IMG/VR virus record: IMGVR_UViG_3300042923_000569
Span: 195,772-259,771 of that record
Origin: a virus
DNA: 64,000 nucleotides
Direction: 5' to 3' (one strand)
This document shows, one piece after another, positions 1-64,000 of this stretch (positions are counted from its first letter, which is position 1; every line of letters begins with the position of its first letter). Made by a program: the position numbers and the translations under genes. The notes under the pieces are model-generated. The model made no database searches and was not told the DNA's origin. It saw only the letters and a program-made list of their open reading frames with translations.

Positions 1-216
1 GCCACTTTTTCCGTAACAATCTGCGTAATAATCATCTAGATAAAGATAATTTTCTTCATCATCTGGATTACACATTTTGATGATTTCAGAACCCGGATAG
101 AAAGTTTGATCTAGTACTTCAAAGGGTTTTCCAGTTTCATTGGAAAGTGCTTTACCTTCTTGAATTAGAGCTTCAATTTCTTTTTCAATCTGTTTAATGG
201 TACGTACTTTAGACAT
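1..216 (-). CDS. hypothetical protein (partial; the coding region runs off the window start)
   Basis: ATG at 216-214 preceded by AAGGAA; open frame to position 1 (MSKVRTIKQIEKEIEALIQEGK...). Confidence 0.5.
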   Translation of the reverse strand, partial: MSKVRTIKQIEKEIEALIQEGKALSNETGKPFEVLDQTFYPGSEIIKMCNPDDEENYLYLDDYYADCYGKSG

Positions 217-226
217 TTTATTTTCC

Positions 227-472
227 TTAACAAGTCTGACTTGACGAAACCCAGCCGCCTTGTTCAGCATCTAGATAATATTCATCAACTAACCATTCAC
301 CATCTTCACTCTGAAGGTACTGTGGTGGGTAATAGGTACAACCTGCACCATAAGCAATATCAAGTGAAAATTCCAAACCATGTTCATCTGCAATTTGTAC
401 TGCATCCGCAACTGCTTGATCGATTTTTGCAACTGCTGCATCTAACAGTTGTTTTGCTTCTTGTTCAGTCAT
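227..472 (-). CDS. hypothetical protein (81 aa, acidic)
   Basis: ORF track; part of a tightly packed co-oriented series. Confidence 0.5.
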   Translation of the reverse strand: MTEQEAKQLLDAAVAKIDQAVADAVQIADEHGLEFSLDIAYGAGCTYYPPQYLQSEDGEWLVDEYYLDAEQGGWVSSSQTC

Positions 473-473
473 A

Positions 474-707
474 TTAATAATCCTCGCGTTTCCAAGAGTC
501 GTCGTACCAGGTAGACAACATTTCTTTTACTTGTTCAATTTCTTCGTCAGTTGTATCATCACTGAAAGCAGTCTGGTATTCACATACTGGACAGTACCAT
601 TCCATTCCTTCATACAACTTAGATTTCACTACTTCAATTGTGTCATTGACGAATAGCTCAACGTAGCTATCACCAGATTCACTTTTAATATGCATTGCAA
701 TAATCAC
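474..707 (-). CDS. hypothetical protein (77 aa, one CxxC pair)
   Basis: ORF track; 1-nt gap to neighbour. Confidence 0.5.
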   Translation of the reverse strand: MIIAMHIKSESGDSYVELFVNDTIEVVKSKLYEGMEWYCPVCEYQTAFSDDTTDEEIEQVKEMLSTWYDDSWKREDY

Positions 708-970
708 ACAATCACCAATTTTAGCTTTTTAGTTAGTACTGCTTCTTCTTCACCATCAACAAAAACTTCAATAGTAGAAGTACTTAGCCATAGACCTAAG
801 TCAATATTTTTACCTTCGTACTGCTTAATAAAATCTTCACCAAATACATCAGCACGAAGTTTTACGTTATAGAAATAAAGGTCAGACACACCATGTTCGT
901 CCCAATTTTCCCAAGATTCGATTAGTGAAAATTCAACACCAGAATCATCTTTTTCTGTTTTAATAGTCAT
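704..970 (-). CDS. hypothetical protein (88 aa)
   Basis: ORF track; 4-nt overlap with downstream gene. Confidence 0.5.
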   Translation of the reverse strand: MTIKTEKDDSGVEFSLIESWENWDEHGVSDLYFYNVKLRADVFGEDFIKQYEGKNIDLGLWLSTSTIEVFVDGEEEAVLTKKLKLVIV

Positions 971-971
971 A

Positions 972-1343
972 TTAATATTTCCTAATTACCTCAATCTTTG
1001 GATCATCATAACGACGACCACGATATTGAGAAGTTTCTTGATCTTCGTTCCATCGTTTTTCACAACATTTACATTCAATCACAAACCAGTAAGAATCCTG
1101 AGAACGATCATAGTTACCAGTATCAGACTTAGATTCAATGGTAATGTATTCATGAGTGCATTCTTCTTGAAAACTTAATTGTGCATCTAATGCTTTGGCT
1201 AGATTTTCTTGGAGCTTAAGAAACTCCTTTCGCTTCTCTGCAAATTCTGCACCAAGCTTATCAGCAGCCGTTTGATATTCCATAACGGCTTTTTTGGAAC
1301 TGAATTCTGTACCGTCAGCAGCTACATAAATTTTTTGTGTCAT
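972..1343 (-). CDS. hypothetical protein (123 aa, Cys-rich C-terminus)
   Basis: ORF track. Confidence 0.55.
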   Translation of the reverse strand: MTQKIYVAADGTEFSSKKAVMEYQTAADKLGAEFAEKRKEFLKLQENLAKALDAQLSFQEECTHEYITIESKSDTGNYDRSQDSYWFVIECKCCEKRWNEDQETSQYRGRRYDDPKIEVIRKY

Positions 1344-1531
1344 TTCCTTTTCCTTTTTAAGAATTCTTCTTTAATTAACATAGGAATTGTTATAGGCCAA
1401 AATAAACCCAAAATAGCCATTATAGCCATTCCAAAAACATTGCCCCAATCACGCCAGATGGTAATTCCAATAATGAATGTTAGAAAAATTCCTGCCAAAT
1501 ATATCATTGATATAGTACCTAGAATTTCCAT
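1340..1531 (-). CDS. small membrane protein (~63 aa)
   Basis: ORF 1340..1606 overlaps 1531..1716; an internal ATG at 1531 gives TGATG coupling; hydrophobic. Confidence 0.45.
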   Translation of the reverse strand: MEILGTISMIYLAGIFLTFIIGITIWRDWGNVFGMAIMAILGLFWPITIPMLIKEEFLKRKRK

Positions 1532-1716
1532 CATAATGAAAAGACTTCCATGATTAAAACTATAGGCCAGCATATTCCAGCCATAAGAGAAATAAGAGTT
1601 CCACAAATCATATTGGATATACCCACTGAATCTAAAGTAAGTTCAACAAATGTATATGAAAATGCAATGATTCCACACAAAATATAAATGAATATAAAAA
1701 TTGTTAGTACTGTCAT
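1531..1716 (-). CDS. small membrane protein (61 aa)
   Basis: ORF track; hydrophobic; ATGA overlap with upstream ORF. Confidence 0.45.
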   Translation of the reverse strand: MTVLTIFIFIYILCGIIAFSYTFVELTLDSVGISNMICGTLISLMAGICWPIVLIMEVFSL

Positions 1717-1949
1717 TTGTTTTCGCCTGTAATTTTTTCTTTAATTTTTACAAACCAGTATACAGGCCATAGAGCTGCAATCATAAATGCAAAACCCATC
1801 ATTAATAATCCAAATACAAGTACTAGTGGATGATCATCGTCACCGTTAATTCCCATTTCAGTAATAATATCACCGAATGTAACTACTGCCATTATTACAT
1901 AGAAAATACAGAAAATTCCAATCCAAGATAAAATTTCCATTATTCCCAT
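1713..1949 (-). CDS. small membrane protein (78 aa)
   Basis: ORF track; two hydrophobic segments. Confidence 0.5.
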   Translation of the reverse strand: MGIMEILSWIGIFCIFYVIMAVVTFGDIITEMGINGDDDHPLVLVFGLLMMGFAFMIAALWPVYWFVKIKEKITGENK

Positions 1950-2287
1950 CCTAAATGATAACGCCAGCCTTGTGAACCGAAAGAGTCATCAAGGTCACCA
2001 GCATTAAGAACATCGATCATAAATTCGATTTCACCAGATACCATATCACCATCAACTGGAGTTCCAGCGGCAATAGCGTCTAGTACTTCAGGCGTTAACG
2101 AAGAATAGTTTACAAATAGGTCTTCTTCTTCTGCACCTTCATAATCGTGATAATCATTATCGTACTGTACTGTTAAATCATAAATGGTTCGCAAATCACG
2201 AATAAAAGAATCACGGTCTTCTACATTTCTGAAGACGCCATTAATTTCAATTTCGTGTTGAAGACTACCGAAGTTACGTTCACTCAT
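1940..2287 (-). CDS. hypothetical protein (115 aa, acidic)
   Basis: ORF track. Confidence 0.55.
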   Translation of the reverse strand: MSERNFGSLQHEIEINGVFRNVEDRDSFIRDLRTIYDLTVQYDNDYHDYEGAEEEDLFVNYSSLTPEVLDAIAAGTPVDGDMVSGEIEFMIDVLNAGDLDDSFGSQGWRYHLGWE

Positions 2288-2547
2288 AGATATTTGTCCA
2301 TCAAAAAGTCGAATAATTCTTTACTATTTTTACCAACATACCAGTCAACTAGTTCGTTTTCTTCGTCTTCATCTTCTGGGTGTTCGAAAATTTCAACATG
2401 GAAATGTCCCTTAAAATCAACACCAATACCGAAGATAAGTTCACCACAAGTATTTTCTTCAATATCCTCTATCATAGAACAGATATAGTCGAATTGTTCT
2501 GATTCATTGGCATTAGTTGGAAATTTATATTCAGTTGTGTTTTTCAT
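2284..2547 (-). CDS. hypothetical protein (87 aa)
   Basis: ORF track; 4-nt overlap. Confidence 0.55.
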   Translation of the reverse strand: MKNTTEYKFPTNANESEQFDYICSMIEDIEENTCGELIFGIGVDFKGHFHVEIFEHPEDEDEENELVDWYVGKNSKELFDFLMDKYL

Positions 2548-2707
2548 TACTCTTTCCTAATACTAGTAAAATGATAATAACAAGAAATGGAGAAATGATA
2601 AAACTGATAATAGCCCATAGTAAAAATGAACGATTATTCTTTTCTGTAATACAGAACATCACGTAGTAAGTGATTAGTAGGATAATTACGTAAATTGCAG
2701 TTGCCAT
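2531..2707 (-). CDS. small membrane protein (~58 aa; below the ORF-track cutoff)
   Basis: hand translation MATAIYVIILLITYYVMFCITEKNNRSFLLWAIISFIISPFLVIIILLVLGKSNEKHN; TAATG coupling to the upstream gene. Confidence 0.35.
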   Translation of the reverse strand: MATAIYVIILLITYYVMFCITEKNNRSFLLWAIISFIISPFLVIIILLVLGKSNEKHN

Positions 2708-2970
2708 TATTCTTTACCTACTGAAACATGATGTAGTACTGCTACAGTTTTAAATTCTTCTTCAGAATTGCCATTCAGATCAACAATCTTAACTTTAAGA
2801 CCGTCAAGTGAATTATTTGCGTGGTACTTTTCCATTAGTGCTACATCATGGGTATCCGAAACAATATCAACTGCTTCACCAGTACGTTCAGCAATGAACT
2901 TAGCAACTTCAACTGCTAGGGTTGTTTTACCTGAATGTACTGTATCTGACGTAATATTAACTGTAATCAT
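2707..2970 (-). CDS. hypothetical protein (87 aa; SGKTT resembles but is not a canonical P-loop)
   Basis: ORF track. Confidence 0.5.
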   Translation of the reverse strand: MITVNITSDTVHSGKTTLAVEVAKFIAERTGEAVDIVSDTHDVALMEKYHANNSLDGLKVKIVDLNGNSEEEFKTVAVLHHVSVGKE

Positions 2971-3173
2971 TAATTATCCTCTAAATCTTGAATTTTTATA
3001 CCTTCGCTTAAAATTTGTTTGCGTGGGTATTTGTGTTGATAATACTTTAGACCATCATCGTGATCACGAAATGCACCTAGATTAGTACGACACATTTCAT
3101 AAACTGCACCATCTGAATCGTGGTCTACGATATCAGATTGTTCATAATAAAAAAGATAAACTAGCATATACAC
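2970..3173 (-). CDS. hypothetical protein (67 aa)
   Basis: ORF track; start preceded by the conserved TTTTAATTGAGAGG leader. Confidence 0.45.
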   Translation of the reverse strand: MYMLVYLFYYEQSDIVDHDSDGAVYEMCRTNLGAFRDHDDGLKYYQHKYPRKQILSEGIKIQDLEDN

Positions 3174-3209
3174 CTCTCAATTAAAATGGGGTACTTAGTA
3201 CCCCTAGTA

Positions 3210-3425
3210 TTACTCAGCAGGATTTCCAGCCGAAGTAATATAACTTACTTTAATAACATACTCTGGTGATGGATATTCACGCTCTAAATCAGCACGAATA
3301 CCACCAGAAACAGACGTCTTACCTACCCAATGAGAATCAGTATGGGTAACAATATCATGAAGACTGTAAGAACGGTTTTCTTCATTGTTACTTTTATAAA
3401 TGCTATATACTACATGAATTGCCAT
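3210..3425 (-). CDS. hypothetical protein (71 aa)
   Basis: ORF track. Confidence 0.45.
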   Translation of the reverse strand: MAIHVVYSIYKSNNEENRSYSLHDIVTHTDSHWVGKTSVSGGIRADLEREYPSPEYVIKVSYITSAGNPAE

Positions 3426-3434
3426 TTTGTTTCC

Positions 3435-4358
3435 TTAGAAATCGCCCGGATTGACTTGATAGACTTTTAGACCCAATAGCTTACGCCACATGTCAACAAC
3501 TTTGGTGCGATCATCAAATACTTTAACTACTTTATATTCAGTACTTACATGATTCATAAACAACTCATACTTAACAATATCATCAGGGCGGTTATCATCC
3601 GCAGCACGCATGTAGATATGGTCATAAGGAACACCGTATTTCTGCAACCACTTCTCAGTATCTTCTTTGCAAGTTTCATGGCGACCACTCATGATGATTA
3701 CCTTACGACCAAGATAGTTCTTTTCTGCCATAACAGAAAAGATAACTTCAGGATCTGGATCATCAAGTAGTACTTTGTTTTCTTCATATGGACCACGTTT
3801 ACCTTCCATATGAGCAAGAGTACCGTCAATATCTACAATGATTGCTTCTTCCAAGCCAGAATCATAAGTGAATTTTGGTAAGACACTGTACAAGTACTTT
3901 TCTGCCATACCATCAATAACTTCTTCAGGTACGGACTTTTCCCGCATTAAGTTACGTTCTTTACACTGCTTAACATAATCTTTAATAGCGAAGAATTCAT
4001 GTACGAAAGTTTTATCCTTCTTAAATTCAGTAAAGAAGTTTTGTTCTTTATAAGTGTAATTGTGTTCGCGTGCAAATTCTTTCCACTTATTACGTACTGC
4101 CGGATTTAAGTTGGTATCACCAACGATAATGTTCCAGTTATTCAAAGCTGCATGTTTAGCTGCACTGTACTGAGCGTCTTGCACGTACTGTTCATTGTCT
4201 TTGCGGAACTTATAGTTTTGGTGTGATCCAGCCATAGTCTGGCGAATGTCGTCTAAGTTTACGATTACCGTTTTAGAACGAGCACTTTTTACATGTTCTT
4301 TCGCCCAGGTCGTTTTACCGCAACCTGGTGGTCCTACTGTTACTGTCAATACTGGCAT
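3435..4358 (-). CDS. pseT: polynucleotide 5'-kinase / 3'-phosphatase (T4 PseT-like)
   Basis: Walker A GPPGCGKTTWA; phosphatase DxDGT motif (DIDGTLA); C-terminus ...VDMWRKLLGLKVYQVNPGDF closely resembles the T4 PNK C-terminus; the first ATG is M6 of the track ORF, whose own start is TTG. Confidence 0.9.
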   Translation of the reverse strand: MPVLTVTVGPPGCGKTTWAKEHVKSARSKTVIVNLDDIRQTMAGSHQNYKFRKDNEQYVQDAQYSAAKHAALNNWNIIVGDTNLNPAVRNKWKEFAREHNYTYKEQNFFTEFKKDKTFVHEFFAIKDYVKQCKERNLMREKSVPEEVIDGMAEKYLYSVLPKFTYDSGLEEAIIVDIDGTLAHMEGKRGPYEENKVLLDDPDPEVIFSVMAEKNYLGRKVIIMSGRHETCKEDTEKWLQKYGVPYDHIYMRAADDNRPDDIVKYELFMNHVSTEYKVVKVFDDRTKVVDMWRKLLGLKVYQVNPGDF

Positions 4359-4569
4359 GTTTTCCAATTCCAAATTTGTCAGAGAAATTTCTTAGTACTC
4401 GTTCTGATACACGAATACTCGCAGTGTCATTCCTGGAGCTATATTTTAAAGGTGTCCATGATAGACCATTTGCATCTAAAAACTTTAATGCACGAAAATA
4501 ATCTTTAAGTGTATTAAATTTAATTACAGTCATGTCCTGTTCAATGCTATGGCTTATTTCAACTTTCAT
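4315..4569 (-). CDS. hypothetical protein (84 aa)
   Basis: ORF track; 3' end overlaps the pseT start by ~44 nt in another frame. Confidence 0.4.
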   Translation of the reverse strand: MKVEISHSIEQDMTVIKFNTLKDYFRALKFLDANGLSWTPLKYSSRNDTASIRVSERVLRNFSDKFGIGKHASIDSNSRTTRLR

Positions 4570-4578
4570 GGAATTCTC

Positions 4579-4809
4579 CTAAATGATTATGTACTTGTCA
4601 CAGTATTTCATCGTTAGATTGAAGAATGCTCCTTCATCGAAATAAAATTCTTCATCAACGATAAAAGCTATGTCACCAATATTTTTTACGTATCCAAGCA
4701 TCTCATTTTTTTCAACGATGCTTAAAGTTTTAGCTGGAATAACAGAAAATTCATGTTCTTTATATAAGACTTTGACTGTTTGTATTGTTTCCAATTTACT
4801 CACGTGCAA
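4579..4809 (-). CDS. hypothetical protein (76 aa)
   Basis: ORF track. Confidence 0.45.
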   Translation of the reverse strand: MHVSKLETIQTVKVLYKEHEFSVIPAKTLSIVEKNEMLGYVKNIGDIAFIVDEEFYFDEGAFFNLTMKYCDKYIII

Positions 4810-5035
4810 ATCTTCCTATATCATAAATTTTAGGTTTTTTGTTTTTGGGCTTACGTTCCTTCTTATACATAGTACTGCTAACACCAAAAGTATTTTTAAG
4901 ACGCTTTGCAGACTTAACCACACCATTCCTTGAGCGGTCACTTTGCACAGCGTCTATCTCTTGTAGTATTCTTCTATGTTCTTCAGGAGTTCTTACGTCG
5001 CCCTTTTTTACTTTGTACTTAGGTTTAGCCATCAC
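4796..5035 (-). CDS. small basic protein (79 aa, Lys/Arg-rich)
   Basis: ORF track. Confidence 0.45.
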   Translation of the reverse strand: MMAKPKYKVKKGDVRTPEEHRRILQEIDAVQSDRSRNGVVKSAKRLKNTFGVSSTMYKKERKPKNKKPKIYDIGRFARE

Positions 5036-5062
5036 TACTCCTTGTTAGGCTATGTTACGAAC

Positions 5063-6223
5063 TTAAACTTCAAACTCCTTAAGAACGTCTTTCATGTACT
5101 TTAACATGATAGCTTTATAATCTACGGGCTTAGAATTATAAAGTGAGAACGCAATACCAGGCATTCCAAGTTCGTTAGGTAATACCTTCTGTACTTGAAT
5201 TGCATAATCTTTTCGTTCTAAATTTTTATTTTCATTGTAAAATGATTCAGATTCACTTACTAGCTTATTATAGCAGGAAAATACAAGCTGTTCCATTTTT
5301 TCGATCTTTTTCATTGCGTACAAATCTGTACTAAACATCTGCTTAAGATCATCTGATGCACCGGTAATCACTGCACCATATAAACGAGAATCAACATTAA
5401 TGCTGTCCTTTGTAAAGTGTAGAGCACTATACCAATCAGTCTTAACCTTACAAATACGACCATCTTTTAGAATGATAATATAACCTTCAATGTCATGCAT
5501 TTCACGTACTGCATCAATGCTTTCAATTAAAGTCTCTTTCATTGGGAAAGTACTATCAATATCACCGTGTTTAGCCGACACAGAACGCTTGTACAAGCCC
5601 GGAAATGCATCTTTAAGGCGTTCACCCACTAACATTTCACCGGTCTGACGATGGCGTACATTAAGCACAGTAAGGCCATCTTCCTGATACGGAAGAACAA
5701 TACGGTACTCAGGTGAGGTATATTCTAAATTTACAGTGAATCCTAGAATTTCTGCCTGATAGATTTCTTCGTAGAATTCTTTATCCTTGTGTAGCATTGC
5801 AGTACTGTTAATAGCATGGTCAGAATATAATGATGCCTGGGACTTAGTACGTACTTTATAATCTGCATCCATGAAGGTACTGATAATAGAGCCGTCAAGT
5901 TTATCCATTACTACTGCAATCTCAGAACTTAAAGTACTTTTATCAAACATAGTGAATGGGTTTTCATATGCATTGAAAAACTTCATTGGTGGTCTAGAAA
6001 CCAAACGAATAAAAGAACCTTTATCATTACCTTGAGGATCTACTTCAAACATTGAACCACGGCATTCTAAAGCATTAGGCTCTAGAAAGTCAGTATAGCT
6101 TGCAAGACGATATGAGAAAATACGGAATGTGCCACCGCCAGCAGAAGTGAAGTCTTTCCATGAGAAAGCATCGTTCTTTGCGGTTAAAGCCATCAGATCG
6201 TTAAAAATAGTTTCAGTGCTCAT
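5063..6223 (-). CDS. rnlA: RNA ligase 1 (T4 gp63/Rnl1-like)
   Basis: Motifs FRIFSY, ALECRG, EKFFN, ENPFTM and the central lysine region match T4 Rnl1. Confidence 0.9.
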   Translation of the reverse strand: MSTETIFNDLMALTAKNDAFSWKDFTSAGGGTFRIFSYRLASYTDFLEPNALECRGSMFEVDPQGNDKGSFIRLVSRPPMKFFNAYENPFTMFDKSTLSSEIAVVMDKLDGSIISTFMDADYKVRTKSQASLYSDHAINSTAMLHKDKEFYEEIYQAEILGFTVNLEYTSPEYRIVLPYQEDGLTVLNVRHRQTGEMLVGERLKDAFPGLYKRSVSAKHGDIDSTFPMKETLIESIDAVREMHDIEGYIIILKDGRICKVKTDWYSALHFTKDSINVDSRLYGAVITGASDDLKQMFSTDLYAMKKIEKMEQLVFSCYNKLVSESESFYNENKNLERKDYAIQVQKVLPNELGMPGIAFSLYNSKPVDYKAIMLKYMKDVLKEFEV

Positions 6224-6232
6224 TTTAAACCC

Positions 6233-6547
6233 TTATTTGGTTTCGTAATCATCATTTACAAATGAATCTAAATCATAATATAAATTATCTGCACTAATTT
6301 GTGCCAGTAGTTCAGTACTTTCTTTGATTTGATTAATATTACCGTCAGAATCTACAAGAAAAATATTATCAGCATCACACTTAATTTCTTGGCGATTTTC
6401 ACCATAAATCTTAATGCTGCGTCTAAGTGTATATTCTTTCTGTCCAGTTTTCTTCGTAACAATTGTTCCATCTTCTAAATCAGAAGCCTGGATAATAACC
6501 TTAAAGACACTTGGCATTGTTTTAAAATGTATCATTCTTATATCCAA
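6233..6547 (-). CDS. hypothetical protein (104 aa)
   Basis: ORF track; terminator hairpin immediately upstream. Confidence 0.55.
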   Translation of the reverse strand: MDIRMIHFKTMPSVFKVIIQASDLEDGTIVTKKTGQKEYTLRRSIKIYGENRQEIKCDADNIFLVDSDGNINQIKESTELLAQISADNLYYDLDSFVNDDYETK

Positions 6548-6577
6548 AAAAAGCCCCGATTAGACGGGGCATAATAA

Positions 6578-7318
6578 TTAATACAATTCAACCATTCCCA
6601 TCAAGACAGAATCATCTGGACGTGAATATTGTTGTTTCGCAATTTTGAAATAAAATGAATCGGCGTTTTCTAAACAGTATCGCTTCTTCAAACATCTCGT
6701 ATATGTTTGGTTATTAGGATGAACCCATTCGTAAATCTGAATTCCTTCATCATTATAACCAATTATTGATGTACGGTTTCCTTCATGACGGTTAAAGTTT
6801 TTACTCCTTTCAGTAAAGTACTTTACCTCGACGACTTCTGGCTCGTCATAAACATAAGGCATTTCAGTTAAACGAAAATAATAATAAGTCTCATCTTCAG
6901 AATATCCTAATAGAACTGTTTCAGTACTGCTAATACCATAGTGCTGTAAGCTCTTTGACTCATTATCTTTTATATCTGCAAGTACCTCTCTTAGTACTTG
7001 TACCGGTTCTCCATTAGGATCAGAAACTCCAGCAACCCTACGTTCAATAATAGGGTCAGTATATCTACGTTCTTCCTGAACTACACCGTTCATATATAGA
7101 CCAACGAAATCATCCTTATATGTTTTTACTGAGTACTGAGTACTGTTTAAAGTACTATATACATCAGCCAACATATTAGCCTGTCCACACTGTACACCAT
7201 CAACAGCTCCAGCAGTTGCGTATTCTGCCATTACTGATGTTAAGGTTTGAAAGTTGGACATGTTTAGTTCGTTAGCCATTTCTGTTGCAAATTTAATACG
7301 ATCAATCATCGCACACAC
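6578..7318 (-). CDS. hypothetical protein (246 aa)
   Basis: ORF track; AAGGAG-type RBS; sits between the NTase-like gene and rnlA. Confidence 0.6.
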   Translation of the reverse strand: MCAMIDRIKFATEMANELNMSNFQTLTSVMAEYATAGAVDGVQCGQANMLADVYSTLNSTQYSVKTYKDDFVGLYMNGVVQEERRYTDPIIERRVAGVSDPNGEPVQVLREVLADIKDNESKSLQHYGISSTETVLLGYSEDETYYYFRLTEMPYVYDEPEVVEVKYFTERSKNFNRHEGNRTSIIGYNDEGIQIYEWVHPNNQTYTRCLKKRYCLENADSFYFKIAKQQYSRPDDSVLMGMVELY

Positions 7319-7381
7319 TCCTTGTGTTTAAAATCTGCTGTCTCTCCCTTAAAAAAATCCCCGAATTAACGGGGAAAGATA

Positions 7382-8476
7382 TTAATCTAATTCTTTAATA
7401 GCAAGTAGTTTAATATTACCTGAAATTGTAAGTCCTTGATGAGTCATATCAAATTTACAATCATCTTCAACTTCAATAACTGCTGCATAATAGGCATTAC
7501 TAGTTCTATAGTAGTAAGCTGATGGAACGTCATCAATACTTGGATAAACAGTAACATCTTTTCTGAAGTAACTAGATTGATCTAACGTAAATGTTTGTTC
7601 GTGATTATTGTTATCAACATATACACCATTAATCTTACGAATGTACTTAAAGAAAATACGCTGATTAGCATATGGATTTCCTAGTACTGTAAAGAATAAC
7701 ATTTCAATCGTTGGGTTGGTAGCAGTTGGCTTATCCAGATATTCATGTACTGTTTCGATCATAGAAAAAGCATCTTCCATTGTAAAAGGTACTGAATGGT
7801 CGAAGAATTCTGATACATCAATACCATAGAAACCACTTAGCTGATCTTCCAATTCTTCCCATGAAGTAATGTTCAGATCACTAATAGCCATTCCGATCTT
7901 GAACATTTCTTTCTTAGAAATCTTATAACCACGCTCTAAGTATTTTGAAACACGTAGGGAACTCATGATAGGATAACGAGTACCTTTATTAAAAGTTAGT
8001 CTACGTTCTGCAATGTCAGTTACAAACTTATCGTGCAAAACGAATTGCGAAGTACTGAAATCATATGCAGCCATATTGATATGGAAATCATAACTTTTAA
8101 ATATATCAGTCACATCTTGAAAGAAATCAAAATGGATTAATTGAAGTACTAAATCGTTATGAGTGAAGGTTATACTTCTGGAAGTGTGATTTTGACAGGT
8201 AAATTCAAAAGTACTCATATCCAAAAAATCTTCTTCAGACAATGGGAAAGGATCTTCCCCGTCTTCCAAATCACCCTCACTGTTATAAGCATTACGAATG
8301 AAGGTGATAATATCTTTTTTGGATCTGAAATAAATGTCATAGTCATTTACTTCTGCACCAGAAAAGATTGATGTAATTGCACCACCAGCAATAATTGCGT
8401 TTGTAGTGGTAAGCATACTAATTGCATCTTCTCCTAGATTGCGAAGAAGTGTGTTTTTGTGTCGTCCTAGATTCAT
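7382..8476 (-). CDS. putative nucleotidyltransferase (Pol-beta superfamily signature)
   Basis: N-terminal AIIAGGAITSIFSGAEVNDYDIYF fits hGG-x12-DxD-hhh with the spacing of class-II CCA-adding and poly(A) polymerase-type NTases; rest of protein unrecognised. Confidence 0.45.
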   Translation of the reverse strand: MNLGRHKNTLLRNLGEDAISMLTTTNAIIAGGAITSIFSGAEVNDYDIYFRSKKDIITFIRNAYNSEGDLEDGEDPFPLSEEDFLDMSTFEFTCQNHTSRSITFTHNDLVLQLIHFDFFQDVTDIFKSYDFHINMAAYDFSTSQFVLHDKFVTDIAERRLTFNKGTRYPIMSSLRVSKYLERGYKISKKEMFKIGMAISDLNITSWEELEDQLSGFYGIDVSEFFDHSVPFTMEDAFSMIETVHEYLDKPTATNPTIEMLFFTVLGNPYANQRIFFKYIRKINGVYVDNNNHEQTFTLDQSSYFRKDVTVYPSIDDVPSAYYYRTSNAYYAAVIEVEDDCKFDMTHQGLTISGNIKLLAIKELD

Positions 8477-8664
8477 TTACTAAGTTCTTTCCATTGTTTA
8501 ATTATGTCATATATAAAAAATCCTGTTCCTAGTGAACTAATACTAATAGATACACCAGCAAGTATATGAGCTATTTCTAGCTCACCAGTACTTGTATATA
8601 GAAACCACGTACAAGCCCATAACAAGATTAAAGATAGGGCTTGTACAACTAAAACCGTCTTCAT
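8473..8664 (-). CDS. small membrane protein (63 aa)
   Basis: ORF track; hydrophobic; overlaps both neighbours. Confidence 0.4.
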   Translation of the reverse strand: MKTVLVVQALSLILLWACTWFLYTSTGELEIAHILAGVSISISSLGTGFFIYDIIKQWKELSK

Positions 8665-9524
8665 TATTGAGCCACAGCCTTACCATAATCAGGTGCATAT
8701 TCTTGAACAATCTGCACAAATTTACGGATGGTACGGACTTCAGTTAGAAGCATGAATTTTAGTACTTCGTATACTTCACGTTGATTGAAGTTGTTTTTGG
8801 CATCCTTCATCATATCTAGGAAGTACATTTCAACTTCATCACAATACTCAACAAGCTTAGCTGGTTTAAATACACCAACAGCAGTACTGAGATTATGAAT
8901 ACGGTCAATTAGTTTTACAACTGAACAGACTTCACAATTAGAAACCTGTTGGAAATATCCATAATATTGTTCACTACCCTGATCCTTAAATTTAGATAGA
9001 ATACGGCTGTACTTAACAACATCAGGGAACATTTCGTGCAATTCATTTTCCCATTCAGGATAATCTTCAATGGTATCATGAATGATAATACCCATATACA
9101 CATCGTAAGGCTTAAGAAGAGAGCTATGTAAACTAAGTGCCAAGCTCAACATTTCAAGTTGATGTGAAAATTCTGGATTACCATCTTTACGTTCATTGCA
9201 ATGTACTTGCTCTGCAAAAGTGATTGCACGACGAACATCAAAGTACTTTGGTTCTGCCAAAGTAAGACCTTCGATAATACCAAGTACTTTAGTGCGTAGT
9301 TTGTTATATTCTGTCTTTTCCATACGATCTACCTCTTCGTCGGTTTGATTCAACATATAAGCTGGCATTGGTTTTCCGTTATAAATCACATACTCACCAG
9401 TTTCTAGCTTACGTTGTGCAATGTTCGCAGATGCCTTTTTAAGACGACGATGAAGCCGGTCGCTTAACTCATCTGCTGTTAGAATTTTATCGTCCACGTT
9501 TACCTTTGATACGTTCTTCGCCAC
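8664..9524 (-). CDS. HD-domain phosphohydrolase, RelA/SpoT-type (small alarmone hydrolase-like)
   Basis: ...KDGNPEFSHQLEM...GIIIHDTIEDYPEW parallels the SpoT hydrolase pattern R.sGePy..HpL.V...(L)LHDviEDt. Confidence 0.7.
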   Translation of the reverse strand: MAKNVSKVNVDDKILTADELSDRLHRRLKKASANIAQRKLETGEYVIYNGKPMPAYMLNQTDEEVDRMEKTEYNKLRTKVLGIIEGLTLAEPKYFDVRRAITFAEQVHCNERKDGNPEFSHQLEMLSLALSLHSSLLKPYDVYMGIIIHDTIEDYPEWENELHEMFPDVVKYSRILSKFKDQGSEQYYGYFQQVSNCEVCSVVKLIDRIHNLSTAVGVFKPAKLVEYCDEVEMYFLDMMKDAKNNFNQREVYEVLKFMLLTEVRTIRKFVQIVQEYAPDYGKAVAQ

Positions 9525-9681
9525 GTTTAACCAAATCAGTAATGAGTACTTTTAACTCATTAGCAGCTTCGGTAATACTTGATAGATGATCTTTAAAGGT
9601 CATTTGTTCAAGTTCTTTTCGTGTTTTCTTACGCGAATTAGTTTTTTTCTTTTTCATAAGCTCACAACATGTCATTAACAT
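9487..9681 (-). CDS. small basic protein (~64 aa from the internal ATG)
   Basis: track ORF 9487..9693 starts at TTG; first ATG at 9681; weak RBS; overlaps both neighbours. Confidence 0.3.
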   Translation of the reverse strand: MLMTCCELMKKKKTNSRKKTRKELEQMTFKDHLSSITEAANELKVLITDLVKRGEERIKGKRGR

Positions 9682-10252
9682 TAAGTACTTCAACTAGTGG
9701 ATTGCTGAAGTCTTTAAATACGTCCATTTCACATTCTTCCACTACTAATGCAAACTTCATCATTGCATCAAAATCAGGTGGAACGTCACCCCATTCAACA
9801 CCTAGCAGATTGCGAATTTTCTCAATAGCTTCAGTGAATTGTTCTGGATCGATAAAGTCCATGATCAATGAACAAATGGCTCCACGCGAATCACCAAAAG
9901 TACAATTCAACTGCCGTCCACCTTCAACCCGAACCCAAATATCAGTACTAAGTTTAGTTTTAATGTGGTCGTAAATGTCACGAACTAAAGTGTGGTTACG
10001 TTCGATAATCAACCGGCGTGATTCTAAACATTCAAGAATATATGATACATCCGCATCGATTTCATAGTCGCCCATGTCGTCAATAGCATATTGCACACCA
10101 TCATGATAGATGCTGTACATATAATCCCCATCCTTCCAGTTACCACGTACTGTCCGTGGGACGATTCCCATACGTAAGTACTTTGTATACGTATTAGTCA
10201 TGACACTCGTCATTCTTCTTTTCCTTTTTAAATTTAGTCTAGATGCTATCAA
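9662..10252 (-). CDS. hypothetical protein (196 aa)
   Basis: ORF track. Confidence 0.55.
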   Translation of the reverse strand: MIASRLNLKRKRRMTSVMTNTYTKYLRMGIVPRTVRGNWKDGDYMYSIYHDGVQYAIDDMGDYEIDADVSYILECLESRRLIIERNHTLVRDIYDHIKTKLSTDIWVRVEGGRQLNCTFGDSRGAICSLIMDFIDPEQFTEAIEKIRNLLGVEWGDVPPDFDAMMKFALVVEECEMDVFKDFSNPLVEVLNVNDML

Positions 10253-10547
10253 CCTTCTCTTGTATTGTCAAGAGAAATAGCTGAATTTCTTCGATTTTTA
10301 TTTCGTTTGTGCATAAAAACGCCATTAATTCAGGAAGTACATAAAACAACTTAGCGAACGAACTAATTTCAGATTGATTAAACGAGAATCCCATTGGTAT
10401 AACACTGGAATTCCATACACCTTCGATTCTGTGCGATACTACTGCCATTATCACCCGATCACCGTACTCAACCGAAACATGCCGATAACCTGTCTGCTCA
10501 TTCTCTTCCCAAAACATGTGGCTCGTTTTAAAAACCATACTTCTCAC
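10239..10547 (-). CDS. hypothetical protein (102 aa)
   Basis: ORF track. Confidence 0.5.
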   Translation of the reverse strand: MRSMVFKTSHMFWEENEQTGYRHVSVEYGDRVIMAVVSHRIEGVWNSSVIPMGFSFNQSEISSFAKLFYVLPELMAFLCTNEIKIEEIQLFLLTIQEKVDSI

Positions 10548-11073
10548 CTAGTAGTTGTTTTAAGAGTTCAAAGTACGTCCTGTTCTTTGCGTGAGAACCC
10601 GGTGGCATCAAGCTACTGAATTCAGCAAAGTCATTACGTAAGATAGTATCACGAACGTTAGTACTTGAATAGGGATTATTTTCTCTAGGACCGGCACTAA
10701 CTGTTTGAACTGTATCGAAATTGTACAATTCTCCGTTATATTTGTGAAGCAGATCACCAAATTTACCAGACCTGTCGGACCCGCATAGCATGACAATATT
10801 ACTATAAAGTGGATCTAATTCTTCCAAAACACCAAATAACGTACTCGCATGATGTGGTTGAAAATACTTCATAATCCAGGGATAGTACTCTTCAATCATA
10901 TCAATTTTAAAGTCATACGGTAATTGCTCTGAGTTAGTTACGTACAACTTAATTTCAGAATTTGGAATCGTTTGTTGTAGTATAAGTGCTTGTTGAAACA
11001 TTTTTCCATGTCCCATATGAACCGGACTAAACTTACCATACATCATAATACATGTCTTTGGTGCAATGTTCAT
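10528..11073 (-). CDS. NMN/NaMN adenylyltransferase-like nucleotidyltransferase (NadD/NMNAT family)
   Basis: HxGH-type motif GKFSPVHMGH near the N-terminus and ISSTxIR-type motif YSSTNVRDTIL near the C-terminus. Confidence 0.7.
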   Translation of the reverse strand: MNIAPKTCIMMYGKFSPVHMGHGKMFQQALILQQTIPNSEIKLYVTNSEQLPYDFKIDMIEEYYPWIMKYFQPHHASTLFGVLEELDPLYSNIVMLCGSDRSGKFGDLLHKYNGELYNFDTVQTVSAGPRENNPYSSTNVRDTILRNDFAEFSSLMPPGSHAKNRTYFELLKQLLGEKYGF

Positions 11074-11078
11074 TGTTA

Positions 11079-11627
11079 TTACTCTAAGTCAATCCAAGGT
11101 TGCACTACAAAACCTATACTATGTAGTACTTCTAGTTTCTCTTTAGTAATATTGTTATCATAGATAACTAACATACTTGGAAATGGTGCACCTGATTTTT
11201 TATGAGAACCATCTTCTCTCCATGAAGGAAGACTACGGTTATCAAACTTCAGACGACCTTTAACAAAACAAATAGCTTCCGCTGAACCTTGAATATAATT
11301 GTGAAAGTATCTTGTATCGGTTCTTGCTGGTGGCAATGCAACAATAGTAGTTCCATTTACACGGTGTTCTTCATCAAACTTTTTAAACCATTTACTGATT
11401 TCTCTTCCGTAAGGAGGATTACACCAGACAGTTTCACCTTCCCATGAATGTGCAAGACCATCCGTTTCAGGTGTATAGTACTTCTCACATTTAGCAGTTT
11501 CATCCATTGCAGCAGGATCTAAAGTAAAGTTCCATACTGCGTTCAACCTCTGATAAAAATCATCAGGAGTATCCCACGTATTTGATGCTGAACTAAAATG
11601 AACTGATTTATTATTTTCTTCTTCCAT
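11079..11627 (-). CDS. phage DNA N6-adenine methyltransferase (Dam-like, PF05869-type)
   Basis: WDTPDDFY...FTLDPAA...ETDGL...WCNPPYGR: DPAA and NPPY catalytic motifs in the order typical of the phage Dam family. Confidence 0.8.
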   Translation of the reverse strand: MEEENNKSVHFSSASNTWDTPDDFYQRLNAVWNFTLDPAAMDETAKCEKYYTPETDGLAHSWEGETVWCNPPYGREISKWFKKFDEEHRVNGTTIVALPPARTDTRYFHNYIQGSAEAICFVKGRLKFDNRSLPSWREDGSHKKSGAPFPSMLVIYDNNITKEKLEVLHSIGFVVQPWIDLE

Positions 11628-11639
11628 GAAGTTTCCTTT

Positions 11640-12164
11640 TTAAATTAATTGACAGTACTTCGTAATCTCGTCAAATTCAGAACTATATCGATCTGATTCA
11701 AAACAGAACCTGAAGTAATGACCGTACCTAGCCATTAAGTTAAACATTTCATCTTCCTGAAAGACGTAAAACTTAAATTCACTAGGTTCTTCTTTATAGC
11801 CAATAAAATTGATAATTTCATTTGTCACATCTTTTCCATCGTAGTAGTACGTTCTGGATTCAAGATTTCCATTGATATCATATCTTTTATATTCACCATA
11901 GAGTTTGTTATTATGTTCAAAGTACTGAGAGCTGACTCGATTATTATTGTACCGGTTTTCTACATGTCCATAGTATTCAACTTTCTGAATGAGAGGTATT
12001 TTGGTGGGGCGATATGTTATAGTTGCAAGTACATTGTTCTGTTTGAACTCCGTAACTTTGCTTATTTTATTGTGGTCTATCTGAACACGATAGCCGATGA
12101 ACTCATTCAAATCTACGGAATCTTTTACGATTCCTGTTTTCTTACACTTGTACACGATTTTCAT
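11640..12164 (-). CDS. MORN/YwqK-like repeat protein (174 aa)
   Basis: repeated Y..NG.L..........G...G..YY.DG-type units. Confidence 0.5.
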   Translation of the reverse strand: MKIVYKCKKTGIVKDSVDLNEFIGYRVQIDHNKISKVTEFKQNNVLATITYRPTKIPLIQKVEYYGHVENRYNNNRVSSQYFEHNNKLYGEYKRYDINGNLESRTYYYDGKDVTNEIINFIGYKEEPSEFKFYVFQEDEMFNLMARYGHYFRFCFESDRYSSEFDEITKYCQLI

Positions 12165-12289
12165 TTACATCTCACGAATAGGAATCAGGATTATTTCTGA
12201 TTCATTGATACAAGGAACATCCTACGGACGTTCCAGTAAATCTCTTAACAGACTTCACTTACGTTACGTTCTGTAGAGATTTACATTTC

Positions 12290-12725
12290 TAACTTAAAAG
12301 GATTAATACGTTTAGTACTTTATACTGACGAGATTTGTTGATGCAATTTCATCCCCCCAAAAGGAGGGAAGAATAAAGGTCTGACGATGATAGTCTTAGC
12401 TTTTCATGTCACGAATTTCAAATTGAGCGGAAGCGGGTTGTCCTGTTTCTCCCTATCGCGGTTCTATACAACGGTCGTAGTCTTACTACACTGATTCTAA
12501 TAGCTACATGAACAGCTTTAGAATTGTCAAATTCAAGACGGATCTATATTGTACAAATCCAATCGCCAAATTTAACTCCCTTATACATTAGGTAGGTGCG
12601 ATCCTATATGTCTATCTAGGCATGAACTTATGTAGTACTGTCATGCTTTATACAGCCGCATTGCCGTGAGTGGTACAAACTATGCCAACATCTAACGGGT
12701 TTCTTTTGCTGTTCGTACTGAATGA
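12290..12725. other. ORF-free structured element, copy A (homologous to 61170-61640)
   Basis: ~435 bp with blocks of perfect identity to copy B (gccgcattgccg, gtacaaactatgcc, aactactcatct, ccttatatgtctatc) between divergent blocks; no ORF on the gene strand. Confidence 0.5.
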
Positions 12726-12810
12726 ACTACTCATCTGGTGTTTACTTTTCAACATCATCAGGTCTTCAACTATCCTTGTTGTACAAGGTCATTCAGAGTT
12801 TTTCTCAATT

Positions 12811-12840
12811 AAAAAAGGACAACACCCAAAGTGCTGTCCT
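12811..12840 (-). terminator. rho-independent terminator for the 273-aa gene
   Basis: on the minus strand, hairpin aggacagcactttgggtgttgtcct followed by TTTTTT. Confidence 0.6.
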
Positions 12841-12862
12841 AGTACTATTATACCACAAAAAA

Positions 12863-13684
12863 TTAAAACGTTTCATTTGTTAGCTGCATGATTTTAACAC
12901 ACAACTGCCGCATAAATTCAAAATTATTGTAGTTATATTCTTTCGTTGCATATACATCTTCATCATCATAACGGTAGAAATCAAAACACTTTTTAATATG
13001 GTCAACCGATACAGCAGTTTTGTGTATAAAATTTCGAGAATTATGTGGCACAAAATAAGTACTGAGATATGACATGATAGATGATTCATTCGAACTCAAT
13101 TCAAACTCACACAATTTAAAAACAGATTCATTGAACATAAAAGCTTTTTCATACTTTATATAAGGAATTAGTTCGTCGATAATATCCTGACGAAAAGCTT
13201 CTGGTACTTTAAACTCAAATACATCACTATCATTTGTTGGGTGAGAAAAATCGAAAAACTCTTGACTTGATGGATTATTAGGTGCGTAATAAAATCCATT
13301 AGTACTCCAACCGCTGCTGGCATCACCGGTCATTGATGCATTAGATGCTCTCTGTGCCGTATTACCAAACCCAACTTCTTTAGATTCTAGATTATAAGTA
13401 CAATAATTGTACTCAGTAACTCCTAATAATTCCAACTGAAAAGTTATTTCATCTGGAATATTAACTGGGATTATTCTAGTACAATCATTAGTATTGGAGA
13501 TGAATACATTGTTGCAACCAAACTTTGAACTTAAGTTATGAACTATTGAGTAAAAAGATGTACTTATCTCTAATGGCTTTCGGAACGTACTGTGTGGGTT
13601 TGCTGGTGTCCCCATTCCACTTGCAGAACCTATACTACCAGAACGATTGACATCGTGAAAAGTTATAAAAAAATTAACAAACAT
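12863..13684 (-). CDS. hypothetical protein (273 aa)
   Basis: ORF track. Confidence 0.55.
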   Translation of the reverse strand: MFVNFFITFHDVNRSGSIGSASGMGTPANPHSTFRKPLEISTSFYSIVHNLSSKFGCNNVFISNTNDCTRIIPVNIPDEITFQLELLGVTEYNYCTYNLESKEVGFGNTAQRASNASMTGDASSGWSTNGFYYAPNNPSSQEFFDFSHPTNDSDVFEFKVPEAFRQDIIDELIPYIKYEKAFMFNESVFKLCEFELSSNESSIMSYLSTYFVPHNSRNFIHKTAVSVDHIKKCFDFYRYDDEDVYATKEYNYNNFEFMRQLCVKIMQLTNETF

Positions 13685-14458
13685 TTAATATATCCTATTA
13701 TTTCTATCTCGCAAACTTACATTACCATCCATATCTAAACTAGATACAAAACTTGAAGAATCTACAAGAACACCTTCAGTTTCCATTACCTTTTTAAGAA
13801 TAGCATGTCGTCTAACAGCAGTTTCATATGAGTCTGGAATACGGGTGTCTTCGAATTTGCTTAGTGCAGGAATAATAATTGGATAGTCGAACGAATCTTT
13901 AATCTTTACTGCACGTTCCATTTTTTGGATATTAGTTTCTCCAAATGACCTTTTGAATTTATTTCGATTGGCATTAATAAAACCACTAGGAGTAGAATCA
14001 GCTACAACTTGGATTGATTCATTATTACCGAAAAGTACATAACTATGTTTGGTCCAGAATGGTTGTACTTGTACATCGTATATCATTGAAGTCACTGCTT
14101 CATAGATAGGTTCAATTTCTACACACGGAATATAATCACTATCAATTGCATACTTAAAATCATATGTCAATTCTCCGGTGCTGGATAAGTAACCAGTACT
14201 AGGAAGTATTAATGACATATCATTGATAAAGTTTATGATGTATTCAACCTCAGCCAGTTTAAATTCCTGACTGTACTGAACAAATAATGGATGTATTTTA
14301 TCCAAGTATAATTGCTTGAATTTATCGTTACAGTAATGATCGTTAAAGATATCCTCATAAAATAGCAGTCCTATAAGTTTAGGATCTATTTCATTTGCAG
14401 TACTGACAATATTGTCTTCCCAATCTTTTTGTAGTTTTTTAAGACTTTGTATTGACAT
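13685..14458 (-). CDS. hypothetical protein (257 aa)
   Basis: ORF track; abuts neighbours. Confidence 0.55.
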   Translation of the reverse strand: MSIQSLKKLQKDWEDNIVSTANEIDPKLIGLLFYEDIFNDHYCNDKFKQLYLDKIHPLFVQYSQEFKLAEVEYIINFINDMSLILPSTGYLSSTGELTYDFKYAIDSDYIPCVEIEPIYEAVTSMIYDVQVQPFWTKHSYVLFGNNESIQVVADSTPSGFINANRNKFKRSFGETNIQKMERAVKIKDSFDYPIIIPALSKFEDTRIPDSYETAVRRHAILKKVMETEGVLVDSSSFVSSLDMDGNVSLRDRNNRIY

Positions 14459-14784
14459 TAACTATCCTTTTCAATCCTTGCACGTGCTTTTACAATACTT
14501 GTATTAAGGAAAAATAATGATACAAAAGGCCAGAATACTAATGTACCTAATGAATATGCAAAAGTTCTTATAGAACTGAAGAATAAAATTTCGTACCAGT
14601 CATCATAATCACTCCATTCATAAAAATCAAGACCTAAGTACGTTTTTATTTTAGTTGGGGTTACATATTTTGCAGTATAAAGTTGTCGGAAATACGTGAA
14701 ACATGACTTTAGGTGCATTAGTACTATGTACATAAAGCCTAAAAGTCCAAAAGAAAAATAACCAATTATTAATATGGTGCTCAT
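14458..14784 (-). CDS. membrane protein (~108 aa)
   Basis: track ORF 14458..14808 begins at TTG inside the upstream terminator hairpin; first ATG (MSTILIIGYFSF...) at 14784; hydrophobic. Confidence 0.45.
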   Translation of the reverse strand: MSTILIIGYFSFGLLGFMYIVLMHLKSCFTYFRQLYTAKYVTPTKIKTYLGLDFYEWSDYDDWYEILFFSSIRTFAYSLGTLVFWPFVSLFFLNTSIVKARARIEKDS

Positions 14785-14794
14785 ATTTTTGTCC

Positions 14795-14817
14795 AAAAAA
14801 AAGGGCAATTAAGCCCT
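14795..14817 (-). terminator. rho-independent terminator
   Basis: minus strand agggcttaattgccct then T8. Confidence 0.55.
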
Positions 14818-14824
14818 TTATAGT

Positions 14825-15064
14825 TTAGTGATAACGTGAACCGGTATAAACCTGCTCAGTAATATCAAAGTCTAGATAATGAAATGATTGTTCAAATCCT
14901 TCAATCATAATAAATGCTGAACCGCCTTTAATGCACGTCAATGGAATACCAGGTTCAATGATATTTTTATAAACCGAACTTTCTTTTAAAGTGATTACAT
15001 CACCAGTGAATGCACCACGCCAATATTTTTCACTTCTTAGTTCATGACTTACTGCGTCAGACAT
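14825..15064 (-). CDS. hypothetical protein (79 aa)
   Basis: ORF track. Confidence 0.45.
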   Translation of the reverse strand: MSDAVSHELRSEKYWRGAFTGDVITLKESSVYKNIIEPGIPLTCIKGGSAFIMIEGFEQSFHYLDFDITEQVYTGSRYH

Positions 15065-15076
15065 ATAAATTCCTTA

Positions 15077-15424
15077 TTAGTGATTAGTACTGTAAGCGTA
15101 AGCTGGACGTAATAGTTCCTGTGGGTTAATCTCCGGTACAAGTACGGTAACTTTTACCTGATAATCTTCTCCAGAAACTGGATGTGTAAGTGTTTCGTAG
15201 TGAATGGATTCAATGAAGGTTTCATAGTCTTCCTGAGAACGGGTCACTACTGAAGCAGCAAATTTCTTACGACTTTCAGTTTTCATTGTTATGCTGATGA
15301 TTTCAACTTCTTCGTTATATTCATCAACACTGTTTTCGTCATATGAATCTTCATGAAGTACTTTCTGTACTACTGGTTCATCATGACCATCGAACATATT
15401 AAATTTGTCATTTCCTTTTGACAT
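15077..15424 (-). CDS. hypothetical protein (115 aa, acidic)
   Basis: ORF track. Confidence 0.5.
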   Translation of the reverse strand: MSKGNDKFNMFDGHDEPVVQKVLHEDSYDENSVDEYNEEVEIISITMKTESRKKFAASVVTRSQEDYETFIESIHYETLTHPVSGEDYQVKVTVLVPEINPQELLRPAYAYSTNH

Positions 15425-15447
15425 AATTTCTTCCTTAGTATAAAAAT

Positions 15448-15849
15448 TTATTGTTGAGACGCAACAAACTCAGTAATGGTTTGTTTAAAAAGCTCAATTT
15501 GTTTTTCGACGGTTTTACGTTCTACGATTTCTGGAACTTCTTCTTTAAGTTGTTCACATGCAGCGATCAAGAATTCATAATCAGAATCACAATTTTGATA
15601 TGCAGAAGTTAACGCTTCCCAATCTTTGGAAATCGAATCATCAGAACTTACACGGTACTTAGGCCATAGCGAACCATAATCTTTAACGGACTTACCATTC
15701 AATACACGAATTGCATTGAAAATCTGCCCGATAGTAAAATGTTTAGTATTTTGTAAATCTTCAATGCAGCACAACATGTCAGTACCATCTTTACTGATTA
15801 GTAGTACTCCTGTAATTGCTTTTAGATAACCAGAATGTGTATTACTCAT
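15448..15849 (-). CDS. hypothetical protein (133 aa)
   Basis: ORF track. Confidence 0.5.
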   Translation of the reverse strand: MSNTHSGYLKAITGVLLISKDGTDMLCCIEDLQNTKHFTIGQIFNAIRVLNGKSVKDYGSLWPKYRVSSDDSISKDWEALTSAYQNCDSDYEFLIAACEQLKEEVPEIVERKTVEKQIELFKQTITEFVASQQ

Positions 15850-15895
15850 TGTTTTTAAACCCTCTCTTTAGGTGCGTATATTATACCACAAAGTT

Positions 15896-16216
15896 CTATA
15901 GTGTTTCATTTTCTTCTGGAACTTCTAGGACTTTATGCCATTCATTAAAGTCCATAAGCATAAGAAAGAAATTGTCTTCATCTTCATCATCCATGTACTG
16001 TACTAATGCATACAGAAACTTATCAGCTTCTTCTTTAACAAAAAATTTTGAAGCAGTTTTAATCCTGTCCAATGCCATTTTGTATGGGACATTTCTCTCT
16101 ACATGAATAATAGAATCATCAAAAAACTGAACTTTATCCGCAGACCAAGGCCAGCCACGTTTCCCTAGCCAAATAAAAACTGGTACGTCATCTTTAAACT
16201 TCAACTTCCGTTTCAT
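15896..16216 (-). CDS. hypothetical protein (106 aa)
   Basis: ORF track. Confidence 0.5.
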   Translation of the reverse strand: MKRKLKFKDDVPVFIWLGKRGWPWSADKVQFFDDSIIHVERNVPYKMALDRIKTASKFFVKEEADKFLYALVQYMDDEDEDNFFLMLMDFNEWHKVLEVPEENETL

Positions 16217-17084
16217 TCTCTTTCATCTCTATCTGTGCTAACATGTCTCTGAACATACTTTTATTACCGACTTCTGTTTCTGAACAGTACTGTACGCTTT
16301 TCTTTAGAACATATAAACCTTGTTGATAGCATTGGAATAGTTCATTAGTTGGAAGCATCAAATCAATATGAAAACAATTTATTTCGTTGTAAAGATTTAT
16401 TATCGATGCATCTTTTAAGTTAGGAAGTACTATCGGATTTCGAAGATAACCATTTCTTTTGCTATCACCAGTAGAACACCAGAAAGTAACTCTCTTATGT
16501 TTATAATTTAATTGCACAGTACTACCGTCACCAAAAAATAATAGACTGCAAGTACAAACACCTTTTGAGTTATAGTACTCTCTTATATTGACGCCATTAG
16601 GCATTAACATGAAAAATTCAGTAGTGCCATTTCGATTAATCTTTTTAGTGTATCTATGATTTTCAAAGTACATAGTATATTCCTGACGCTGAATATCCAT
16701 CCGTAATTTTCTAGTATCACTGAATTCATATCTCTTAGTACTTAATGTTTTAGTACCATCTTTCTTTATCTTGTAGCTGAATCCAACATTATCAAGATCT
16801 ATTCTTTCTAAAAAACGCTCACTTATATAGTGTAATCTGTAAATTCCATCAACCTCTTTAATTGAAAATTCATAATTTTCATTTGGTTCTAACTTTCTAG
16901 AGCTATGACAATAAGATTGGGCTTTATAATGGATATCATTAATTCGATAGTGCTGCTGAGAACCAGTTCTTCCAACAAAAAAATGTACTCGGTTTTCATC
17001 AGTTCCGATTACAAGTGGACTGTTATATCTGTACTTTGCATATTCTATCGCTTCATGTACTGAGTACTGTTTTAAATCAAACAT
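16194..17084 (-). CDS. MORN/YwqK-like repeat protein (296 aa)
   Basis: repeated Y.F..-..G-containing units resembling those in 11640..12164. Confidence 0.5.
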   Translation of the reverse strand: MFDLKQYSVHEAIEYAKYRYNSPLVIGTDENRVHFFVGRTGSQQHYRINDIHYKAQSYCHSSRKLEPNENYEFSIKEVDGIYRLHYISERFLERIDLDNVGFSYKIKKDGTKTLSTKRYEFSDTRKLRMDIQRQEYTMYFENHRYTKKINRNGTTEFFMLMPNGVNIREYYNSKGVCTCSLLFFGDGSTVQLNYKHKRVTFWCSTGDSKRNGYLRNPIVLPNLKDASIINLYNEINCFHIDLMLPTNELFQCYQQGLYVLKKSVQYCSETEVGNKSMFRDMLAQIEMKENETEVEV

Positions 17085-17266
17085 TATTTCTTTCCATAAA
17101 CGTCAAAGGACGCATCATAGCGTCCTTTGTATTTCCCATTACCTTTTTTCATTTCTTTCTTTTGATCAACAAACGTTTTTGGTTTGTTAAAAGTCTCCAT
17201 ATGCTTTGCAACAGGATTCTCAACAATTGGTGTAAGTTTTTTTACACCCTTTTTAGACTTTGCCAT
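17084..17266 (-). CDS. small basic protein (60 aa)
   Basis: ORF track; Lys-rich. Confidence 0.4.
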   Translation of the reverse strand: MAKSKKGVKKLTPIVENPVAKHMETFNKPKTFVDQKKEMKKGNGKYKGRYDASFDVYGKK

Positions 17267-17269
17267 CTG

Positions 17270-17746
17270 TTACTCCAGTTGAGGGTTTTTTAATGTTAAA
17301 CTTTCTATATCGTCGGAGGTTATCATAACATGCGGTTCACCTTCTGTAAAGAGAAAATCATGATAACTTTCACTTACAGTAAAATGATCCATAACAAAAC
17401 CTTTGGACAGAAACATTAAAATATGTTTGTCATCTGGCTTGGTGTAGGTATTACGTAACTTCTCTACTTCGGATTGTGGGGTACTTCCTGGGTTGTTTCT
17501 CATGACACACTGATTGAAAGTAGTGTTCATTGTCATTGGCGTAGCCATAATCCATTTCTCAGTACTGTTAACAGTTACTGCAAAACAATTACAATTAGGA
17601 TTATTGAAAAATTCGTACATAGTTGTACTACAAAGGAATAGACATTGTACAATATCCTTGATAGAAAACATTAACCCATGTACCTCAAATGCATCTTTAG
17701 TGATCACATCTTCAATCGGCCCATTATCTTTATGAATAATATTCAT
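17270..17746 (-). CDS. hypothetical protein (158 aa)
   Basis: ORF track; preceded by a TATAAATA late-promoter-like box. Confidence 0.55.
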   Translation of the reverse strand: MNIIHKDNGPIEDVITKDAFEVHGLMFSIKDIVQCLFLCSTTMYEFFNNPNCNCFAVTVNSTEKWIMATPMTMNTTFNQCVMRNNPGSTPQSEVEKLRNTYTKPDDKHILMFLSKGFVMDHFTVSESYHDFLFTEGEPHVMITSDDIESLTLKNPQLE

Positions 17747-17794
17747 GTGTTCACTCCTTGAACTCTTTTAATGCACGTTCCAGTGCTCTAAAAG

Positions 17795-17802
17795 TATTTA
17801 TA
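17795..17802 (-). promoter_or_regulatory. T4-type late promoter box TATAAATA
   Basis: minus strand gagTATAAATActtt about 50 nt upstream of the ATG at 17746; the only exact match seen among intergenic regions. Confidence 0.45.
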
Positions 17803-17821
17803 CTCATCCTTGAGTACATGT

Positions 17822-18265
17822 TTAGGCCGCAGCAATTTTCCGCAAGAATTCACTATGAACTCTACGGCACATTTCTATAGTACTTTGCATTGTACTGTAA
17901 TCAAATTCAACCGGTAATCCAAACACGGAACCGTTGTTGTCAAACACTTCAGGAAGTTCTTCTAACGTAAAAGTACCTTCAAATAGGTTAGTACTCAGTT
18001 CAGAACCAGCTTGAACAAAAAAGAACTCAGGACTATATCGTATTACAAGATTCTTCTTGTCAATAGCAATATTACATAAATCCTGTAAGTTCTGTGTTCG
18101 TACTTTTAACTTGAATACATTCTTTCGTACTTCCTGTACATCAAGTGAGTATCCGTCACCGATGTAGTAGTTATTTCTTGGGGCTAAGTCTAACCCGTTA
18201 ATGTTACTTAAAATATCCTGAATAATAAAATTTATAGGATCAATATTATCAATTATACTAAGCAT
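17822..18265 (-). CDS. member of the tandem YFQ-motif paralog family (147 aa)
   Basis: ...EFFFVQ...TLEELPE resembles the shared motif of the array. Confidence 0.5.
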   Translation of the reverse strand: MLSIIDNIDPINFIIQDILSNINGLDLAPRNNYYIGDGYSLDVQEVRKNVFKLKVRTQNLQDLCNIAIDKKNLVIRYSPEFFFVQAGSELSTNLFEGTFTLEELPEVFDNNGSVFGLPVEFDYSTMQSTIEMCRRVHSEFLRKIAAA

Positions 18266-18812
18266 TACTCAAACCCATTTCATCTAGTAATTTATCAATT
18301 GCTTTGATATGATGTTCCTCCAAATCTCCCATAGAAACTTGCAAAGAAACAATTTCTAAATCTTTTATTTCATTTAGTAACTTACATGATTCCTCGTAAA
18401 AGAATTCTTCAGGTAAATCGTATCGTGTTAAGTTCTGAAAATACATAGCTTCATCGTGAACAAAAGGATACTCAATCCTTAACTCATCAAAGTATGCTAC
18501 TTGGCACGTCTTATTTAATGGACTATAATTTATCCATCTTGGATTAACTGAGTTACCGGAATTAATTTCCTGATAGTGCAACATACCAGCACAGTTAGTA
18601 CTTTTAAAACTTTCCGACCTGTCCGTGCAAATCCTGACAGAAACATTGTGATCTTTTACAATTACAATTTCTACATCATCGCATTTAGATACAATCTTGT
18701 GACTATGATTATTCTCTTGAAAGTACTTGTCAAGCTTAATAAGAGAATCAATAATAAACTTACCTGAATCTAGGAGTTCTTTATATTCTTCACGCGTTAA
18801 ATTAATTTTCAT
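18258..18812 (-). CDS. tandem YFQ-motif paralog (184 aa)
   Basis: YPFVHDEAMYFQNLTRYDLPEEFF. Confidence 0.55.
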   Translation of the reverse strand: MKINLTREEYKELLDSGKFIIDSLIKLDKYFQENNHSHKIVSKCDDVEIVIVKDHNVSVRICTDRSESFKSTNCAGMLHYQEINSGNSVNPRWINYSPLNKTCQVAYFDELRIEYPFVHDEAMYFQNLTRYDLPEEFFYEESCKLLNEIKDLEIVSLQVSMGDLEEHHIKAIDKLLDEMGLSNA

Positions 18813-19255
18813 TCTAATATTTCCAAATCATAACGGTACTGGTCAGCATGAATACCACGTAAGTAATCTTCTGCTACATCCATATGCATTTTAGTACAAT
18901 CCAAAATCTTAATCTTTGATGTTTCAAAGAAACAGTACGAAGGTACTACATCTGGTTCATACTCATTGATGTAACGTATGTAATCATAATCAACTTCATC
19001 GTTGAGTAGTTGGTAATATAATTTCTTCCAGCCAGAATCAGAACCCTGATCTTTTGCTTCATATTCTTCGCCTAATTCAATTAAGCAACGATGAATATAG
19101 ATACTATCTAATGTTAAATCTCGAAGATGCCTTCGATCTTGTTTGAGTTTAAGTAAAGCACAATCAACGGCACTCATCATTCCACCCAAGTGTAATCCAC
19201 CAAATGGAACATAAAACTCTTCAATTTTAACAGTACTGGCATGAAATACAATCAT
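18809..19255 (-). CDS. hypothetical protein in the paralog array (148 aa)
   Basis: ORF track; weak motif similarity only. Confidence 0.5.
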   Translation of the reverse strand: MIVFHASTVKIEEFYVPFGGLHLGGMMSAVDCALLKLKQDRRHLRDLTLDSIYIHRCLIELGEEYEAKDQGSDSGWKKLYYQLLNDEVDYDYIRYINEYEPDVVPSYCFFETSKIKILDCTKMHMDVAEDYLRGIHADQYRYDLEILE

Positions 19256-19839
19256 ATGATAATGAACCCGTCTAGTACATCTAAGTTAAATGTGGATAAA
19301 TCGGAAACTTCAATAATAATTTCATTATCATTTATTCGTTTGTAAAATTCAAAACAGAAATCAATCTCTTTTTGGAACTGTTCATATTCTACAATATTCT
19401 GTACAGTCATTTGCTGGAAAAACCATTCTTCAGGTCGTTCTAATAAAATATCTTCAACATCAGCATATAAATCAACTAATACCCGATTAGTTTTATAATC
19501 AATACTATCACCAACAACAATAGAAAACTCCCACCCGCCTTTGTAACAAAAATAATCATTGCACACAATGCTGTCATAAAATTCAATATTGTAGTCTTCG
19601 GTTCTACGTATGGAAAACATTGCTCCCTCGTCAGGTGCTGCATCTGATTCATATACATAAAACCCGTCACCCCTCATACAAACATCTAAACCTAAACCTT
19701 TGTAATTGTAAAACATGAAGTTATAGTACTGTCCATTTTCAATGGATTCTTTGTACTTTTCTTCCATCATCTTATAAAGATTATAAACGTACATCAATTT
19801 ATTAATTGTATTAGTATTATAGAAATCATATCTGTTCAT
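19252..19839 (-). CDS. tandem YFQ-motif paralog (195 aa)
   Basis: ERPEEWFFQQMTVQNIVEYEQF. Confidence 0.55.
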   Translation of the reverse strand: MNRYDFYNTNTINKLMYVYNLYKMMEEKYKESIENGQYYNFMFYNYKGLGLDVCMRGDGFYVYESDAAPDEGAMFSIRRTEDYNIEFYDSIVCNDYFCYKGGWEFSIVVGDSIDYKTNRVLVDLYADVEDILLERPEEWFFQQMTVQNIVEYEQFQKEIDFCFEFYKRINDNEIIIEVSDLSTFNLDVLDGFIII

Positions 19840-20345
19840 TACAAAGAACCTAAGTGTGTCTCTTTAAGACGGTTAATGTGTGTACGTATTGCATTCAGAG
19901 TAAGTGGACTTATCATTCTATGAATATACCCATTGAAACCTTTGGTATAAAGAATACAACAAATATAGTACTCATACAGTTCTTTATCTGTCATAACAGT
20001 ACTTAACTGAAAGTCCAAGTCTTCTTTAAACTCTGATACATTAATAAGTTCTCTGCTAACGTATCGATTACACTTTTTATCAATACCATTAAAAAACCAA
20101 AACGTATCATACAAATCTGTTAAACCTGGATTAAACATTAAAAAAGTTTCAAAAATATCGGTTCTTGAATCTCTTATCCTGATAGTACTTTTATTAAAAA
20201 AATATTTGTTCTTTAGTGTATTATAATTATTTGTATAAAGTCCAGAAGACTTGGTAAGTACATCAAGTAATTCGGTATGAATATCTTTTATATCCATAAT
20301 CTTCTGAACGTAGAACTCAGCACGTTCGAATATTCTTAAACTCAT
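19839..20345 (-). CDS. hypothetical protein in the paralog array (168 aa)
   Basis: ORF track. Confidence 0.5.
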   Translation of the reverse strand: MSLRIFERAEFYVQKIMDIKDIHTELLDVLTKSSGLYTNNYNTLKNKYFFNKSTIRIRDSRTDIFETFLMFNPGLTDLYDTFWFFNGIDKKCNRYVSRELINVSEFKEDLDFQLSTVMTDKELYEYYICCILYTKGFNGYIHRMISPLTLNAIRTHINRLKETHLGSL

Positions 20346-20953
20346 AATTTCTTCAAACTCCGAAAAGTACCAATTACTAATTTCATACCATCAGTTATTG
20401 ATTTAACAAGCTTAGGATCTGAGATAAGATTTTGTATAGGTTCTTCACACTCAGATTCTTTAGCACTGTTTAAATGAATCCCCGTCAGATAATCAGTACT
20501 GTAATAGCTCATTACCTTATCATAGAATGTTTCTGGTGCTAAATCCAGAACAGACAAATACTGAAAGTACTGTTCTTCCTGGATAGGATAGTTCATCTGA
20601 TGATCATATTTTTCAGCACCAGCAGAACCCACCAAACTAATAACTGACGAAGATGCTCTCCGACCACATTCAATCTGAATGTTCAAATCATCAGTATAAA
20701 CAATCGTATTTTCAGTAATGTAATCGTAATATAAGTAAATCATATACACAAATGAATCATTAATCAGTTTGAATGAGACTGAATCAGGAAACACGCTAAA
20801 CCGAAATTCTACTCCACTCTTGGTTCCACCAAAGTTATAAGGTTTATCTGGAATGAAATTTTTATCGTTAATTGCAATACGAAGACCTTCCAACTCAGTA
20901 ATTACTTCCGAAAAACTTTCGGTAATATCCTGTACTAACTCTAACCGTAACAT
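20342..20953 (-). CDS. tandem YFQ-motif paralog (203 aa)
   Basis: NYPIQEEQYFQYLSVLDLAPETFY. Confidence 0.55.
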   Translation of the reverse strand: MLRLELVQDITESFSEVITELEGLRIAINDKNFIPDKPYNFGGTKSGVEFRFSVFPDSVSFKLINDSFVYMIYLYYDYITENTIVYTDDLNIQIECGRRASSSVISLVGSAGAEKYDHQMNYPIQEEQYFQYLSVLDLAPETFYDKVMSYYSTDYLTGIHLNSAKESECEEPIQNLISDPKLVKSITDGMKLVIGTFRSLKKL

Positions 20954-21086
20954 CTTCGCCCCGTCGCCGCGTGCCGCCCATTATATCTTGATAACTATAA
21001 TGAGAAGCGGAAATTTTTTTTGGTCATTTTTTAACCTGCCTTTTTTAAGGCAACACTTATTTATGCAAACCAAAAGAGGCCATTTT

Positions 21087-21707
21087 TCAATAGCCTTGTG
21101 TCTTAAAGCGTTTAATCTCTTCTGTCATTAAACCTTTTGTCGCATCCATAACGTATTGTACCACATTATCTAAACTTGTTTCATTTAATAGCGGATTCGA
21201 TAAATGCATCTGCGTATGAAACGCCTGAAACATTGGACAACTTTCAATAACGTACTGACTCGTGTACATAAACCTATCAATCAAATCCTCTGAAGGTAAT
21301 TCCATTTGTGTTAAACGCTGAAAGTACTCAGCCTCGTCTAAAGGATATTTTAACGTAACATTTTCACGTTTCCACAAACTCACTATTTTCACTAAATTTA
21401 TTTCATCGGTCAAACCACCCGTAACACTCAAAATACCTGGTTCGAAAAACCTAATCTCTGATGACTTCTCAGTACTACCATGATACAACCAAACTGAATG
21501 AAATAATGGTAACTTCTCTCCGTCTTCCCGAATGCTATGAACGTCAAATGTCATTCTGTCATGCACGAATCGTACCAACCTTATATATACATGGTCAGTA
21601 CTATATTCCAAATCATCCTGTACACCTGGAGTAAAAGTACCAACAAGCTTCTGTACTTCAGCTAAAGCCTGATAGAACTCTAAAAACTTTATCCTGTTGT
21701 CTGACAT
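21087..21707 (-). CDS. tandem YFQ-motif paralog (206 aa)
   Basis: YPLDEAEYFQRLTQMELPSEDLI. Confidence 0.55.
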   Translation of the reverse strand: MSDNRIKFLEFYQALAEVQKLVGTFTPGVQDDLEYSTDHVYIRLVRFVHDRMTFDVHSIREDGEKLPLFHSVWLYHGSTEKSSEIRFFEPGILSVTGGLTDEINLVKIVSLWKRENVTLKYPLDEAEYFQRLTQMELPSEDLIDRFMYTSQYVIESCPMFQAFHTQMHLSNPLLNETSLDNVVQYVMDATKGLMTEEIKRFKTQGY

Positions 21708-22252
21708 AATAATTCCTTTAGTACGTGTATTAGGTGCCGTAAATCGTCTTCACTGAGAATATCGTATACATTGAAATTAATCTGTACTCTAGGATGCTCA
21801 GGACTGTAGTTACGGTACAAGTGTTCAAGTATCATAGCATTGACTTCATTCTGTGTGTACTTTGTTAGTAGCTGGAACTCCATCGATTCTAATTCATCGT
21901 GACTTAATCGTTCATCAGGAGAGTAAGGTAAAGATGGAAAACTATTCCTTGCCATATATAATTGTGCTGAACTTTCTCTTACTATATCCCTAAAGGTATT
22001 GTATCGTGTCTGTATCGTAAAATTATAGTCATCCCTCAAAGTACTATTAAGCGGTGCACTAAAGTCCTGTAAAGAAATAAACTCAGTGTAAGTAATCACA
22101 TACAATGCAGTACTTGCACTATAACTGAAAAGCCTATAAGTCTTGTCAGACTTGTCAGATGGGAGTATCCTTATCTCATCATTAACTACTTTCTCATGGA
22201 AATGTAAGTCTTTAAGTAAACATACCAATTCCGCTAGGAGTACAATTTTCAT
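21689..22252 (-). CDS. tandem YFQ-motif paralog (187 aa)
   Basis: YSPDERLSHDELESMEFQLLTKYTQNEV. Confidence 0.5.
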   Translation of the reverse strand: MKIVLLAELVCLLKDLHFHEKVVNDEIRILPSDKSDKTYRLFSYSASTALYVITYTEFISLQDFSAPLNSTLRDDYNFTIQTRYNTFRDIVRESSAQLYMARNSFPSLPYSPDERLSHDELESMEFQLLTKYTQNEVNAMILEHLYRNYSPEHPRVQINFNVYDILSEDDLRHLIHVLKELLCQTTG

Positions 22253-22824
22253 TTCATCGAACTCTTAAGATAAGGAACCAGAATATTAACTACTTCATGA
22301 GGTTCTAACATATCATGATATAGTACCACCCCAACGCTAAGTGCATCGTAGTTGGACAGTAGCTGTTGCATAACCCTAACCTCATCATCCAAGATTTTAT
22401 ACTGTTCTTCAGTAAGTAAGTTCTGGACAGTCATCAACTGAAAGTACTGTTCTTCACTGAAAGGATATGGCATAAAAGTATAAGGACTTTTAGAATCTTT
22501 GGAGTTATCCTTATCGTACAGTGCGTAATATCTTGGGAAGTCAGGTTTCCAGTGTGCTAGACGAATACTGTTCTCTGTTATAGTACTGAAGTACTGGTCT
22601 TTGCTATTATAACTAATCTCGTAGATAGTAGTTCTACCAGTAGGTAATTCACGGTGTAATCTTAGAATCCTGTCTAAACTTACAAAAGGGTTCTCTATAA
22701 ATTCTATTACATAACCGTGTTCTATTATTGTAGTATCACACTTTCTTGGGTTAGCGTTGTACATTAAAGGTACTAAAGCCGCCCACGTACCAATGAACAT
22801 ATCCTGTAGTTTATCGTAATCCAT
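22249..22824 (-). CDS. tandem YFQ-motif paralog (191 aa)
   Basis: MPYPFSEEQYFQLMTVQNLLTEEQY. Confidence 0.55.
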   Translation of the reverse strand: MDYDKLQDMFIGTWAALVPLMYNANPRKCDTTIIEHGYVIEFIENPFVSLDRILRLHRELPTGRTTIYEISYNSKDQYFSTITENSIRLAHWKPDFPRYYALYDKDNSKDSKSPYTFMPYPFSEEQYFQLMTVQNLLTEEQYKILDDEVRVMQQLLSNYDALSVGVVLYHDMLEPHEVVNILVPYLKSSMK

Positions 22825-22833
22825 ATCGTGCCT

Positions 22834-23349
22834 TTATAGTAGTTCTGTTAAGTTTAAAAATCGTATAGTGCAACGTTTAAGTCGTTCAGTCTTTTGCTCT
22901 ATACTGTTGTCATCTTCGTTGGTTATCGTGATGCAATCGTAGGGAAGTTTTGCTTCGGTATAGAAAGTACTGCACAGGTTGCTTAACATCGTAGGTTCAT
23001 CGTGTAGTGACATTTGCTGAAATATGAACTCATCAGTGAGTGCTATCGTGCTGTACTTATCGTACTCATAATCTACTGGTGCGATTTGACCTGGACATTT
23101 CAGTACAGTACTTCGGTTGTTAGTTTTCCATCCTGGTTCTTGATCTCGACCAATGATAGTATAAAGATTGTTGATATTAAAAATCATATTGTTTTTCTGT
23201 TTATAAGTAAGATTTAATCCTTCAACTGGTGAAATCGACCCTTCTAATTTAAAGTGCTTAAAGTATTGCTCTAATTTAAAGAACAGTATGTTGCCCGAAA
23301 CGGACATATCAATGTATGCCCGAACGTATTCCTGTATATCACCAAACAT
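22834..23349 (-). CDS. tandem YFQ-motif paralog (171 aa)
   Basis: ALTDEFIFQQMSLHDEPTML. Confidence 0.5.
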   Translation of the reverse strand: MFGDIQEYVRAYIDMSVSGNILFFKLEQYFKHFKLEGSISPVEGLNLTYKQKNNMIFNINNLYTIIGRDQEPGWKTNNRSTVLKCPGQIAPVDYEYDKYSTIALTDEFIFQQMSLHDEPTMLSNLCSTFYTEAKLPYDCITITNEDDNSIEQKTERLKRCTIRFLNLTELL

Positions 23350-23410
23350 GTAAAACCTTTATCCTTATACCCCATTTATGTGTCGCTAAGCGTTACTGGC
23401 CTTTAGTACT

Positions 23411-23447
23411 AAAAAAATAAAACCATAGTCCAATGGTTTTTATTTTA
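23411..23447. terminator. bidirectional rho-independent terminator
   Basis: aaaaccatagtccaatggtttt flanked by an A-run and a T-run. Confidence 0.6.
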
Positions 23448-23553
23448 GAAATGTCAAGGGATTACCTGTGCATTTTAAAAGTCAAGAAGTTTTATTTTGA
23501 GGTAACTATTTTTTGCACCTATATAAAAGTACGCTAATCCTTCGCAGGACACG

Positions 23554-23754
23554 TTATACGCGGCGTACAGTACAGCCTGACGTACCATACTCCACCTGGT
23601 ACTCTGAGCCAGTAGGTAGTCGCTCAAGGGCGTTGCGTAGCGTGGTAGTCTTCTTCACGCTGATAGGTAGCTGACGTAGTACTACATGCACTGCTTCATC
23701 AGTACTATTAACCTGAGCCACGATGGAACCGAGGCAACCGATAACTGTAAACAT
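23554..23754 (-). CDS. hypothetical protein (66 aa) in a GC-richer island
   Basis: first ATG has an AAGGA RBS (aaggacaataagattATG); the track ORF (23554..23793) begins inside a promoter -10 element. Confidence 0.4.
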   Translation of the reverse strand: MFTVIGCLGSIVAQVNSTDEAVHVVLRQLPISVKKTTTLRNALERLPTGSEYQVEYGTSGCTVRRV

Positions 23755-23791
23755 AATCTTATTGTCCTTATGAATAGGGAAAGCCACCAGC

Positions 23792-23820
23792 ATTGTGCCA
23801 GTGGCTTAGGGATTTGTCAA
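23792..23820 (-). promoter_or_regulatory. sigma70-like promoter (TTGACA-17-CACAAT)
   Basis: minus strand agtacTTGACAaatccctaagccactggCACAATg. Confidence 0.45.
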
Positions 23821-23834
23821 GTACTATTGTACTT

Positions 23835-24131
23835 TTAATTATTGTCCTGCTGCAATTCATATTTGAATGATACGAGATCATCATTCAGATAGAATGTACT
23901 GTGACCAGGTTTAACATCAGCGTGACCATCAACTGACTGTTTGTAGTTTGACTCCAGCCATTCCATCTGGTCTTGCTGGTCTTCAGGGTCGGTAATCCCG
24001 CACGCCATCAGCACCATCATTACCGCCAGTTGTCTAGGGTTTTCAGTACCAACCAGGTTGATTCTAATGTCCAGTACGTTGAAGCCAAAACGGTTTACAG
24101 AAACATTAACGAACGGGGTAGATGTAGCCAT
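23835..24131 (-). CDS. hypothetical protein (98 aa)
   Basis: ATG at 24131 preceded by GGAG at -9; the longer track ORF (to 24212) lacks an RBS. Confidence 0.5.
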   Translation of the reverse strand: MATSTPFVNVSVNRFGFNVLDIRINLVGTENPRQLAVMMVLMACGITDPEDQQDQMEWLESNYKQSVDGHADVKPGHSTFYLNDDLVSFKYELQQDNN

Positions 24132-24232
24132 GATGTAAATCTCCGGGGTAATGTGAAAAGCACTATTGCCTTCCGATGAATATATAATACTACTACCTAT
24201 CCGAGTACGCAAGTACTTTCTTAAAGATTATT

Positions 24233-24478
24233 CTAAGAAATGTATTCAATACTTACTACCATATCATTGCTAATATATCCTCTGCCGTTACCTGATACGC
24301 AGGCACGATAGTTAATCTCTGCTATTGCCTGATGGTCTTCGCGTTTAGTACTGTTAGTTGCAGCCATTGTAAGATCCACCAGCACTCTCATATGCCCAGG
24401 GGTCTTATCGCGGTTCAATGTGAATTCAGTAATATCAGTGTTGCCTAATGATACAGTTACTTTAATCTGATTTGACAT
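24233..24478 (-). CDS. hypothetical protein (81 aa)
   Basis: ORF track. Confidence 0.5.
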   Translation of the reverse strand: MSNQIKVTVSLGNTDITEFTLNRDKTPGHMRVLVDLTMAATNSTKREDHQAIAEINYRACVSGNGRGYISNDMVVSIEYIS

Positions 24479-24534
24479 ATCCGTGCCCCTAGAGAAAGTG
24501 GGAAGTAGTCTTACTTCCCGATGTGATTAATATA

Positions 24535-24804
24535 CTACTTAGCGATCTTTGCTGCAAGTACTTTCAAGAATGTTTTCAATTCTTTTTCGTTAGAAGTTTC
24601 TAACAGTACATTGCCATTAATTTCATTTACTTTGAATGAACCGTTGGCATACACTCTTACAAAGTACATTGGTTCTGCTGCATCTTCTTCATCATCGATA
24701 GACCAGAACTCTACTTCAGTAGCTTCTTCATCATCGATTGTTTCCATGAAGTCTGCAACCTGGTTAGCACCAAACAGTTTATTCAGCAGGGTGATAATTT
24801 TCAT
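24535..24804 (-). CDS. hypothetical protein (89 aa, acidic)
   Basis: ORF track; early-type promoter about 35 nt upstream. Confidence 0.55.
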   Translation of the reverse strand: MKIITLLNKLFGANQVADFMETIDDEEATEVEFWSIDDEEDAAEPMYFVRVYANGSFKVNEINGNVLLETSNEKELKTFLKVLAAKIAK

Positions 24805-24836
24805 TTCGTTTACTCCGTTGCGTTTCCGATGTAGTA

Positions 24837-24865
24837 ATAATAGTACTTCTGAATGTTTAACGCAA
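24837..24865 (-). promoter_or_regulatory. early-type promoter, AGTACT cassette (TTGCGT-17-TATTAT)
   Basis: minus strand aaaaagGCTTGCGTtaaacattcagaagtacTATTATtactacatcgg; an A/T-rich UP-like tract lies upstream. Confidence 0.55.
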
Positions 24866-24910
24866 GCCTTTTTTAAATTAAAAGTATAATTTTTTATTTG
24901 CTGTAGGGTA

Positions 24911-24939
24911 TTGACAGGCCACCAGCACTAAGGCATAAT
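24911..24939 (+). promoter_or_regulatory. consensus sigma70-like promoter facing away from the genes (TTGACA-17-CATAAT)
   Basis: gtaTTGACAggccaccagcactaaggCATAATtaacac; would make a ~150-nt plus-strand RNA ending at the 25078-25103 terminator. Confidence 0.5.
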
Positions 24940-24950
24940 TAACACACAGA

Positions 24951-25036
24951 CGGCGAAACGTCTTTGACCCATAGGGTGCGGAGCTATATAAAAAATAAAA
25001 GTACTATCCAATAGATAGATCTATGCACCCTATGGG
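24951..25036. repeat. quasi-palindromic intergenic element (CCCATAGGGTGC arms), copy 1
   Basis: small hairpin gacgGCGAAAcgtc, then arm cccatagggtgc(ggag) 24968-24983, ~41-nt loop, arm gcaccctatggg 25025-25036. Confidence 0.6.
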
Positions 25037-25077
25037 CTTAGTGGCTGTATCTGCCAATGAGATAAGTATAGCAAAAA

Positions 25078-25103
25078 GGGCTGACCGAAGTCAACCCCTT
25101 TTA
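25078..25103. terminator. conserved hairpin terminator of the GGGCTGAC-CGAA-GTCAACCC family
   Basis: perfect stem only in the minus-strand transcript (G-U replaces C.A); U-runs on both sides. Confidence 0.6.
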
Positions 25104-25118
25104 TGTAATTCTTTTTGG

Positions 25119-25289
25119 TTATGCTGGCTGGTGATCGTGACGGCCTTTAGTGTAGGCGTCCTCTAATTCTTTACGTTGCCAGGTATCGAGTGAGTTAAAC
25201 AAAAGGCGGTTATCATTATCAACCGGGCGGTTGTTGGTTCCTAATTCGTACCAACGTACTTTCAACATTTCTAAATCTACTTGAACCAT
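25119..25289 (-). CDS. small protein (56 aa; below the track cutoff); paralog of 25385..25594
   Basis: hand translation MVQVDLEMLKVRWYELGTNNRPVDNDNRLLFNSLDTWQRKELEDAY...; AAGGA RBS; shares LK(I/V)RWY and LF(D/N)SL motifs with its paralog. Confidence 0.45.
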   Translation of the reverse strand: MVQVDLEMLKVRWYELGTNNRPVDNDNRLLFNSLDTWQRKELEDAYTKGRHDHQPA

Positions 25290-25384
25290 TTTGTACTATC
25301 CTTATGGACTCATTGTAACGATTATATAATGTGGGTTATACTAAGTCAACCCTATTGATATTATTTTTTATTATGACTGGAATT

Positions 25385-25594
25385 TTAGAATGTCTTTACT
25401 GTTGGTAGTACTGTTGATTGCATCCACGTTTCTGATTCATCGTTGACGCCGTACAGATAGGCTTTCTTTAGTTCAGCCTGGATGTGGGATGGAAGGGAAT
25501 CGAATAGTTCTTTGTCTTTCCCAATGATTGGATTTCCTGCAACTGCCTGCTTGTACCAACGGATTTTTAAAGCTTCGACTTGACTGTTTTGCAT
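25385..25594 (-). CDS. small protein (69 aa); paralog of 25119..25289
   Basis: ORF track. Confidence 0.5.
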   Translation of the reverse strand: MQNSQVEALKIRWYKQAVAGNPIIGKDKELFDSLPSHIQAELKKAYLYGVNDESETWMQSTVLPTVKTF

Positions 25595-25709
25595 TGTTGG
25601 CCTACACCTTTCTTTGTTTTGTTAAGAACATCTTATCGGATTCCTCTTAATCTGTCAACTACCTTGACGAATTTTATTTTATGGTCTACCGTCAGGCTTA
25701 GTTGAGATA

Positions 25710-25740
25710 TAAAAAAAGAGGTTGACAATTGCCAACCTCT
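25710..25740 (-). terminator. rho-independent terminator
   Basis: minus strand agaggttggcaattgtcaacctct then T7. Confidence 0.6.
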
Positions 25741-25762
25741 GTGAATCTAAACGTGTAATAGG

Positions 25763-26107
25763 TTAAACGCTGTATGTTTCGATCTGATGCTGCTTGATCG
25801 CATTGCGTTGTACTGCATCCAATTTATTAAACGCTGGCGATCCGTATGCAGGTTCGATCTGAGTCCAGTTTTCCAGGTTGATAGGTTGCCCGTATGCGAT
25901 AGCCTGAAGCATACGCATAATGCGACGGTTCTGGATATCACGGATTTCCCGATCCGTTTTATCTTCATCTGACAACAGAGAAGATTCCAGCTTGAAGCGG
26001 CGACCATTGTAATCTTGTCCAGCGATTACATATTCAGTACTGTTATTTTTACCCGGCGACGTCATTACAAACAAGTTCATCTTCATGTAATTATCCTCCA
26101 TAAACAA
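25763..26107 (-). CDS. hypothetical protein (114 aa)
   Basis: ORF track; overlapping ORF 25747..26007 judged spurious. Confidence 0.5.
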   Translation of the reverse strand: MFMEDNYMKMNLFVMTSPGKNNSTEYVIAGQDYNGRRFKLESSLLSDEDKTDREIRDIQNRRIMRMLQAIAYGQPINLENWTQIEPAYGSPAFNKLDAVQRNAIKQHQIETYSV

Positions 26108-26127
26108 TATAATATGATTATAGGCTA

Positions 26128-26156
26128 AGGGCTGACGGTTGTCAACCCTTTTTTTA
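26128..26156. terminator. terminator hairpin, variant of the family (loop GGTT)
   Basis: agggctgacggttgtcaaccct then T7. Confidence 0.5.
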
Positions 26157-26166
26157 TATTTTAAAC

Positions 26167-27087
26167 TTAAAAATCGAGAAGTTCTTCAGGTTCGGCGTTT
26201 TTCAGTGCCAGCCTCTGATCTACCAGGTTCATCGCCATTTGCCAGAGTGAGCTATTCAACACGATGTTTTTATCAATGTTGGTGATAGCACGGCTGGTGC
26301 GTTTGCGTCCTGTTTCTGGATTGAAGCCTGACTGCCCGCCTTGCATCAAATGCTGTTGAACCGTATTAAAAGTACTATACAGGGAATTATCGTATTTGTC
26401 AGTACTATTTAAGCCTTTATGTGATAAAAGTGAACGCGGCTGGAATACGGCGTTTGTGAAATCACCGTTAAGCGGCATACCTTCTTTTAACACATACGCG
26501 GCAATGGCGAATGAATCACGTTCTGAAATGTTCAGATCAATCTGTTTCATTTCTTCTTTATAACGTTCAATATCATCAAAGTCTTTTACTACAGTGTAAA
26601 CACCTTCGATAACATCATCCATAACGCCTTTGCCTTTCGTGCCATTACCTTTGTGATAGATTTTAGTATTGTGTGACATATCACCCATTACTAAACCATT
26701 AGCACAAACAAAGCGAAATTGTCCCGCCATTAACTGGTAAGCACTTGTACCATCATTGGCATTCACCAAAATGATTTCGTTTGCTTCACCTTCAACCTTA
26801 CCAGGCTGACGGAAACGGATCATATGTTTAGTATAATCACGTTTGGTAGTATCGCGTACTTTTGCCTGTATCGCGTACATAGGAAAATAGTTTTCTTGTG
26901 CCAGGCGATCAACAATGTCAATCGTTGCCACTGGTGCAAATCTTGATGACCGGCTTTCGTGCCCTTCAACTGCGAAGATTGAAGGAACCACTTCTAACAG
27001 TTCAGTACGGTTCAATGGACGGTTATCTTTAAGGGCAAAGCCGTTGATTCCTTGATACATTTTGTTCATGGGATAGCCTCTAAGCAT
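26167..27087 (-). CDS. DUF932-like protein (phage/plasmid-like protein family, PF06067-type)
   Basis: remembered family hallmarks SIFAxEGHESRS and DGTSAYQLMAGQFRFVCANGLV; identification from memory only. Confidence 0.5.
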   Translation of the reverse strand: MLRGYPMNKMYQGINGFALKDNRPLNRTELLEVVPSIFAVEGHESRSSRFAPVATIDIVDRLAQENYFPMYAIQAKVRDTTKRDYTKHMIRFRQPGKVEGEANEIILVNANDGTSAYQLMAGQFRFVCANGLVMGDMSHNTKIYHKGNGTKGKGVMDDVIEGVYTVVKDFDDIERYKEEMKQIDLNISERDSFAIAAYVLKEGMPLNGDFTNAVFQPRSLLSHKGLNSTDKYDNSLYSTFNTVQQHLMQGGQSGFNPETGRKRTSRAITNIDKNIVLNSSLWQMAMNLVDQRLALKNAEPEELLDF

Positions 27088-27139
27088 TAAGTTTTTAAAT
27101 TATAATATGCTAAACTTTAATTGTCTAGCACATTTGAGA

Positions 27140-27337
27140 TTATTTTTTATTCAGTTCAATTGATAAAGCATCAAACTCTTTCTGTTGAGTACTGGTAAGA
27201 TCCACCAGCCAACTTACAGAAACCTCTACACGATAGCCATAATCAATCGCATAGATTGTGTTATCCAGAATCAGAGGCTGAATCGAGGGAAACTTTTCAG
27301 CTACCGCTGTATTGATGTTCAGTACTTTGCACCCCAT
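27140..27337 (-). CDS. hypothetical protein (65 aa)
   Basis: ORF track; early-type promoter at 27370-27398 upstream. Confidence 0.45.
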   Translation of the reverse strand: MGCKVLNINTAVAEKFPSIQPLILDNTIYAIDYGYRVEVSVSWLVDLTSTQQKEFDALSIELNKK

Positions 27338-27369
27338 TTCTTCAACCCCTGTTCTGTTTCGATGTAGTA

Positions 27370-27398
27370 ATAATAGTACTTTTATAAGTTAAACGCAA
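27370..27398 (-). promoter_or_regulatory. early-type promoter, AGTACT cassette (TTGCGT-17-TATTAT)
   Basis: near-identical to the 24837-24865 cassette. Confidence 0.5.
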
Positions 27399-27447
27399 GT
27401 ACTTTTTAAATTAAAAGTATAATTATTTGAAATTATTTTATTAGTAC

Positions 27448-27456
27448 TGCTACAAT
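27448..27456 (+). promoter_or_regulatory. extended -10 promoter (TGcTACAAT) reading into element copy 2
   Basis: cTGCTACAATacagcacccc...; transcript would end at the 27513-27540 terminator. Confidence 0.35.
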
Positions 27457-27459
27457 ACA

Positions 27460-27540
27460 GCACCCCAATGGGTTAGTAGCTGTATCTGCCAATGAGATAA
27501 GTATAGCAAAAAGGGCTGACCGAAGTCAACCCCTTTATTA
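27460..27540. repeat. partial palindromic element plus conserved tail and terminator (copy 2)
   Basis: gcaccccaatggg + ttagtagctgtatctgccaatgagataagtatagcaaaa + gggctgaccgaagtcaaccc. Confidence 0.55.
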
Positions 27541-27552
27541 AGAATTTTGGAT

Positions 27553-28131
27553 TTAAATGTAAGTTACTGAATGGTCAGTTTCTTCGAAATCAATATCATT
27601 TGCAATGATTGATTCCTTGACATTTTCGTCAGAAATCAGGTCATAATAACATTTGTCCAGGTCGAAGTAGTACGCATCGCCAGCGGCTTTAATGTACGCG
27701 TCAATCTCTAATTGCAATTTGTCATAAAGAGATTGCTGTTTTGGTGAAAGGTCATTTTGCCAATCACCATCCATTTCCGCTGAAGTAGTATTTGAATGGT
27801 AGTAGCGACTTGAACCACGAACCACTTTACAAGAAATATCGTTGCCCTTGATCAGTTCATGCAACAGGCGATAATGTGACCAGTGTTTTGCTGCACGTAA
27901 AAACTTTTCAATGTCAACGTTATCAGCGGTAAAACTTGCACCATCGCCCTGGCTGCAAAAGCCGGAGTACTGAGATTCTACATCTTCAAAGCCAACGGCT
28001 TTCAGTTTATCATGATGTTCAGCGGTTACGTGTTCGCACCAACCATCATAATCAACGTTAATATCTCTGTGCTTGTCAAGTGCTTTGGCCTGTTGCTGTG
28101 CGTTCAGTTCGTTGAATTTCATGATGTTCAT
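27553..28131 (-). CDS. hypothetical acidic protein (192 aa)
   Basis: ORF track; sits downstream of the DUF932-like gene. Confidence 0.55.
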   Translation of the reverse strand: MNIMKFNELNAQQQAKALDKHRDINVDYDGWCEHVTAEHHDKLKAVGFEDVESQYSGFCSQGDGASFTADNVDIEKFLRAAKHWSHYRLLHELIKGNDISCKVVRGSSRYYHSNTTSAEMDGDWQNDLSPKQQSLYDKLQLEIDAYIKAAGDAYYFDLDKCYYDLISDENVKESIIANDIDFEETDHSVTYI

Positions 28132-28329
28132 CTCAATTAAAATGGTTAGGAACTATTCCTTAACCTTGAATACATTATACATTACTACGTTAAACTTGCA
28201 AGTACTTTCTAGTAGATAATCAGGTAAATTATGAAGATAATTACTATCAGTACTTTTACCATTTTTTCCATCTGCATGGCTACTATATGTGCTAGGCTCT
28301 TAGTACTGTATAGTACTACATAACGTTTC

Positions 28330-28554
28330 TTAGTGGACATACCTCATTGCCCCAAATGTAAGAGGGGTATTAACAACACTAACTTTTGTGATAATAAGGT
28401 TAGGTTCAATCCCGTTAAAGTAGCGAAGTGCGAACACTGTATCGCCCATTGAATAGTCTTCACGTAAACAAATAGGTTGCAGTACTTCAGACATTTGTCT
28501 ATCTTCATCTGAAGGTTCTTCAAAAATAATCTTCTTTAAAAAGTCTTCAATCAT
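28330..28554 (-). CDS. hypothetical protein (74 aa)
   Basis: ORF track. Confidence 0.45.
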   Translation of the reverse strand: MIEDFLKKIIFEEPSDEDRQMSEVLQPICLREDYSMGDTVFALRYFNGIEPNLIITKVSVVNTPLTFGAMRYVH

Positions 28555-28610
28555 TACCGTATTCCTTTATGTTGTGGTATGAAACTAATCTTAGTACAAC
28601 TTATTAGTAC

Positions 28611-28639
28611 TTGCAAGAATTATTTTAGTACAATATATA
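28611..28639 (+). promoter_or_regulatory. AGTACT-cassette promoter on the plus strand (TTGCAA-17-TATATA) reading into element copy 3
   Basis: agtacTTGCAAgaattattttagtacaaTATATAacc. Confidence 0.45.
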
Positions 28640-28664
28640 ACCTATAACTAACAAATATATCTAT

Positions 28665-28745
28665 GCACCCTATGGGTTAGTAGCGGTATCTGCCAATGAG
28701 ATAAGTATAGCAAAAGGGGCTAACCTAAGTCAACCCCTTGTTTAA
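28665..28745. repeat. partial palindromic element plus conserved tail and terminator (copy 3)
   Basis: gcaccctatggg + ttagtagcggtatctgccaatgagataagtatagcaaaa + ggggctaacctaagtcaacccc. Confidence 0.55.
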
Positions 28746-28747
28746 AA

Positions 28748-29089
28748 TTATTTGCAAGTATAGATAACTTTAGCGGGAACATACTTACCAGTACTTTCAT
28801 CCGGGATCGCAGTTTCCATAGTATATTTGTTATGGATGCGGTCTGAAATGATCCGGCCTGTATCGTTTCGGTAATCGTTACCGTCTTTCCAGAATTCCAG
28901 GGCATGACCGTGACTAGTCAAAGTAACTTTTGGTTGAGTAAGTTCAATCGTTGAACCTACAGACATAGGAACATTACTTGCGACTGTGTTCCCATTAACG
29001 ATCAGTGTTTGAGTACTACAGGTTAGTACTTCAGCTTGAACGGACAGTGACAGTACTGATAAGATACCAAAGGCGATTAACTTTTTCAT
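28748..29089 (-). CDS. secreted/periplasmic protein (113 aa with signal peptide)
   Basis: internal start MKKLIAFGILSVLSLSVQA is a Sec signal; RBS present; the longer track ORF (to 29140) starts at an alternative codon. Confidence 0.55.
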   Translation of the reverse strand: MKKLIAFGILSVLSLSVQAEVLTCSTQTLIVNGNTVASNVPMSVGSTIELTQPKVTLTSHGHALEFWKDGNDYRNDTGRIISDRIHNKYTMETAIPDESTGKYVPAKVIYTCK

Positions 29090-29125
29090 TTTATAATCCT
29101 GTTCAGTTGATATAGTTATTATAAT

Positions 29126-29157
29126 AAAAAAGGCTGACAAACGTCAACCTCTTTTTG
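29126..29157. terminator. terminator hairpin of the GGCTGAC...GTCAACC family
   Basis: aggctgacaaacgtcaacct flanked by A- and T-runs. Confidence 0.5.
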
Positions 29158-29158
29158 A

Positions 29159-29683
29159 TTATTCTATAGTACTATTTAAAATTGCGTTCTGTATGTATTC
29201 CATAATTTCATATTGGTCTACATTGTCTTTTGATGTAATTTCTTGCATTGCACGATATGCCGCGAAGACGCCAGCTTTAAATTTAGCTGGTGGCACTGCT
29301 TTGAGAGAATTCACTATACTAGATAAGTAACCTGGATTATTAGCAAAGATTCTCGCTAAGTCCTGGGTTAGAGCTTGTACTTTTGTTCTACTGTTATGTA
29401 CTGGATCTTTCGGAGCTTCTTCTGGTTCAGCGGTAGGAGTTGAACCCGGCATAAGCCCTAATGATTTAAAGTACTTTAACTTTTCTTCAGGCTTCATTTT
29501 TGACGTATCGATACCCTGAGAAGGCATTGTGTTTAATTTGCCTTGCATTCCTGTACCCTGATTACGTTTACCTTTGCTACCTTGTCCGGCGTCGTGACTG
29601 TTTGCACTGCGTTCACTGTTCGACCACTTATCAGAGTGTCCTGAAAGTGTTGCACCGTTTTTACTTCTGAATGTTCCAGGCAT
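29159..29683 (-). CDS. hypothetical protein (~174 aa, Gly/Ser/Lys-rich N-terminal half)
   Basis: ATG at 29683 has a GGGGA RBS; the track start at 29725 has none. Confidence 0.5.
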   Translation of the reverse strand: MPGTFRSKNGATLSGHSDKWSNSERSANSHDAGQGSKGKRNQGTGMQGKLNTMPSQGIDTSKMKPEEKLKYFKSLGLMPGSTPTAEPEEAPKDPVHNSRTKVQALTQDLARIFANNPGYLSSIVNSLKAVPPAKFKAGVFAAYRAMQEITSKDNVDQYEIMEYIQNAILNSTIE

Positions 29684-29740
29684 AATAAAAAATCCCCAAT
29701 ATGTTATAAAGTTTATTATAATCATATTTAGGGATTATGT

Positions 29741-30010
29741 CTACCGCCGTTCAACGAATTTGTTATACTGTTCATGCGTCATTAGGTTTAGTACTTCATC
29801 CCGGATCACAATGCGTTCATTGTGTGATACGTCAAGTACTTTAAACAATCCACAACCTAACTTCCTGGCATGAATAGATCCGCTTTTGTATCCGGTCACA
29901 ACCTTGATCGCTTTGTCAAGTATCTTTGTTTGTACTTTAAAGTGCAATCGAAGTTGTATATCTTGAATCATTATCCGCTTCATAGATACACCTTCTAAGG
30001 GGCTTGTCAA
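29741..30010 (-). CDS. hypothetical protein (89 aa)
   Basis: ORF track. Confidence 0.5.
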   Translation of the reverse strand: MTSPLEGVSMKRIMIQDIQLRLHFKVQTKILDKAIKVVTGYKSGSIHARKLGCGLFKVLDVSHNERIVIRDEVLNLMTHEQYNKFVERR

Positions 30011-30027
30011 GCCCCCTACGATTGATT

Positions 30028-30492
30028 TTAAGCACTTTTCGCAATGGACTGAGCCAGACGGATAGGCACAAGTGAGCGGCGATACATGACGCGTACACGC
30101 TTATCATTAGGGGTAGTTAGTACTTGTTCACCGATGATCCCTGCGATAATCTTACGTACTTCTTTCACTGCAACGTGAGCAACTTCTACAACTTTCTTTT
30201 CAAAGTTGTTTGCATTCAGGAAGGAAATACGATCCTTAATTGCTGGTGCTGGTTTAGCAACATCAACAGCTTTAAGAGCGGCAGCCAGGCTTGCAGTAGT
30301 TTCTGAATGAATCTCTACTGAATGCTCTTTCGCTGGAATTGCTGGTGCAACTTCAACCGCTGCAACTACTTCAGACAGTACAGCCCAACGTTCACCGGCT
30401 GCTGCATCTTTACCAAAATCTTTGACTTTGCCGCCGTTCTCTGAAGCGAAGTTACGAGCCAGGGTGCGTGATGCGAAGAATTCAGTTCTCAT
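30028..30492 (-). CDS. hypothetical protein (154 aa, Ala-rich)
   Basis: ORF track. Confidence 0.55.
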   Translation of the reverse strand: MRTEFFASRTLARNFASENGGKVKDFGKDAAAGERWAVLSEVVAAVEVAPAIPAKEHSVEIHSETTASLAAALKAVDVAKPAPAIKDRISFLNANNFEKKVVEVAHVAVKEVRKIIAGIIGEQVLTTPNDKRVRVMYRRSLVPIRLAQSIAKSA

Positions 30493-30567
30493 TTTTTCAA
30501 TCTCTCTTGTGTGGTTGATGTGATAATTATAAGTTCTTTCGGGTTTTAGTGCAAGTACTTTTTAAAT

Positions 30568-30900
30568 TTAATTTTTAATACATTCTACACTGTAATCGAT
30601 TGTTGTATCATCAGTTGGTTTTACATAAAACATCTTTTCTTCTTCCGTCTGGTATCCAGTAAGTGTCACTTTCATACCATCAAAATAAGAATCAGTTTTG
30701 ATACGGTTTACTACTTCAGGCGATACTGTCAAGTTATAATTAACAGGATAGTAATCCTCTCTGGCACCACTTACTTTACAAACATAATTAGGATTAGTAA
30801 ATGATTTAAATTTATTATATCCTTCTTTAAGTACTGGATGAATAACAAAACCACATACTGAGCTTACTAATACAATTGCAATCAAAGACGAAGTTTTCAT
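30568..30900 (-). CDS. secreted protein (110 aa, signal peptide)
   Basis: MKTSSLIAIVLVSSVCGF N-terminus. Confidence 0.55.
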   Translation of the reverse strand: MKTSSLIAIVLVSSVCGFVIHPVLKEGYNKFKSFTNPNYVCKVSGAREDYYPVNYNLTVSPEVVNRIKTDSYFDGMKVTLTGYQTEEEKMFYVKPTDDTTIDYSVECIKN

Positions 30901-30972
30901 TATTATATTCCAGTTCAGTTTATATTATAAAGTACTCTGATTATATAAAGTACTTTGACTAATATCCACTAA

Positions 30973-31419
30973 TTAAACGTAATTATATTTGCTAATATAT
31001 GTTTTAACATTAGAAGATAATTCTTCCAACATTACGCCAGCATCCTCACCTTTATAATTACAAAGTTGAACAAAGCGAATACCATTATCTAATAGATCTT
31101 CTGCGATTGAATACATAGCCTCAATTGCTGATCTATCTTCCATGTAATTACTTTCCATCATTTCCCGGCGTTCTTCTGGCGTCAGTGGGATATAAGTACC
31201 GGCAGCAATTGCCAATGATTCTGCAACAACATCGCGGTACTCTCTGCGAATTTCCATTGTCATATGAGGATCATTCACTGACAGAGTATCACCCAAGGTA
31301 AAAGATTCTGCTGATTTGTAAACTGAAGAATATACAGCTTCAGCTTCAGCCAGACAAGTTTCAATCCCGTAAGTACTTTCGATTGCTTGCAATGCTTCAG
31401 CCAGTTTCTTGAGTTGCAT
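30973..31419 (-). CDS. hypothetical protein (148 aa)
   Basis: ORF track; early-type promoter at 31466-31494. Confidence 0.55.
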   Translation of the reverse strand: MQLKKLAEALQAIESTYGIETCLAEAEAVYSSVYKSAESFTLGDTLSVNDPHMTMEIRREYRDVVAESLAIAAGTYIPLTPEERREMMESNYMEDRSAIEAMYSIAEDLLDNGIRFVQLCNYKGEDAGVMLEELSSNVKTYISKYNYV

Positions 31420-31465
31420 TTTCTTATCCCCTGTACGATTCGCCGTGAACCGTTTCGATGTAGTA

Positions 31466-31494
31466 ATAATAGTACTTCTGAATGTTTAATGCAA
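31466..31494 (-). promoter_or_regulatory. early-type promoter, AGTACT cassette (TTGCAT-17-TATTAT)
   Basis: minus strand agtacTTGCATtaaacattcagaagtacTATTATtactacatcgaaacgg. Confidence 0.5.
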
Positions 31495-31564
31495 GTACTT
31501 TTTAAATCGAAAGTATAATTTTTGATGTAAAAAAAAAGCCTCGACAATGCGAGGCTTTTGTGGG

Positions 31565-32419
31565 TTACTTGAGACTTACAAACGGTACTGACGAACCTGG
31601 TACAAACTGAGTAGGTAACACACCGTTCCATTTGTCAACCGCTGCAAGCTGTACAAGTTGCGGATTGTTGTTTAGTGCGTCTGCTTTCGCCTTAATCGCT
31701 GCTGCATCAGCTTCACCTTGTAGGCGAGTTGCCTGTGCGTCTGCTTTAGCTTGTGCAACTTTTGCATCGGCGGTGGCTTGTGCGTTAGTTACCTGGATCT
31801 GTGCGGTAACTTTCGATTCTTCCCACTGCTGCTGGCGTTTCGTTACGGCAATCTCTGCCTGCATACGTTCTTCAATCGACTTTTCATACGCTGGACTGAA
31901 TGACAAGTTTTCGATCTGGACGCTTTCAATTAGTACCGGATAGTTTTGCATAGCACCTTTAACCGCTAGGTTAAGATTGGTAACTAGCTTTTGACGATCC
32001 TGTACTGCTGTAATAGCATTGAATTGTCCGAAAACGTTTTCAAGTGCTTGCGGTACTTGACGATCAATAACACGTGCAACAAAGTTATCGATACTACCAA
32101 ATTGGCTATACAGTTCACCAACTTTGCCCGGTGGAATAGAATACGAAACTGAAATATTCATATCTGCCGGTTGCTGGTCACGCGAATATGCCTGAGTTTT
32201 TGGATAAGATTTACTCTGACCAGAAACTTTAACTTCTACTACTGAATCAACAAATGGCTTTTTCCAGTGGAAGCCAGGATCGGCAATGCCAGTTAATTTA
32301 CCATTAGTAAGAATAACGCCGCGATCTTGCTGGTCAACAGTATAGAACGAACCACCAGCAATCATCGCACCTACTAGTAGTACGAATACTACAAGACCAA
32401 TACCAAAGTACTTACCCAT
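31565..32419 (-). CDS. SPFH/band-7 (prohibitin/HflC-like) membrane protein
   Basis: N-terminal TM helix, then GVILTNGKL...PGFHWKKPF... SPFH core and a C-terminal Ala/Gln-rich coiled coil. Confidence 0.8.
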   Translation of the reverse strand: MGKYFGIGLVVFVLLVGAMIAGGSFYTVDQQDRGVILTNGKLTGIADPGFHWKKPFVDSVVEVKVSGQSKSYPKTQAYSRDQQPADMNISVSYSIPPGKVGELYSQFGSIDNFVARVIDRQVPQALENVFGQFNAITAVQDRQKLVTNLNLAVKGAMQNYPVLIESVQIENLSFSPAYEKSIEERMQAEIAVTKRQQQWEESKVTAQIQVTNAQATADAKVAQAKADAQATRLQGEADAAAIKAKADALNNNPQLVQLAAVDKWNGVLPTQFVPGSSVPFVSLK

Positions 32420-32429
32420 TGAAAACCTC

Positions 32430-32678
32430 TTAAGTTAATTTACCATTTTGATTATAAAGAAATAAAGGAATATCCTTCGAATTTAAATCTACTTTAAAAC
32501 TACTATCACAATCACGTGCAAATGCAATTGCCCGATCATGAGTTAATGATTCTGCATCAGGAGTATTTGCCGCTTTATCAGCCTGAATAGTACAGCGAAC
32601 ATTTCCACCACAACGATCAAATAAATCGTTCTGTGTACTTCTGAATTTTTCAATTGCAGTAATTGGCTGTACTTTCAT
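32430..32678 (-). CDS. hypothetical protein (82 aa)
   Basis: ORF track. Confidence 0.45.
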   Translation of the reverse strand: MKVQPITAIEKFRSTQNDLFDRCGGNVRCTIQADKAANTPDAESLTHDRAIAFARDCDSSFKVDLNSKDIPLFLYNQNGKLT

Positions 32679-32680
32679 TT

Positions 32681-32917
32681 TTAATTATCCTTATACATAA
32701 GATAGATTAACAAACAAGTAAAACATTCCGCACACATGAAAATTAGAAATGTTCCAAAACCTTTTCCAAAAGTCATATATGTCATGAAATCTGAATTATG
32801 ATTATACGCGATTGATTCGATTTGCCAAGTATAATCTACTGTAAAATTAGAATAGGTTAGCCCAAGTGCTAACAACAATAATGTTGCCAGTACCGCAATC
32901 CCCTTTACATATTGCAT
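32681..32917 (-). CDS. small membrane protein (78 aa)
   Basis: ORF track; hydrophobic. Confidence 0.45.
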   Translation of the reverse strand: MQYVKGIAVLATLLLLALGLTYSNFTVDYTWQIESIAYNHNSDFMTYMTFGKGFGTFLIFMCAECFTCLLIYLMYKDN

Positions 32918-32948
32918 ATTCTACCTGCTTTTGTCAGTGTGTCAACAG

Positions 32949-33227
32949 TTATTTTACTACTGCTTTCTTTGCCTGGTAACTGCGATAGACAGTTTCAGAA
33001 AGATCAACTAATATCAGGAACCCGGCAGGGAATAACCCCATAAAGGCAGTACTGAAAGAAGCAGGTAACACGAAATGAATAAACGCCTTCCAGCGATCAC
33101 CACCTTCAATGTAATTGAACATTTCGTGATTGCAGATCATCAGTACTAAACAAACGGTAATACTGAATACTACACCAAACAGATAAGAGTATCCAATCCA
33201 CTTCAGGTATTTTGGTAATCGTTTCAT
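32949..33227 (-). CDS. small membrane protein (92 aa)
   Basis: ORF track; hydrophobic. Confidence 0.5.
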   Translation of the reverse strand: MKRLPKYLKWIGYSYLFGVVFSITVCLVLMICNHEMFNYIEGGDRWKAFIHFVLPASFSTAFMGLFPAGFLILVDLSETVYRSYQAKKAVVK

Positions 33228-33339
33228 TTAAAAGTTCTCTACAAAAGTTGCCCTTTCAATGAGTGCATTCTACCAGAAATATCCTTATATGCAAGCACAA
33301 TTTTAAATTAAAAATATAATGTTTATTTGCTCAACGGCA

Positions 33340-33368
33340 TTGACAGACCACCAGCAATAGGGCATAAT
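33340..33368 (+). promoter_or_regulatory. consensus sigma70-like promoter (TTGACA-17-CATAAT), plus strand
   Basis: caTTGACAgaccaccagcaatagggCATAATtatc; shares the ccaccagc spacer with the 24911 and 39437 copies. Confidence 0.5.
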
Positions 33369-33377
33369 TATCACATA

Positions 33378-33411
33378 GACAGCGAAATGTCTTATCCCAT
33401 AGGGTGCGGAG
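33378..33411. repeat. palindromic element, 5' half only (copy 4)
   Basis: gacaGCGAAAtgtc hairpin (stem covaries with copy 1) + cccatagggtgcggag. Confidence 0.5.
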
Positions 33412-33478
33412 TTGTACCTGTAATATATAAATTTAAAACAAAAATAAGTACTGGCTATTATACCAGTACTATGATATA

Positions 33479-33778
33479 CTATTTCCAGATATACTTGGTT
33501 ACGCCGTAATATCCGCGATGCAGTACTACCACATCATTACTTGTCATAACATGGCTTAGGGTAATGTCTACCAGTGTTTCGCCATTAAACAACGCCATCC
33601 AGCCATAACCAGTATCAACATATACATGATGATCGCCATCGCTTTCAACTAATTGCCATTCAAACGGTTTACCGTTCTTATTCCACAATGCCAGATCTTC
33701 GCACGGTTCTGTTACCAGGCGATGCGGAAGATCGGACATATAATCAAAACGTTTTTCCAACTGTTCGATGATTGACAT
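33479..33778 (-). CDS. hypothetical protein (99 aa)
   Basis: ATG at 33778 behind the conserved leader ttaattgagagaattc; the track N-terminal extension merely translates the upstream promoter cassette. Confidence 0.55.
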   Translation of the reverse strand: MSIIEQLEKRFDYMSDLPHRLVTEPCEDLALWNKNGKPFEWQLVESDGDHHVYVDTGYGWMALFNGETLVDITLSHVMTSNDVVVLHRGYYGVTKYIWK

Positions 33779-33854
33779 ATGAATTCTCTCAATTAAAGTA
33801 ACTACATTATAAAGTACTATCATAATAATTACAATAGTACTTTTGATAATGTTT

Positions 33855-34061
33855 TTACGCGGCGTGATACTGCTTGCCTTTTTCTGGATGTTCGCCTGAT
33901 TGTTTCCAACGACAGACTTCCTGCTCTGCTTCGTGACGTGTCGCCCAATCATTCACATAGTTGTCACAGAATCGAACAACAAAACGTTTTTTGCCTGAAA
34001 TATCACCAGTGAATTCAGGAGTAATTGTATAGCGGCGATCTTTAAAAGCCATGATAGTCAT
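33855..34061 (-). CDS. hypothetical protein (68 aa)
   Basis: ORF track, ATG start. Confidence 0.45.
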   Translation of the reverse strand: MTIMAFKDRRYTITPEFTGDISGKKRFVVRFCDNYVNDWATRHEAEQEVCRWKQSGEHPEKGKQYHAA

Positions 34062-34199
34062 CTCACTTAATAAGGTTAGTTAAGTATTCGAGTACATGCA
34101 ACAATACAGGCTGTACTGAATCCCAATTATAAAACATCAAAGCACAAACTACAATACCTAATAAGAATTGCATTTCGCTTTCTCCTACTCAGTAACTAC

Positions 34200-34227
34200 A
34201 TTATAAAGTACTCGCAGAATTAAGCAA
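34200..34227 (-). promoter_or_regulatory. early-type promoter, AGTACT cassette (TTGCTT-16-TATAAT)
   Basis: minus strand aagtacTTGCTTaattctgcgagtacttTATAATgtagttac. Confidence 0.5.
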
Positions 34228-34245
34228 GTACTTTTGATAATGTTT

Positions 34246-34485
34246 TTACTTAGAATATTCTAACAGTGCATCAGCGTCAATAAACCCGGTAACGCCATAT
34301 TCAGAGAAATCAACAACAGGCGTTTGAAACTGTGCCAGGTATGCAATCGACGTGTATTTGCCATAAGTCGCAGTGATATACTCCTGCAATTTGGCGTGAA
34401 CATCAGTAGAGTTTTCGTCTTTGATAACTACTGCGTACACATCAGGAAGGCCAACAGTCGGGGAAACTTTAACAATCTTCAACAT
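34246..34485 (-). CDS. hypothetical protein (79 aa)
   Basis: ORF track. Confidence 0.5.
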   Translation of the reverse strand: MLKIVKVSPTVGLPDVYAVVIKDENSTDVHAKLQEYITATYGKYTSIAYLAQFQTPVVDFSEYGVTGFIDADALLEYSK

Positions 34486-34539
34486 AATGTTTTACTCTCT
34501 CAATTAAAATGATAACTTAATTATACAGTACTATCTAAA

Positions 34540-34806
34540 TTATGCAAGCGATTTGCTATATTTTAAATGTACTTCTAATGCTTGGGACATACGATTACGC
34601 ATTGCCTTTACAACCATTCGACGGCAAGATAATTCTGTTTTATCATCCAGCTTAGATAATCCAGGCCGTTTCATTGAATACTTTTGCAGTACTCGCCAGT
34701 TGGCCCCGGTCTTGCTGTATATGCTGCAAGTGATACGATCATTCAAACAATCGAACAAAACAACTAACGTCCTGGTACTATACAACATAGAATAATTCTC
34801 AGACAT
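34540..34806 (-). CDS. hypothetical protein (88 aa)
   Basis: ORF track. Confidence 0.5.
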   Translation of the reverse strand: MSENYSMLYSTRTLVVLFDCLNDRITCSIYSKTGANWRVLQKYSMKRPGLSKLDDKTELSCRRMVVKAMRNRMSQALEVHLKYSKSLA

Positions 34807-34850
34807 TTTATAACCTCCTGTTATGGGGGATAGTTAATCCCCCGGTGTGG

Positions 34851-35171
34851 TTAGTCGTCTGGAGTTTCTACATCATATGCGGGTTCAATTTTTTCCCCGG
34901 TGTGATCATCATAGAGATCATCATTTTCATAATTCACTTCAACCCCGACGATATGCCATTGACTATCATCGGGATCATTAAAGTTAACTTTGTGATACTC
35001 ATTGATAACAGTATCGATAGCCAGGCAACCGCCATCAGCAGTTACAAAGTACTGGTACTTTTCATAACCGCCGGAATTGAAGCCCCAATTGATTGACGGC
35101 GTACCGTCATCCAATCTGATAGCCTGGCCGATGAATTCATTTTCGAAATTGCTTTGAGTATTCGATAACAT
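34851..35171 (-). CDS. hypothetical protein (106 aa, acidic)
   Basis: ORF track; ATG start. Confidence 0.5.
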   Translation of the reverse strand: MLSNTQSNFENEFIGQAIRLDDGTPSINWGFNSGGYEKYQYFVTADGGCLAIDTVINEYHKVNFNDPDDSQWHIVGVEVNYENDDLYDDHTGEKIEPAYDVETPDD

Positions 35172-35245
35172 GGCTGTATTCCTATCTCGTTTAAAGTAAC
35201 TACATTATAAAGTACTTGATGACATATTACAAGTACTTTTAATGT

Positions 35246-35407
35246 TTACTGATCCCAATAATTCTGTAAAGATTGATATGTGATTTTATATTGATTAGCC
35301 GCTAACATTAACGCATCAGTTTCTGTTTTCCCTTCCTGTTGCATAAGATGCCAGGCATAATCACTAGCTAATTCATAATCGGATGAATCAAACGCTTCTT
35401 CTCTCAT
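35246..35407 (-). CDS. small protein (53 aa; below the track cutoff)
   Basis: hand translation MREEAFDSSDYELASDYAWHLMQQEGKTETDALMLAANQYKITYQSLQNYWDQ; AAGGAA RBS. Confidence 0.4.
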   Translation of the reverse strand: MREEAFDSSDYELASDYAWHLMQQEGKTETDALMLAANQYKITYQSLQNYWDQ

Positions 35408-35479
35408 ATGTTGTTCCTTTCGTTTAAAGTAACTACATTATAAAGTACTCGCGAATATATGCAAGTACTGTTAATGTTT

Positions 35480-35749
35480 TTACGCTAATAAATCTGCCAG
35501 GATGTTATCGCGTTTCATTACTTCTTTTACATAATATCGATAATGAGTAACAGCGGCAATGTAAGTTTCAAAATCAAGGTATTCAGTTTTACCGGCGATC
35601 TGTGCTGTTACATAATAACCGATTTTAATATGTTCGCCGTGAAAATTAAAAGAATCTTTTTGAGTCAGTACTACAATATCCTTTTGAGTAGACAATCTAG
35701 CAACTTCAGTATCTTTTGAATCAAACTCGCAAGTATCTTTAAATGACAT
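35480..35749 (-). CDS. hypothetical protein (89 aa)
   Basis: ORF track. Confidence 0.5.
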   Translation of the reverse strand: MSFKDTCEFDSKDTEVARLSTQKDIVVLTQKDSFNFHGEHIKIGYYVTAQIAGKTEYLDFETYIAAVTHYRYYVKEVMKRDNILADLLA

Positions 35750-35859
35750 TTTTCTTTCTCCGTCTCGTTTCGATATAAGTAAGTATACTCTCTTTTAGTT
35801 TATGTACAAGTACTTTTTAAATTAAAAGTATAATTATATTTTTTAACGGGCACACTTCA

Positions 35860-35937
35860 GCACCCTAATGGGTTTGACCGTTTCGCCGGATTAAGATAAG
35901 TATACTAAAAGGGCTGACTTGCGTCAACCCCTTTTTT
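35860..35937. repeat. palindromic element half in inverted orientation, plus terminator (copy 5)
   Basis: gcaccctaatggg-tttgaccgtttcgccgg is the reverse complement of the copy-1 5' module; followed by gggctgacttgcgtcaaccc T6. Confidence 0.5.
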
Positions 35938-35940
35938 CAA

Positions 35941-36255
35941 TTATTCTTCCATCTGTTGCTGATCATATACATCACCGCTAGCAATCCATAGCAGTTTAAC
36001 ATACAAATCAGTATCGGATTCATTTTCTAATTCGTCATCATCCCATGCACCAGTTTCTAACAGTACTGATACAATCTTTTCGCGAGGTATCGCCTGCAAT
36101 GTTTCCAGGAAGTAAGGAAGTTCTGCTTTAACAGATTCTTCACAGTCGCCTGCATGATGCATAGAATAGACCTGATCCAGATCTCTGAATGTAAACTCAA
36201 TCTTACCACAAGATGACGTGTACCAGATTTGATCTTGCATTTTGTTTTCTCTCAA
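35941..36255 (-). CDS. hypothetical protein (104 aa, acidic)
   Basis: ORF track. Confidence 0.5.
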   Translation of the reverse strand: MRENKMQDQIWYTSSCGKIEFTFRDLDQVYSMHHAGDCEESVKAELPYFLETLQAIPREKIVSVLLETGAWDDDELENESDTDLYVKLLWIASGDVYDQQQMEE

Positions 36256-36323
36256 TTAAAAGTAAGTCAGTAACTACATTATAAAGTACTCGCAGTAATA
36301 AGCAAGTACTTTTGATAATGTTT

Positions 36324-36668
36324 TTACGATTCGTCTGCCATACTATCCACCAGCTCATAAACCGGCTTAAGTAATGCATCAAACGCCGCATGATCACCGC
36401 TAGCAGTATTAGCGATTAAATCAATACCATCATTGCCGTTATTATAGATAAGCAGTATAGAACCGATTTGATAAGGATCATCTTTCTTTAATACGCGGAG
36501 CCAGTCCAGTCCAGTACTGTTAAGGGCTTCTTTGATTGTGCTAACATCACTTGAACGGCGTAACACGAACTCCTCACCATCAAAAATGCTAACCTCATAG
36601 CCACCAGCAAAAACAGTACTCAAAATACAATCAATGATTCTGTTTTCGTTTTCCAGGAGTGCAGCCAT
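36324..36668 (-). CDS. hypothetical protein (114 aa)
   Basis: ORF track. Confidence 0.5.
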   Translation of the reverse strand: MAALLENENRIIDCILSTVFAGGYEVSIFDGEEFVLRRSSDVSTIKEALNSTGLDWLRVLKKDDPYQIGSILLIYNNGNDGIDLIANTASGDHAAFDALLKPVYELVDSMADES

Positions 36669-36755
36669 AATATCCTCTCAATTAAAAGTAATTCGTTTGC
36701 AGTAACTACATTATAAAGTACTCGCTAGTTAATGCAAGTACTTTTGATAATGTTT

Positions 36756-37148
36756 TTACTTATTCAGATAACGATGAAAGTAATACATAGGGGAATGTTG
36801 GCGATCTTTCGCTGGCGGTACTTTGTACTTACAAAGCTCATAAACCTTTTGCATCATCTGGATATCAGACGCTGGCAATGCATAGTACTCAGTCTTTTTA
36901 ACATCAATCGCGAAGTGTTGAAGTAGTAAAGCCCTGGCTGATTCAGCACTTAAGCCAGTGTGAAGAATAGCGGCTTTTTCTTCAAATGCTTTAAGCATTT
37001 GCTCGTTAGGCAAATTCTTACGTGGTAACGCATTGATAGTTGCCTTATGGAATTTCTTACCATTGGCTAACAGCAATTCATGTACTGACATTTCTTTGCC
37101 ATTGAACAAGAAACAAAAACCGTTTTCATAACCTCTGACTTCTAACAT
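36756..37148 (-). CDS. hypothetical protein (130 aa)
   Basis: ORF track. Confidence 0.5.
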   Translation of the reverse strand: MLEVRGYENGFCFLFNGKEMSVHELLLANGKKFHKATINALPRKNLPNEQMLKAFEEKAAILHTGLSAESARALLLQHFAIDVKKTEYYALPASDIQMMQKVYELCKYKVPPAKDRQHSPMYYFHRYLNK

Positions 37149-37347
37149 AGTAATCCTCTCAATTAAAATTAACTACTCAATAAGTTTATTATATAGTACT
37201 CGCTTGTTATTGCAAGTACTATCGAACTACTTATTATGATTATCATTGTACAGGCGATCACATAATCGCCCATGATAAACCCGCCCATTCTTTAAACGTT
37301 TACCCAAAGGCATAAACCATTTAAGATGGAAACCAGTAAGAAAGATT

Positions 37348-37482
37348 ATATCTTTCATTCGGAAACTTCTACAGTCCAGCCTTTATAGGCGTCGATGTAA
37401 TTGATCCAGTCCTGGTCATTCCAACGGGCAGTAGTTACACCAGGAGCTTTAAACTTGTAATGTCCAGCTTTATATGCTTCCA
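37348..37482 (-). CDS. small protein (~44 aa; below cutoff)
   Basis: MTKMEAYKAGHYKFKAPGVTTARWNDQDWINYIDAYKGWTVEVSE behind the conserved ttaattgagaggtgatac leader; ATGA-coupled to a second ~43-aa ORF ending near 37228. Confidence 0.35.
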
Positions 37483-37574
37483 TCTTAGTCATGTATCACC
37501 TCTCAATTAAAATTAACTACTCAATAAGTTTATTATATAGTACTCGCTTGTTATTGCAAGTACTATCGAACTAC

Positions 37575-37976
37575 TTACAGATCTTTTTTACGCTTCACAT
37601 CATTGCAGTTATCATAGTAAGGAATCGATAACATATTACACAACGTGTACAGGGTACGCACACGAACATTGTCAAAATCAACAAAGTTCCCCTGTACTGC
37701 TTCGCGGAAAATAGTATAACCAGTGTATTCATACTGATTACCATGCCCAGGCATAAACTCATTGCGAACTACATCGATCCAGACCTGTTCACCTTCAGGC
37801 CGGTTATAGTGGTTAGCGTTTAACTCGTTTGCCTTTTCCACATCAACCAGGCAGGCGACATAAGTACTGTGATACGTTACGCCTAATGAATCAGTCCAGC
37901 GATTACCAGTAAGAGTAATGCCCTTGATATCTTCCAGGGTTAAACGTGCGATTGTGATTCTAGTATCTTTGTCCAT
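37575..37976 (-). CDS. hypothetical protein (133 aa)
   Basis: ORF track. Confidence 0.5.
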   Translation of the reverse strand: MDKDTRITIARLTLEDIKGITLTGNRWTDSLGVTYHSTYVACLVDVEKANELNANHYNRPEGEQVWIDVVRNEFMPGHGNQYEYTGYTIFREAVQGNFVDFDNVRVRTLYTLCNMLSIPYYDNCNDVKRKKDL

Positions 37977-38102
37977 CTGGTAAACCTCTCAGTTAAAATT
38001 GTGTATCTCGTTTCGATATAAAAGATTATACGCGATTCTAGTTTATGTGCAAGTACTTTTTAAAATGAATTTATAATTATATTTTTTTAATGGGTATAAC
38101 TC

Positions 38103-38186
38103 TGTACCCTATGGGCTAAGCCATTTCTCTGGCGTATGAGTACTATAACAAAAGAGGCTAACTTTCGTCAACCCCTTTTGATAATT
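38103..38186. repeat. degenerate palindromic element half plus degenerate terminator (copy 6)
   Basis: gtaccctatgggctaagccatttctctggcg ... gaggctaactttcgtcaacccc T4. Confidence 0.4.
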
Positions 38187-38188
38187 AA

Positions 38189-38659
38189 TTATAGATACTT
38201 TTCAGGGATAGAATCTTGCTGAATGATTTGCTTTTCAGCCGCGAGTTCTGTTACAAACTCTTTCAGCTTTTTAAAGTACTTGTCATAACCCGCGATTACT
38301 TTATCAGCATCGCCTTTAATCTTGCGTACTGCAATCTTGCGGCTTTCAGCGTACATATGCGGCTTTTCAGTAATGCAAGTTACCCAGGCACCGTCAAATT
38401 CAACTTCCAGATCCTGGAGTTCAACTTCTGAATCATTAAACTTGATTCCTTTGTGAATGTATGACCGGAAAGTTACTGGATCATTCATTCTGATTTTTGC
38501 GGAAACATCATTAATGTCGCCAATCAAACCGCAGAAGATAGCAATACCGCCACCTAGTGCTAGTGGGCTGATTCGAATACTTCCATTAGGAAAGTACTTC
38601 AGAAATGATTCTGTTACTGCTGCCTGGAGTTCGTTGGCTTTCATGTTCTGTTCTCTCAA
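38189..38659 (-). CDS. hypothetical protein (156 aa)
   Basis: ORF track. Confidence 0.5.
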   Translation of the reverse strand: MREQNMKANELQAAVTESFLKYFPNGSIRISPLALGGGIAIFCGLIGDINDVSAKIRMNDPVTFRSYIHKGIKFNDSEVELQDLEVEFDGAWVTCITEKPHMYAESRKIAVRKIKGDADKVIAGYDKYFKKLKEFVTELAAEKQIIQQDSIPEKYL

Positions 38660-38726
38660 TTAAAAAGTTACTATATAACTAATTATAAAGTACTCGCTAG
38701 TTAATGCAAGTACTTTTGATAATTAA

Positions 38727-39170
38727 TTATTCAACAGTTCCCGCCAGGATCTCTCCTACGCGTACCATTTCATAACGATCAACGATTGATAAAGATAGCT
38801 TAGTATCTTTTTGGCGTACACTATACCAGGTATCACCTTCAAACACATAACGGGTAATGTTTTTGTTTGCGATAAGGAACATCAACCATGATTTAGTAGT
38901 TAGTGGCTCTGTGCCAGTTTCACCACGATCACGCCCATAAGCTACAGTATAGCCAGGAACCTTTTTATTGAAGCTGTGACCTTCTGGACACTCGATAGAT
39001 TTATCCAGTACTGACAGATCACCCAGGGCGATTAGTGCCTTTGCACGTTCTGCATCGTTGTAATGCTCAACTAACATTCTACCAGTGTGACCGATATAGC
39101 CATCATAGTTTACAGATGACCAGGTAACATGTTCGCCGTCTTTGATTGCAATAACTGCTGGAGTACCCAT
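38727..39170 (-). CDS. hypothetical protein (147 aa)
   Basis: ORF track. Confidence 0.5.
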   Translation of the reverse strand: MGTPAVIAIKDGEHVTWSSVNYDGYIGHTGRMLVEHYNDAERAKALIALGDLSVLDKSIECPEGHSFNKKVPGYTVAYGRDRGETGTEPLTTKSWLMFLIANKNITRYVFEGDTWYSVRQKDTKLSLSIVDRYEMVRVGEILAGTVE

Positions 39171-39436
39171 TTTTAAATCCTCTCAATTAAAAGTAACATC
39201 GTCTCGTTTCGATATAGGTAATTATATAGTACTGGTAATCGAAAGCAAGTACTTTTTAAAATAAAAGTATAATTAAGAATCAAAAATAAATTTGCATCTA
39301 AAGAAAAATGATGATACGATGTTTATGCGGCGAAAATGTGAGGTTCGCCGCAAGTCCAACGAATGATAACGCATTGTATTACTTTATAGGATAGCTATGG
39401 GTTTGCTATCCTTTTTTTTTTATTTTCGAAAAGGTA

Positions 39437-39465
39437 TTGACTCCACCAGCCAAATAACCGATAAT
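39437..39465 (+). promoter_or_regulatory. sigma70-like promoter (TTGACT-17-GATAAT) with an upstream T-rich/A-rich UP-like tract, plus strand
   Basis: ttttttttttattttcgaaaaggtaTTGACTccaccagccaaataaccGATAATcac. Confidence 0.5.
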
Positions 39466-39473
39466 CACATCAA

Positions 39474-39623
39474 GACGGCGAAACGTCCTTTCCCATAGGG
39501 TGCGGAGCTATGTCTTTAAAGTACTAATTTTCTTACGGGTATTCCTCTGCACCCTATGGGCTACGCCTTTGTCTCGGCTTGTATGTATTATTGCATTTTT
39601 CGGGGATTGAAGTCAACCCCCGA
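39474..39623. repeat. complete quasi-palindromic element (copy 7) with 3' hairpin terminator
   Basis: gacgGCGAAAcgtc; arm cccatagggtgcggag 39492-39507; ~37-nt loop; arm ctctgcaccctatggg 39545-39560; tail ...tcggggattgaagtcaacccccga ttt. Confidence 0.6.
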
Positions 39624-39634
39624 TTTGTAAAGAT

Positions 39635-39991
39635 TTATTCTTCTTGCGTTACACATTCCAGGCGGTAAGTACTGAAATGTTTACGGAATAAATCGCAAGC
39701 CTGATCGCCGTTTTCCGCTTGCATTATAATCGAACCTTCTCGATTATTTTTAATATCGAAATATGTTACTATCCAGCCACGCGTTTTGATTTCAGATAGT
39801 GGCAAGTGAATTGATCCACCGCTGGTTAATTGACCTTCAGGATCTTTGTTGATTGCTTCCTGGTCGATAGTCAGTGAATAGTTTTCACCATCTACAACGT
39901 GGAACAATTCAACAATCGGATCGATGTTTCCACGTTTGTTTGCGATGCGTTCCAGTGTAGAAAGTACTCCGCGAAGTTCTGATAATCTCAT
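39635..39991 (-). CDS. hypothetical protein (118 aa)
   Basis: ORF track. Confidence 0.5.
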   Translation of the reverse strand: MRLSELRGVLSTLERIANKRGNIDPIVELFHVVDGENYSLTIDQEAINKDPEGQLTSGGSIHLPLSEIKTRGWIVTYFDIKNNREGSIIMQAENGDQACDLFRKHFSTYRLECVTQEE

Positions 39992-40030
39992 TTAAAATTT
40001 ACTCTCGTTTGTTGGTGTGTGGTAATAGTA

Positions 40031-40432
40031 CTATACTACTTCAGAAGTAGCAAGAATATTTTCAAAGTATTCGATTAAATCACAAAGTAACTTGTAGCGA
40101 AGTTTACCAGGTTCAGAATCCATTACGCAAAGGTTACGCTGATTCCAATGTAAGTTAACAGCCCGATTAACATCATTATCAGTTAATTGCATTTCAACCG
40201 GATAACCGCAGTGTAAACCCATTTCCACAAATACAGGCTGCAAGTATTCGTGATCGATCCCGGTAACTTCACTGTTAGGAGTGTGGGCGAATACGTGCCA
40301 GCAGATACCATGCTGTCTGGTTAGGTTGAATGATTCACCGTTGATAGTGGTGTAAGTAACATCACGATCTAAACAGTCTTTCATTGCTGTTAGTACTTTC
40401 AGGACTAAAACTGCCTGCTCTGTACGTTTCAT
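40031..40432 (-). CDS. hypothetical protein (133 aa)
   Basis: first ATG (MKRTEQAV...) at 40432 directly behind the conserved ttttaattgagaggcaataca leader. Confidence 0.5.
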   Translation of the reverse strand: MKRTEQAVLVLKVLTAMKDCLDRDVTYTTINGESFNLTRQHGICWHVFAHTPNSEVTGIDHEYLQPVFVEMGLHCGYPVEMQLTDNDVNRAVNLHWNQRNLCVMDSEPGKLRYKLLCDLIEYFENILATSEVV

Positions 40433-40566
40433 TGTATTGCCTCTCAATTAAAATTTGTTTTGTTTCGATACAGGGAAGTTTACACTACTCGAAAGTTTAT
40501 ACAAGTACTTTTATAAAATATTTTTAAACTCTCTGTAACGCATTCTAAGCGATTTAAAGTACTGCC

Positions 40567-40863
40567 TTACACCTTCAACGATTGAACGTTAAAAGCCCCG
40601 CTAATAGGCTTACACGCAAGATCTATAGCATAGTTCGCTTTCTTGTGGATTATGTACATACACGAATCAAACTGATGATTATACGGCATATCATAAACCC
40701 GGCGTTGTACAAGTTCACCACTAACAACAAAGGCCAGGTAGCCGCTGAAGGTACAACTACGCGGGCCAGCACTGGTCATCGTTTTAGCAATACGGGTACG
40801 GGGATCAATCAGGGACGAAATAGGCTTAAGGTTAAGATTGTTATTCATGGCGTTTAGTCTCAA
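40567..40863 (-). CDS. hypothetical protein (98 aa)
   Basis: ORF track; overlapping plus-strand ORF 40582..40857 judged spurious. Confidence 0.45.
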   Translation of the reverse strand: MRLNAMNNNLNLKPISSLIDPRTRIAKTMTSAGPRSCTFSGYLAFVVSGELVQRRVYDMPYNHQFDSCMYIIHKKANYAIDLACKPISGAFNVQSLKV

Positions 40864-40995
40864 TTAAAAGGTAGAATCTAAAACGCTCTGTAATCAATTC
40901 TAAGCGTTTCTAATAGTACTTTAAGCGAATGTATCACAGTACTATTAGAAATGCTTAGCGGGGCATATAGCCCCGCCATGCTGTATTACTTTGTA

Positions 40996-41640
40996 TTACG
41001 CGGCGGTATCTTCAGAGGCTACGCGGAAAGTTTCGATGAAAGTTTCGCGGTCCATGTTTTTAGAAGCTACCAGATCTTTGAGTTCCTGGCTCATGTTGCC
41101 TTTTTCCGGCATATCGTACTGTTTGCCATCGACTTCAACAGTGACGCGGTTGTATGCGTTGTTGCTGCCGGTAAGTGACGCTTTGATCTTCTTACCTACA
41201 CCAGCAACCGCCGCCTGAGCTACTGCCAGATCCACGCCACCAGCTACCAGAAGTTTGAGCATTTTTTCACGTTCTTCTTTCGCTTTCTCTTCCGCTTCAG
41301 CGTTCAGACGTTCACGTTCTGCCTGAGCTTTAACGCGGGCTTCTTCGCGGGCCGCTTCAGCACGTGCGGCTTCTTCTTTCTGGTACTGTACAGCAGCCGG
41401 GATTGCTTTAGACGCTGCAACCAGAATTTTAGAAATCACGTCAGTGTCAGTTGTTTTATCAACAAAGTACTGAGCCAGGTTAGTCGCAACAGTGTTTACG
41501 TGATCAGCAATGTCTGCTTTGTGCTGAGCCAGTACTTCTTTACTGTGTGTCTTACCTTCTTCCGGTGCCGCCAGGGTAGGAGCCTGAGCGAACAGGATTG
41601 AATTCAGTGTTACTTTAGGAGCTTTAGAAGTGTTAGTCAT
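40996..41640 (-). CDS. hypothetical Ala/Glu/Lys-rich coiled-coil protein (214 aa)
   Basis: ORF track; strong GAGGGT RBS; sigma70-like TTGACT-17-TAAATT promoter near 41700-41735 on the minus strand. Confidence 0.6.
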   Translation of the reverse strand: MTNTSKAPKVTLNSILFAQAPTLAAPEEGKTHSKEVLAQHKADIADHVNTVATNLAQYFVDKTTDTDVISKILVAASKAIPAAVQYQKEEAARAEAAREEARVKAQAERERLNAEAEEKAKEEREKMLKLLVAGGVDLAVAQAAVAGVGKKIKASLTGSNNAYNRVTVEVDGKQYDMPEKGNMSQELKDLVASKNMDRETFIETFRVASEDTAA

Positions 41641-42170
41641 GATATTACCCTCGAATTTTTTAAGTTAATTTGTTTGGCCTGATTGTTTCGGCTTGATTAA
41701 AATTTAAACTACTTGTTTCTTTCAGTCAACTACTATTTTCAACTTTCAAGAAACTTTTTTTCTTTCTATCGTCTGGAGCATTTCGCCCTTTCGATAACCA
41801 ACATCTTACACCATCCTTTCTAACTAGCAAGTACTTTTTAAAAACTTTTTTTCGTTCTATCCAAAAGAGAGTTTCTATCTTCAGGACTTGCTAGCCAGGT
41901 TGTTAAAGAGCGGTGTTCCGTGTTGATGTGGTAATAGTACACTAACCATAAAACTCTGCAAGCACTTTCTTATAAAAACTTATAACTTTTTTCATTCGTC
42001 GTTTTTCTTCCTTTATACGCGTAAAGAAACCCACAACACATAGGAAGCATTTACAGCCCTTTAAAGTACTAATCTAAGTGTTTACCAGGCGTAATCCTCC
42101 AGCCTCTTATAGTGCGTCCTATGCGTTCCTATATAGAAGAAACTATTTTCAATCTTTTTAAAGAAAATGC

Positions 42171-42198
42171 TTGCTTCTCTGATTCAGTACTGTATAAT
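42171..42198 (+). promoter_or_regulatory. AGTACT-cassette promoter on the plus strand (TTGCTT-16-TATAAT)
   Basis: aaaatgcTTGCTTctctgattcagtactgTATAATc reading into element copy 8. Confidence 0.5.
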
Positions 42199-42207
42199 CT
42201 TTTATAT

Positions 42208-42312
42208 CGAAGCGAAATTCGTTATCCCATAGGGTGCGGAGATCCGTCTATTGCTTTTTTACTTTTTCCTGGGTATAGCTCCGCACCCTATGGGAAAGGC
42301 CATTTCGCTGGC
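42208..42312. repeat. complete quasi-palindromic element (copy 8) with perfect dyad symmetry
   Basis: cgaaGCGAAAttcg; 4 nt; cccatagggtgcggag; 36-nt loop; ctccgcaccctatggg; 4 nt; gccaTTTCGCtggc. Confidence 0.65.
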
Positions 42313-42492
42313 TTGTACGTATTATTGCATAATTCGATCAGTACTGTCAACAAAAAAGAAAATTAAAATAATGCTTGATCTGGCTGGTGGCTGTGATATT
42401 ATTACCCCGTCAACACGAAAAGACAGCTATTGATTCTGCCTGGTACTAACCAGACGCGGAAGGGGAACTAATGGAAAAACGCAATGAAAAAG

Positions 42493-42620
42493 CGTTTAGC
42501 CATCTAAACGTCTAGAGTGCTAGCCACCTAGATGGATAGCCATTTAGCCGTCTAAACGTCTAGACATATAACCATCCAGAAGTACAGCCATCTTTCCATC
42601 TACACTGCCAGAAGTCTATC
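42493..42620. repeat. iteron-like cluster of CC(A/G)TCTA 7-mers
   Basis: at least 8 copies (ccatctaaacgtctag x2, ccacctagatgg palindrome, ccatttagcc, ccatccag, ccatcttt, ccatctacac, ccgtctgttg) within ~130 bp of non-coding DNA. Confidence 0.5.
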
Positions 42621-42743
42621 CGTCTGTTGATAGCAGATAGGGATAGTACACCCAAAATTTAAGTAAAGTACAACATCGATCTATCCATAATTCTTTGACT
42701 AGGATCATTACATCCTGAAATATACAATACAAAAAATAATAGC

Positions 42744-42806
42744 ACTTAGGATAGTTCCTGGTACTGTAAACATCTACAGCAGGAATTATATTAAGTGCTA
42801 TCAACG
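42744..42806. repeat. long imperfect hairpin / nested inverted repeat
   Basis: atagcactta...ttcctggtactgtaaacatctacagcaggaa...taagtgctat. Confidence 0.4.
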
Positions 42807-42935
42807 TACTTCTAATGTATATTCTCAGTACTAAAGATTCCTGAGAAAGCAGGGTGTCCAGTCAAGACAACTTCGTTACAACGTTACGAGGGGAATCTCG
42901 TATAGTACTGTTACAGTCGGGATTCACCTTCCTGG

Positions 42936-43244
42936 TTACTCTCTTCCGCAACATGGATATATCTTACCATATCTAATTTGCACGTCAAGTACTTTATTTT
43001 TAATTTCCCACATTCTAGTATTCCCTGGGACTGTTGTTTTGTCCAGTGATATCACGCTTCGGTTATAAAATTTACACAACGTTCGAAGTACTTTAAATTT
43101 AAGAATATCCTGAAACTTTTTTGTACTTTTGATGATCCAGGAAAAATCTGATAGGTACTCCAAATTTTTTAGGATTCGTCTTTTTTCTAACGCACCAACC
43201 AAGTTTTTCCCATACCTCATTGTACCTTTTTTAAAAAAGGTCAT
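42936..43244 (-). CDS. possible basic protein (102 aa) inside the 2-kb non-coding hub
   Basis: ORF track only; no clear RBS or promoter seen. Confidence 0.25.
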   Translation of the reverse strand: MTFFKKGTMRYGKNLVGALEKRRILKNLEYLSDFSWIIKSTKKFQDILKFKVLRTLCKFYNRSVISLDKTTVPGNTRMWEIKNKVLDVQIRYGKIYPCCGRE

Positions 43245-43299
43245 TTGTACAAAATGTGCTATTTACATTCGACTTCAGGAAGAGATATAGCGGCAGGGG

Positions 43300-43380
43300 G
43301 TAACAGTACTGTTATGATGTTCTTAGTACTGTTACCATACTCTTAGTACTGTTATGATGTTCTTAGTACTATATCATTAC
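43300..43380. repeat. four tandem ~20-bp direct repeats (TCTTAGTACTGTTATGATGT)
   Basis: gtaacagtactgttatgatgt / tcttagtactgttaccatac / tcttagtactgttatgatgt / tcttagtactatatcattac, about 250 bp upstream of the plus-strand operon. Confidence 0.6.
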
Positions 43381-43625
43381 TATTAATTCTCTGCAATATT
43401 AAAGTACTTTAAACATAATCATAAACCTTCGTAAACGCAATATAAGCGTGTTTGAATCCTGTAGATATCGCTGTGCATATCTCCAGCAAGCAAACAGAAG
43501 CTCTCAGAGAGCGTCCTATGCGGTTATAGGGGGTATTTGGAGGGTATATTATGGTATAGTTCTTAGGTACTGAAATGTTGTATATAGGGTAAATACCTAT
43601 AATATAATAATGGAGAGGGAAGATT

Positions 43626-44135
43626 ATGTTACCATTTTCAATAATGAATCACTACGGTAATGTAGTTGTACGGGATGATTATAAAAGATTTGTAGATGAG
43701 TTAACTAATGACAGTACTAATAAGTTAGTTACATACACACAGTCATACAGTCAGTTAAATGGTACTACATACAATAGGATTTACATGTACGGTACTAATT
43801 CGGTATCTGGAACTATGTGGGGAACACCTTATGGTTCTAGGATGACATGGGACAGTTCATTCAGTAGGGTAATACAGCATTGTTTTCCTACACAGTCTTT
43901 ATATAATGATTTTATTGCTAGTACAAATAATAGCAGGGTAGTATGTTTAGTACGTTCAGATATTACTACTGGAGAGAGTTATATAAGTTTAGCTAGGAAT
44001 GGATATACGAGTTCTACATACGGAAGATTTAGTGGTACGACTATAGATCAGTTCATATACTATGATGAAAGTACTGCTAGGGTGATGATATATAATCCTG
44101 GTACGATGAGTACGCCAGTTTTCTATTACAATTAA
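43626..44135 (+). CDS. hypothetical protein (169 aa), first of three MLPFP-N-terminus paralogs
   Basis: GGAGAGGG RBS; N-terminus MLPFSIMNHYGN shared with the next two genes. Confidence 0.6.
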   Translation: MLPFSIMNHYGNVVVRDDYKRFVDELTNDSTNKLVTYTQSYSQLNGTTYNRIYMYGTNSVSGTMWGTPYGSRMTWDSSFSRVIQHCFPTQSLYNDFIASTNNSRVVCLVRSDITTGESYISLARNGYTSSTYGRFSGTTIDQFIYYDESTARVMIYNPGTMSTPVFYYN

Positions 44136-44148
44136 TGAGGGGAGAGAG

Positions 44149-46170
44149 ATGTTACCATTTCCGGTTTTAAATAATTACGGTAATAATGTTATACCGCCGC
44201 AAAAGGGTATAAAGAAGTTTTCAGTTGGTGGTGGTGGACAGACGGTTATGTTACATTATGCCAATGGTGATTTATATGCAATAGGTAATAATAGCAATGG
44301 TAAGTTAGGTACAGGAGACACTACTGCTATAAGTGGGGCATGGAGAAGAATAATCACTGATGTTCGTTTATATACATGTTCACATACAGGTACTATAGTA
44401 ATAAAGAATGATGGTACTGTATGGTACTCAGGGAATATTACTTCTATATTCACTACTGCATTAGGTTATAATTTTCCTACTACATCTGCATTTACTGAGA
44501 TGACTTCTGCATTTAGTACATTTAGTATAGGGACGATTAAGTACATAGAGATGTATCAGGATTCTGGTCAGCGTTTTCATATGGTTGATGGTTCTGATCA
44601 GTTATGGGGAATAGGAAGTAATCAGTACAATGCATTAGGTAATGGTTCGAATACTGGTAATACGAATTGGGTATCTATAATAAATGGTTCTAGTGCTAAG
44701 AGTGTTCATCATTCATTAAACGTAACTTGGATGGAGAAGACTGACGGGACTTTCTGGAGTTGTGGTACTAATTCATTTGGTACATTGGCGAGTGGTGGTT
44801 CTACTACTACTGTATACAATAATTTCACTCTTATTAATAACTTTTCTATCAAGGCAATAAGTGTAACTCAGTACAACGTAACGTTATTATTAAATGACGG
44901 AACACTTAGAATATACGGAGTAAGTTCTTCTGGACAAGCAGGTAATGGAAGTACTTCAGCGGGTAACTTAATAAATCCATATCAGCCTGCATTAAATAAC
45001 GTTCGCGGGTTAGGAGACAGTACTGGTTCTTTATACAGTACACAAATAAAGGGTGTAATAACTCCTATGGGTGCTGGTACGAACACGAACACATTATTAG
45101 GTACAGGTATAGCGACTGATCCTACATTAACATTTACGAATGCTAATACCGGTGTTATGTCTAACTTAGATTATGCGAATTTAGATTTCTTCACATACGC
45201 GAGTAACACTGCTGGATATGCGGTTATAGGTAATGAGGTATATGCAGTAGGTAATAATGCATATACATTAGGTGGTGCTCTTAGTACTTGGACATTAATG
45301 AATACGCCATTGAGTACTTTATGGACGTCGAATCCTTCTTATAGTAATGTAGTTAACATAAGTACTGCTACACCTCCGTTATCTAGGAATGGACATGCTA
45401 CATGTAGTTATGGTGCTAACAAGTTCATTATGTACGGTGGAACTAACAGTGCTAATGCGTTGTTGAGTGATATATGGATATATGATGCAAGTACTTCAAC
45501 GTGGAGTCAGGTTCCTGCTGTTGCGAGTGCTGTTGCTAGGATTGGTGCAGGAATAAGTGTATTTGGTGATAAGTTATATATATTTGGTGGACAGAGTTCT
45601 ACTGCTACTGGAAGTACTACAAACAGTATGTACAGTGTAGATTTAGTTACTGGAGAGTTCACATTACTTACTACTACTAATACACCTTCAGTCAGGGCGT
45701 ATGCTTCTTTATGTACAGTGGGTTCGAGTTTATACGTATGGGGTGGAGCGAGTTTAAGTACATTCCATTCATTCAATCCGAGTACTAACGCATTTGTCAC
45801 ATTAACATCTTCACCTATATCTAGTGTAGTAGATGCGAATATGGAGACGGATGGTATTGATTTATACATTAACACATCGAGTAGTACTGCATTTTACAAG
45901 TACGATATAAGTACTGGATTATGGGTATTACTTGCTAATAAGCCGGTTAACAACGCATTGAAGTACGTTTATAATTCTGGTTATTTGTATGCTACAGTTG
46001 CGAGTACATCTACGATATATGCTTATAGGGTAGAAACGAACATGTGGAAAATGGTTGGTAGTACTACATTGAATACTACTAAGGGTTGTATGAGTTCTGC
46101 TGGTAAGAGTGTATATTACAGTGGTGGATTAACTGCGGTAGACAGTAATAACTTTTACAGAATATCATAA
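44149..46170 (+). CDS. RCC1-repeat plus Kelch-repeat beta-propeller protein (673 aa); candidate adhesin or host-interaction protein
   Basis: RCC1-like units (GNNSNGKLGTGDT, GSNQYNALGNGSN, GTNSFGTLASGG, SSSGQAGNGS) in the N-half; Kelch-like units (LYIFGGQ...YSVDL, LYVWGGAS) in the C-half; GAGGGGAG RBS. Confidence 0.6.
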   Translation: MLPFPVLNNYGNNVIPPQKGIKKFSVGGGGQTVMLHYANGDLYAIGNNSNGKLGTGDTTAISGAWRRIITDVRLYTCSHTGTIVIKNDGTVWYSGNITSIFTTALGYNFPTTSAFTEMTSAFSTFSIGTIKYIEMYQDSGQRFHMVDGSDQLWGIGSNQYNALGNGSNTGNTNWVSIINGSSAKSVHHSLNVTWMEKTDGTFWSCGTNSFGTLASGGSTTTVYNNFTLINNFSIKAISVTQYNVTLLLNDGTLRIYGVSSSGQAGNGSTSAGNLINPYQPALNNVRGLGDSTGSLYSTQIKGVITPMGAGTNTNTLLGTGIATDPTLTFTNANTGVMSNLDYANLDFFTYASNTAGYAVIGNEVYAVGNNAYTLGGALSTWTLMNTPLSTLWTSNPSYSNVVNISTATPPLSRNGHATCSYGANKFIMYGGTNSANALLSDIWIYDASTSTWSQVPAVASAVARIGAGISVFGDKLYIFGGQSSTATGSTTNSMYSVDLVTGEFTLLTTTNTPSVRAYASLCTVGSSLYVWGGASLSTFHSFNPSTNAFVTLTSSPISSVVDANMETDGIDLYINTSSSTAFYKYDISTGLWVLLANKPVNNALKYVYNSGYLYATVASTSTIYAYRVETNMWKMVGSTTLNTTKGCMSSAGKSVYYSGGLTAVDSNNFYRIS

Positions 46171-46180
46171 GGAGATTGAA

Positions 46181-47332
46181 ATGTTACCATTTCCAATTAT
46201 AAGTAATTTAAGACAACAGAGTATCTATAAGATACAAAAGTTTGTTGCTGGTTCATCGCACGTAGCAATATTAGGAACGAATGGACAGTTATTCACTAGA
46301 GGTGATAATACCTATGGACAATTAGGGGATACTTCTTATACTACCAACTATCAGGGCTGGCAATTAAGTTTATCAGACGTTGCTGGTGTATATGGTGATC
46401 GTTCACAGAATACGGTTGCCATTAAGAAAGATGGTACTGTGTGGGTATGTGGTAGATTTTGGACTGCTACACAGTTCGGTTTTACATCTACAACAGGTGC
46501 ACATTCATGGACTGAAATTACTTCGTACTTACCATTCAGTACTAATACTATTAAGGATATACAGGTTGGTTATCAGATGAGTGCATTTGTGCTTAATGAT
46601 GGTAGTGTATATTTTTGTGGTACGAATACGAATGGACAATTCGGTAATAACAATACTACTAACTTAACGAGTTATACCAAATCCCTAGCAACGGATGTAC
46701 AGAAGTTATATATACAGCATCCTCTTTGGCAGGGACAAAACGTTATATCATATATAGACAGTACTGGTAAGCCTTATGCCTGTGGTTATAACGGTACTAA
46801 GCAGGTATCTAGTAGTTCAACTATATCATCGTACAGTACATTCCAGTTATTATCGAGTGCAGTATATACTAGTGCAGCGATTGCTGGTACTACTAGTTGG
46901 TACATAAGAAGTAACGGCTCTGGTGATTATTGCGGGTCGGCCTCTGTATTACAGAATACAAACAGTGGTATATTGAATATGTATTCTGCTACAGGTAACG
47001 GTGCTACACAATTAGGAGAAATACAGTTAGCATCATTTGCAATTGTATATGGTTATAAAACTACTAATACGTTTTGGGCTAAGACTTACTATTCTGGTGG
47101 TGGGTCAGAACTACCACTAATGAATAATGTATCGAACAGGGCTAACTGGTTACAGCAAAGTACTATGCCGGTGAGTGCAGGTGTATATAGTGGAATGGCT
47201 ATGGGTAATTATAATAATGGATTTATATTATTCTTAGGTTCAGACCAGCAAGAAATATTTGGTGTTGGATTAATGAGTTCAAATAATGCAAGTACTGCAT
47301 TTGAGAAGTTAAGTATTCCAGAATTTAAATAA
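46181..47332 (+). CDS. RCC1-repeat beta-propeller protein (383 aa)
   Basis: classic RCC1 unit GDNTYGQLGDTS and GTNTNGQFGNNNTT; N-terminus MLPFPIISN. Confidence 0.6.
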   Translation: MLPFPIISNLRQQSIYKIQKFVAGSSHVAILGTNGQLFTRGDNTYGQLGDTSYTTNYQGWQLSLSDVAGVYGDRSQNTVAIKKDGTVWVCGRFWTATQFGFTSTTGAHSWTEITSYLPFSTNTIKDIQVGYQMSAFVLNDGSVYFCGTNTNGQFGNNNTTNLTSYTKSLATDVQKLYIQHPLWQGQNVISYIDSTGKPYACGYNGTKQVSSSSTISSYSTFQLLSSAVYTSAAIAGTTSWYIRSNGSGDYCGSASVLQNTNSGILNMYSATGNGATQLGEIQLASFAIVYGYKTTNTFWAKTYYSGGGSELPLMNNVSNRANWLQQSTMPVSAGVYSGMAMGNYNNGFILFLGSDQQEIFGVGLMSSNNASTAFEKLSIPEFK

Positions 47333-47333
47333 C

Positions 47334-47365
47334 AAAAAACCCGCCTTGAGCGGGTTTTCTTTTAT
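47334..47365. terminator. bidirectional rho-independent terminator between convergent genes
   Basis: aaaaaacccgccttgagcgggttttctttt. Confidence 0.7.
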
Positions 47366-48024
47366 CCACCATAACTATGAGAGCTTGATGAACTATGGTA
47401 AGACGAACTAGAAGCCCTGGCAGCGTTTGTACTGACAGTACTACCGAAGCCACCCCTTGTTACAGTACTTGTCACTGCGGGCTTAGGAGAGAGTGCAGAG
47501 CGTGATACAGAGGTAGTATTCGAGTGAGCAAAGCTACCGAATGAGTTTCCTTTAGCATCGACGAACTTGTTATACATAGGTGAAGATGAACGAGTACTTG
47601 AGTACAATGCCTGGCTTGGATAGTTCGATGAGCTTGAACTAAATCCGTGCATCAACGGGAACCACATAAAGGAGCTATGCGATCCTGACGTAGTTTGTAC
47701 ATTACTGGCAGTAGTACTTTGTGAGTTACACTGCCCTGTTCCGAACTCATCTTCACAATCTTCTTTAGACATATACTTAGGAGCGGTACTACTTGATTTA
47801 GCGAGTGCATTCTGGTAATCAAGAGCACAGCGGTTCTTTTGTTCTGGTGATTGAGCACGGTATTCACAGTCTTGTACTGTTTGATAGACTGTTACTTTTT
47901 CCTGTTCATCGCATCCTGTCAAGAACAATGACCCGCCAGAGATAGCAAGGAACAACGCACTGTATTTCCAGAATGTATGTACTTTACGAAAACGGTTGAG
48001 GTTAATGTTCTTAGTACGTTTCAT
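47362..48024 (-). CDS. Ser-rich lipoprotein (220 aa)
   Basis: signal peptide with lipobox LFLTGC; long Ser/Thr-rich C-terminal region. Confidence 0.65.
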   Translation of the reverse strand: MKRTKNINLNRFRKVHTFWKYSALFLAISGGSLFLTGCDEQEKVTVYQTVQDCEYRAQSPEQKNRCALDYQNALAKSSSTAPKYMSKEDCEDEFGTGQCNSQSTTASNVQTTSGSHSSFMWFPLMHGFSSSSSNYPSQALYSSTRSSSPMYNKFVDAKGNSFGSFAHSNTTSVSRSALSPKPAVTSTVTRGGFGSTVSTNAARASSSSYHSSSSSHSYGG

Positions 48025-48161
48025 TTCTTTTTATTCTTCCCGAAGGTTTTGTTTTTCTTTTTGCGTTTAACACTTGGGCGACCGCGATCATTGCTACTGG
48101 TATTCCAGATACTTGAACTACCGCCCATATCCAGGATCATTTGTTGTTCTAGGGTTAGCAT
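48021..48161 (-). CDS. small basic protein (~46 aa; below cutoff), ATGA-coupled to the lipoprotein gene
   Basis: MLTLEQQMILDMGGSSSIWNTSSNDRGRPSVKRKKKNKTFGKNKKK behind the conserved tttttaattgagaggacaattata leader. Confidence 0.4.
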   Translation of the reverse strand: MLTLEQQMILDMGGSSSIWNTSSNDRGRPSVKRKKKNKTFGKNKKK

Positions 48162-48215
48162 TATAATTGTCCTCTCAATTAAAAATCCTGTACATATTAC
48201 AGTACAGGAATTATA

Positions 48216-48545
48216 TTACTTACGTTCAGCAGCGTTGAGTACTTCAGTAGCTTGAGTATATTGACCTTCTTCTTTAACTAAAGGTTCTACTGGTTCAGTA
48301 CGTTCTACTTCAGCGGCGAACGATGCAGCTTTAACATCAGTTTCGATTTCGTTGATAAGTTTTTTGTACTCATCATACGCTACCAATGCAATGATTAGAG
48401 CTATAGCGATTACTGTTACGTACACATTCCCCAATAGCAGACCGAGAATAGCAAACGGAATTACTACATTTGGAGTAGATTTGATCTGACGCTTAATTTC
48501 GTTGAAAGTGCGTTTTGCTACAGTACTGATAAATTCGTCGTTCAT
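48216..48545 (-). CDS. small membrane protein (109 aa)
   Basis: ORF track; one central hydrophobic stretch. Confidence 0.5.
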   Translation of the reverse strand: MNDEFISTVAKRTFNEIKRQIKSTPNVVIPFAILGLLLGNVYVTVIAIALIIALVAYDEYKKLINEIETDVKAASFAAEVERTEPVEPLVKEEGQYTQATEVLNAAERK

Positions 48546-48609
48546 AGTAATTCCTCGGTTAATTATGAAATAATTATAAAGTTTAAATCGGATTAAGTCA
48601 ATGAATTTT

Positions 48610-48957
48610 TTACTTTTTACGTCTTAAAAAGAAGTTTCTTACACCTGATAAGATTGTTGCAAGTGCAGTGACTCCATATACAAGTATCAAGATACCGAAT
48701 GAGAAGATAGAACAAGTCAAATATAAAGCCCGTATCCACTCTGAACCAGTACAAAGATAAATTACTAATGATAGTACTGCAAATAATAGAAATATTGCAA
48801 TAGGTGCCATAACTTCATCATCTTTTGAACCAAGGAATTGATTAATTTTTGGAGCAATCTTATCAAATCCAAATAACCAATCCACAAATGAAATAAGGCA
48901 TATTAATAAAAAACCGAATAGATAGAGATTAGCCATAACTATTAGTACTTCACGCAT
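48610..48957 (-). CDS. small multi-TM protein, basic-tail family (115 aa)
   Basis: 3-4 hydrophobic segments; C-terminus VRNFFLRRKK. Confidence 0.55.
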   Translation of the reverse strand: MREVLIVMANLYLFGFLLICLISFVDWLFGFDKIAPKINQFLGSKDDEVMAPIAIFLLFAVLSLVIYLCTGSEWIRALYLTCSIFSFGILILVYGVTALATILSGVRNFFLRRKK

Positions 48958-49307
48958 TATGATTTACCCCTTCGTTTACGGATAGAATCACGCAGACTGC
49001 AAATATAAATGACAAATGCAGGAACTACAAACAACGCCCAAAGTAAAGTGTTATAGAAGATTGACCATGCGTTGGATGTTCCTAGTATAGCATTGAATAA
49101 AGTACCAAGACCAATTAATGAACAAATAAACACATGAAAGCCTGATACTTCGTCTAGGTCACTAACAAAAGAATCATAATAATCGGTACTGAAGAACCAG
49201 CCGATAACCAGTACTGCATAGAGTACTACAATGATGAAGAATGATGCACTATACCAATCAGAGTTTGATTGAATCAGATTATAAACACTAGCAATTGCTT
49301 CAATCAT
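48957..49307 (-). CDS. small multi-TM protein, basic-tail family (116 aa)
   Basis: C-terminus SIRKRRGKS; ATGA coupling. Confidence 0.55.
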   Translation of the reverse strand: MIEAIASVYNLIQSNSDWYSASFFIIVVLYAVLVIGWFFSTDYYDSFVSDLDEVSGFHVFICSLIGLGTLFNAILGTSNAWSIFYNTLLWALFVVPAFVIYICSLRDSIRKRRGKS

Positions 49308-49672
49308 GTACGACCTCGTTTATTTGCAAAATAACTTCTTAGTGAGATTACTGAATTGAATAACCAATTCGTTAGTACTAATAGAGAAACAGCCGCAATT
49401 AGTAAGGCATTAGTACTAAGTACACCTATGCTCATGGTATCATTATATGAATATGATGAACAGAAAAGCATAAATGAAATAATAATAACAAACATAATGA
49501 ATATGCCTACTCCGATTTCATCAATATATAAACGAACTTTGAAGTAGTAGTTGGCACAAGTTAACCAGCCGACTGAAAGTACTATAGCGGTAATTAAGTT
49601 CACGCAGTACGCAGCTATCAGTATATAATGTAGCCAATCTGGAACAGATAGATTAGTCATGTATATTTCCAA
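49304..49672 (-). CDS. small multi-TM protein, basic-tail family (122 aa)
   Basis: C-terminus SYFANKRGRT. Confidence 0.55.
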   Translation of the reverse strand: MEIYMTNLSVPDWLHYILIAAYCVNLITAIVLSVGWLTCANYYFKVRLYIDEIGVGIFIMFVIIISFMLFCSSYSYNDTMSIGVLSTNALLIAAVSLLVLTNWLFNSVISLRSYFANKRGRT

Positions 49673-49721
49673 AGATTTGAACTCCAGTTAAGGAGTTCAA
49701 TTTATAAAGTATAATTTATAG

Positions 49722-50498
49722 TTACACCACTTCGCTGTTATTGCGAATCCAGTTCATGTAACCACGAAGTGAATCACGATTTTGAAGTTTAGGACTATTA
49801 CGAATAGTCATAATTGCTTCATTCCATGTGATACGTTCTACGCCGAGTTCTTTAAGAATACGGTTACAGTAATTAGTACCGGCATCACAAGCACCAGCAC
49901 GACGGAGAATATTAGGGTCGATTTTACGGTTACGTTGGGCATTCTTCCCTGTAAGGCCAAGTTTCTTTGCTTCATCCGTAGTAATAAAAACAAGATTAGT
50001 AAGGCTTGAACCTTTATTTGTCAGTACTTTCATACCTTCTTCAGTGAACATATAATCAACTAATGCAGGAATTGAATTAGTATAAAGTACTTCGTTCAAT
50101 GATGAAATACTAAGAATTTGGAGAGCATCTTGTACTGGAAGTGATTGCTGGGTACTTGCAATAGCATGACCATAACGATCTTTAGCATACGTTTGTTCAA
50201 GGATATACTTCAATGCACGATATGGAAGTTGTACCATATCAAAAATATTAGTATCTGATCGGTACATATCTGTCGTGAGATCATACCATTCTTCATTAGT
50301 AAGGTTAGATACTTGAACACGATTATTTTTAACCAATGATTTAATCACTGATGAATTCATTTTGAAAAGGTTCTGTGAAATTAATTCGTCAGAAACACCT
50401 TCCAAATCGGAAACTTTAAGACCTTTCCATTGTACAAATGGAATGAGTGCTGGATCAAGAGTAGCTAAGGTAGCATCTTCAATACAAAGTTTAATCAT
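49722..50498 (-). CDS. hypothetical protein (258 aa) with the C-terminal CxxG...W...IR..P...W domain
   Basis: C-terminus CDAGTNYCNRILKELGVERITWNEAIMTIRNSPKL... is paralogous to that of 56383..57165. Confidence 0.55.
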   Translation of the reverse strand: MIKLCIEDATLATLDPALIPFVQWKGLKVSDLEGVSDELISQNLFKMNSSVIKSLVKNNRVQVSNLTNEEWYDLTTDMYRSDTNIFDMVQLPYRALKYILEQTYAKDRYGHAIASTQQSLPVQDALQILSISSLNEVLYTNSIPALVDYMFTEEGMKVLTNKGSSLTNLVFITTDEAKKLGLTGKNAQRNRKIDPNILRRAGACDAGTNYCNRILKELGVERITWNEAIMTIRNSPKLQNRDSLRGYMNWIRNNSEVV

Positions 50499-50511
50499 GA
50501 TAAATCAAATC

Positions 50512-50874
50512 CTAAATGTTTAAATTACGTTTATTAGCGAAGTACTTTCTTGATTTATGAAAGCCCACAAAGAGATAATTAATACAGTGCAGAAAACCAA
50601 AGATTAATGTTAATGCTCCAAGCATTGGCATTAATAGTAAAAACACTCGTAGCCCTACACCATCGGCTGCTAGTCCGAACATAACTAGTAAAGTTGAAAG
50701 CATACCACATACACCCAAGAAAACCGTATATGATGCTTTAAAATTGTTAGAGATTTTTGTGTAGTAATTAGAGCTTACCCAATATCCAACGAAGTAAACT
50801 ACTAAAAAGATTACAAAAATGCAAAAGGAAAACATTAAGGTACAATTAATAATATTAAAAGTTAAAGTACTCAT
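50512..50874 (-). CDS. small multi-TM protein, basic-tail family (120 aa)
   Basis: C-terminus HKSRKYFANKRNLNI. Confidence 0.55.
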   Translation of the reverse strand: MSTLTFNIINCTLMFSFCIFVIFLVVYFVGYWVSSNYYTKISNNFKASYTVFLGVCGMLSTLLVMFGLAADGVGLRVFLLLMPMLGALTLIFGFLHCINYLFVGFHKSRKYFANKRNLNI

Positions 50875-51206
50875 ATCTTATTTCTCTTCTTACCAAAGTA
50901 CTCTCTGGTTTTAGAAAGTAAATGAAATAGAAAACAAATACCAATCACAATCAATGCTACAAACGAACAGATACCTAATGTAGATATTCCAGCGTCAATA
51001 GCTGCTGAAAAATCTTTGAATATCCATTGTAATATAGAAAACTCAAGAGTTACTGCAAAACAAATACCCTCGACTATACAGTAAATCATTTTATGATTCG
51101 GATTGAGGTTAGTAATGTAATCAGCGTAAGTCAAGAACCCGACTAATGCTATTACTGCAATAGCTAGGTTAATAACACTGAGTACTGTAAAAATGTCATG
51201 CCACAT
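50871..51206 (-). CDS. small multi-TM protein, basic-tail family (111 aa)
   Basis: C-terminus KTREYFGKKRNKI. Confidence 0.55.
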   Translation of the reverse strand: MWHDIFTVLSVINLAIAVIALVGFLTYADYITNLNPNHKMIYCIVEGICFAVTLEFSILQWIFKDFSAAIDAGISTLGICSFVALIVIGICFLFHLLSKTREYFGKKRNKI

Positions 51207-51207
51207 A

Positions 51208-52011
51208 TTACACCTTCTGTGAAGTTACAAACATTCGTGTAGCGTGCTGTTCCCACTTCTCAGGAAATTGCAGATACAGACCTGCTAACTGTACTGGTAG
51301 ACGCAGAGAAGGTAAACGCAGATTCGCACAATTCTTTAACATGAAGTTCAGAATATTATCTGAACCTTCTTTACTGATACCATGACCTTTCACGATATTA
51401 GTAGTACGCATGATGTTCTCAATGTGAACCATGATACTTTCGTTGTCGTGGATCTCTAGGTCAATAAATGCACCCCTGGTCATCAGTGCGTTTACGTGTG
51501 GAGACAGTGCAGAGTTTGCCTGCGAAATCTTCACAAGATCTTTGTTAGTGATAAAGATAACCTTACCACTGAATTCAAACTGAGTTGGGATACCATTGTC
51601 AGCCAAGACACGTGAAGAACTCATGTAAGTAATGATGCGTTTATCATCAGACTCAAGAGAGGCTTTCAGCAGGTTCAGCTTGTCTTCGGTATCGAATACA
51701 TCAACGTCATCCATAAGGAGAACGTCACCAAGATTACGTGCATTGTAGAGAGCCTGATACAGACCTAAGCCAGTACACTTACCATTCAGATAATGGAAGT
51801 TACAGAATCCGGTATCATGGGCTTCTTCCAGACGTTTAATGAGGTTGTATGATTTACCAATACCACTTGCACCGGTCACTGTTAACGCTTTGATGGGATT
51901 GAAGGGGTCCATGATGCACTCAACAGTGTCCATCATTGCTTCAAAATTCTCAGCGATACGCAGTTTCAGTACTTCACGGCGGCTCATCATAGTAGTTTCC
52001 TCGGTACTCAT
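51208..52011 (-). CDS. AAA-type/P-loop ATPase (267 aa)
   Basis: Walker A GASGIGKS; Walker B VLLMDDVD. Confidence 0.65.
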   Translation of the reverse strand: MSTEETTMMSRREVLKLRIAENFEAMMDTVECIMDPFNPIKALTVTGASGIGKSYNLIKRLEEAHDTGFCNFHYLNGKCTGLGLYQALYNARNLGDVLLMDDVDVFDTEDKLNLLKASLESDDKRIITYMSSSRVLADNGIPTQFEFSGKVIFITNKDLVKISQANSALSPHVNALMTRGAFIDLEIHDNESIMVHIENIMRTTNIVKGHGISKEGSDNILNFMLKNCANLRLPSLRLPVQLAGLYLQFPEKWEQHATRMFVTSQKV

Positions 52012-52075
52012 CTCAATTAATATACAGAGATTATAAGGGAAAAATCTCTGTAGGTCAAGCTTTTTTTAATCTTTA

Positions 52076-53005
52076 TTAAGCAGATACGGATGTATTCTTT
52101 GTAAAGATAGTCAGCAAACGAGTCCATAATGAACGTTTTTCAGTTACATTAAGTACTTGAATTGTTTCTTTCTCTGGACTTGTTTCGGTACTTTGTTTTT
52201 TAAGTTCATCACGATGTTTAGAATACTCAGCCTTAACAATATGGTTAAGTTTATTACACAGAGTTTCCATATTCTTTTTACTTTTATTATTAATAATCCC
52301 ATGACCTTTATTAGAAGCAATAACTTCTTTACAGATTCGGATATTAATTAATTCTTTTGCAAACTCATTAATAAATTCATCCCATGCAGTATTTGATACC
52401 TTAATTAAATCTTTGAAATTAAGTGGCATCAATGCCGGAATGAACTGATTATGTTTATTATAATGATTAATCAGTGCCAGCTTGTAATGTCCAGGCATAG
52501 TACTGAACTGAACAGATGGAATCTTGACACTATGTTCTTTCTTAAATCCATTCTTATTCAAGTCCAGATAAGTAAAATTACGTTTTACTTTATTAATTTC
52601 AGCATTTGGATTTAAGTTGTTCAACAAGCACCGATCATACCAGTACTTGAACTCTGCGTATTCAGCAAAAAGATTACTACGCATAAGGTTACATTTCTCA
52701 CACAGCAAGTGCAAGTTATGCAACAAATTAGAACCTTCAAGAGAGTTAAGTAAGTTATGGTCAACTGTCATACGACGACCATTACCAGCGAACATAATCA
52801 TACCGTACATATCATGAAGTTTGAATACACCTTCTGAACCACAGCAATGACATTTTAATCCATCGCGTGTAGCTATATTGATAGCACGGATAGTACACGA
52901 TTTAAATGGATAGTGTTTACGCATTTGTTCTAAGTTGTTGAGAACAAACTCACCTTTAAACGTTACATTCTTTACTGATGAAATATTCATTTGATTACCG
53001 TGCAA
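52076..53005 (-). CDS. HNH endonuclease (309 aa), probable homing endonuclease
   Basis: CHCCG zinc-finger, then VDHNLLNSLEGSNLLHNLHLLCEKCN HNH core; paralogous to 57146..57628. Confidence 0.7.
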   Translation of the reverse strand: MHGNQMNISSVKNVTFKGEFVLNNLEQMRKHYPFKSCTIRAINIATRDGLKCHCCGSEGVFKLHDMYGMIMFAGNGRRMTVDHNLLNSLEGSNLLHNLHLLCEKCNLMRSNLFAEYAEFKYWYDRCLLNNLNPNAEINKVKRNFTYLDLNKNGFKKEHSVKIPSVQFSTMPGHYKLALINHYNKHNQFIPALMPLNFKDLIKVSNTAWDEFINEFAKELINIRICKEVIASNKGHGIINNKSKKNMETLCNKLNHIVKAEYSKHRDELKKQSTETSPEKETIQVLNVTEKRSLWTRLLTIFTKNTSVSA

Positions 53006-53339
53006 TTAATTCATTTTCGTAAACAACCCAGCGTGCACCGCTGAACACAATAGCTTCGGCTTTATCGATATCCGCAGTACTATGTGGAGAAGAAAGAATG
53101 CGAACACGATCACAAATCAAGCCGTTTGCATCGTCAACATAGGTGAATGATTCATCAAAGATTTTGCGGTACTTAGCATAATCTTCGTCACTAACATCAT
53201 ACACGAGATCATAAGACATACTATTAATAGTTTCAACTACATATGGAATGTCTGAACCTTGCATAAAAACTTTGTCTCCCACTTTAAATTTACTTGGTGG
53301 GATGATTGCAGTTTGCAGAAGATTTTTTAATTGGCTCAT
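52995..53339 (-). CDS. hypothetical protein (114 aa)
   Basis: ORF track. Confidence 0.5.
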   Translation of the reverse strand: MSQLKNLLQTAIIPPSKFKVGDKVFMQGSDIPYVVETINSMSYDLVYDVSDEDYAKYRKIFDESFTYVDDANGLICDRVRILSSPHSTADIDKAEAIVFSGARWVVYENELIAR

Positions 53340-53377
53340 TTAAAATGTTCTCTCTTGATTTGATAAGGTTATCATAA

Positions 53378-53410
53378 CAAAAAGGGCTGACCGAAGTCAA
53401 CCCCTTATAT
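53378..53410. terminator. conserved GGGCTGACCGAAGTCAACCC hairpin terminator
   Basis: exact copy of the family stem-loop. Confidence 0.55.
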
Positions 53411-53739
53411 TAATAATCTTTAAATTTTGAACGAATTTTTTTGGTTTTTCCAAAGCCAAACCATACCATGAAACACAGTAATACTACTACGGAGATTCCA
53501 ACATAGTTAATAATTAGTGTGCCGCATAATGTAAATTTGCTTGGGTCATTATCCATAGTAATATCAAGAATAATACACACGATATTAACGAAAGAAAATA
53601 TATATAATGTTTCTTCTATACCGTCAAAATACTTATTAACTAACTTATGACGGTTAAAGATTCTAAGTACTAATGCACATAATGCTACCAGTACTATTAA
53701 AGCCAGAACTAATGTTGAGATAAAGTTATAGATTAACAT
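53410..53739 (-). CDS. small multi-TM protein, basic-tail family (109 aa)
   Basis: C-terminus GKTKKIRSKFKDY. Confidence 0.5.
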   Translation of the reverse strand: MLIYNFISTLVLALIVLVALCALVLRIFNRHKLVNKYFDGIEETLYIFSFVNIVCIILDITMDNDPSKFTLCGTLIINYVGISVVVLLCFMVWFGFGKTKKIRSKFKDY

Positions 53740-53745
53740 ATAGCC

Positions 53746-54075
53746 TTATGTATCAATAAATGAAGAACGAAATTCTGATAATATCATACATATCAGAGCA
53801 ATAACAATAATCGAACCAATTAACCCTATGGTTGACATTAATATAACTGCTAATGCCGCATATTGATCAATTTTTGGTGGATGGTATATGTCAACTGAAA
53901 GACAAATCATAAGAAATAAGTTATATGCACTTAAATAATACAATGAATCATCATTACCAGAAAGTTTCGCTACTAACTTTCTTTTATTAAAGAAGCATAG
54001 TATCCATAAAGAACATACATAAAATATGTACACACCACCTACTACAGAAAAAATTGTGTTAATCCAAAAAATCAT
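53746..54075 (-). CDS. small multi-TM protein (109 aa)
   Basis: hydrophobic; paralog of 53410..53739. Confidence 0.5.
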   Translation of the reverse strand: MIFWINTIFSVVGGVYIFYVCSLWILCFFNKRKLVAKLSGNDDSLYYLSAYNLFLMICLSVDIYHPPKIDQYAALAVILMSTIGLIGSIIVIALICMILSEFRSSFIDT

Positions 54076-54119
54076 ATTAGAATCTCTAATGAAAAGGCAC
54101 AGTTAAGTGCCTTATAGTT

Positions 54120-54518
54120 TTAGTTAATCTTGGTACATTTTGGTGATTCACCGGTACTGAGAATATCACCTTCAGAATTTTGGGTAATGATAGTAGCACT
54201 GTTACTTTTCTTGTAAACATAAATTACAGTACTACCAGTACTATCTTCATCGTAATAGATATACGTAGTGCGATCTTCATGGAAATCCACACCAGAAGTA
54301 TCTAATGCAGTTTTCCATTTCTTACGTGGATTTTTCTCATCAGTTACTTTAAAGTTGCATGAGAATACCGGGTAATTATCTTTCTTCTTTGGTTCAGAAC
54401 GAAGGGTTTCGATCTGTTTGAAAGTATCTTGGGTGTTATCGTTAATCAGGCGTTCAAGTTCAGTTGCTTGAGCTGAGAAGGACAGGACCAGTACTGTAGC
54501 GATGATTAAACGTTTCAT
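54120..54518 (-). CDS. secreted/periplasmic protein (~132 aa with signal peptide)
   Basis: internal start MKRLIIATVLVLSFSAQA; the track ORF extends to 54578. Confidence 0.55.
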   Translation of the reverse strand: MKRLIIATVLVLSFSAQATELERLINDNTQDTFKQIETLRSEPKKKDNYPVFSCNFKVTDEKNPRKKWKTALDTSGVDFHEDRTTYIYYDEDSTGSTVIYVYKKSNSATIITQNSEGDILSTGESPKCTKIN

Positions 54519-54556
54519 TTTATTTCTCTCAGTTAAATTTTGTCCCATCAGAATAG

Positions 54557-54590
54557 CAAAAAGGCTGACCGAAGTCAACCTTTATTTTTT
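54557..54590. terminator. conserved GGCTGACCGAAGTCAACC hairpin terminator
   Basis: aaaaaggctgaccgaagtcaacctttatttttt. Confidence 0.55.
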
Positions 54591-54861
54591 ATTCTGGACG
54601 TTTAACGTCTTTAAGTTTTGGCATTTCCTGAATAACATTAAATGTGTGTAATACATTTTTACGGTCACGAGTACTGTAAACTTTACCTACATTACGTTCA
54701 AAAATGATCATTAGTGTGCTTTCTTGATTCACAAAAATACGATGTTCATCAGTACTGAATGATTTTACAAAACTGAAACCTTGGCTTTTTAAAAGTTCTC
54801 CAAGTTGTTGGATTGGAACCTGCTGCCAACTCTTAATAACACTAAAATCTGTCTTTATCAT
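54589..54861 (-). CDS. hypothetical protein (90 aa)
   Basis: ORF track. Confidence 0.5.
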   Translation of the reverse strand: MIKTDFSVIKSWQQVPIQQLGELLKSQGFSFVKSFSTDEHRIFVNQESTLMIIFERNVGKVYSTRDRKNVLHTFNVIQEMPKLKDVKRPE

Positions 54862-54890
54862 GTTTAATTCCCTTTAACATATGATTTACT

Positions 54891-55232
54891 TTATTTATTC
54901 TCTATACAAATACTAACTAATTCATTTAGTTTAGTACCTTGTTCGTACAACGCTACTAATGTAAAAGCATTCTCTGAGCAGTACTTAACTGCATAACCAA
55001 TATCAGTTCCAGATGCTTCAAGTTCTTTTAATGCTTTAACAATCATCTGATAGATCATAGTACTCGTCTTTTTAACAGGGTCGGGTTGAATCTTACCATT
55101 AGCACAATCAATAATATATCTACGCTTCTGAGATCTGGTTAATCCTGGTGGAATAGTAAAAGTTACACCATTGATATTATGTCTTAACCTGTCAAATTCT
55201 TCAGGGCTTACGATATATTCATTATCTTTCAT
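54891..55232 (-). CDS. hypothetical protein (113 aa)
   Basis: ORF track. Confidence 0.5.
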   Translation of the reverse strand: MKDNEYIVSPEEFDRLRHNINGVTFTIPPGLTRSQKRRYIIDCANGKIQPDPVKKTSTMIYQMIVKALKELEASGTDIGYAVKYCSENAFTLVALYEQGTKLNELVSICIENK

Positions 55233-55489
55233 AACTTACCTACAATTTCATAGTACTTCAATTTAATGAGATAGAGTAGATAGTCCGTATACTTTATCTC
55301 ATTGTCATAACGTTTTCTTACTTTGACTTTATCACTTTCAGTAATACAAGTCTTCATTTCTTTTGCTCTGGACTTCTGCAAAACAGTTAGTTTGTTTGCT
55401 AGTTCTTTAATAGTACTGTTAACTTCATGGCGGTTTTTCCATGAAGCCCTGAGATGATTCAGTGTAGCATATGCACTGAATTTACTCAT
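55229..55489 (-). CDS. hypothetical protein (86 aa)
   Basis: ORF track; 4-nt overlaps. Confidence 0.5.
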   Translation of the reverse strand: MSKFSAYATLNHLRASWKNRHEVNSTIKELANKLTVLQKSRAKEMKTCITESDKVKVRKRYDNEIKYTDYLLYLIKLKYYEIVGKL

Positions 55490-55674
55490 TGAATCCGGTC
55501 CTTTGAGATGTACTTCATTTTATAGTACAAACTATCTAACCGGACTTGATAGATAGCATCAGTAATAAACGCGTCAACTTCTTCTTCAGTATCCCCGGTT
55601 ATTACAAGGTGAATGCTTTCGTATACATCTTCACCCGGCTTAAGACCTTTCAGTAATACATTGTATTCTAACAC
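55486..55674 (-). CDS. hypothetical protein (62 aa)
   Basis: ORF track. Confidence 0.45.
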   Translation of the reverse strand: MLEYNVLLKGLKPGEDVYESIHLVITGDTEEEVDAFITDAIYQVRLDSLYYKMKYISKDRIQ

Positions 55675-55690
55675 AATACACCCCCTAAAA

Positions 55691-56011
55691 TCAATTTAAT
55701 TTTTCAATTAACCTTTTAAAATGATATATAGTAAGACTAACCAAATACCAATAAGCAGAGATAAGAATTCCATATGATAAGTACATGTCTATTGATTGTT
55801 CATTTAAAATAAACATGTTTACAAGACTTAAATTACATAAAATAATTAAAGTATAAGATGCTGGTGTAGAAAGTCTCCACTTAGTTTTGTGTTCTTCTTC
55901 ATTAAAGTTATTTTTAAAACTTAGTTGAAGAATCAAACTTAGAACTCCATAAAAGAACAGTACTGATGGAATTAAAGAAACTACAACAACTACAGCTAAA
56001 AGAATTTCCAT
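55691..56011 (-). CDS. small membrane protein (106 aa)
   Basis: ORF track; hydrophobic. Confidence 0.5.
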   Translation of the reverse strand: MEILLAVVVVVSLIPSVLFFYGVLSLILQLSFKNNFNEEEHKTKWRLSTPASYTLIILCNLSLVNMFILNEQSIDMYLSYGILISAYWYLVSLTIYHFKRLIEKLN

Positions 56012-56060
56012 ATAAAATATCCTATAAAAAAAGGGAGATAATTATATCTCCCTATGATTG

Positions 56061-56381
56061 TTATTTTGTGTCTAACAGATGTACTTTATCTTTGTAGTAG
56101 TGATAGGTAGTCTTTGCATACAGACTTACCATCCATAACCAGAACAGACATGACAGCCAGATTTGTAAATGTGTTACTACATTCCCGTATAGAAGCCCAA
56201 TTAACCACAAACAAATTACGGTATATAGTGGGATTACATTAAAGAATGCAGATTTACTTTTCAGTAGTACCATCGTCGAACCCCACACAGATTTCCGTTG
56301 CTGGAATTTAGTGACGTACAAATCAAATACGAAAAGTAAATTAACTAACGTAGTTCCGATAACGAATCCAAAAATGTTCAT
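56061..56381 (-). CDS. small membrane protein (106 aa)
   Basis: ORF track; hydrophobic. Confidence 0.5.
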   Translation of the reverse strand: MNIFGFVIGTTLVNLLFVFDLYVTKFQQRKSVWGSTMVLLKSKSAFFNVIPLYTVICLWLIGLLYGNVVTHLQIWLSCLFWLWMVSLYAKTTYHYYKDKVHLLDTK

Positions 56382-56382
56382 A

Positions 56383-57165
56383 TTATACCTCTACGTTATT
56401 TTCCCACCACCATTCCAGCTCACCGCCGAATGATTGGATTAGTTCTGGATTATCACGGATATATGATACTACAGTATCCCATCCAAGTACACCATCAGTG
56501 CCTAACTTTTCAATCCAGGGGCGAATCGTCCGGCGGCCTTGAATACACGCGTCACAACCATTTAGGGTTTCTTCACTGAAGTTAGGCACTACAGGGAACC
56601 CAGCGGCGACCAGTACTGCATTTGGTAACAGAATTGGATAGCTGGAAACCTCACAGCTATAATCAAGCTGTTCAAAAATAAACTGCAAAACCGTTTGTTC
56701 TTCAGAAAACTTTTTAGTAAATGAAGTAATAGGGATGTTTGGATTCAGTAACGGCCTGTAGTCATTTGCCTCGAATAATAACTCAATACCAACAGATTCA
56801 AAGTATTCATCAAAAGATATAATACCGTAATTGTACTTATCACTTAAACTAATATGTTTATCAAGTTGTTCTTTATATCGTTCATAGATAAACGAACTAT
56901 TATTTTTGTTTTCAATGAGATTGATACAGAATGAGCATTCAACTTTATGTTTAAACACTTCATCCCAATATTCAATTGGACGCGTATCGAATTTAAAAAT
57001 ACGTCCGTTCACAAAAATACGACCGGCAGCATCCAATTTACGATAAACTTTTAAGTCAATCAAATCAATCTGATCATTAGGTAAGCGGTGCCAGAGAATA
57101 GATTTAACTTCAGCAGAAGTTAGTTCGTTAATATTCTTTTCAGTACTAACACGCAACTCGATCAT
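56383..57165 (-). CDS. hypothetical protein (260 aa) with the C-terminal CxxC...W...IR..P...W domain
   Basis: C-terminus CDACIQGRRTIRPWIEKLGTDGVLGWDTVVSYIRDNPEL; paralog of the 49722..50498 C-terminus. Confidence 0.55.
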   Translation of the reverse strand: MIELRVSTEKNINELTSAEVKSILWHRLPNDQIDLIDLKVYRKLDAAGRIFVNGRIFKFDTRPIEYWDEVFKHKVECSFCINLIENKNNSSFIYERYKEQLDKHISLSDKYNYGIISFDEYFESVGIELLFEANDYRPLLNPNIPITSFTKKFSEEQTVLQFIFEQLDYSCEVSSYPILLPNAVLVAAGFPVVPNFSEETLNGCDACIQGRRTIRPWIEKLGTDGVLGWDTVVSYIRDNPELIQSFGGELEWWWENNVEV

Positions 57166-57628
57166 CTTTTAAAACCTCAATTTTAATTAAGCTAGTACCA
57201 AAAGTTGGGTGTTTATACTCTTGATAAGCAACACCATTAAGATATACAACTTTAACTGGTACGGAAATAGTATTAGAACTAAGTTTTGGAATCCAATTAT
57301 AATCTTCTTTGGTAATCTTTTTAGGCTTAGTGAGATATGAAAAGTTCTTAGAAACAGGTAAAGGATCACCGCTCCAGTACCATTCAAGAAATTCGGTTAG
57401 TTCAGCAAATAGATTACCACGGAGTTGATTACAATCATAGCACATGGGAACAAGGTTGTCAATGCAATTAGAGCCGCCCAATGAACGAAGAAATACGTGA
57501 TCCTGCGTATATCGTACTAAGGTTCCATCCAGCTTTTTAAAGTAGTTTTTACTTACTTGAGGAATACCACAGCACATACAGCAGACATTGCGGTATACTT
57601 GGTTCATATCTTGCATGAGAGACTCCAT
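57146..57628 (-). CDS. HNH endonuclease (160 aa)
   Basis: CCMCCG zinc-finger, then DHVFLRSLGGSNCIDNLVPMCYDCN HNH core. Confidence 0.7.
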   Translation of the reverse strand: MESLMQDMNQVYRNVCCMCCGIPQVSKNYFKKLDGTLVRYTQDHVFLRSLGGSNCIDNLVPMCYDCNQLRGNLFAELTEFLEWYWSGDPLPVSKNFSYLTKPKKITKEDYNWIPKLSSNTISVPVKVVYLNGVAYQEYKHPTFGTSLIKIEVLKDDRVAC

Positions 57629-57690
57629 TCATTGATTTAGGAGTCCATTGTAGCTTAATCAGGGGGTCAGGTCAACCCCCAGGGAGGATT

Positions 57691-58491
57691 TTATTGAACA
57701 GAAACGCTAGATAAAGTTGAAGATAGCCAGGTCAAATCGTCTTTAGCTTCTGATAGATTATTAACATTAGCTAAAATGTGACGGGCAACGAATTCATTCC
57801 ACGAGTACCGTTGGTCACTACGCCCAGCCCATTTAACTACACGACGCCAGCCCAAACGACAAGGATCATATGAACGTAGTTCATTACTGGTCATAGTAGG
57901 TCGAACAGCACCAAAGATTTTAATTTGGTCTTCAGTACTGATAATAGTTGCACCAAATGCTTCAAACAAAGTAGCCTTAAAGCTAACCAATTGATTAAAA
58001 GAAGTTTCCGATACGTTCAAATTACTCCAGTTATCAATGAATGCTTTTGCTAGTTCAACATCTTTCTTTTCACCAACAATCTCACCGAAAAAATGTCCTC
58101 GGTGAGTAGAGTTAGAATTCGTAAGAAGACTAATAATCTGTTCAGTACTCAATGCTTGTTGATAAATTAATGTAACAATATCGTATGAAATTTCTGCTTG
58201 ACGTTCAATAAGATACTCAATACTTTCTTCATCTAATTTACAATTACTAATAACATAATCGATATATAGATTAGTTCCTTCAGTTAATATAAGGAAAATT
58301 TGTAAAGGGATTGGATCTTTTACCATTGACAATACATCAGAATTATATAACTGCATATATTCATCTGGATTGAGATTTGATGCTAGTTGGATTAATTCTT
58401 CTACTGAAATTGGCGAATCTATTTTATATTTTAAAAGGTTATTAGCAACTTCATTAATACTAACTTCCTTAGTAATATTTAAACGTGGCAT
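57691..58491 (-). CDS. hypothetical protein (266 aa)
   Basis: ORF track; C-terminus CRLGWRRVVKW...SWNEFV loosely related to the W-rich domain family. Confidence 0.55.
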   Translation of the reverse strand: MPRLNITKEVSINEVANNLLKYKIDSPISVEELIQLASNLNPDEYMQLYNSDVLSMVKDPIPLQIFLILTEGTNLYIDYVISNCKLDEESIEYLIERQAEISYDIVTLIYQQALSTEQIISLLTNSNSTHRGHFFGEIVGEKKDVELAKAFIDNWSNLNVSETSFNQLVSFKATLFEAFGATIISTEDQIKIFGAVRPTMTSNELRSYDPCRLGWRRVVKWAGRSDQRYSWNEFVARHILANVNNLSEAKDDLTWLSSTLSSVSVQ

Positions 58492-59039
58492 TATAACAGT
58501 TCCTCATCTTTCATTTCTTCAAGGTACTTAATTACTTCAGGGTCATTTGAATGGTGTAGTACGCAGCCTAGATCTAGATCATCGCTATATTTTTTAACAA
58601 AATCCAAATCAATTGATTGTACATTTTCAACATAGAAAAGGCGTATAAGGTTTTTCTCAGCTAGTGCGTTCAAATGTTCTTTTGAAGTACTCTCTGGTAG
58701 ATATTCAAGTATTACGGATTTTTCAATTGCAATATCCATAATTTTATTCATCAAATCGTCGGAACTAACACCCAACTTATTTGATAGTAAAACAATATAC
58801 TCATCATTATTAAGTCGATTAATTATAAAAGCATTAAAAATAGTGTGTAATACTTTACTTCCTGCAATGTCAACAAGTTTAACATACTTTTGTGCATCTT
58901 CAAATCCATGATTGAAAGACGTATATACAATATCACTACCATAAAGTAATTCTACATTATCAGCACCATAGGTTTCAATGGCAGCAATAATTTCATCAAG
59001 ACTACTGGTACTTGTTGACTCAACTACTTTGATATTCAT
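58491..59039 (-). CDS. hypothetical protein (182 aa)
   Basis: ORF track. Confidence 0.55.
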   Translation of the reverse strand: MNIKVVESTSTSSLDEIIAAIETYGADNVELLYGSDIVYTSFNHGFEDAQKYVKLVDIAGSKVLHTIFNAFIINRLNNDEYIVLLSNKLGVSSDDLMNKIMDIAIEKSVILEYLPESTSKEHLNALAEKNLIRLFYVENVQSIDLDFVKKYSDDLDLGCVLHHSNDPEVIKYLEEMKDEELL

Positions 59040-59101
59040 TTTTGTTCCTTTGTTATCTAAATTAAAAAGCCGAACTTAGTTCGGCATTATAAAGTACTTA
59101 A

Positions 59102-60232
59102 TTAGCTCTCAGTATGTTCACGAGACATAAACCGGCCAGTTGCAGGATCACGTGGTGGCATCTTGGCGGCCCGTTCCTGTTTTAGTCGTTCACGTTCTGC
59201 TTGTTGTTGTAGACGTTCTGTATGTTCTTGTTCACGTGCAACAGCTAATTCAGGATTAGCAGCATATGTTTCTTCAACAACGCGATTGAATTGTTCTGGA
59301 TTTAAAACATCCATAAACTCTTCCTGGAACGTAGCATTTGCTTCATCTACACTTACACCCGTTACTGAACTATAATCATTAACATCAATTTCTTTTAGAT
59401 TATAAGTTAATTTTCGTTCTGCACGTTGTACTTGACGTTCAGTGTTATTAACTGCACGTTCTTTCAACCAATCAACGTAACCATTGGCATTCATACGTGG
59501 ATGTTTCTTGTAAAGTACTAACAAGTCATTCCATGTTGGATAACCTTCTGGATCGTTATTAACACGACGATACTTACGTAACCAGATTGAATATGAACGT
59601 TGACCATCACCACACGGATCGCCGCTCATCACACGCTGTTCATTCATAACGGTATAGAGGTTTTCTGGTGGAGTGATACCAATTCGTTCACAATCTTCAA
59701 TAGTTGCATATTCAAGAACATCAGAGTTTTCTAAGTATTCTCGGAACGCATCGTTATAGTTATAGAACTCTTGATATGATTCAACACCTTTATTACGTGC
59801 AAAGTGATCAAAGAAATTATCAACATCCATAATAGTTGAATTTTCATCTAAGAACTTTGGCGTGATACAATGCTGATGTTCTGCATAATCCATGTGAATA
59901 TGCTGTTTATAATTTTCTAAAAATTCAAGCGAGTACTGTTGTTCATTATGAAACATTGAAGTTTCAATTTTAAATTCACGATTTCCGATTTTGTAGTTTG
60001 CTTCAATACAACGAATTAGAGCTTCTTCGTTAATATAATATAGTATATTACTTAAATTAATCCATGAAGCAAGAACATCAGGTGCTGCAACAAACAGACG
60101 ATTTAATAAAACTTTGTTTGATAACTCATCTTGGTAATCTTCAGATTCTTCAAGATAACGCCAAGCAACAATTTTTAATTCAGCTAAGCTAAGATCAAGT
60201 AAGCTGGTTTTATCTGAAATACGAGTAAGCAT
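59102..60232 (-). CDS. hypothetical protein (376 aa); W-rich domain mid-protein, Arg/Glu/Gln-rich C-terminus
   Basis: DPCGDGQRSYSIWLRKY...YPTWNDLLVLYKKHP...GYVDWL. Confidence 0.55.
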   Translation of the reverse strand: MLTRISDKTSLLDLSLAELKIVAWRYLEESEDYQDELSNKVLLNRLFVAAPDVLASWINLSNILYYINEEALIRCIEANYKIGNREFKIETSMFHNEQQYSLEFLENYKQHIHMDYAEHQHCITPKFLDENSTIMDVDNFFDHFARNKGVESYQEFYNYNDAFREYLENSDVLEYATIEDCERIGITPPENLYTVMNEQRVMSGDPCGDGQRSYSIWLRKYRRVNNDPEGYPTWNDLLVLYKKHPRMNANGYVDWLKERAVNNTERQVQRAERKLTYNLKEIDVNDYSSVTGVSVDEANATFQEEFMDVLNPEQFNRVVEETYAANPELAVAREQEHTERLQQQAERERLKQERAAKMPPRDPATGRFMSREHTES

Positions 60233-61032
60233 TATAGAGCCTCAAGTTCACTAAGCATTAAGTTTAAAATAATATCATCGAACCACACGCGTGCCACGGC
60301 ATAAACACCGCAAGTTTTCGCATCGGCTACATATTCTTCCCAATTAGAATAACTTGTTTTGTTATTATTTCGATAGTAATTTACCATATCACGTGTACTA
60401 TGACTAGCCATACTGCGATTATTATCATAATCAGCAGCTAGTACTTCAGCGTTAATAGTACGCATATAATAACGATCCATTACTTCAATGATTGATTTTC
60501 CATTAATAATTGAATAAATCTGTTTAAACACATTCAATACACTATCCCGGGCAGTATCATAACGTACAAAGGATGAAATACGGTCACGATCTTTAGTAAG
60601 ATCAATAAAGTTCAATACATCGCCACGTTCAGCCCTGATACCTAGAAATGCACTTACATCCATACTATCACGGTACAAATCAAAGAATTCTTTATCGATA
60701 TTCCTCTGATTTTCAATATGATATAAAGGAAGTTTTGAAGCATGGTCTTTCAATACTTGAGCAGGGATATTATAATTATGATGGATGATTGAAGTATTAA
60801 CACTTTTAGAATTAATAAAAATCTTAGTAATTTGTTCAGGAGTTAATGAGAAGTTATTAATAATACGGTCTTGTAAACGCTGAGACAAATCACCTTCTAA
60901 CATACGCTCAAACAATTCTTTATCAGATAGAATGTTACGTAATTCGTCACGATCTACTTGGTCAAAACAGAAAGAATTAATATTCTCTGAATTAATTTCA
61001 GATGGTTCAGCCCTTAAATGAATCTTACCCAT
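60232..61032 (-). CDS. hypothetical protein (266 aa)
   Basis: ORF track. Confidence 0.55.
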   Translation of the reverse strand: MGKIHLRAEPSEINSENINSFCFDQVDRDELRNILSDKELFERMLEGDLSQRLQDRIINNFSLTPEQITKIFINSKSVNTSIIHHNYNIPAQVLKDHASKLPLYHIENQRNIDKEFFDLYRDSMDVSAFLGIRAERGDVLNFIDLTKDRDRISSFVRYDTARDSVLNVFKQIYSIINGKSIIEVMDRYYMRTINAEVLAADYDNNRSMASHSTRDMVNYYRNNNKTSYSNWEEYVADAKTCGVYAVARVWFDDIILNLMLSELEAL

Positions 61033-61169
61033 TTAAATTATTACCTTAAAGTTATGGTTAAAAGAATGCTACTCGCCTTGCTTACGCAAGTCAATGATTT
61101 TGTTCTCTGCGAGAATCAAAATCTACTTTAATAATTATTCTGTTATTAAAAGAACCTTTAATATCAAAA

Positions 61170-61640
61170 CACTTATGAAAGTACTTCATAACTTACCTAT
61201 CTTATACTGACAAGATTTGTAGAGGCAATTTCATCCCCCACAAGGGGAACGAATCTGACAATGATAGTCGTCGGTATATTGTATTGAGAATTACTTTTCA
61301 GTACAGAAGCGGGTTGTTCGGTATTCTTCTTATCTCAGTTCTAACAACGGTCGAGGTCTTAGCTCTCTAAGTGCCAGGTCTATACAATCAAACCCAGCAC
61401 CTGAATAGTCATAAAATTTGGACGCAACTATACTGTACAAATTTCGATGCTATTCTCCCTTATACTATTTGGTAAGGTGCATCCTTATATGTCTATCGAG
61501 GAAGTACTGTTAAGTATTAGATGTACTTCTTTATAGTGCCGCATTGCCGAGGGAGGTACAAACTATGCCTTCACCTATCGGGTTTCTTCTGCACTTCGTA
61601 CTGCTTGAACTACTCATCTATCAATTACATTTTCATTGAA
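61170..61640. other. ORF-free structured element, copy B (homologous to 12290-12725)
   Basis: same block structure as copy A; contains a GAGGGAGG-N8-ATG mini-ORF of 24 codons on the plus strand. Confidence 0.5.
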
Positions 61641-61757
61641 GTAGGAACAAAACATTAGGGGCATTACGCCCCTATCAAACAGAGTTTTATTATCACAGGT
61701 ACATTATACCACATTAATCGAAGTCGTTTCAAAAAATGTGTAGATTGTATAGTACCC

Positions 61758-62030
61758 TTAAAGTTTACCGAATGACGCCCATTCAGAGTTAGTCATAACA
61801 CCGACTACACCTTTGTCATTAACGAAAATGATAGTATCACCCGACCAATCTACGCCATGCTGAGTACTTGGTTTTTTGTTAGTACTATAAACTGCAACTA
61901 AGTTAGCACTGAATAAATTATTGAAAAATTCACGCAGTGCAGTACTTTTCTTGAACTCTTCTGTATTGTAGATGAATTCAATAATGTCGTTGTAGTTCTC
62001 TGACAGGTTCAAATCAGAAAGAGCTTCCAT
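61758..62030 (-). CDS. hypothetical protein (90 aa)
   Basis: ORF track. Confidence 0.5.
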   Translation of the reverse strand: MEALSDLNLSENYNDIIEFIYNTEEFKKSTALREFFNNLFSANLVAVYSTNKKPSTQHGVDWSGDTIIFVNDKGVVGVMTNSEWASFGKL

Positions 62031-62283
62031 TAGTAGATACCTTCCAGTTTAACAATAATATTATCAATACCAGGTTTAACCAGGTACAGAGGATCTTTTA
62101 CCATATCCCAAAACCTTACAGCTTTGGAGAGAAATGCTTTACCCGTAACTTCAGTACCGTCAGGTAATGTCAGCGTGTAATCGATGTTACGTAACTGTTG
62201 AGGTTGGGTACAAGTAACTTTCTTACCAACAACATGATTAGTATCTTCATCAACTACTGCATACATATAGATAGTCATGATTG
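62030..62283 (-). CDS. hypothetical protein (~84 aa)
   Basis: track ORF 62030..62491 overlaps the upstream gene by 200 nt; the internal ATG (MTIYMYAVVDED...) sits just after the upstream stop. Confidence 0.45.
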
Positions 62284-62288
62284 CACCC

Positions 62289-62837
62289 TTACAGTACTTC
62301 GACTTTAGTAATTTCGTCGGATAGGTAGTAACGAGTATCGTTAACAACAGTGAAGCGATAGTTATTACCACGACCTTGTTCCCAATCGAGTGTGACATTA
62401 ACAATGTCACCCGATTTAGTTTCCACTTTGAAACTATCATCGTAGCTTGGGTTGTTGTACAGAGAATCCGCCGCACCCTCATTACCGCCAAAATCTTTCA
62501 TTTTGATAGTCACTTCAGTTTCATTGTTTTCCAGCATAACTACTGGAGTTTGCGGGAGTGAAGTTTGCTGCAATACATATTTGATTGCATCTTCAACCGA
62601 ACCGTTAATTTCAGTTTCTTTACCAGATTCAATATTTGTTACCAGTATCGAAAACGGACCAACTGGATAGATGTTACGAGAGGGCCAACATGCACCAGTA
62701 CTGATAGAGATTTCATATCCCATAAAATCAAACTGGCAGCACGCATTAATCTTTTCGCCATAATTGGTATCGAAGTTCAATCCGAAAATAGTGAATCCTT
62801 GAAAATTCTTATCTGAAATCGTCATTTTGTTTCTCAC
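62289..62837 (-). CDS. hypothetical protein (182 aa); its N-domain is paralogous to 62844..63116
   Basis: KNFQGFTIFGLNFD...INACCQFDFMGYEISIS matches KNYQGFAVVGLDFI...TIACCQFIFRGHEISIS. Confidence 0.55.
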   Translation of the reverse strand: MRNKMTISDKNFQGFTIFGLNFDTNYGEKINACCQFDFMGYEISISTGACWPSRNIYPVGPFSILVTNIESGKETEINGSVEDAIKYVLQQTSLPQTPVVMLENNETEVTIKMKDFGGNEGAADSLYNNPSYDDSFKVETKSGDIVNVTLDWEQGRGNNYRFTVVNDTRYYLSDEITKVEVL

Positions 62838-62843
62838 TTAAAA

Positions 62844-63116
62844 TTAGGCTGTTTGATTAATAACATAATCAATTGCGTTTTCTACTGTTCCACTGATGTA
62901 TTTGATTTTACCAGATACTGTGTTAATTACCCTTATTGTTTCAGGTCCAATATTATATACAGCTTGATTTGGATGTTCCGCAGTCGGACTGATGGAAATT
63001 TCATGGCCCCTGAAAATAAATTGACAGCAGGCGATTGTATTTTGACCGAAGTCATCAATAAAATCAAGTCCAACAACGGCAAAGCCCTGATAGTTCTTTT
63101 TGGTCAATGGTTCCAT
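62844..63116 (-). CDS. hypothetical protein (~90 aa), tandem paralog of the 62289..62837 N-domain
   Basis: ATG (MEPLTKKNYQGF...) behind the conserved ttttaattgagaa leader; the track extension to 63185 begins at TTG inside the terminator hairpin. Confidence 0.5.
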   Translation of the reverse strand: MEPLTKKNYQGFAVVGLDFIDDFGQNTIACCQFIFRGHEISISPTAEHPNQAVYNIGPETIRVINTVSGKIKYISGTVENAIDYVINQTA

Positions 63117-63163
63117 TTTATTCTCAATTAAAAGTAATGTTGTTTCGGTAGGAGTACTATAGC

Positions 63164-63196
63164 AAAAAGGGCTGACCGAAGTCAACCCTTATTTTA
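63164..63196. terminator. conserved GGGCTGACCGAAGTCAACCC hairpin terminator
   Basis: exact family copy. Confidence 0.55.
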
Positions 63197-63204
63197 AATT
63201 CTTT

Positions 63205-63537
63205 TTATTTGTTGGCGTAATAATTAAACAAAATATTGATAGCCTGGTTGTCAGCATCTACCTGCCGCTGAATACGCTCTTTCTCCATATGTTCTTTCGC
63301 AAGTTCATACAATTTACGAACAGTATCAGTACGAATATAACGAATTATATCACCGTTACCAAGTATTGATGGTGTTGGGTTATCACCACGAATATCAATT
63401 ACGACTTCAACCGCCCGGTAACGGTTTTTAATTACAACACAGTTATGGTCGCGACCAACATCTGTTTTCACCGAAAAATCTTCTGGATGTTTTTCAAAAA
63501 GTTCCAGGAACTTATCACCGGCTTCAAACTGTTCCAT
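63205..63537 (-). CDS. hypothetical protein (110 aa)
   Basis: ORF track. Confidence 0.5.
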   Translation of the reverse strand: MEQFEAGDKFLELFEKHPEDFSVKTDVGRDHNCVVIKNRYRAVEVVIDIRGDNPTPSILGNGDIIRYIRTDTVRKLYELAKEHMEKERIQRQVDADNQAINILFNYYANK

Positions 63538-63547
63538 TACAATACCC

Positions 63548-63973
63548 TTATTTTAATGCGTACAAGTGGAAAAGGAATACGTGTTCAATACCTTCTTCAT
63601 CATAAAGGTATTCATGTTGAATATCGTGAGTACCGATATACTCACCCCACTTATGCCACCGCCAGCCGCCATCTTCGGGCTGATGTTTTTTAAAGATTGG
63701 TGCCATAACTAAAACGTACTTGTTATCGGTGGATTCAATGAACGGGTACTTTTGCAGTACTTGTTCGTAGTTATCACATACACCATAACCATCGAAAAGG
63801 TTGATGCCATCTTTCATCATCTGAAGTGTTTTATCCCGGTCAGCAGTGTATTCACCCGTAACTGGATTGAACATACCATAACCACGATCTAATAGTTCGT
63901 TCGTAGTATTATCCTGGATAGTGTATTCGAAGTTCAGCGAACTGACCAAATACACACCAGTACTTTCCTGCAA
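63548..63973 (-). CDS. hypothetical protein (141+ aa); frame stays open to the window end, possibly partial
   Basis: ORF track; annotated start is TTG and no in-frame stop lies upstream within the window. Confidence 0.45.
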   Translation of the reverse strand: MQESTGVYLVSSLNFEYTIQDNTTNELLDRGYGMFNPVTGEYTADRDKTLQMMKDGINLFDGYGVCDNYEQVLQKYPFIESTDNKYVLVMAPIFKKHQPEDGGWRWHKWGEYIGTHDIQHEYLYDEEGIEHVFLFHLYALK

Positions 63974-64000
63974 AATATGATCAATTGCAGTAGGTTCGGT

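What the first reader, a model, noticed from the sequence alone, without database searches (positions are those of the whole stretch)
41641..43625. 2-kb non-coding hub at the strand switch: iterons, 20-bp tandem repeats, hairpins and opposed promoters
Between the last minus-strand early gene and the plus-strand operon there is ~2 kb with no convincing ORF. It contains minus-strand promoters (TTGACT-17-TAAATT near 41715 and an AGTACTTGCTA cassette near 41815), a plus-strand promoter with a complete palindromic element (42171-42312), and a 14-codon mini-ORF with a strong SD at 42472. It also holds a cluster of at least eight CCATCTA/CCGTCTA iteron-like sites including a CCACCTAGATGG palindrome (42493-42620), a ~60-nt nested hairpin (42744-42806) and four tandem 20-bp repeats with AGTACT cores (43300-43380). 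This density of direct repeats and divergent promoters is what replication origins, partition sites or enhancer-like control regions look like.
Basis: seen in the sequence. Interest (0 to 1): 0.65.

Follow-up and report, generated by a model that had tools for sequence, protein, structure and literature searches.

The report
MetJ-box array beside phage genome end
The 2-kb gene-free stretch is the control region at the end of a giant phage's long terminal repeat, and its "iterons" are 17 back-to-back copies of the site bound by the host methionine repressor MetJ, which resembles the unexplained DNA-injection stop region of phage T5 more than a replication origin.

Summary
The origin or partition reading is not supported.

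1. The window is an undescribed relative of the Rak2-like jumbo phages (GAP32, CBB, BF, XbC2). By homology to three phages with read-mapped or annotated ends, the outer edge of the direct terminal repeat (DTR) falls inside the hub at 43287|43288. The inner edge is at 23388|23389, giving a predicted DTR of 19.9 kb.

2. The "iteron" cluster (42490-42625) is a strict 8-bp array of 17 octamers. Under the published MetJ metbox matrix and thresholds it is the only site in 64 kb. The same scan of an E. coli control region finds exactly the metJ/B and metF operators.

3. The array follows a conserved outward sigma-70 promoter and a two-hairpin leader. This block is 78-83% identical across genera, while the neighbouring protein is about 50% identical.

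4. Similar arrays of 12-38 boxes lie near the DTR ends or record starts of T5-like Vibrio and Aeromonas phages, at the position of T5's injection-stop repeats. Klebsiella phage KP13-7 and T5 carry Fur-box-like repeats there instead.

5. MetJ binding and the array's function are inferred, not shown. Similar octamer arrays also occur in bacteria that lack MetJ.

6. The AGTACT motif is a genome-wide signature (12-fold excess), not a feature specific to the hub.

The parts
41701..41729 (-). Sigma-70-like promoter (TTGACT-17-TAAATT) facing the first early gene (40996-41640, minus strand)
   Evidence: Consensus scan. Sequence match only; function not shown.
41803..41835 (-). Early-promoter cassette AGTACTTGCTA-N16-TAAGAT. 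It is the same type as the repeated AGTACTTGC...AGTACTtTATAAT cassettes upstream of the minus-strand early genes between 33 and 40 kb.
   Evidence: Sequence read; cassette copies listed; 20 bp is the commonest short spacing between AGTACT sites (11 cases).
42171..42198 (+). Promoter TTGCTT-16-TATAAT that reads into the long palindrome
   Evidence: Sequence. The equivalent TTGACA/TTGACT-17-TATAAT is present in KP13-7 and A4.
42211..42309 (.). Long palindromic hairpin element with core CCCATAGGGTGCGGAG / CTCCGCACCCTATGGG. It belongs to a dispersed promoter-hairpin cassette family within the predicted DTR.
   Evidence: z = -5.6; 9 motif copies against 0.04 expected.
42321..42350 (-). Convergent promoter TTGACA-18-AATAAT (11 of 12 matches, with TG) that reads into the palindrome from the right
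   Evidence: The mirror-image arrangement is seen in KP13-7.
42375..42402 (+). Conserved outward promoter 'P+' (TTGATC-16-TGaTATTAT, extended -10), pointing towards the DTR edge and away from the early genes
   Evidence: It is conserved across Mimasvirus, Eneladusvirus, Asteriusvirus and Alcyoneusvirus.
42409..42489 (+). Conserved leader with hairpin 1 (42409-11 pairs with 42422-24), hairpin 2 (42437-43 pairs with 42450-56), the near-invariant motif CGCGGAAGGGGAACTAATGGAA, and a non-conserved 14-codon mini-ORF (42471-42515)
   Evidence: 94.9% of cells paired, 6 of 9 pairs changed on both sides, 0 of 500 shuffles as high. The changes trace to only about three lineages.
42490..42625 (.). Array of 17 contiguous 8-bp MetJ-metbox-like units, 14 of which pass the published threshold.
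   Evidence: published matrix, E. coli control, shuffles; base frequencies correlate with the host matrix, r = 0.91; 8-bp-periodic conservation.
42484..42510 (-). Terminator-like hairpin plus T-run for leftward transcripts, built from the first two boxes and the A-run of the mini-ORF
   Evidence: The sequence is conserved in Mimasvirus and Eneladusvirus (read from the alignment).
42739..42801 (.). 22-bp-arm hairpin, specific to this lineage and not alignable in relatives
43100..43287 (.). Conserved terminal block of the DTR, ending in the invariant motif GACTTCAGGAAGAGATA (43271-43287). The predicted physical genome end (outer DTR boundary) lies at 43287|43288.
   Evidence: the records of CBB, BF and XbC2 all end at this homologous base. 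describe how the ends were determined. Supporting.
43288..43310 (.). Unique-side junction TAGCGGCAGGGGGTAACAGTACT. TAGCGG is an inverted copy of the unique-side flank at the inner DTR boundary.
43305..43384 (.). Four AGTACT-centred 20-bp tandem units lying just outside the DTR. The sequence is not conserved, but relatives also carry 3-4 (A)GTACT(G) copies at this place.
23384..23404 (.). Outside the finding: the inner DTR boundary motif (reverse complement of CTAAAGGCCAGTAACGCT|TAGCG), with the boundary at 23388|23389. The predicted DTR is therefore 23389-43287, 19,899 bp.
   Evidence: CBB, XbC2 and vB_Ec-M-J agree within 1 nt.

Best explanation
The hub is the control region at the edge of the long direct terminal repeat (DTR) of a Rak2-like jumbo phage. 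It is not an origin.

Layout, reading from the early genes outwards:
1. Leftward early promoters.
2. A palindrome flanked by convergent promoters.
3. A strong, conserved outward promoter with a two-hairpin leader.
4. 17 tandem MetJ-type operator boxes.
5. About 660 bp of terminal sequence.
6. The conserved cleavage or boundary motif, with the genome end at 43287|43288.
7. AGTACT repeats on the unique side, followed by the upstream region of the Kelch/RCC1 structural genes.

Shown here:
- The anatomy and its conservation.
- The quantitative match of the array to the MetJ matrix.
- The position of the DTR boundary, by homology to relatives with determined ends.

Inferred, step one (about 0.6): host MetJ with its corepressor S-adenosylmethionine (SAM) binds the array cooperatively, one dimer per octamer. 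This would form a filament about 136 bp long directly in the path of RNA polymerase leaving the outward promoter.

Inferred, step two (about 0.3): this host-protein block works like the repeat region 3 / injection-stop region of T5. It would be a sequence-specific barrier or checkpoint that separates the early DTR module from the genome end and from the rest of the genome. It could act on transcription, and possibly on transcription-coupled DNA entry or on end processing. It would respond to host SAM status.
For: Relatives and conservation:
- The window is related to the Rak2-like jumbo phages. The array and leader block is the only part of the hub found by megablast in other genera, and one of only two such stretches in 24 kb (78-83% identity).
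- The adjacent protein is only 47-56% identical to its homologues.

Match to MetJ:
- With the matrix and thresholds of Augustus & Spicer 2011 (PMC3228920), the only sites in the 64-kb window are 3 + 9 + 2 boxes in a single register.
- The same scan of a 5.7-kb E. coli region returns exactly the metJ/B and metF operators, 4 boxes each.
- Shuffled sequence never gives more than 3 boxes.
- Base frequencies of 96 phage boxes correlate with the host matrix at r = 0.91. T at position 3 and A at position 6 never occur, as in host boxes.
- Conservation across genera has an 8-bp period. Position 1 is invariant in 94% of columns and position 5 in 31%.
- Arrays of 13-19 units are present in all Mimasvirus, Eneladusvirus and Asteriusvirus relatives examined; SHEFM2K and fHe-Yen9-04 have 12.

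Distribution:
- BLAST with the AhSzq-1 array finds 96 phage records. All hosts belong to the orders reported to have MetJ, except one phage listed for Xanthomonas.
- No phage record encodes a MetJ homologue.
- No ribbon-helix-helix (RHH) protein was found among the 74 ORFs tested across the predicted DTR and its edges.

DTR ends:
- The ends of CBB (read depth) and XbC2 (PhageTerm, 'T5 type'), and the record start of BF, fall on the same homologous base.
- The inner boundaries of CBB, XbC2 and vB_Ec-M-J agree within 1 nt, and the same motif is present in the window.

Parallel with T5:
- T5 has a 1.2-kb untranslated, repeat-rich region that straddles the end of its left terminal repeat (LTR) and contains the injection-stop candidate.
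- In Vibrio phage Pontus the order is DRD repeats (T5's 'direct repeat D'), then 17 metboxes, then paired DnaA boxes. T5 has Fur-like palindromes at the position of the metboxes.
- Klebsiella phage KP13-7 keeps the jumbo-phage leader but has Fur-like boxes in place of metboxes.
Against: - There are no binding, transcript or termini data for this phage. Everything about MetJ occupancy and function is inference.
- Half of the boxes have C at position 3 (AGCC), which is the minority base in host metboxes.
- AGCC(R)TCT and AGACGTCT octamer arrays also occur in bacteria without MetJ, such as Gemmatimonadales, Anaerolineae and Bacteroidota. The motif is therefore not specific to MetJ hosts.
- Scrambled control patterns are only 3-8 times rarer than the metbox pattern in viral contigs.
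- The array lies about +80 to +215 downstream of the promoter and controls no met gene, unlike host operators.
- DNA of the relative XbC2 resists some restriction enzymes, so base modification might interfere with repressor binding.
- No homologues of T5 A1, A2 or dmp were found in the window, and no DnaA boxes occur in the hub. The T5 analogy is therefore architectural only.
- The orientation of the array relative to the DTR end differs between the jumbo and T5-like phages.
Confidence: 0.55

Rival explanations
1. MetJ decoy. The array binds host MetJ, but its purpose is titration. Many copies of a 13-38-box super-operator on replicating phage DNA would drain the repressor and derepress host methionine and SAM synthesis, including metK. 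This would supply the phage's methyltransferases and protein synthesis. Fur-like arrays in relatives would do the same for iron uptake.
For: - The number of boxes far exceeds the 2-5 that suffice for regulation.
- The arrays recur in unrelated lineages: jumbo phages, T5-like phages and a third lineage in L024.
- Metboxes are exchanged for Fur-like boxes at the same position in relatives.
- The relative XbC2 encodes several SAM-dependent DNA methyltransferases.
Against: - A decoy has no need for a fixed position 470-800 bp from the DTR edge, nor for a conserved promoter and leader firing into it.
- T5 degrades host DNA within minutes, which would make derepression of host genes pointless in that group if its relatives do the same.
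- One or two copies early in infection would bind only about 17-34 dimers.
Confidence: 0.2
2. The array is bound by a phage protein rather than by MetJ. Candidates are a ribbon-helix-helix (RHH) protein of the MetJ/Arc/ParG/omega type, or a terminase small-subunit-like recognition protein. The array would then act as a packaging (pac-like) recognition site, or as a centromere, at a set distance from the cut site. This rival covers the first reader's partition reading.
For: - RHH proteins typically bind tandem arrays of 7-8-bp units (general knowledge of the family, not tested here).
- The array lies at a roughly constant distance from the DTR edge in jumbo phages and, where ends are known or assumed, in T5-like phages.
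- No small terminase subunit has been identified in these phages.
- Similar octamer arrays exist in bacteria lacking MetJ, so other binders of such arrays may exist.
Against: - None of the 74 ORFs tested across the predicted DTR and its edges matches an RHH, ParG, ParB or ParA family.
- tblastn finds no MetJ-like gene in any of 50,697 phage records.
- The box statistics track the host MetJ matrix position by position.
- Unrelated phage groups would each need a binder with the same specificity.
- Relatives carry Fur-like boxes at the same position, which suggests host repressors are being used.
Confidence: 0.15
3. One reading: a replication origin with iterons, divergent promoters and hairpins.
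For: - The region is repeat-rich and gene-free, lies at a strand switch, and coincides with the cumulative GC-skew minimum.
- Promoters that could activate an origin by transcription are present.
Against: - The repeats are contiguous 8-bp units, not iterons in helical phase.
- No DnaA boxes occur in the hub.
- No initiator gene lies nearby.
- The skew follows gene orientation.
- In T5, the equivalent region is judged unlikely to be an origin, because T5 origins map near the genome centre.
Confidence: 0.05
4. The conserved unit acts as RNA. The outward promoter would make a structured non-coding RNA or leader, with 5' hairpins and the array as its body, and the repeats would be conserved for RNA structure or RNA-protein binding.
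For: - A strong conserved promoter lies directly upstream.
- The two leader hairpins show compensatory changes.
- The 276-nt fold has z = -2.8.
Against: - No Rfam family matches at E <= 1.
- Conservation within the array follows box positions, not pairing partners.
- Any near-palindromic array folds well by construction.
- The T5-like arrays have no recognisable promoter upstream.
- No terminator follows the array on the plus strand.
Confidence: 0.05

Closest known systems
E. coli and Salmonella MetJ operators (tandem 8-bp metboxes, consensus AGACGTCT)
   Same: - Contiguous 8-bp units with no spacers.
- The position-specific base preferences match the published matrix (r = 0.91).
- The boxes are as degenerate as natural host boxes.
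- The array passes the published detection thresholds, and the same scan recovers the metJ/B and metF operators.
   Different: - 17 units here, and 12-38 in other phages, against 2-5 in host operators.
- The array lies about 80 nt downstream of a promoter instead of overlapping one, and controls no methionine gene.
- There is a strand-asymmetric excess of C at position 3.
- It sits in a phage genome next to a DTR end.
[quoted passage not shown]
   Same: - A large untranslated, repeat-rich and conserved region that straddles the DTR boundary: T5 9194-10409 with the LTR end at 10139, against 41641-43625 here with the boundary at 43287.
- The non-coding region is more conserved than the neighbouring ORFs.
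- Both contain arrays resembling binding sites for host proteins.
- In T5-like Vibrio and Aeromonas phages a metbox array occupies the place of T5's DRC repeats and palindromes E-J.

   Different: - No detectable sequence homology to T5 itself.
- No DnaA-box inverted repeats and no DRD repeats in this hub.
- No homologues of T5 A1, A2 or dmp in the window.
- Two-step DNA entry has never been shown for Rak2-like phages.
- The mechanism of the T5 iss is itself unknown.
Iteron-type replication origins and RHH-type partition centromeres (parC, parH and omega-binding sites)
   Same: Clusters of short direct repeats in a gene-free region with promoters. RHH centromere-binding proteins also use arrays with a 7-8-bp period.
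   Different: - No Rep, ParA, ParM or centromere-binding gene in the neighbourhood.
- The unit length and spacing do not fit iterons.
- No DnaA boxes.
Left-end region of T7 (early promoters A1-A3 and short repeat arrays next to the terminal repeat)
   Same: From general knowledge of T7: sigma-70 promoters are clustered within about 1-1.6 kb of a genome end and point inwards in the same direction as almost all genes, and short repeat arrays lie next to the terminal repeat. CBB has all but 34 of its 554 ORFs on one strand.
   Different: - The DTR here is about 20 kb, against 160 bp in T7.
- The array has a host-repressor-like sequence.
- An additional outward-facing promoter is present.

Membership tests
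MetJ operator (metbox array) | 8-bp units that match the AGACGTCT position matrix (each box at least a quarter of the consensus score, whole site at least the consensus score) | tested here: met
   14 of 17 units pass, summing to about 98 bits. These are the only such sites in 64 kb. The E. coli control recovers the metJ/B and metF operators.
MetJ operator (metbox array) | Two or more boxes directly abutting, in 8-bp register | tested here: met
   17 contiguous units in one register at 42490-42625. Conservation across genera has an 8-bp period.
MetJ operator (metbox array) | The host organism encodes MetJ | tested here: inconclusive
   The host of this window is unknown. Phages carrying arrays infect Enterobacterales, Vibrionales and Aeromonadales, which are among the orders reported to have MetJ, with one phage listed for Xanthomonas. 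However, similar octamer arrays occur in bacteria that lack MetJ.
MetJ operator (metbox array) | Overlaps or adjoins the promoter of a methionine or SAM regulon gene | tested here: not met
   The array begins about 80 nt downstream of the promoter at 42375-42402. No met gene lies nearby and the hub is non-coding.
MetJ operator (metbox array) | SAM-dependent cooperative binding by MetJ | not testable with these tools
   Requires EMSA, footprinting or ChIP.
Iteron-type replication origin | Direct repeats of about 17-22 bp in helical phase, bound by a Rep initiator encoded nearby | tested here: not met
   The units are 8 bp and contiguous. No initiator-like family is found among the neighbours or the 74 ORFs tested across the predicted DTR and its edges.
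Iteron-type replication origin | DnaA boxes next to the repeats (an AT-rich unwinding element, the other usual feature, was not examined) | tested here: not met
   There is no TTWTNCACA match in the hub. The GC-skew minimum coincides with the gene strand switch.
T5-type DTR-end repeat region / injection stop signal | Long, non-permuted direct terminal repeat | tested here: inconclusive
   Shown for the relatives CBB (read depth plus PFGE) and XbC2 (PhageTerm, 'T5 type'), and annotated in vB_Ec-M-J. For the window it is inferred only from both boundary motifs. No reads are available.
T5-type DTR-end repeat region / injection stop signal | Large untranslated, repeat-rich, conserved region that straddles the DTR boundary | tested here: met
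   The hub spans 41641-43625 with the predicted boundary at 43287.
T5-type DTR-end repeat region / injection stop signal | Paired DnaA boxes in inverted repeats, and DRD-type repeats | tested here: not met
   None occur in the window hub. They are present in Pontus and AhSzq-1.
T5-type DTR-end repeat region / injection stop signal | Pre-early proteins A1 and A2 encoded in the repeat | tested here: not met
   phmmer searches with T5 A1, A2, dmp and other LTR proteins against the six-frame ORFs of the window all give E > 0.3. Sensitivity is limited to sequence-level similarity.
T5-type DTR-end repeat region / injection stop signal | Two-step DNA transfer that stops at this region | not testable with these tools
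   Requires blender-shear or time-resolved DNA-entry experiments.
Partition centromere (RHH or ParB type) | Repeat array next to genes for a partition NTPase and a centromere-binding protein | tested here: not met
   The Pfam scan of the 74 ORFs tested across the predicted DTR and its edges finds only Band_7, DUF932, ParE-like and three weak hits. The rest of the genome, about 290 kb, is not in the window.

The most novel reading that the evidence does not exclude
Arrays of operator sites for host metabolite-sensing repressors are the unidentified sequence-specific 'injection stop' or DTR-edge checkpoint. The arrays are MetJ-SAM type here and in the Vibrio and Aeromonas T5-like phages, and Fur-like in T5 and in Klebsiella phage KP13-7. 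The checkpoint would be shared by T5-like siphoviruses and Rak2-like jumbo myoviruses. It would follow that these jumbo phages also deliver their DNA in two steps, with the roughly 20-kb DTR entering first, and that progress past the DTR edge is gated by the SAM or iron status of the host.
Probability: 0.12. Interest if true: 0.9.

Novelty: new variant of a known kind. Interest (0 to 1): 0.74.

Why it matters
[quoted passage not shown] In T5 relatives and in an unrelated jumbo-phage group, the equivalent position holds long arrays that score as operators for known host repressors. This gives a concrete hypothesis to test with metJ or fur host mutants, array deletions and footprinting.

- **A possible new way for phages to use host regulators.** If MetJ binds, this would be a case of a virulent phage using a host metabolite sensor through DNA sites alone, with no phage gene involved. 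The sites could act as a barrier, a sensor or a decoy.

- **Practical use for genome annotation.** The boundary motifs GACTTC-N11-|TAGYGG and GGCCAGTAAYGCT|TAGCG allow DTR ends to be predicted from sequence in Rak2-like genomes deposited as collapsed or circular assemblies.

- **State of the literature.** I found no paper in the searchable library that links MetJ or metboxes with T5-like or jumbo phages. The library is incomplete.

Tried and rejected
**Searches that found nothing**
- Rfam at E <= 1 over 38000-47000 gave no match.
- There is no tRNA or tmRNA in the window.
- Hub ORFs of 102 and 84 aa have no Pfam or PHROG support, and tblastn shows no frame-specific conservation. Coding was rejected.
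- A second copy of the outer-boundary motif was sought in the window; only one copy exists.
- No extended similarity was found between the two DTR edges beyond the short TAGCG flank.
- The XaC1 genome, from a jumbo phage isolated on Xanthomonas (a genus outside the MetJ-bearing orders), could not be fetched.

**Mini-ORF as a leader peptide: rejected**
- It is 3 codons long in CBB, GAP32 and XbC2, 8 in A4, and 14-16 in others. Its ATG is ATT in SHEFM2K and SD-1_S14.

**Alternative binders**
- BLAST of the array against E. coli genomes returned only two non-significant plasmid hits (E = 2) and no met operator; host operators are too short for BLAST.
- A phage-encoded MetJ was sought by tblastn; only host contaminants matched.
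- T5 A1, A2 and dmp, and MetJ, were searched against the window's ORFs with no hit.
- TrpR was considered as a binder, because it also uses CTAG-containing half-sites spaced 8 bp apart. It was rejected from the sequence: the boxes read (C/G)(A/G)TCT, not GNACT.

**AGTACT as a hub-specific element: rejected**
- The excess is genome-wide and shared by the whole phage clade.

**Specificity test in bacterial genomes: not clean**
- The hits were dominated by taxa without MetJ that carry homogeneous octamer microsatellites. This is recorded as evidence against specificity.
- Scrambled control patterns in viral contigs gave 3 and 1 loci, against 8 for the metbox pattern.


Full report
**1. What the window is**

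The window has about 36% G+C. It has no close match among 50,697 phage records. It is collinear with the Rak2-like jumbo myoviruses: GAP32, CBB and XbC2 (Mimasvirus), Kaldavass (unclassified, groups with XbC2 in every alignment), BF and the pEa_SNUABM phages (Eneladusvirus), and more distantly Asteriusvirus and Alcyoneusvirus.

The hub lies in the same place as in those phages. On one side is a minus-strand gene of about 214 aa of unknown function (phrog_20181). On the other are plus-strand Kelch/RCC1-like genes, whose CBB homologues are annotated as structural proteins.

**2. Checking the observation**

- The 41641-43625 interval has no ORF with Pfam or PHROG support. tblastn of every stop-to-stop frame against nine relatives gives only short hits, in several frames and on both strands of the same DNA. 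That is nucleotide conservation, not protein conservation.
- The promoter-like sites, the 31-nt-arm palindrome (fold z = -5.6), the 22-nt-arm hairpin, the 48-bp-period repeat and the 20-bp repeat (3.3 copies) are all reported by the tools.
- Generic sigma-70 matches are not enriched (10 found, 9.7 expected). The case for promoters therefore rests on their conservation in relatives.

**3. The hub contains the physical end of the genome**

Outer boundary:
- CBB has a 22,456-bp terminal repeat, deduced from doubled read depth and supported by PFGE.
- XbC2 has a 17,581-bp DTR called by PhageTerm as 'long DTR, T5 type'.
- vB_Ec-M-J has an annotated 21,525-bp DTR.
- The records of CBB, BF and XbC2 all begin at the same homologous base, at the end of an invariant motif ...GACTTCAGGAA(C/G)(A/G)GATA|. 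Records that run through the junction (GAP32, Kaldavass, and the right-hand junction of CBB) continue with TAGCGGAAGGGG..AACAGTACTG.
- In the window the motif is at 43271-43287 and is unique. The predicted outer boundary is therefore 43287|43288.
- Asteriusvirus shows the same spacing, GACTTC-N11-|TAGTGG.

Inner boundary:
- The inner boundaries of CBB, XbC2 and vB_Ec-M-J agree within 1 nt at CTAAAGGCCAGTAACGCT|TAGCG.
- The window has this motif, reverse-complemented, at 23384-23404.
- This predicts a DTR of 23389-43287, or 19,899 bp. The unique flanks form a short inverted repeat: ..TCGCTA|DTR|TAGCGG..

Other points:
- The last 190 bp or so of the DTR are conserved across genera.
- The four 20-bp AGTACT repeats lie just outside the DTR. 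They are not conserved in sequence, although every relative has a few (A)GTACT(G) copies there.

All of this is inference by homology. No reads exist for this phage.

**4. The 'iterons' are a MetJ-type operator array**

The cluster is 17 contiguous octamers (42490-42625):

AAGCGTTT AGCCATCT AAACGTCT AGAGTGCT AGCCACCT AGATGGAT AGCCATTT AGCCGTCT AAACGTCT AGACATAT AACCATCC AGAAGTAC AGCCATCT TTCCATCT ACACTGCC AGAAGTCT ATCCGTCT

I scored the whole window with the published symmetrised metbox matrix and thresholds of Augustus & Spicer 2011.
- The only sites in 64 kb are 3 + 9 + 2 boxes, all in this single register.
- As a positive control, the same scan of the E. coli metJBLF region (5.7 kb) returns exactly two sites, the metJ/metB and metF operators, with 4 boxes each.
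- Forty block shuffles of the window never gave more than 3 boxes.

The base statistics also fit MetJ.
- The frequencies of 96 boxes from six jumbo phages correlate with the host matrix at r = 0.91.
- T at position 3 and A at position 6 never occur, as in 832 host half-boxes.
- The one clear deviation is C at position 3 in half of the boxes.
- Across genera, conservation has an 8-bp period. Position 1 is invariant in 94% of columns and position 5 in 31%, the same order as the matrix tolerances.

Host operators have 2-5 boxes. An array of 17 is therefore a 'super-operator'.

**5. The array belongs to a conserved unit**

Immediately upstream is a promoter with an extended -10 (42375-42402). It points away from the early genes and towards the DTR edge. 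Next comes a leader with two small hairpins and the near-invariant motif CGCGG(A/T)AGGGGA(A/G)CTA(A/T)TGGAA.
- The hairpins keep pairing through changes on both sides: GUC/GAC against AGA/UCU, and CUGG/CCAG against CUAG/CUAG against GGGG/CCCC. 94.9% of cells are paired and 0 of 500 shuffles reach that value. The changes trace to only about three lineages.
- The strong 'SD + ATG' is not a conserved gene start. The ORF is 3, 8 or 14-16 codons long in different phages, and the ATG is ATT in two.
- On the minus strand, the first two boxes plus the A-run form a terminator-like hairpin for leftward transcripts.
- The promoter-to-array block is the only part of the hub, and one of only two stretches in 24 kb, that megablast finds in other genera (78-83% identity). 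The adjacent protein is only 47-56% identical to its homologues.

**6. The same kind of array elsewhere**

- The window's array weakly matched Aeromonas phage AhSzq-1, a T5-like phage. That phage has 28 consecutive passing boxes (221 bits) in the large non-coding region near pre-early gene A2, followed by a DnaA box.
- BLAST with the AhSzq-1 array finds 96 phage records: Asteriusvirus coliphages of the 121Q/PBECO4 group, T5-like Vibrio, Aeromonas and Providencia phages, and the Mimasvirus and Eneladusvirus group. Many hits lie within the first 10-900 bp of the record or inside an annotated DTR.
- All listed hosts belong to the orders reported to contain MetJ, except one Mimasvirus listed for Xanthomonas.
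- A third lineage, an IMG/VR contig whose terminase resembles those of Pseudoalteromonas and Achromobacter siphoviruses, has 38 units.
- No phage record encodes a MetJ homologue. The 74 ORFs tested across the predicted DTR and its edges include no ribbon-helix-helix (RHH) protein detectable by Pfam.

**7. Parallel with the T5 injection-stop region**

T5's 'Repeat Region 3' is a 1.2-kb untranslated, highly conserved and repeat-dense region. It lies mostly inside the left terminal repeat (LTR) and overruns its end by 270 bp. It contains the candidate injection stop signal (iss). The iss mechanism is still undescribed in a 2026 preprint.

The order of elements in T5 is: paired DnaA boxes, then 'direct repeat C' and palindromes E-J, then 'direct repeat D' (DRD), then the LTR end. 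Vibrio phage Pontus has the same order, with 17 metboxes in place of T5's repeat C and palindromes.

T5's repeat C and palindromes resemble Fur boxes. TGAGAATCATTATCA matches the 7-1-7 Fur consensus at 14 of 15 positions. T5 has 4 sites matching at least 14 of 19 consensus positions, against 0.2 in shuffles.

Klebsiella phage KP13-7 (Alcyoneusvirus) keeps the jumbo-phage palindrome, promoter, hairpin and ..CTAATGGAAAAA.. leader. It then carries the same Fur-like repeats instead of metboxes.

In two unrelated phage groups, therefore, MetJ-like and Fur-like arrays are positional alternatives in the hub at the DTR edge. Both groups have long DTRs, and the jumbo phage XbC2 was typed 'T5 type' by PhageTerm. 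This is the main reason I prefer a role tied to the genome end over a pure decoy role.

The analogy is architectural only. The window has no A1, A2 or dmp homologues and no DnaA boxes.

**8. How it most likely works**

Shown:
- the anatomy;
- its conservation;
- the match to the MetJ matrix;
- the position of the DTR edge in relatives.

Inferred, about 0.6: host MetJ-SAM binds the array cooperatively. This would form a protein filament about 136 bp long, starting about 80 nt downstream of the outward promoter.

Inferred, about 0.3: the filament acts as a conditional barrier or checkpoint between the early DTR module and the genome end, or the rest of the genome. It could block RNA polymerase, and any DNA movement driven by polymerase, or organise the end region. 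It would respond to SAM.

The rival explanations are MetJ titration (decoy), a phage-encoded binder or packaging site, an RNA role, and an origin.

**9. Evidence that weakens the MetJ reading**

It was dominated by taxa without MetJ: Gemmatimonadales, Anaerolineae, Bacteroidota, Mycobacterium and Oceanospirillum.
- Those loci carry mostly homogeneous arrays of 3-14 units, (AGCCGTCT)n, (AGCCATCT)n or (AGACGTCT)n, some of them flanking a tRNA gene.
- The AGCC unit is the commonest one in the phage arrays. Octamer arrays of this type can therefore exist and persist without MetJ.
- Scrambled control patterns in viral contigs were only 3-8 times rarer than the metbox pattern.
- The phage arrays differ from the bacterial ones. 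They are heterogeneous, they are conserved box by box across genera, and their variant bases are those that MetJ tolerates. This is an argument, not proof.
- DNA modification in this phage group could also affect binding.

**10. AGTACT**

- The hexamer occurs 258 times in 64 kb. Composition predicts 21.6 and a second-order Markov model predicts 48.5. It is the most over-represented hexamer in the window.
- It is 16-26 times over expectation in every Rak2-like locus sampled. It is absent from the T5 and Pontus loci and only about 3-fold over expectation in AhSzq-1, similar to the E. coli control locus.
- It occurs in all three codon phases inside long ORFs, at 61, 28 and 21 copies.
- The early promoter cassette carries two copies 20 bp apart. 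That spacing may explain why the four tandem copies at 43305-43384 look like a stack of promoter halves.
- Its genome-wide role is unexplained.

**11. Verdict**

The origin or partition interpretation is not supported. The hub is best described as a DTR-edge control region whose core is a host-repressor-type (MetJ) super-operator behind a conserved outward promoter.

I rate it a new variant of known kinds, namely the MetJ operator and the T5-type terminal repeat region. Interest is high because it offers a concrete and cheap experimental approach to the T5 injection-stop problem, and it predicts T5-like behaviour in jumbo phages.

Noticed in passing
whole window; also loci L001-L006, L013, L017, L026, L028: AGTACT is the most over-represented hexamer. 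It occurs 258 times against 21.6 expected from composition and 48.5 from a second-order Markov model. It is present in coding DNA in all three codon phases. It is 16-26 times over expectation in every Rak2-like phage locus sampled; it is absent from the T5 and Pontus loci and about 3-fold over in AhSzq-1, similar to the E. coli control. The function is unknown; candidates are a protein-binding, modification or promoter-associated motif.
   Followed up: partly
window 23384-23404 and 43271-43293: Both predicted DTR boundaries lie in the window. The unique-side flanks form an inverted repeat (..TCGCTA|DTR|TAGCGG..), conserved in CBB, XbC2 and, as TAGTGG at the outer edge, in Asteriusvirus. This suggests symmetric nicking at the two edges. 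The predicted DTR is 19,899 bp.
   Followed up: yes
L028:2800-3020 (Klebsiella phage KP13-7); L008:470-640 (T5 9468-9640): Fur-box-like repeats such as TGAGAATCATTATCA occupy, in KP13-7, the position held by the metbox array in this window. They also make up T5's 'direct repeat C / palindromes E-I' in the injection-stop region. There are 4-5 sites matching at least 14 of 19 consensus positions, against about 0.2 in shuffles. None occur in hubs that carry metboxes. No paper found links Fur boxes with the T5 terminal repeat.
   Followed up: partly
window 24945-25060, 28661-28676, 33396-33411, 38100-38115, 39468-39585, 42203-42320: A dispersed family of cassettes lies on the plus strand, opposite to the early genes. 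In the two best-preserved copies (24.9 and 39.4 kb) the cassette is a consensus sigma-70 promoter, a small hairpin, a long hairpin with core CCCATAGGGTGCGGAG, and a terminator-like hairpin with a T-run; other copies are partial. These may be small RNA genes or insulators. Rfam has no match over 38000-47000, which covers the copies at 38.1, 39.5 and 42.2 kb. The family is also present in KP13-7 and A4.
   Followed up: partly
L007:2916-3139 (AhSzq-1), L030:468-603 (Pontus), L021:4854-4981 (AhSzw-1), L024:7257-7560, L025:5003-5122, L023:435-474: Metbox 'super-arrays' of 5-38 units occur in T5-like Aeromonas and Vibrio phages and in unrelated IMG/VR contigs, often within 1 kb of a contig or record end. 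L024 has 38 units scoring 360 bits.
   Followed up: partly
L033-L152 (bacterial genome contigs), e.g. L104:5152-5175, L100:1755-1866, L070:7329-7496: Octamer arrays (AGCCGTCT)n, (AGCCATCT)n and (AGACGTCT)n are dispersed in genomes of bacteria that lack MetJ, including Gemmatimonadales, Anaerolineae and Bacteroidota. They are intergenic, and in L104 they flank a tRNA gene. Their nature is unknown.
   Followed up: partly
window 42452-42466; L007 about 2885-2900; L030 about 455-470: A G-rich motif lies just upstream of the metbox arrays in both the jumbo and the T5-like phages: CAGACGCGGAAGGGG in the window and CAGGCGCAGGAGGG in Pontus (AhSzq-1 has AAGGCGCAGGAGGGG). This hints that the motif-plus-array module is homologous or was exchanged between the two groups. 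Its significance was not tested.
   Followed up: no
window 23389-43287 (predicted DTR): Among the 74 ORFs tested across the predicted DTR and its edges (22834-44135), the only confident Pfam hits are Band_7/SPFH, DUF932 and a ParE-like toxin domain. The rest are small proteins of unknown function behind repeated AGTACT promoter cassettes.
   Followed up: no
window 42104-42125 and 43501-43522: A 22-nt direct repeat (86% identical), containing GCGTCCTATGCG, brackets the central part of the hub at a spacing of 1,397 bp. A short 9-10-bp tandem repeat, TGCGTCCTA, lies at 42113-42132.
   Followed up: no

What the first reader, a model, noticed from the sequence alone, without database searches (positions are those of the whole stretch)
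43626..48024. Plus-strand operon of three MLPFP-headed proteins with RCC1/Kelch beta-propellers, convergent with a Ser-rich lipoprotein
This is the only plus-strand coding block in the window. It encodes three proteins with a shared N-terminus (MLPFS/MLPFPV/MLPFPI...N.GN) and divergent bodies. The 673-aa protein combines RCC1-type repeats with Kelch-type repeats, and the 383-aa protein is RCC1-type (GDNTYGQLGDTS). A shared N-terminal handle with variable beta-propeller heads is the architecture expected of interchangeable adhesins, decoration proteins or host-binding modules. Immediately convergent is a lipobox (LFLTGC) Ser-rich lipoprotein. In T5-like phages a lipoprotein gene next to the receptor-binding gene mediates superinfection exclusion by masking the receptor, and the juxtaposition here may be analogous.
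Basis: partly seen in the sequence, partly recalled or inferred. Interest (0 to 1): 0.6.

Follow-up and report, generated by a model that had tools for sequence, protein, structure and literature searches.

The report
Shared-handle virion proteins of jumbo phage
Three neighbouring genes of a giant bacterial virus encode different binding-type protein bodies behind the same short N-terminal tag; in related viruses that tag marks proteins found in the virus particle, while the lipoprotein gene next door looks unrelated.

Summary
Window 43626-47332 (+) carries three tightly packed genes (169, 673 and 383 aa) that all begin MLPF. The 673-aa protein is an RCC1-like plus Kelch double propeller. The 383-aa protein is a complete seven-bladed RCC1-like propeller.

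The window comes from a Rak2-like jumbo myophage (GAP32/CBB/XbC2 group). The head M-L-P-F-x-[RIQ]-[MLI]-x-x-Y-G-N defines a clade-restricted multigene family of 2 to at least 12 copies per genome. At least five unrelated bodies carry it: RCC1, Kelch, LamG lectin, phrog_6409 and others.

In phage CBB, 9 of 11 MLPF-headed proteins are in the published virion proteome (p = 2e-8). This includes copies scattered in unrelated genomic contexts. The raw peptide table holds peptides from the head itself, so it is not cleaved off. The published papers I could search do not mention the motif.

Best reading: the head is a retained virion-docking peptide that carries interchangeable ligand-binding heads, probably accessory adhesins or decoration proteins. 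Whether they sit on head or tail, outside or inside, is open.

The Llp-like lipoprotein idea is not supported. The neighbour is a DUF1190/YgiB homologue with Asp at +2, which predicts the inner membrane. It lies behind a bidirectional terminator, is more conserved than the cassette, and occurs in phages that lack the cassette.

The parts
43305..43384 (.). Non-coding 20-bp periodic repeats (AGTACTGTTA + 10 nt, about 4 copies) 240-320 bp upstream of the first cassette gene. Possible regulatory or boundary element; function unknown.
   Evidence: the repeat finder family D1; sequence read; part of a genome-wide AGTACT excess.
43626..43670 (+). N-terminal handle of the 169-aa protein (MLPFSIMNHYGNVVV), full type.
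   Evidence: family logo: information content falls to background after about residue 15.
43626..44135 (+). 169-aa MLPF-headed protein. The body is a phrog_6409 domain with no Pfam family and no solved-fold match.
   Evidence: Orthologues are 66-77% identical in L025, Kaldavass and L042. Body residues about 60-168 are homologous to the C-terminal domain of SPN3US gp154 and gp155.
44149..44193 (+). N-terminal handle of the 673-aa protein (MLPFPVLNNYGNNVI), full type.
44206..45108 (+). RCC1-like propeller half of the 673-aa protein (residues about 20-320).
   Evidence: PF25390 at residues 20-320, 58 bits (below cut-off); phrog_4219 E = 4e-52; 29-31% identity to RCC1-type paralogues over residues 1-330.
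45235..46170 (+). Kelch propeller half of the 673-aa protein (residue 363 to the C-terminus).
   Evidence: PF24681 94 bits, Kelch_1/4/6 above cut-off; PDB sequence hits to KLHDC3, KLHL12 and Keap1. The fusion is conserved as a 667-688-aa orthologue group in 5 phages.
46181..47332 (+). 383-aa MLPF-headed protein with the short head variant (MLPFPIIS, no YGN) and a complete seven-bladed RCC1-like propeller (residues about 17-383).
   Evidence: Closest orthologue is in Serratia phage BF, 65% identical.
47334..47360 (.). Bidirectional intrinsic terminator between the two convergent stop codons.
   Evidence: Terminator scan on both strands; hairpin energy -12.8 kcal/mol on + and -16.0 kcal/mol on -.
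47362..48024 (-). Neighbour, not part of the family: a 220-aa DUF1190/YgiB-like lipoprotein (lipobox LTG|C38, Asp39). It is the last gene of the adjacent minus-strand unit.

Best explanation
The three genes are a reduced local copy (3 genes, against 7 to at least 12 in relatives) of a multigene family restricted to Rak2-like jumbo myophages. Each protein is a 12-15-residue N-terminal peptide (M-L-P-F-[PASG]-[RIQ]-[MLI]-x-x-Y-G-N-[ITV]-[VAI]-[PV], or the short form MLPFPIIS) joined directly to a variable, beta-rich, weakly charged domain of a ligand-binding type. Here the domains are a phrog_6409 domain, an RCC1-like plus Kelch double propeller, and an RCC1-like propeller.

Proposed mechanism:
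- The peptide is a docking handle that brings whichever body follows it into the virion through one common acceptor site, and it stays on the mature protein.
- The bodies are interchangeable binding heads, so one particle displays a mixture of low-copy binding modules that act as accessory adhesins or decoration for adsorption or host range.

What is shown and what is inferred:
- Shown for relatives: virion presence, and retention of the handle.
- Inferred: that the handle is the incorporation signal, that the heads are exposed, and that they bind host or environmental ligands.
- Unknown: the acceptor, and head versus tail location.

The 'DNA condensation protein' annotation is name transfer from eukaryotic RCC1. 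The convergent DUF1190 lipoprotein is an independent gene of the neighbouring transcription unit.

Sub-confidences: family membership 0.95; the handle is a virion-incorporation determinant 0.7; exposed binding or adhesin role 0.5.
For: (1) Family and handle.
- All 16 annotated genes of the homologous tandem cassettes of Kaldavass and XbC2 start MLPFP..YGN.
- 85 distinct family ORFs were collected. The logo is strong to about residue 12-15 and then falls to background. Codons vary synonymously at P3, Y10 and G11.
- A degenerate DNA pattern scan of IMG/VR finds multi-copy loci only in 348-378-kb contigs of this clade.

(2) One head, many folds. RCC1, RCC1+Kelch, Kelch alone, LamG_3 (42 bits), a weak sialidase-N lectin match, phrog_6409 and phrog_6011 bodies all carry it.

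(3) Virion association tracks the head.
- In CBB, 9 of 11 MLPF-headed ORFs are in the virion mass-spectrometry table, which lists 55 of 554 ORFs. Fisher p = 2.4e-8.
- These include CBB_144 (between nrdD and nrdG) and CBB_247 (beside endonuclease VII), and all six 'CBB-specific structural proteins' named by the authors.
- phAPEC6 gp003/005/006/007/009/010 and GAP32 gp001 were detected by mass spectrometry and carry the head; GAP32 gp002, annotated 'virion structural protein', carries it too.

(4) The handle is retained. The CBB raw peptide table holds LFEYANVIIPPNYK (CBB_536 residues 7-20), YANVIVEYATK (CBB_548 residues 10-20), LLQYGNK (CBB_553 residues 7-13) and IAPYQILYEMK (CBB_144 residues 14-24).

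(5) The handle is free of the body. In the AlphaFold2 model of the 383-aa protein, residues 1-16 lie outside the propeller and residues 1-6 have pLDDT below 50.

(6) The bodies look extracellular or binding-type.
- 47-51% S/T/N/G/Y and 8.6-14% charged residues, against 29% and 24% for the window background.
- Bacterial relatives of the RCC1 body mostly carry T9SS, Big_2, SLH, Ig or flagellin domains.
- In SPN3US gp155 the phrog_6409 domain follows a 'tail fiber; host specificity' segment (phrog_2056, E = 2.5e-19).

(7) Precedent. The PhiKZ Kelch protein gp298 is a low-abundance virion protein needed for adsorption to some strains (PMC12676376).

(8) Fast turnover. Copy number, order and content differ between close relatives. 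Cassette proteins are 54-77% identical to the nearest relative, against 85-91% for the conserved flanking genes.

(9) Head residues 5-9 are uniform within a genome but differ between genera, for example [AG]RM[VI]K in phAPEC6 and 121Q against PQLVQ in XbC2. This is what co-evolution with one acceptor, or gene conversion, would give.
Against: - No data exist for this phage itself. All proteomics come from relatives whose cassette proteins are 30-77% identical.
- No experiment shows that the handle is necessary or sufficient for incorporation. The association could reflect common descent of a family that is virion-associated for other reasons.
- The acceptor is unidentified, and no solved structure contains a relative.
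- Location is unresolved. SPN3US gp154, which ends in the phrog_6409 domain, belongs to 'paralog family B', whose members were found in tailless particles and tentatively called head or ejection proteins (PMC5694885). This favours a head location, possibly internal.
- Two CBB members (CBB_550, CBB_554) and about half of the phAPEC6 members were not detected by mass spectrometry.
- The 383-aa protein has the shortened head, and whether that form docks is unknown.
- The 169-aa model has only moderate confidence (pLDDT 70) and no fold match, so its binding function is inferred from context alone.
Confidence: 0.55

Rival explanations
1. The MLPF head is an uncleaved capsid-targeting sequence. The proteins would be packaged inside the head (inner body, inner capsid surface, or ejected with the DNA), like T4 internal proteins or the SPN3US/PhiKZ head paralogue families, and would act inside the host or in DNA organisation.
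For: - A short conserved N-terminal peptide on unrelated bodies in a hypervariable cassette is the architecture of the T4 capsid-targeting sequence and IP loci (established knowledge; summarised in PMC5694885).
- SPN3US gp154, which carries the phrog_6409 body, is a member of head 'paralog family B', detected in tailless particles.
- phAPEC6 has an inner body, and its authors proposed RCC1-like proteins for it.
- N-terminal arms of PhiKZ minor capsid proteins dock on the inner capsid surface by beta-strand addition (PMC11297242).
- Low peptide counts are compatible with minor internal proteins.
Against: - The head peptide is retained in CBB virions, and there is no conserved Glu or (L/I)xE cleavage site. 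Every T4 internal protein is processed.
- The bodies are lectin- or propeller-type, weakly charged and S/T/N/G/Y-rich, with extracellular bacterial relatives and LamG, Kelch or sialidase-N similarities. None resembles a known ejected enzyme or a DNA-binding protein.
- Rigid 40-75-kDa propellers would have to unfold to pass the tail tube.
- Detection in tailless SPN3US particles shows a head location, not an internal one.
Confidence: 0.2
2. The conserved 5' end is kept for nucleic-acid-level reasons (translation initiation or coupling, or a recombination handle for cassette shuffling), and the peptide has no docking role. Virion association would be a property of each body.
For: - Genes are packed with 9-13-nt spacers and a conserved purine-rich Shine-Dalgarno sequence.
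- Codons 2 and 4 are nearly invariant (TTA 80 of 85, TTT 79 of 85).
- Heads are uniform within a genome, as gene conversion would produce.
Against: - Synonymous variation occurs at P3 (CCA 54, CCT 27), Y10 (TAC 51, TAT 19) and G11 (GGG 31, GGA 25, GGT 9) while the amino acids are kept.
- Stand-alone members outside any cassette (CBB_144, CBB_247) keep the motif and are in the virion.
- At least five unrelated folds all being virion-associated independently is unlikely.
- About 36 variable nucleotides are a poor substrate for homologous recombination.
Confidence: 0.07
3. One reading: the convergent lipoprotein is a superinfection-exclusion partner of the receptor-binding cassette, masking the receptor as T5 Llp masks FhuA.
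For: - A true lipobox is present.
- The gene lies beside the cassette in the window, L025, BF, CBB, GAP32 and fHe-Yen9-04.
- Phage-encoded envelope lipoproteins often mediate exclusion (established knowledge: T5 Llp, Cor).
Against: - It is a DUF1190/YgiB homologue, unrelated to Llp.
- Asp at +2 in all 9 phage copies read predicts inner-membrane retention, whereas Llp is an outer-membrane protein.
- It is a separate convergent unit behind a bidirectional terminator.
- It is 85% conserved where the cassette changes in content, so it does not co-vary with the putative receptor-binding set.
- It is present in 123 phage records, including Agricanvirus jumbo phages (there about 155 kb from the phrog_6409 genes) and a 52-kb Klebsiella phage.
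- It is absent next to the phAPEC6 cassette.
- The adjacency is shared synteny within one lineage, not recurrent association.
- An exclusion role of some other kind is not excluded.
Confidence: 0.06
4. Database reading: the RCC1-like proteins are DNA- or chromosome-condensation factors acting on phage or host DNA.
For: Annotation in many records ('regulator of chromosome condensation', 'putative DNA condensation protein'), and the speculation in PMC7247149.
Against: - The name derives from the eukaryotic Ran-GEF. The fold is a generic seven-bladed propeller.
- K+R is only 4-5% and pI is 7-8.
- The same head and cassette carry Kelch, LamG and other bodies.
- Bacterial relatives are surface or secreted proteins.
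- The proteins are found in virions.
Confidence: 0.03

Closest known systems
RCC1-like / Kelch-like 'structural' proteins of Rak2-like jumbo phages (GAP32 gp001/gp002, CBB_536-554 with CBB_144 and CBB_247, phAPEC6 gp001-010, 121Q gp234-248)
   Same: Same family: same N-terminal head, same tandem cassette, homologous bodies (30-77% identity), same flanking synteny (lipoprotein, small membrane-protein paralogues). Virion presence is shown by mass spectrometry in CBB, GAP32 and phAPEC6.
   Different: The window copy is reduced to three genes. The papers I could search treat these as separate 'DNA condensation', 'kelch-like' or unnamed structural proteins. The CBB paralogue table links only 536-537 and 549-553. 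I found no mention of the shared head.
T4 capsid-targeting sequence (CTS) on internal proteins IPI/IPII/IPIII and Alt
   Same: An N-terminal peptide of about 10 residues, shared by otherwise unrelated proteins from a hyperplastic locus, that suffices for incorporation into the particle.
   Different: The T4 CTS is removed by the prohead protease after (L/I)xE and the cargo is internal and ejected. Here the head is retained (CBB peptides), has no conserved Glu, and the bodies are lectin- or propeller-type. Location is unknown.
Receptor-binding proteins with conserved N-terminal anchors and swappable distal parts (T2/S16 gp38 adhesin on the gp37 tip; CBA120 TSP1-4; PhiK64-1/PhiKp24 branched depolymerases), cited from general knowledge
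   Same: Several alternative binding proteins in one virion share an N-terminal attachment element and differ distally. The cassettes turn over with host range.
   Different: Known anchors are folded domains of tens to hundreds of residues on trimeric fibres or spikes. Here the element is a 12-15-residue linear peptide on apparently monomeric propeller or lectin domains, and no fibre partner is identified.
SPN3US 'paralog family B' (gp138-154 and others) and the PhiKZ gp131-type paralogues
   Same: Large tandem families of low-abundance virion proteins in jumbo phages with a conserved N-terminal part and variable C-terminal parts. SPN3US gp154 and gp155 end in the same phrog_6409 domain as the 169-aa protein. 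The PhiKZ gp131 C-terminal domain is a beta-propeller at the baseplate periphery (from memory: Sycheva 2012).
   Different: The conserved N-terminal part there is a domain of 150-290 residues (phrog_1037), not a short peptide. Family B is head-associated with unknown function.
T4 Hoc (capsid decoration protein with Ig-like binding domains)
   Same: A non-essential, surface-exposed virion decoration carrying ligand-binding domains, proposed to help adherence. phAPEC6 shows fibres anchored at hexamer centres.
   Different: Hoc is a single gene, anchors by a C-terminal domain and has a fixed fold. No sequence relation.
T5 Llp (for the lipoprotein) and enterobacterial YgiB/YjfM (DUF1190)
   Same: Like Llp it is a phage-encoded lipoprotein beside putative binding-protein genes. 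With YgiB it shares homology over the full length (Pfam 122 bits; NCBIfam PRK11653 198 bits).
   Different: No similarity to Llp and a predicted inner-membrane location. Compared with bacterial YgiB: below the equivalog cut-off (223), a Ser-rich tail, and Asp rather than Glu, Ser or Gly at +2.

Membership tests
MLPF-headed virion protein family of Rak2-like jumbo phages | Protein starts with M-L-P-F-x-[RIQ]-[MLI]-x-x-Y-G-N at residue 1 | tested here: met
   The 169-aa and 673-aa proteins carry the full motif. The 383-aa protein carries the recurrent short variant MLPFPIIS.
MLPF-headed virion protein family of Rak2-like jumbo phages | Tandem same-strand cassette with spacers of about 10 nt, in conserved synteny | tested here: met
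   Spacers are 13 and 10 nt. The flanks are the same (DUF1190 gene, membrane-protein paralogues, 258-aa gene) in L025, BF, CBB and fHe-Yen9-04.
MLPF-headed virion protein family of Rak2-like jumbo phages | Bodies homologous to those of family members | tested here: met
   Best identities: 77% (169 aa), 54% (673 aa) and 65% (383 aa).
MLPF-headed virion protein family of Rak2-like jumbo phages | Protein present in purified virions | not testable with these tools
   Shown only for relatives: CBB 9 of 11, phAPEC6 6 of about 13, and GAP32 gp001 by mass spectrometry, with gp002 annotated as a virion structural protein.
RCC1-like seven-bladed propeller (Pfam RCC1 / RCC1_2) | RCC1 repeats above the Pfam gathering score | tested here: met
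   383 aa: RCC1_2 61.2 against 22, RCC1 29 against 21.7. 673 aa N-terminal half: RCC1 20.9 against 21.7 and PF25390 58 against 150, which is below cut-off; supported only by phrog_4219 at E = 4e-52.
RCC1-like seven-bladed propeller (Pfam RCC1 / RCC1_2) | Closed seven-bladed propeller fold | tested here: met
   AlphaFold2 model of the 383-aa protein has pTM 0.83. Foldseek matches UVR8, RPGR-RLD and RCC1 at E = 1e-18 to 1e-16 over about 370 columns. The 673-aa protein was not modelled.
RCC1-like seven-bladed propeller (Pfam RCC1 / RCC1_2) | Ran-GEF or chromatin-binding activity (the basis of the 'DNA condensation' name) | not testable with these tools
   No Ran exists in bacteria. The low K+R content (4-5%) argues against DNA binding.
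Kelch propeller | Kelch repeats above the Pfam gathering scores | tested here: met
   673 aa, residues 363-561: PF24681 94.2 against 50, Kelch_6 70 against 25, Kelch_1 64 against 20; PDB Kelch hits down to E = 1e-19.
T4-type capsid-targeting sequence | Short N-terminal peptide shared by unrelated cargo proteins | tested here: met
T4-type capsid-targeting sequence | Peptide removed by the prohead protease at a conserved (L/I)xE site | tested here: not met
   Head peptides covering residues 7-20, 10-20 and 7-13 are present in CBB virion mass spectrometry. Position 9 is Glu in only 12 of 85 members. Removal of residues 1-6 alone cannot be excluded.
T4-type capsid-targeting sequence | Cargo located inside the capsid and ejected | not testable with these tools
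   Only an indirect hint: SPN3US gp154 is in a head paralogue family.
T5 Llp-type superinfection-exclusion lipoprotein | Sequence or family relation to Llp | tested here: not met
   The only family hits are DUF1190 (PF06693), phrog_3739 and PRK11653.
T5 Llp-type superinfection-exclusion lipoprotein | Lipobox with outer-membrane sorting | tested here: not met
   The lipobox LTG|C is present, but Asp at +2 (the Lol-avoidance rule of E. coli) is found in all 9 phage copies read. This is a prediction, not a fractionation.
T5 Llp-type superinfection-exclusion lipoprotein | Functional or evolutionary coupling to the receptor-binding gene | tested here: not met
   A bidirectional terminator lies between them. 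The lipoprotein is conserved while the cassette varies. It is present in phages that lack the cassette.
DUF1190 / YgiB family | Pfam PF06693 above the gathering score | tested here: met
   121.9 bits against 22, residues 42-201. As an NCBIfam equivalog (PRK11653) it scores 198 against 223, which is not met.

The most novel reading that the evidence does not exclude
The 12-15-residue MLPF...YGN peptide is a self-sufficient 'plug' that loads any protein carrying it onto one acceptor site of the jumbo-phage particle, perhaps the unexplained hair-like fibres of CBB and phAPEC6. The phage would then display a mixed and rapidly exchangeable set of unrelated binding folds (RCC1, Kelch, LamG, phrog_6409 and others). 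This would be a natural combinatorial display system, built on a linear peptide rather than a folded anchor domain.
Probability: 0.4. Interest if true: 0.75.

Novelty: new variant of a known kind. Interest (0 to 1): 0.55.

Why it matters
If the short head is the incorporation signal, several things follow.
- It explains in one stroke why a scattered set of 'orphan' structural proteins in CBB, GAP32 and phAPEC6 are in the particle.
- It removes the misleading 'DNA condensation' label from dozens of annotated genes.
- It gives concrete candidates for the unexplained hairs or decorations of these phages.
- It offers a minimal tag for loading foreign proteins onto a large virion, useful for display and engineering.
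- It makes a question about jumbo-phage host range testable: whether these phages widen adsorption by swapping small plug-in heads rather than whole fibres.

The lipoprotein result matters less. It is a widespread phage-borne YgiB homologue with a phage-specific inner-membrane sorting signature and unknown function.

Tried and rejected
- Megablast of 43000-48500 against phage records found no close relative, only a 32-nt chance hit.
- PDB sequence searches with all three proteins found only eukaryotic RCC1 and Kelch proteins. There was no phage structure and nothing significant for the 169-aa protein.
- NCBIfam found nothing for the three proteins.
- Rfam at E of 0.1 or less found nothing in 41000-48500. 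There are no tRNA genes in the window.
- The sigma-70 promoter scan gave 22 sites against 26.6 expected, so no promoter could be assigned to the cassette.
- A literature search for 'MLPFP' returned only unrelated acronyms. Searches for recent cryo-EM work on Asteriusvirus, Mimasvirus or Eneladusvirus found nothing beyond the 25-angstrom phAPEC6 study.
- The 'kelch' hit in the PhiKZ capsid paper is an author name.
- The look-up of encoding contigs for the 169-aa protein found nothing on record.
- I considered and rejected the N-terminal strand being simply the 'velcro' closure of the propeller: the same head sits on non-propeller bodies, and it lies outside the propeller in the model.
- I considered and rejected hairs built by head-to-tail donor-strand exchange of MLPF proteins: the bodies have unrelated folds, so they cannot share an acceptor groove.
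- I first read the SPN3US match as evidence for a tail-fibre tip. I tempered this after finding that gp154 belongs to a head paralogue family.

Full report
**What is there**

ORF listing confirms three same-strand genes at 43626-44135 (169 aa), 44149-46170 (673 aa) and 46181-47332 (383 aa). A convergent 220-aa gene lies at 47362-48024. The three are separated by 13 and 10 nt that hold GGAG-type ribosome-binding sites.

They are the only credible plus-strand genes in a window otherwise filled with small minus-strand genes. GC skew flips sign over exactly this block.

All three begin MLPF. In the six-frame translation of the 64 kb this tetrapeptide occurs only once more, in a 41-aa shadow ORF.

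**Domains**

- Pfam places Kelch repeats well above threshold at residues 363-561 of the 673-aa protein. RCC1-type repeats are above threshold in the 383-aa protein.
- The N-terminal half of the 673-aa protein is RCC1-like only below the Pfam cut-offs, but it matches phrog_4219 at E = 4e-52.
- AlphaFold2 gives the 383-aa protein as a complete propeller (pLDDT 78, pTM 0.83). Foldseek aligns it over about 370 columns with UVR8, RPGR-RLD and RCC1.

**Where the window comes from**

The left part of the window is about 78% identical at the DNA level to Cronobacter phage GAP32, Xanthomonas phage XbC2, Pectobacterium phage CBB and Erwinia phage Kaldavass. These are 'Rak2-like' jumbo myoviruses of 350-380 kb. 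Exact copies of two window proteins are on record from one JGI contig of 357,873 bp. No close relative of the cassette itself is in the phage records.

**The head is a family signature**

- In Kaldavass and XbC2 the homologous locus holds eight and at least nine tandem genes. All 16 whose starts I read begin MLPFP(Q/I/R)(L/M)..YGN, whatever follows.
- A degenerate DNA pattern for MLPFx5YGN scanned over IMG/VR gave multi-copy loci only in 348-378-kb contigs of this clade. Isolated hits elsewhere are short or internal chance matches.
- From 85 distinct family ORFs the logo is M-L-P-F-[PASG]-[RIQ]-[MLI]-x-x-Y-G-N-[ITV]-[VAI]-[PV]. Information content falls to background after about residue 15.
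- Codons at P3, Y10 and G11 vary synonymously while the residues are kept, so selection acts on the peptide.
- A second, shorter head (MLPFPIIS, no YGN) recurs on one RCC1 sub-family. The window's 383-aa protein has this form.
- Residues 5-9 are uniform within a genome and differ between genera.

**One head, many bodies**

Behind the head sit RCC1 propellers, RCC1+Kelch fusions (a conserved 667-688-aa orthologue group in five phages), Kelch propellers alone, a LamG_3/ConA-like lectin domain, a weak sialidase-N lectin-like match, phrog_6409, phrog_6011 and others.

The three window proteins are 47-51% S/T/N/G/Y and only 8.6-14% charged. The window background is 29% and 24%. Bacterial relatives of the RCC1 body are mostly surface or secreted proteins with T9SS, Big_2, SLH, Ig or flagellin domains.

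In the AlphaFold2 model of the 383-aa protein, residues 1-16 lie outside the propeller and residues 1-6 are disordered.

**The head tracks virion association**

This is the strongest evidence.

- In CBB I found 11 MLPF-headed ORFs: CBB_144, 247, 536, 537 and 548-554.
- Nine of them are in the published ESI-MS/MS table of purified virions, which lists 55 of 554 ORFs (PMC5259590). Fisher one-sided p = 2.4e-8.
- Two of the nine lie far from the cassette in unrelated contexts: CBB_144 between nrdD and nrdG, and CBB_247 beside endonuclease VII.
- All six 'structural proteins not present in GAP32' that the authors singled out as candidates for CBB's tail hairs carry the head.
- The same holds for GAP32 gp001, detected by mass spectrometry, and gp002, annotated 'virion structural protein', and for phAPEC6 gp003/005/006/007/009/010 (p about 0.0015).
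- The CBB supplementary peptide table contains LFEYANVIIPPNYK, YANVIVEYATK, LLQYGNK and IAPYQILYEMK. These are residues 7-20, 10-20, 7-13 and 14-24 of CBB_536, 548, 553 and 144. The head is therefore still on the protein in the particle.
- None of the papers I could search mentions the shared N-terminus. The CBB paralogue table links only 536-537 and 549-553.

**Most likely mechanism**

The head is a retained docking peptide that brings any body into the particle through one acceptor. The bodies are interchangeable ligand-binding heads present at low copy. The cassette turns over quickly:
- The window has 3 genes and its closest relative has 7.
- The order of the genes differs between relatives.
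- Cassette proteins are 54-77% identical to the nearest relative, against 85-91% for the conserved flanking genes.

A Kelch protein of PhiKZ, gp298, was recently shown to be a low-abundance virion protein required for adsorption to some strains (PMC12676376). This is a direct functional precedent.

phAPEC6 and CBB carry unexplained hair-like fibres on tail and capsid. These are plausible acceptors, but that is inference.

**What remains open, and the main rival**

The body of the 169-aa protein is homologous to the extreme C-terminal domain of SPN3US gp154 and gp155. In gp155 it follows a segment matching 'tail fiber protein; host specificity' (phrog_2056). But gp154 is the last member of SPN3US 'paralog family B', whose members were found in tailless particles and tentatively called head or ejection proteins (PMC5694885).

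So a head location, even an internal one, cannot be excluded. The T4 capsid-targeting sequence is the obvious analogue. Against it:
- The head is not cleaved.
- The head has no conserved Glu.
- The bodies have lectin- or propeller-type, extracellular-looking composition.

I put the exposed binding-module reading at about 0.5 and the internal reading at about 0.2. The 'DNA condensation' reading rests on name transfer only.

**The lipoprotein**

- It has a true lipobox (LTG|C38) and is 21% Ser.
- It is a full-length homologue of enterobacterial YgiB/DUF1190 (Pfam 122 bits; NCBIfam PRK11653 198 bits, below the 223 cut-off).
- All nine phage copies I read have Asp at +2, while the four bacterial copies have Glu, Ser or Gly. 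By the E. coli sorting rule this predicts inner-membrane retention, unlike outer-membrane Llp.
- A strong bidirectional terminator (47334-47360; -12.8 and -16.0 kcal/mol) separates it from the cassette.
- It is 85% identical to the nearest relative while the cassette is reshuffled.
- Homologues occur in 123 phage records. These include Agricanvirus jumbo phages, where the gene is about 155 kb from the phrog_6409 genes, and a 52-kb Klebsiella phage.
- Its adjacency to the cassette is shared synteny of one lineage and is absent in phAPEC6.

The Llp analogy is therefore not supported. Some other envelope or exclusion role is possible but untested.

**Verdict**

The handle-plus-variable-head interpretation is supported by proteomics of relatives and is generalised to a clade-wide family. 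The adhesin role and the location are inferred. The lipoprotein link is rejected.

The genes are new members of an annotated family. Recognising a short retained N-terminal peptide as the common denominator of these virion proteins appears not to have been reported, and it is directly testable.

Noticed in passing
whole window 1-64000; also L001-L004, L020, L025, L037, L040, L042, L043: The palindrome AGTACT is the most over-represented hexamer: 258 copies against 21.6 expected, about 12-fold. It is evenly spread over coding and non-coding DNA and both orientations. Every Rak2-like relative locus shows the same 9-20-fold excess, and unrelated jumbo phages show none (SPN3US 0 against 3.1 expected; Deimos-Minion 1 against 2.5). 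This is a clade-wide selected site of unknown function.
   Followed up: partly
window 43305-43384 (also 42903-42914): Four copies of a 20-bp unit (AGTACTGTTA + TGATGTTCTT or CCATACTCTT) lie in the non-coding DNA just upstream of the cassette, with an overlapping inverted pair at 43299-43336.
   Followed up: no
window 41640-43626: A stretch of about 2 kb with few ORFs lies between the minus-strand genes and the cassette. It holds a 48-bp tandem duplication (42484-42579) and a 31-nt inverted repeat (42211-42309). In CBB the 22-kb terminal repeat starts about 460 bp upstream of the first cassette gene (repeat_region from 355924; CBB_554 starts at 355464). This stretch may therefore mark the physical genome end or the repeat boundary.
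   Followed up: no
window 48216-49672 and 50512-51206 (-): A second paralogous family: six small (109-122 aa) multi-pass membrane proteins ending in basic tails (..KRRGKS..NKRGRT..KKRNKI..LRRKK). They are only 30-49% identical to their counterparts in the closest relative, while neighbouring genes are 64-91% identical. CBB annotates the equivalents as putative membrane proteins CBB_539-546.
   Followed up: no
window 47362-48024 (-); P0113-P0157: Phage copies of the DUF1190/YgiB lipoprotein all have Asp at +2 after the lipid-modified Cys (9 of 9 read). Bacterial chromosomal homologues have Glu, Ser or Gly (4 read). This looks like a phage-specific change of membrane sorting.
   Followed up: partly
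L047 4998-6023 (Erwinia phage Deimos-Minion gp289, gp288): In an unrelated jumbo lineage (Agricanvirus), two tandem free-standing phrog_6409 proteins (169 and 167 aa) share their own different N-terminal head, MLE(L/M)LM. This may be an independent example of the same head-plus-body design.
   Followed up: no
L051 19836-23347 (SPN3US gp154, gp155): Two adjacent SPN3US proteins (439 and 725 aa) end in the phrog_6409 domain. Both start with the phrog_1037 domain of head 'paralog family B', and gp155 has a 'tail fiber; host specificity' segment in between. gp155 is not listed in family B in PMC5694885.
   Followed up: partly
L004 (phAPEC6, MK817115) 2434, 3506-4810, 6063, 7325: Annotation gaps. 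Three MLPF-headed ORFs of 369, 396 and 244 aa are not annotated. The annotated start of gp002 lies 36 codons upstream of an MLPF start.
   Followed up: no
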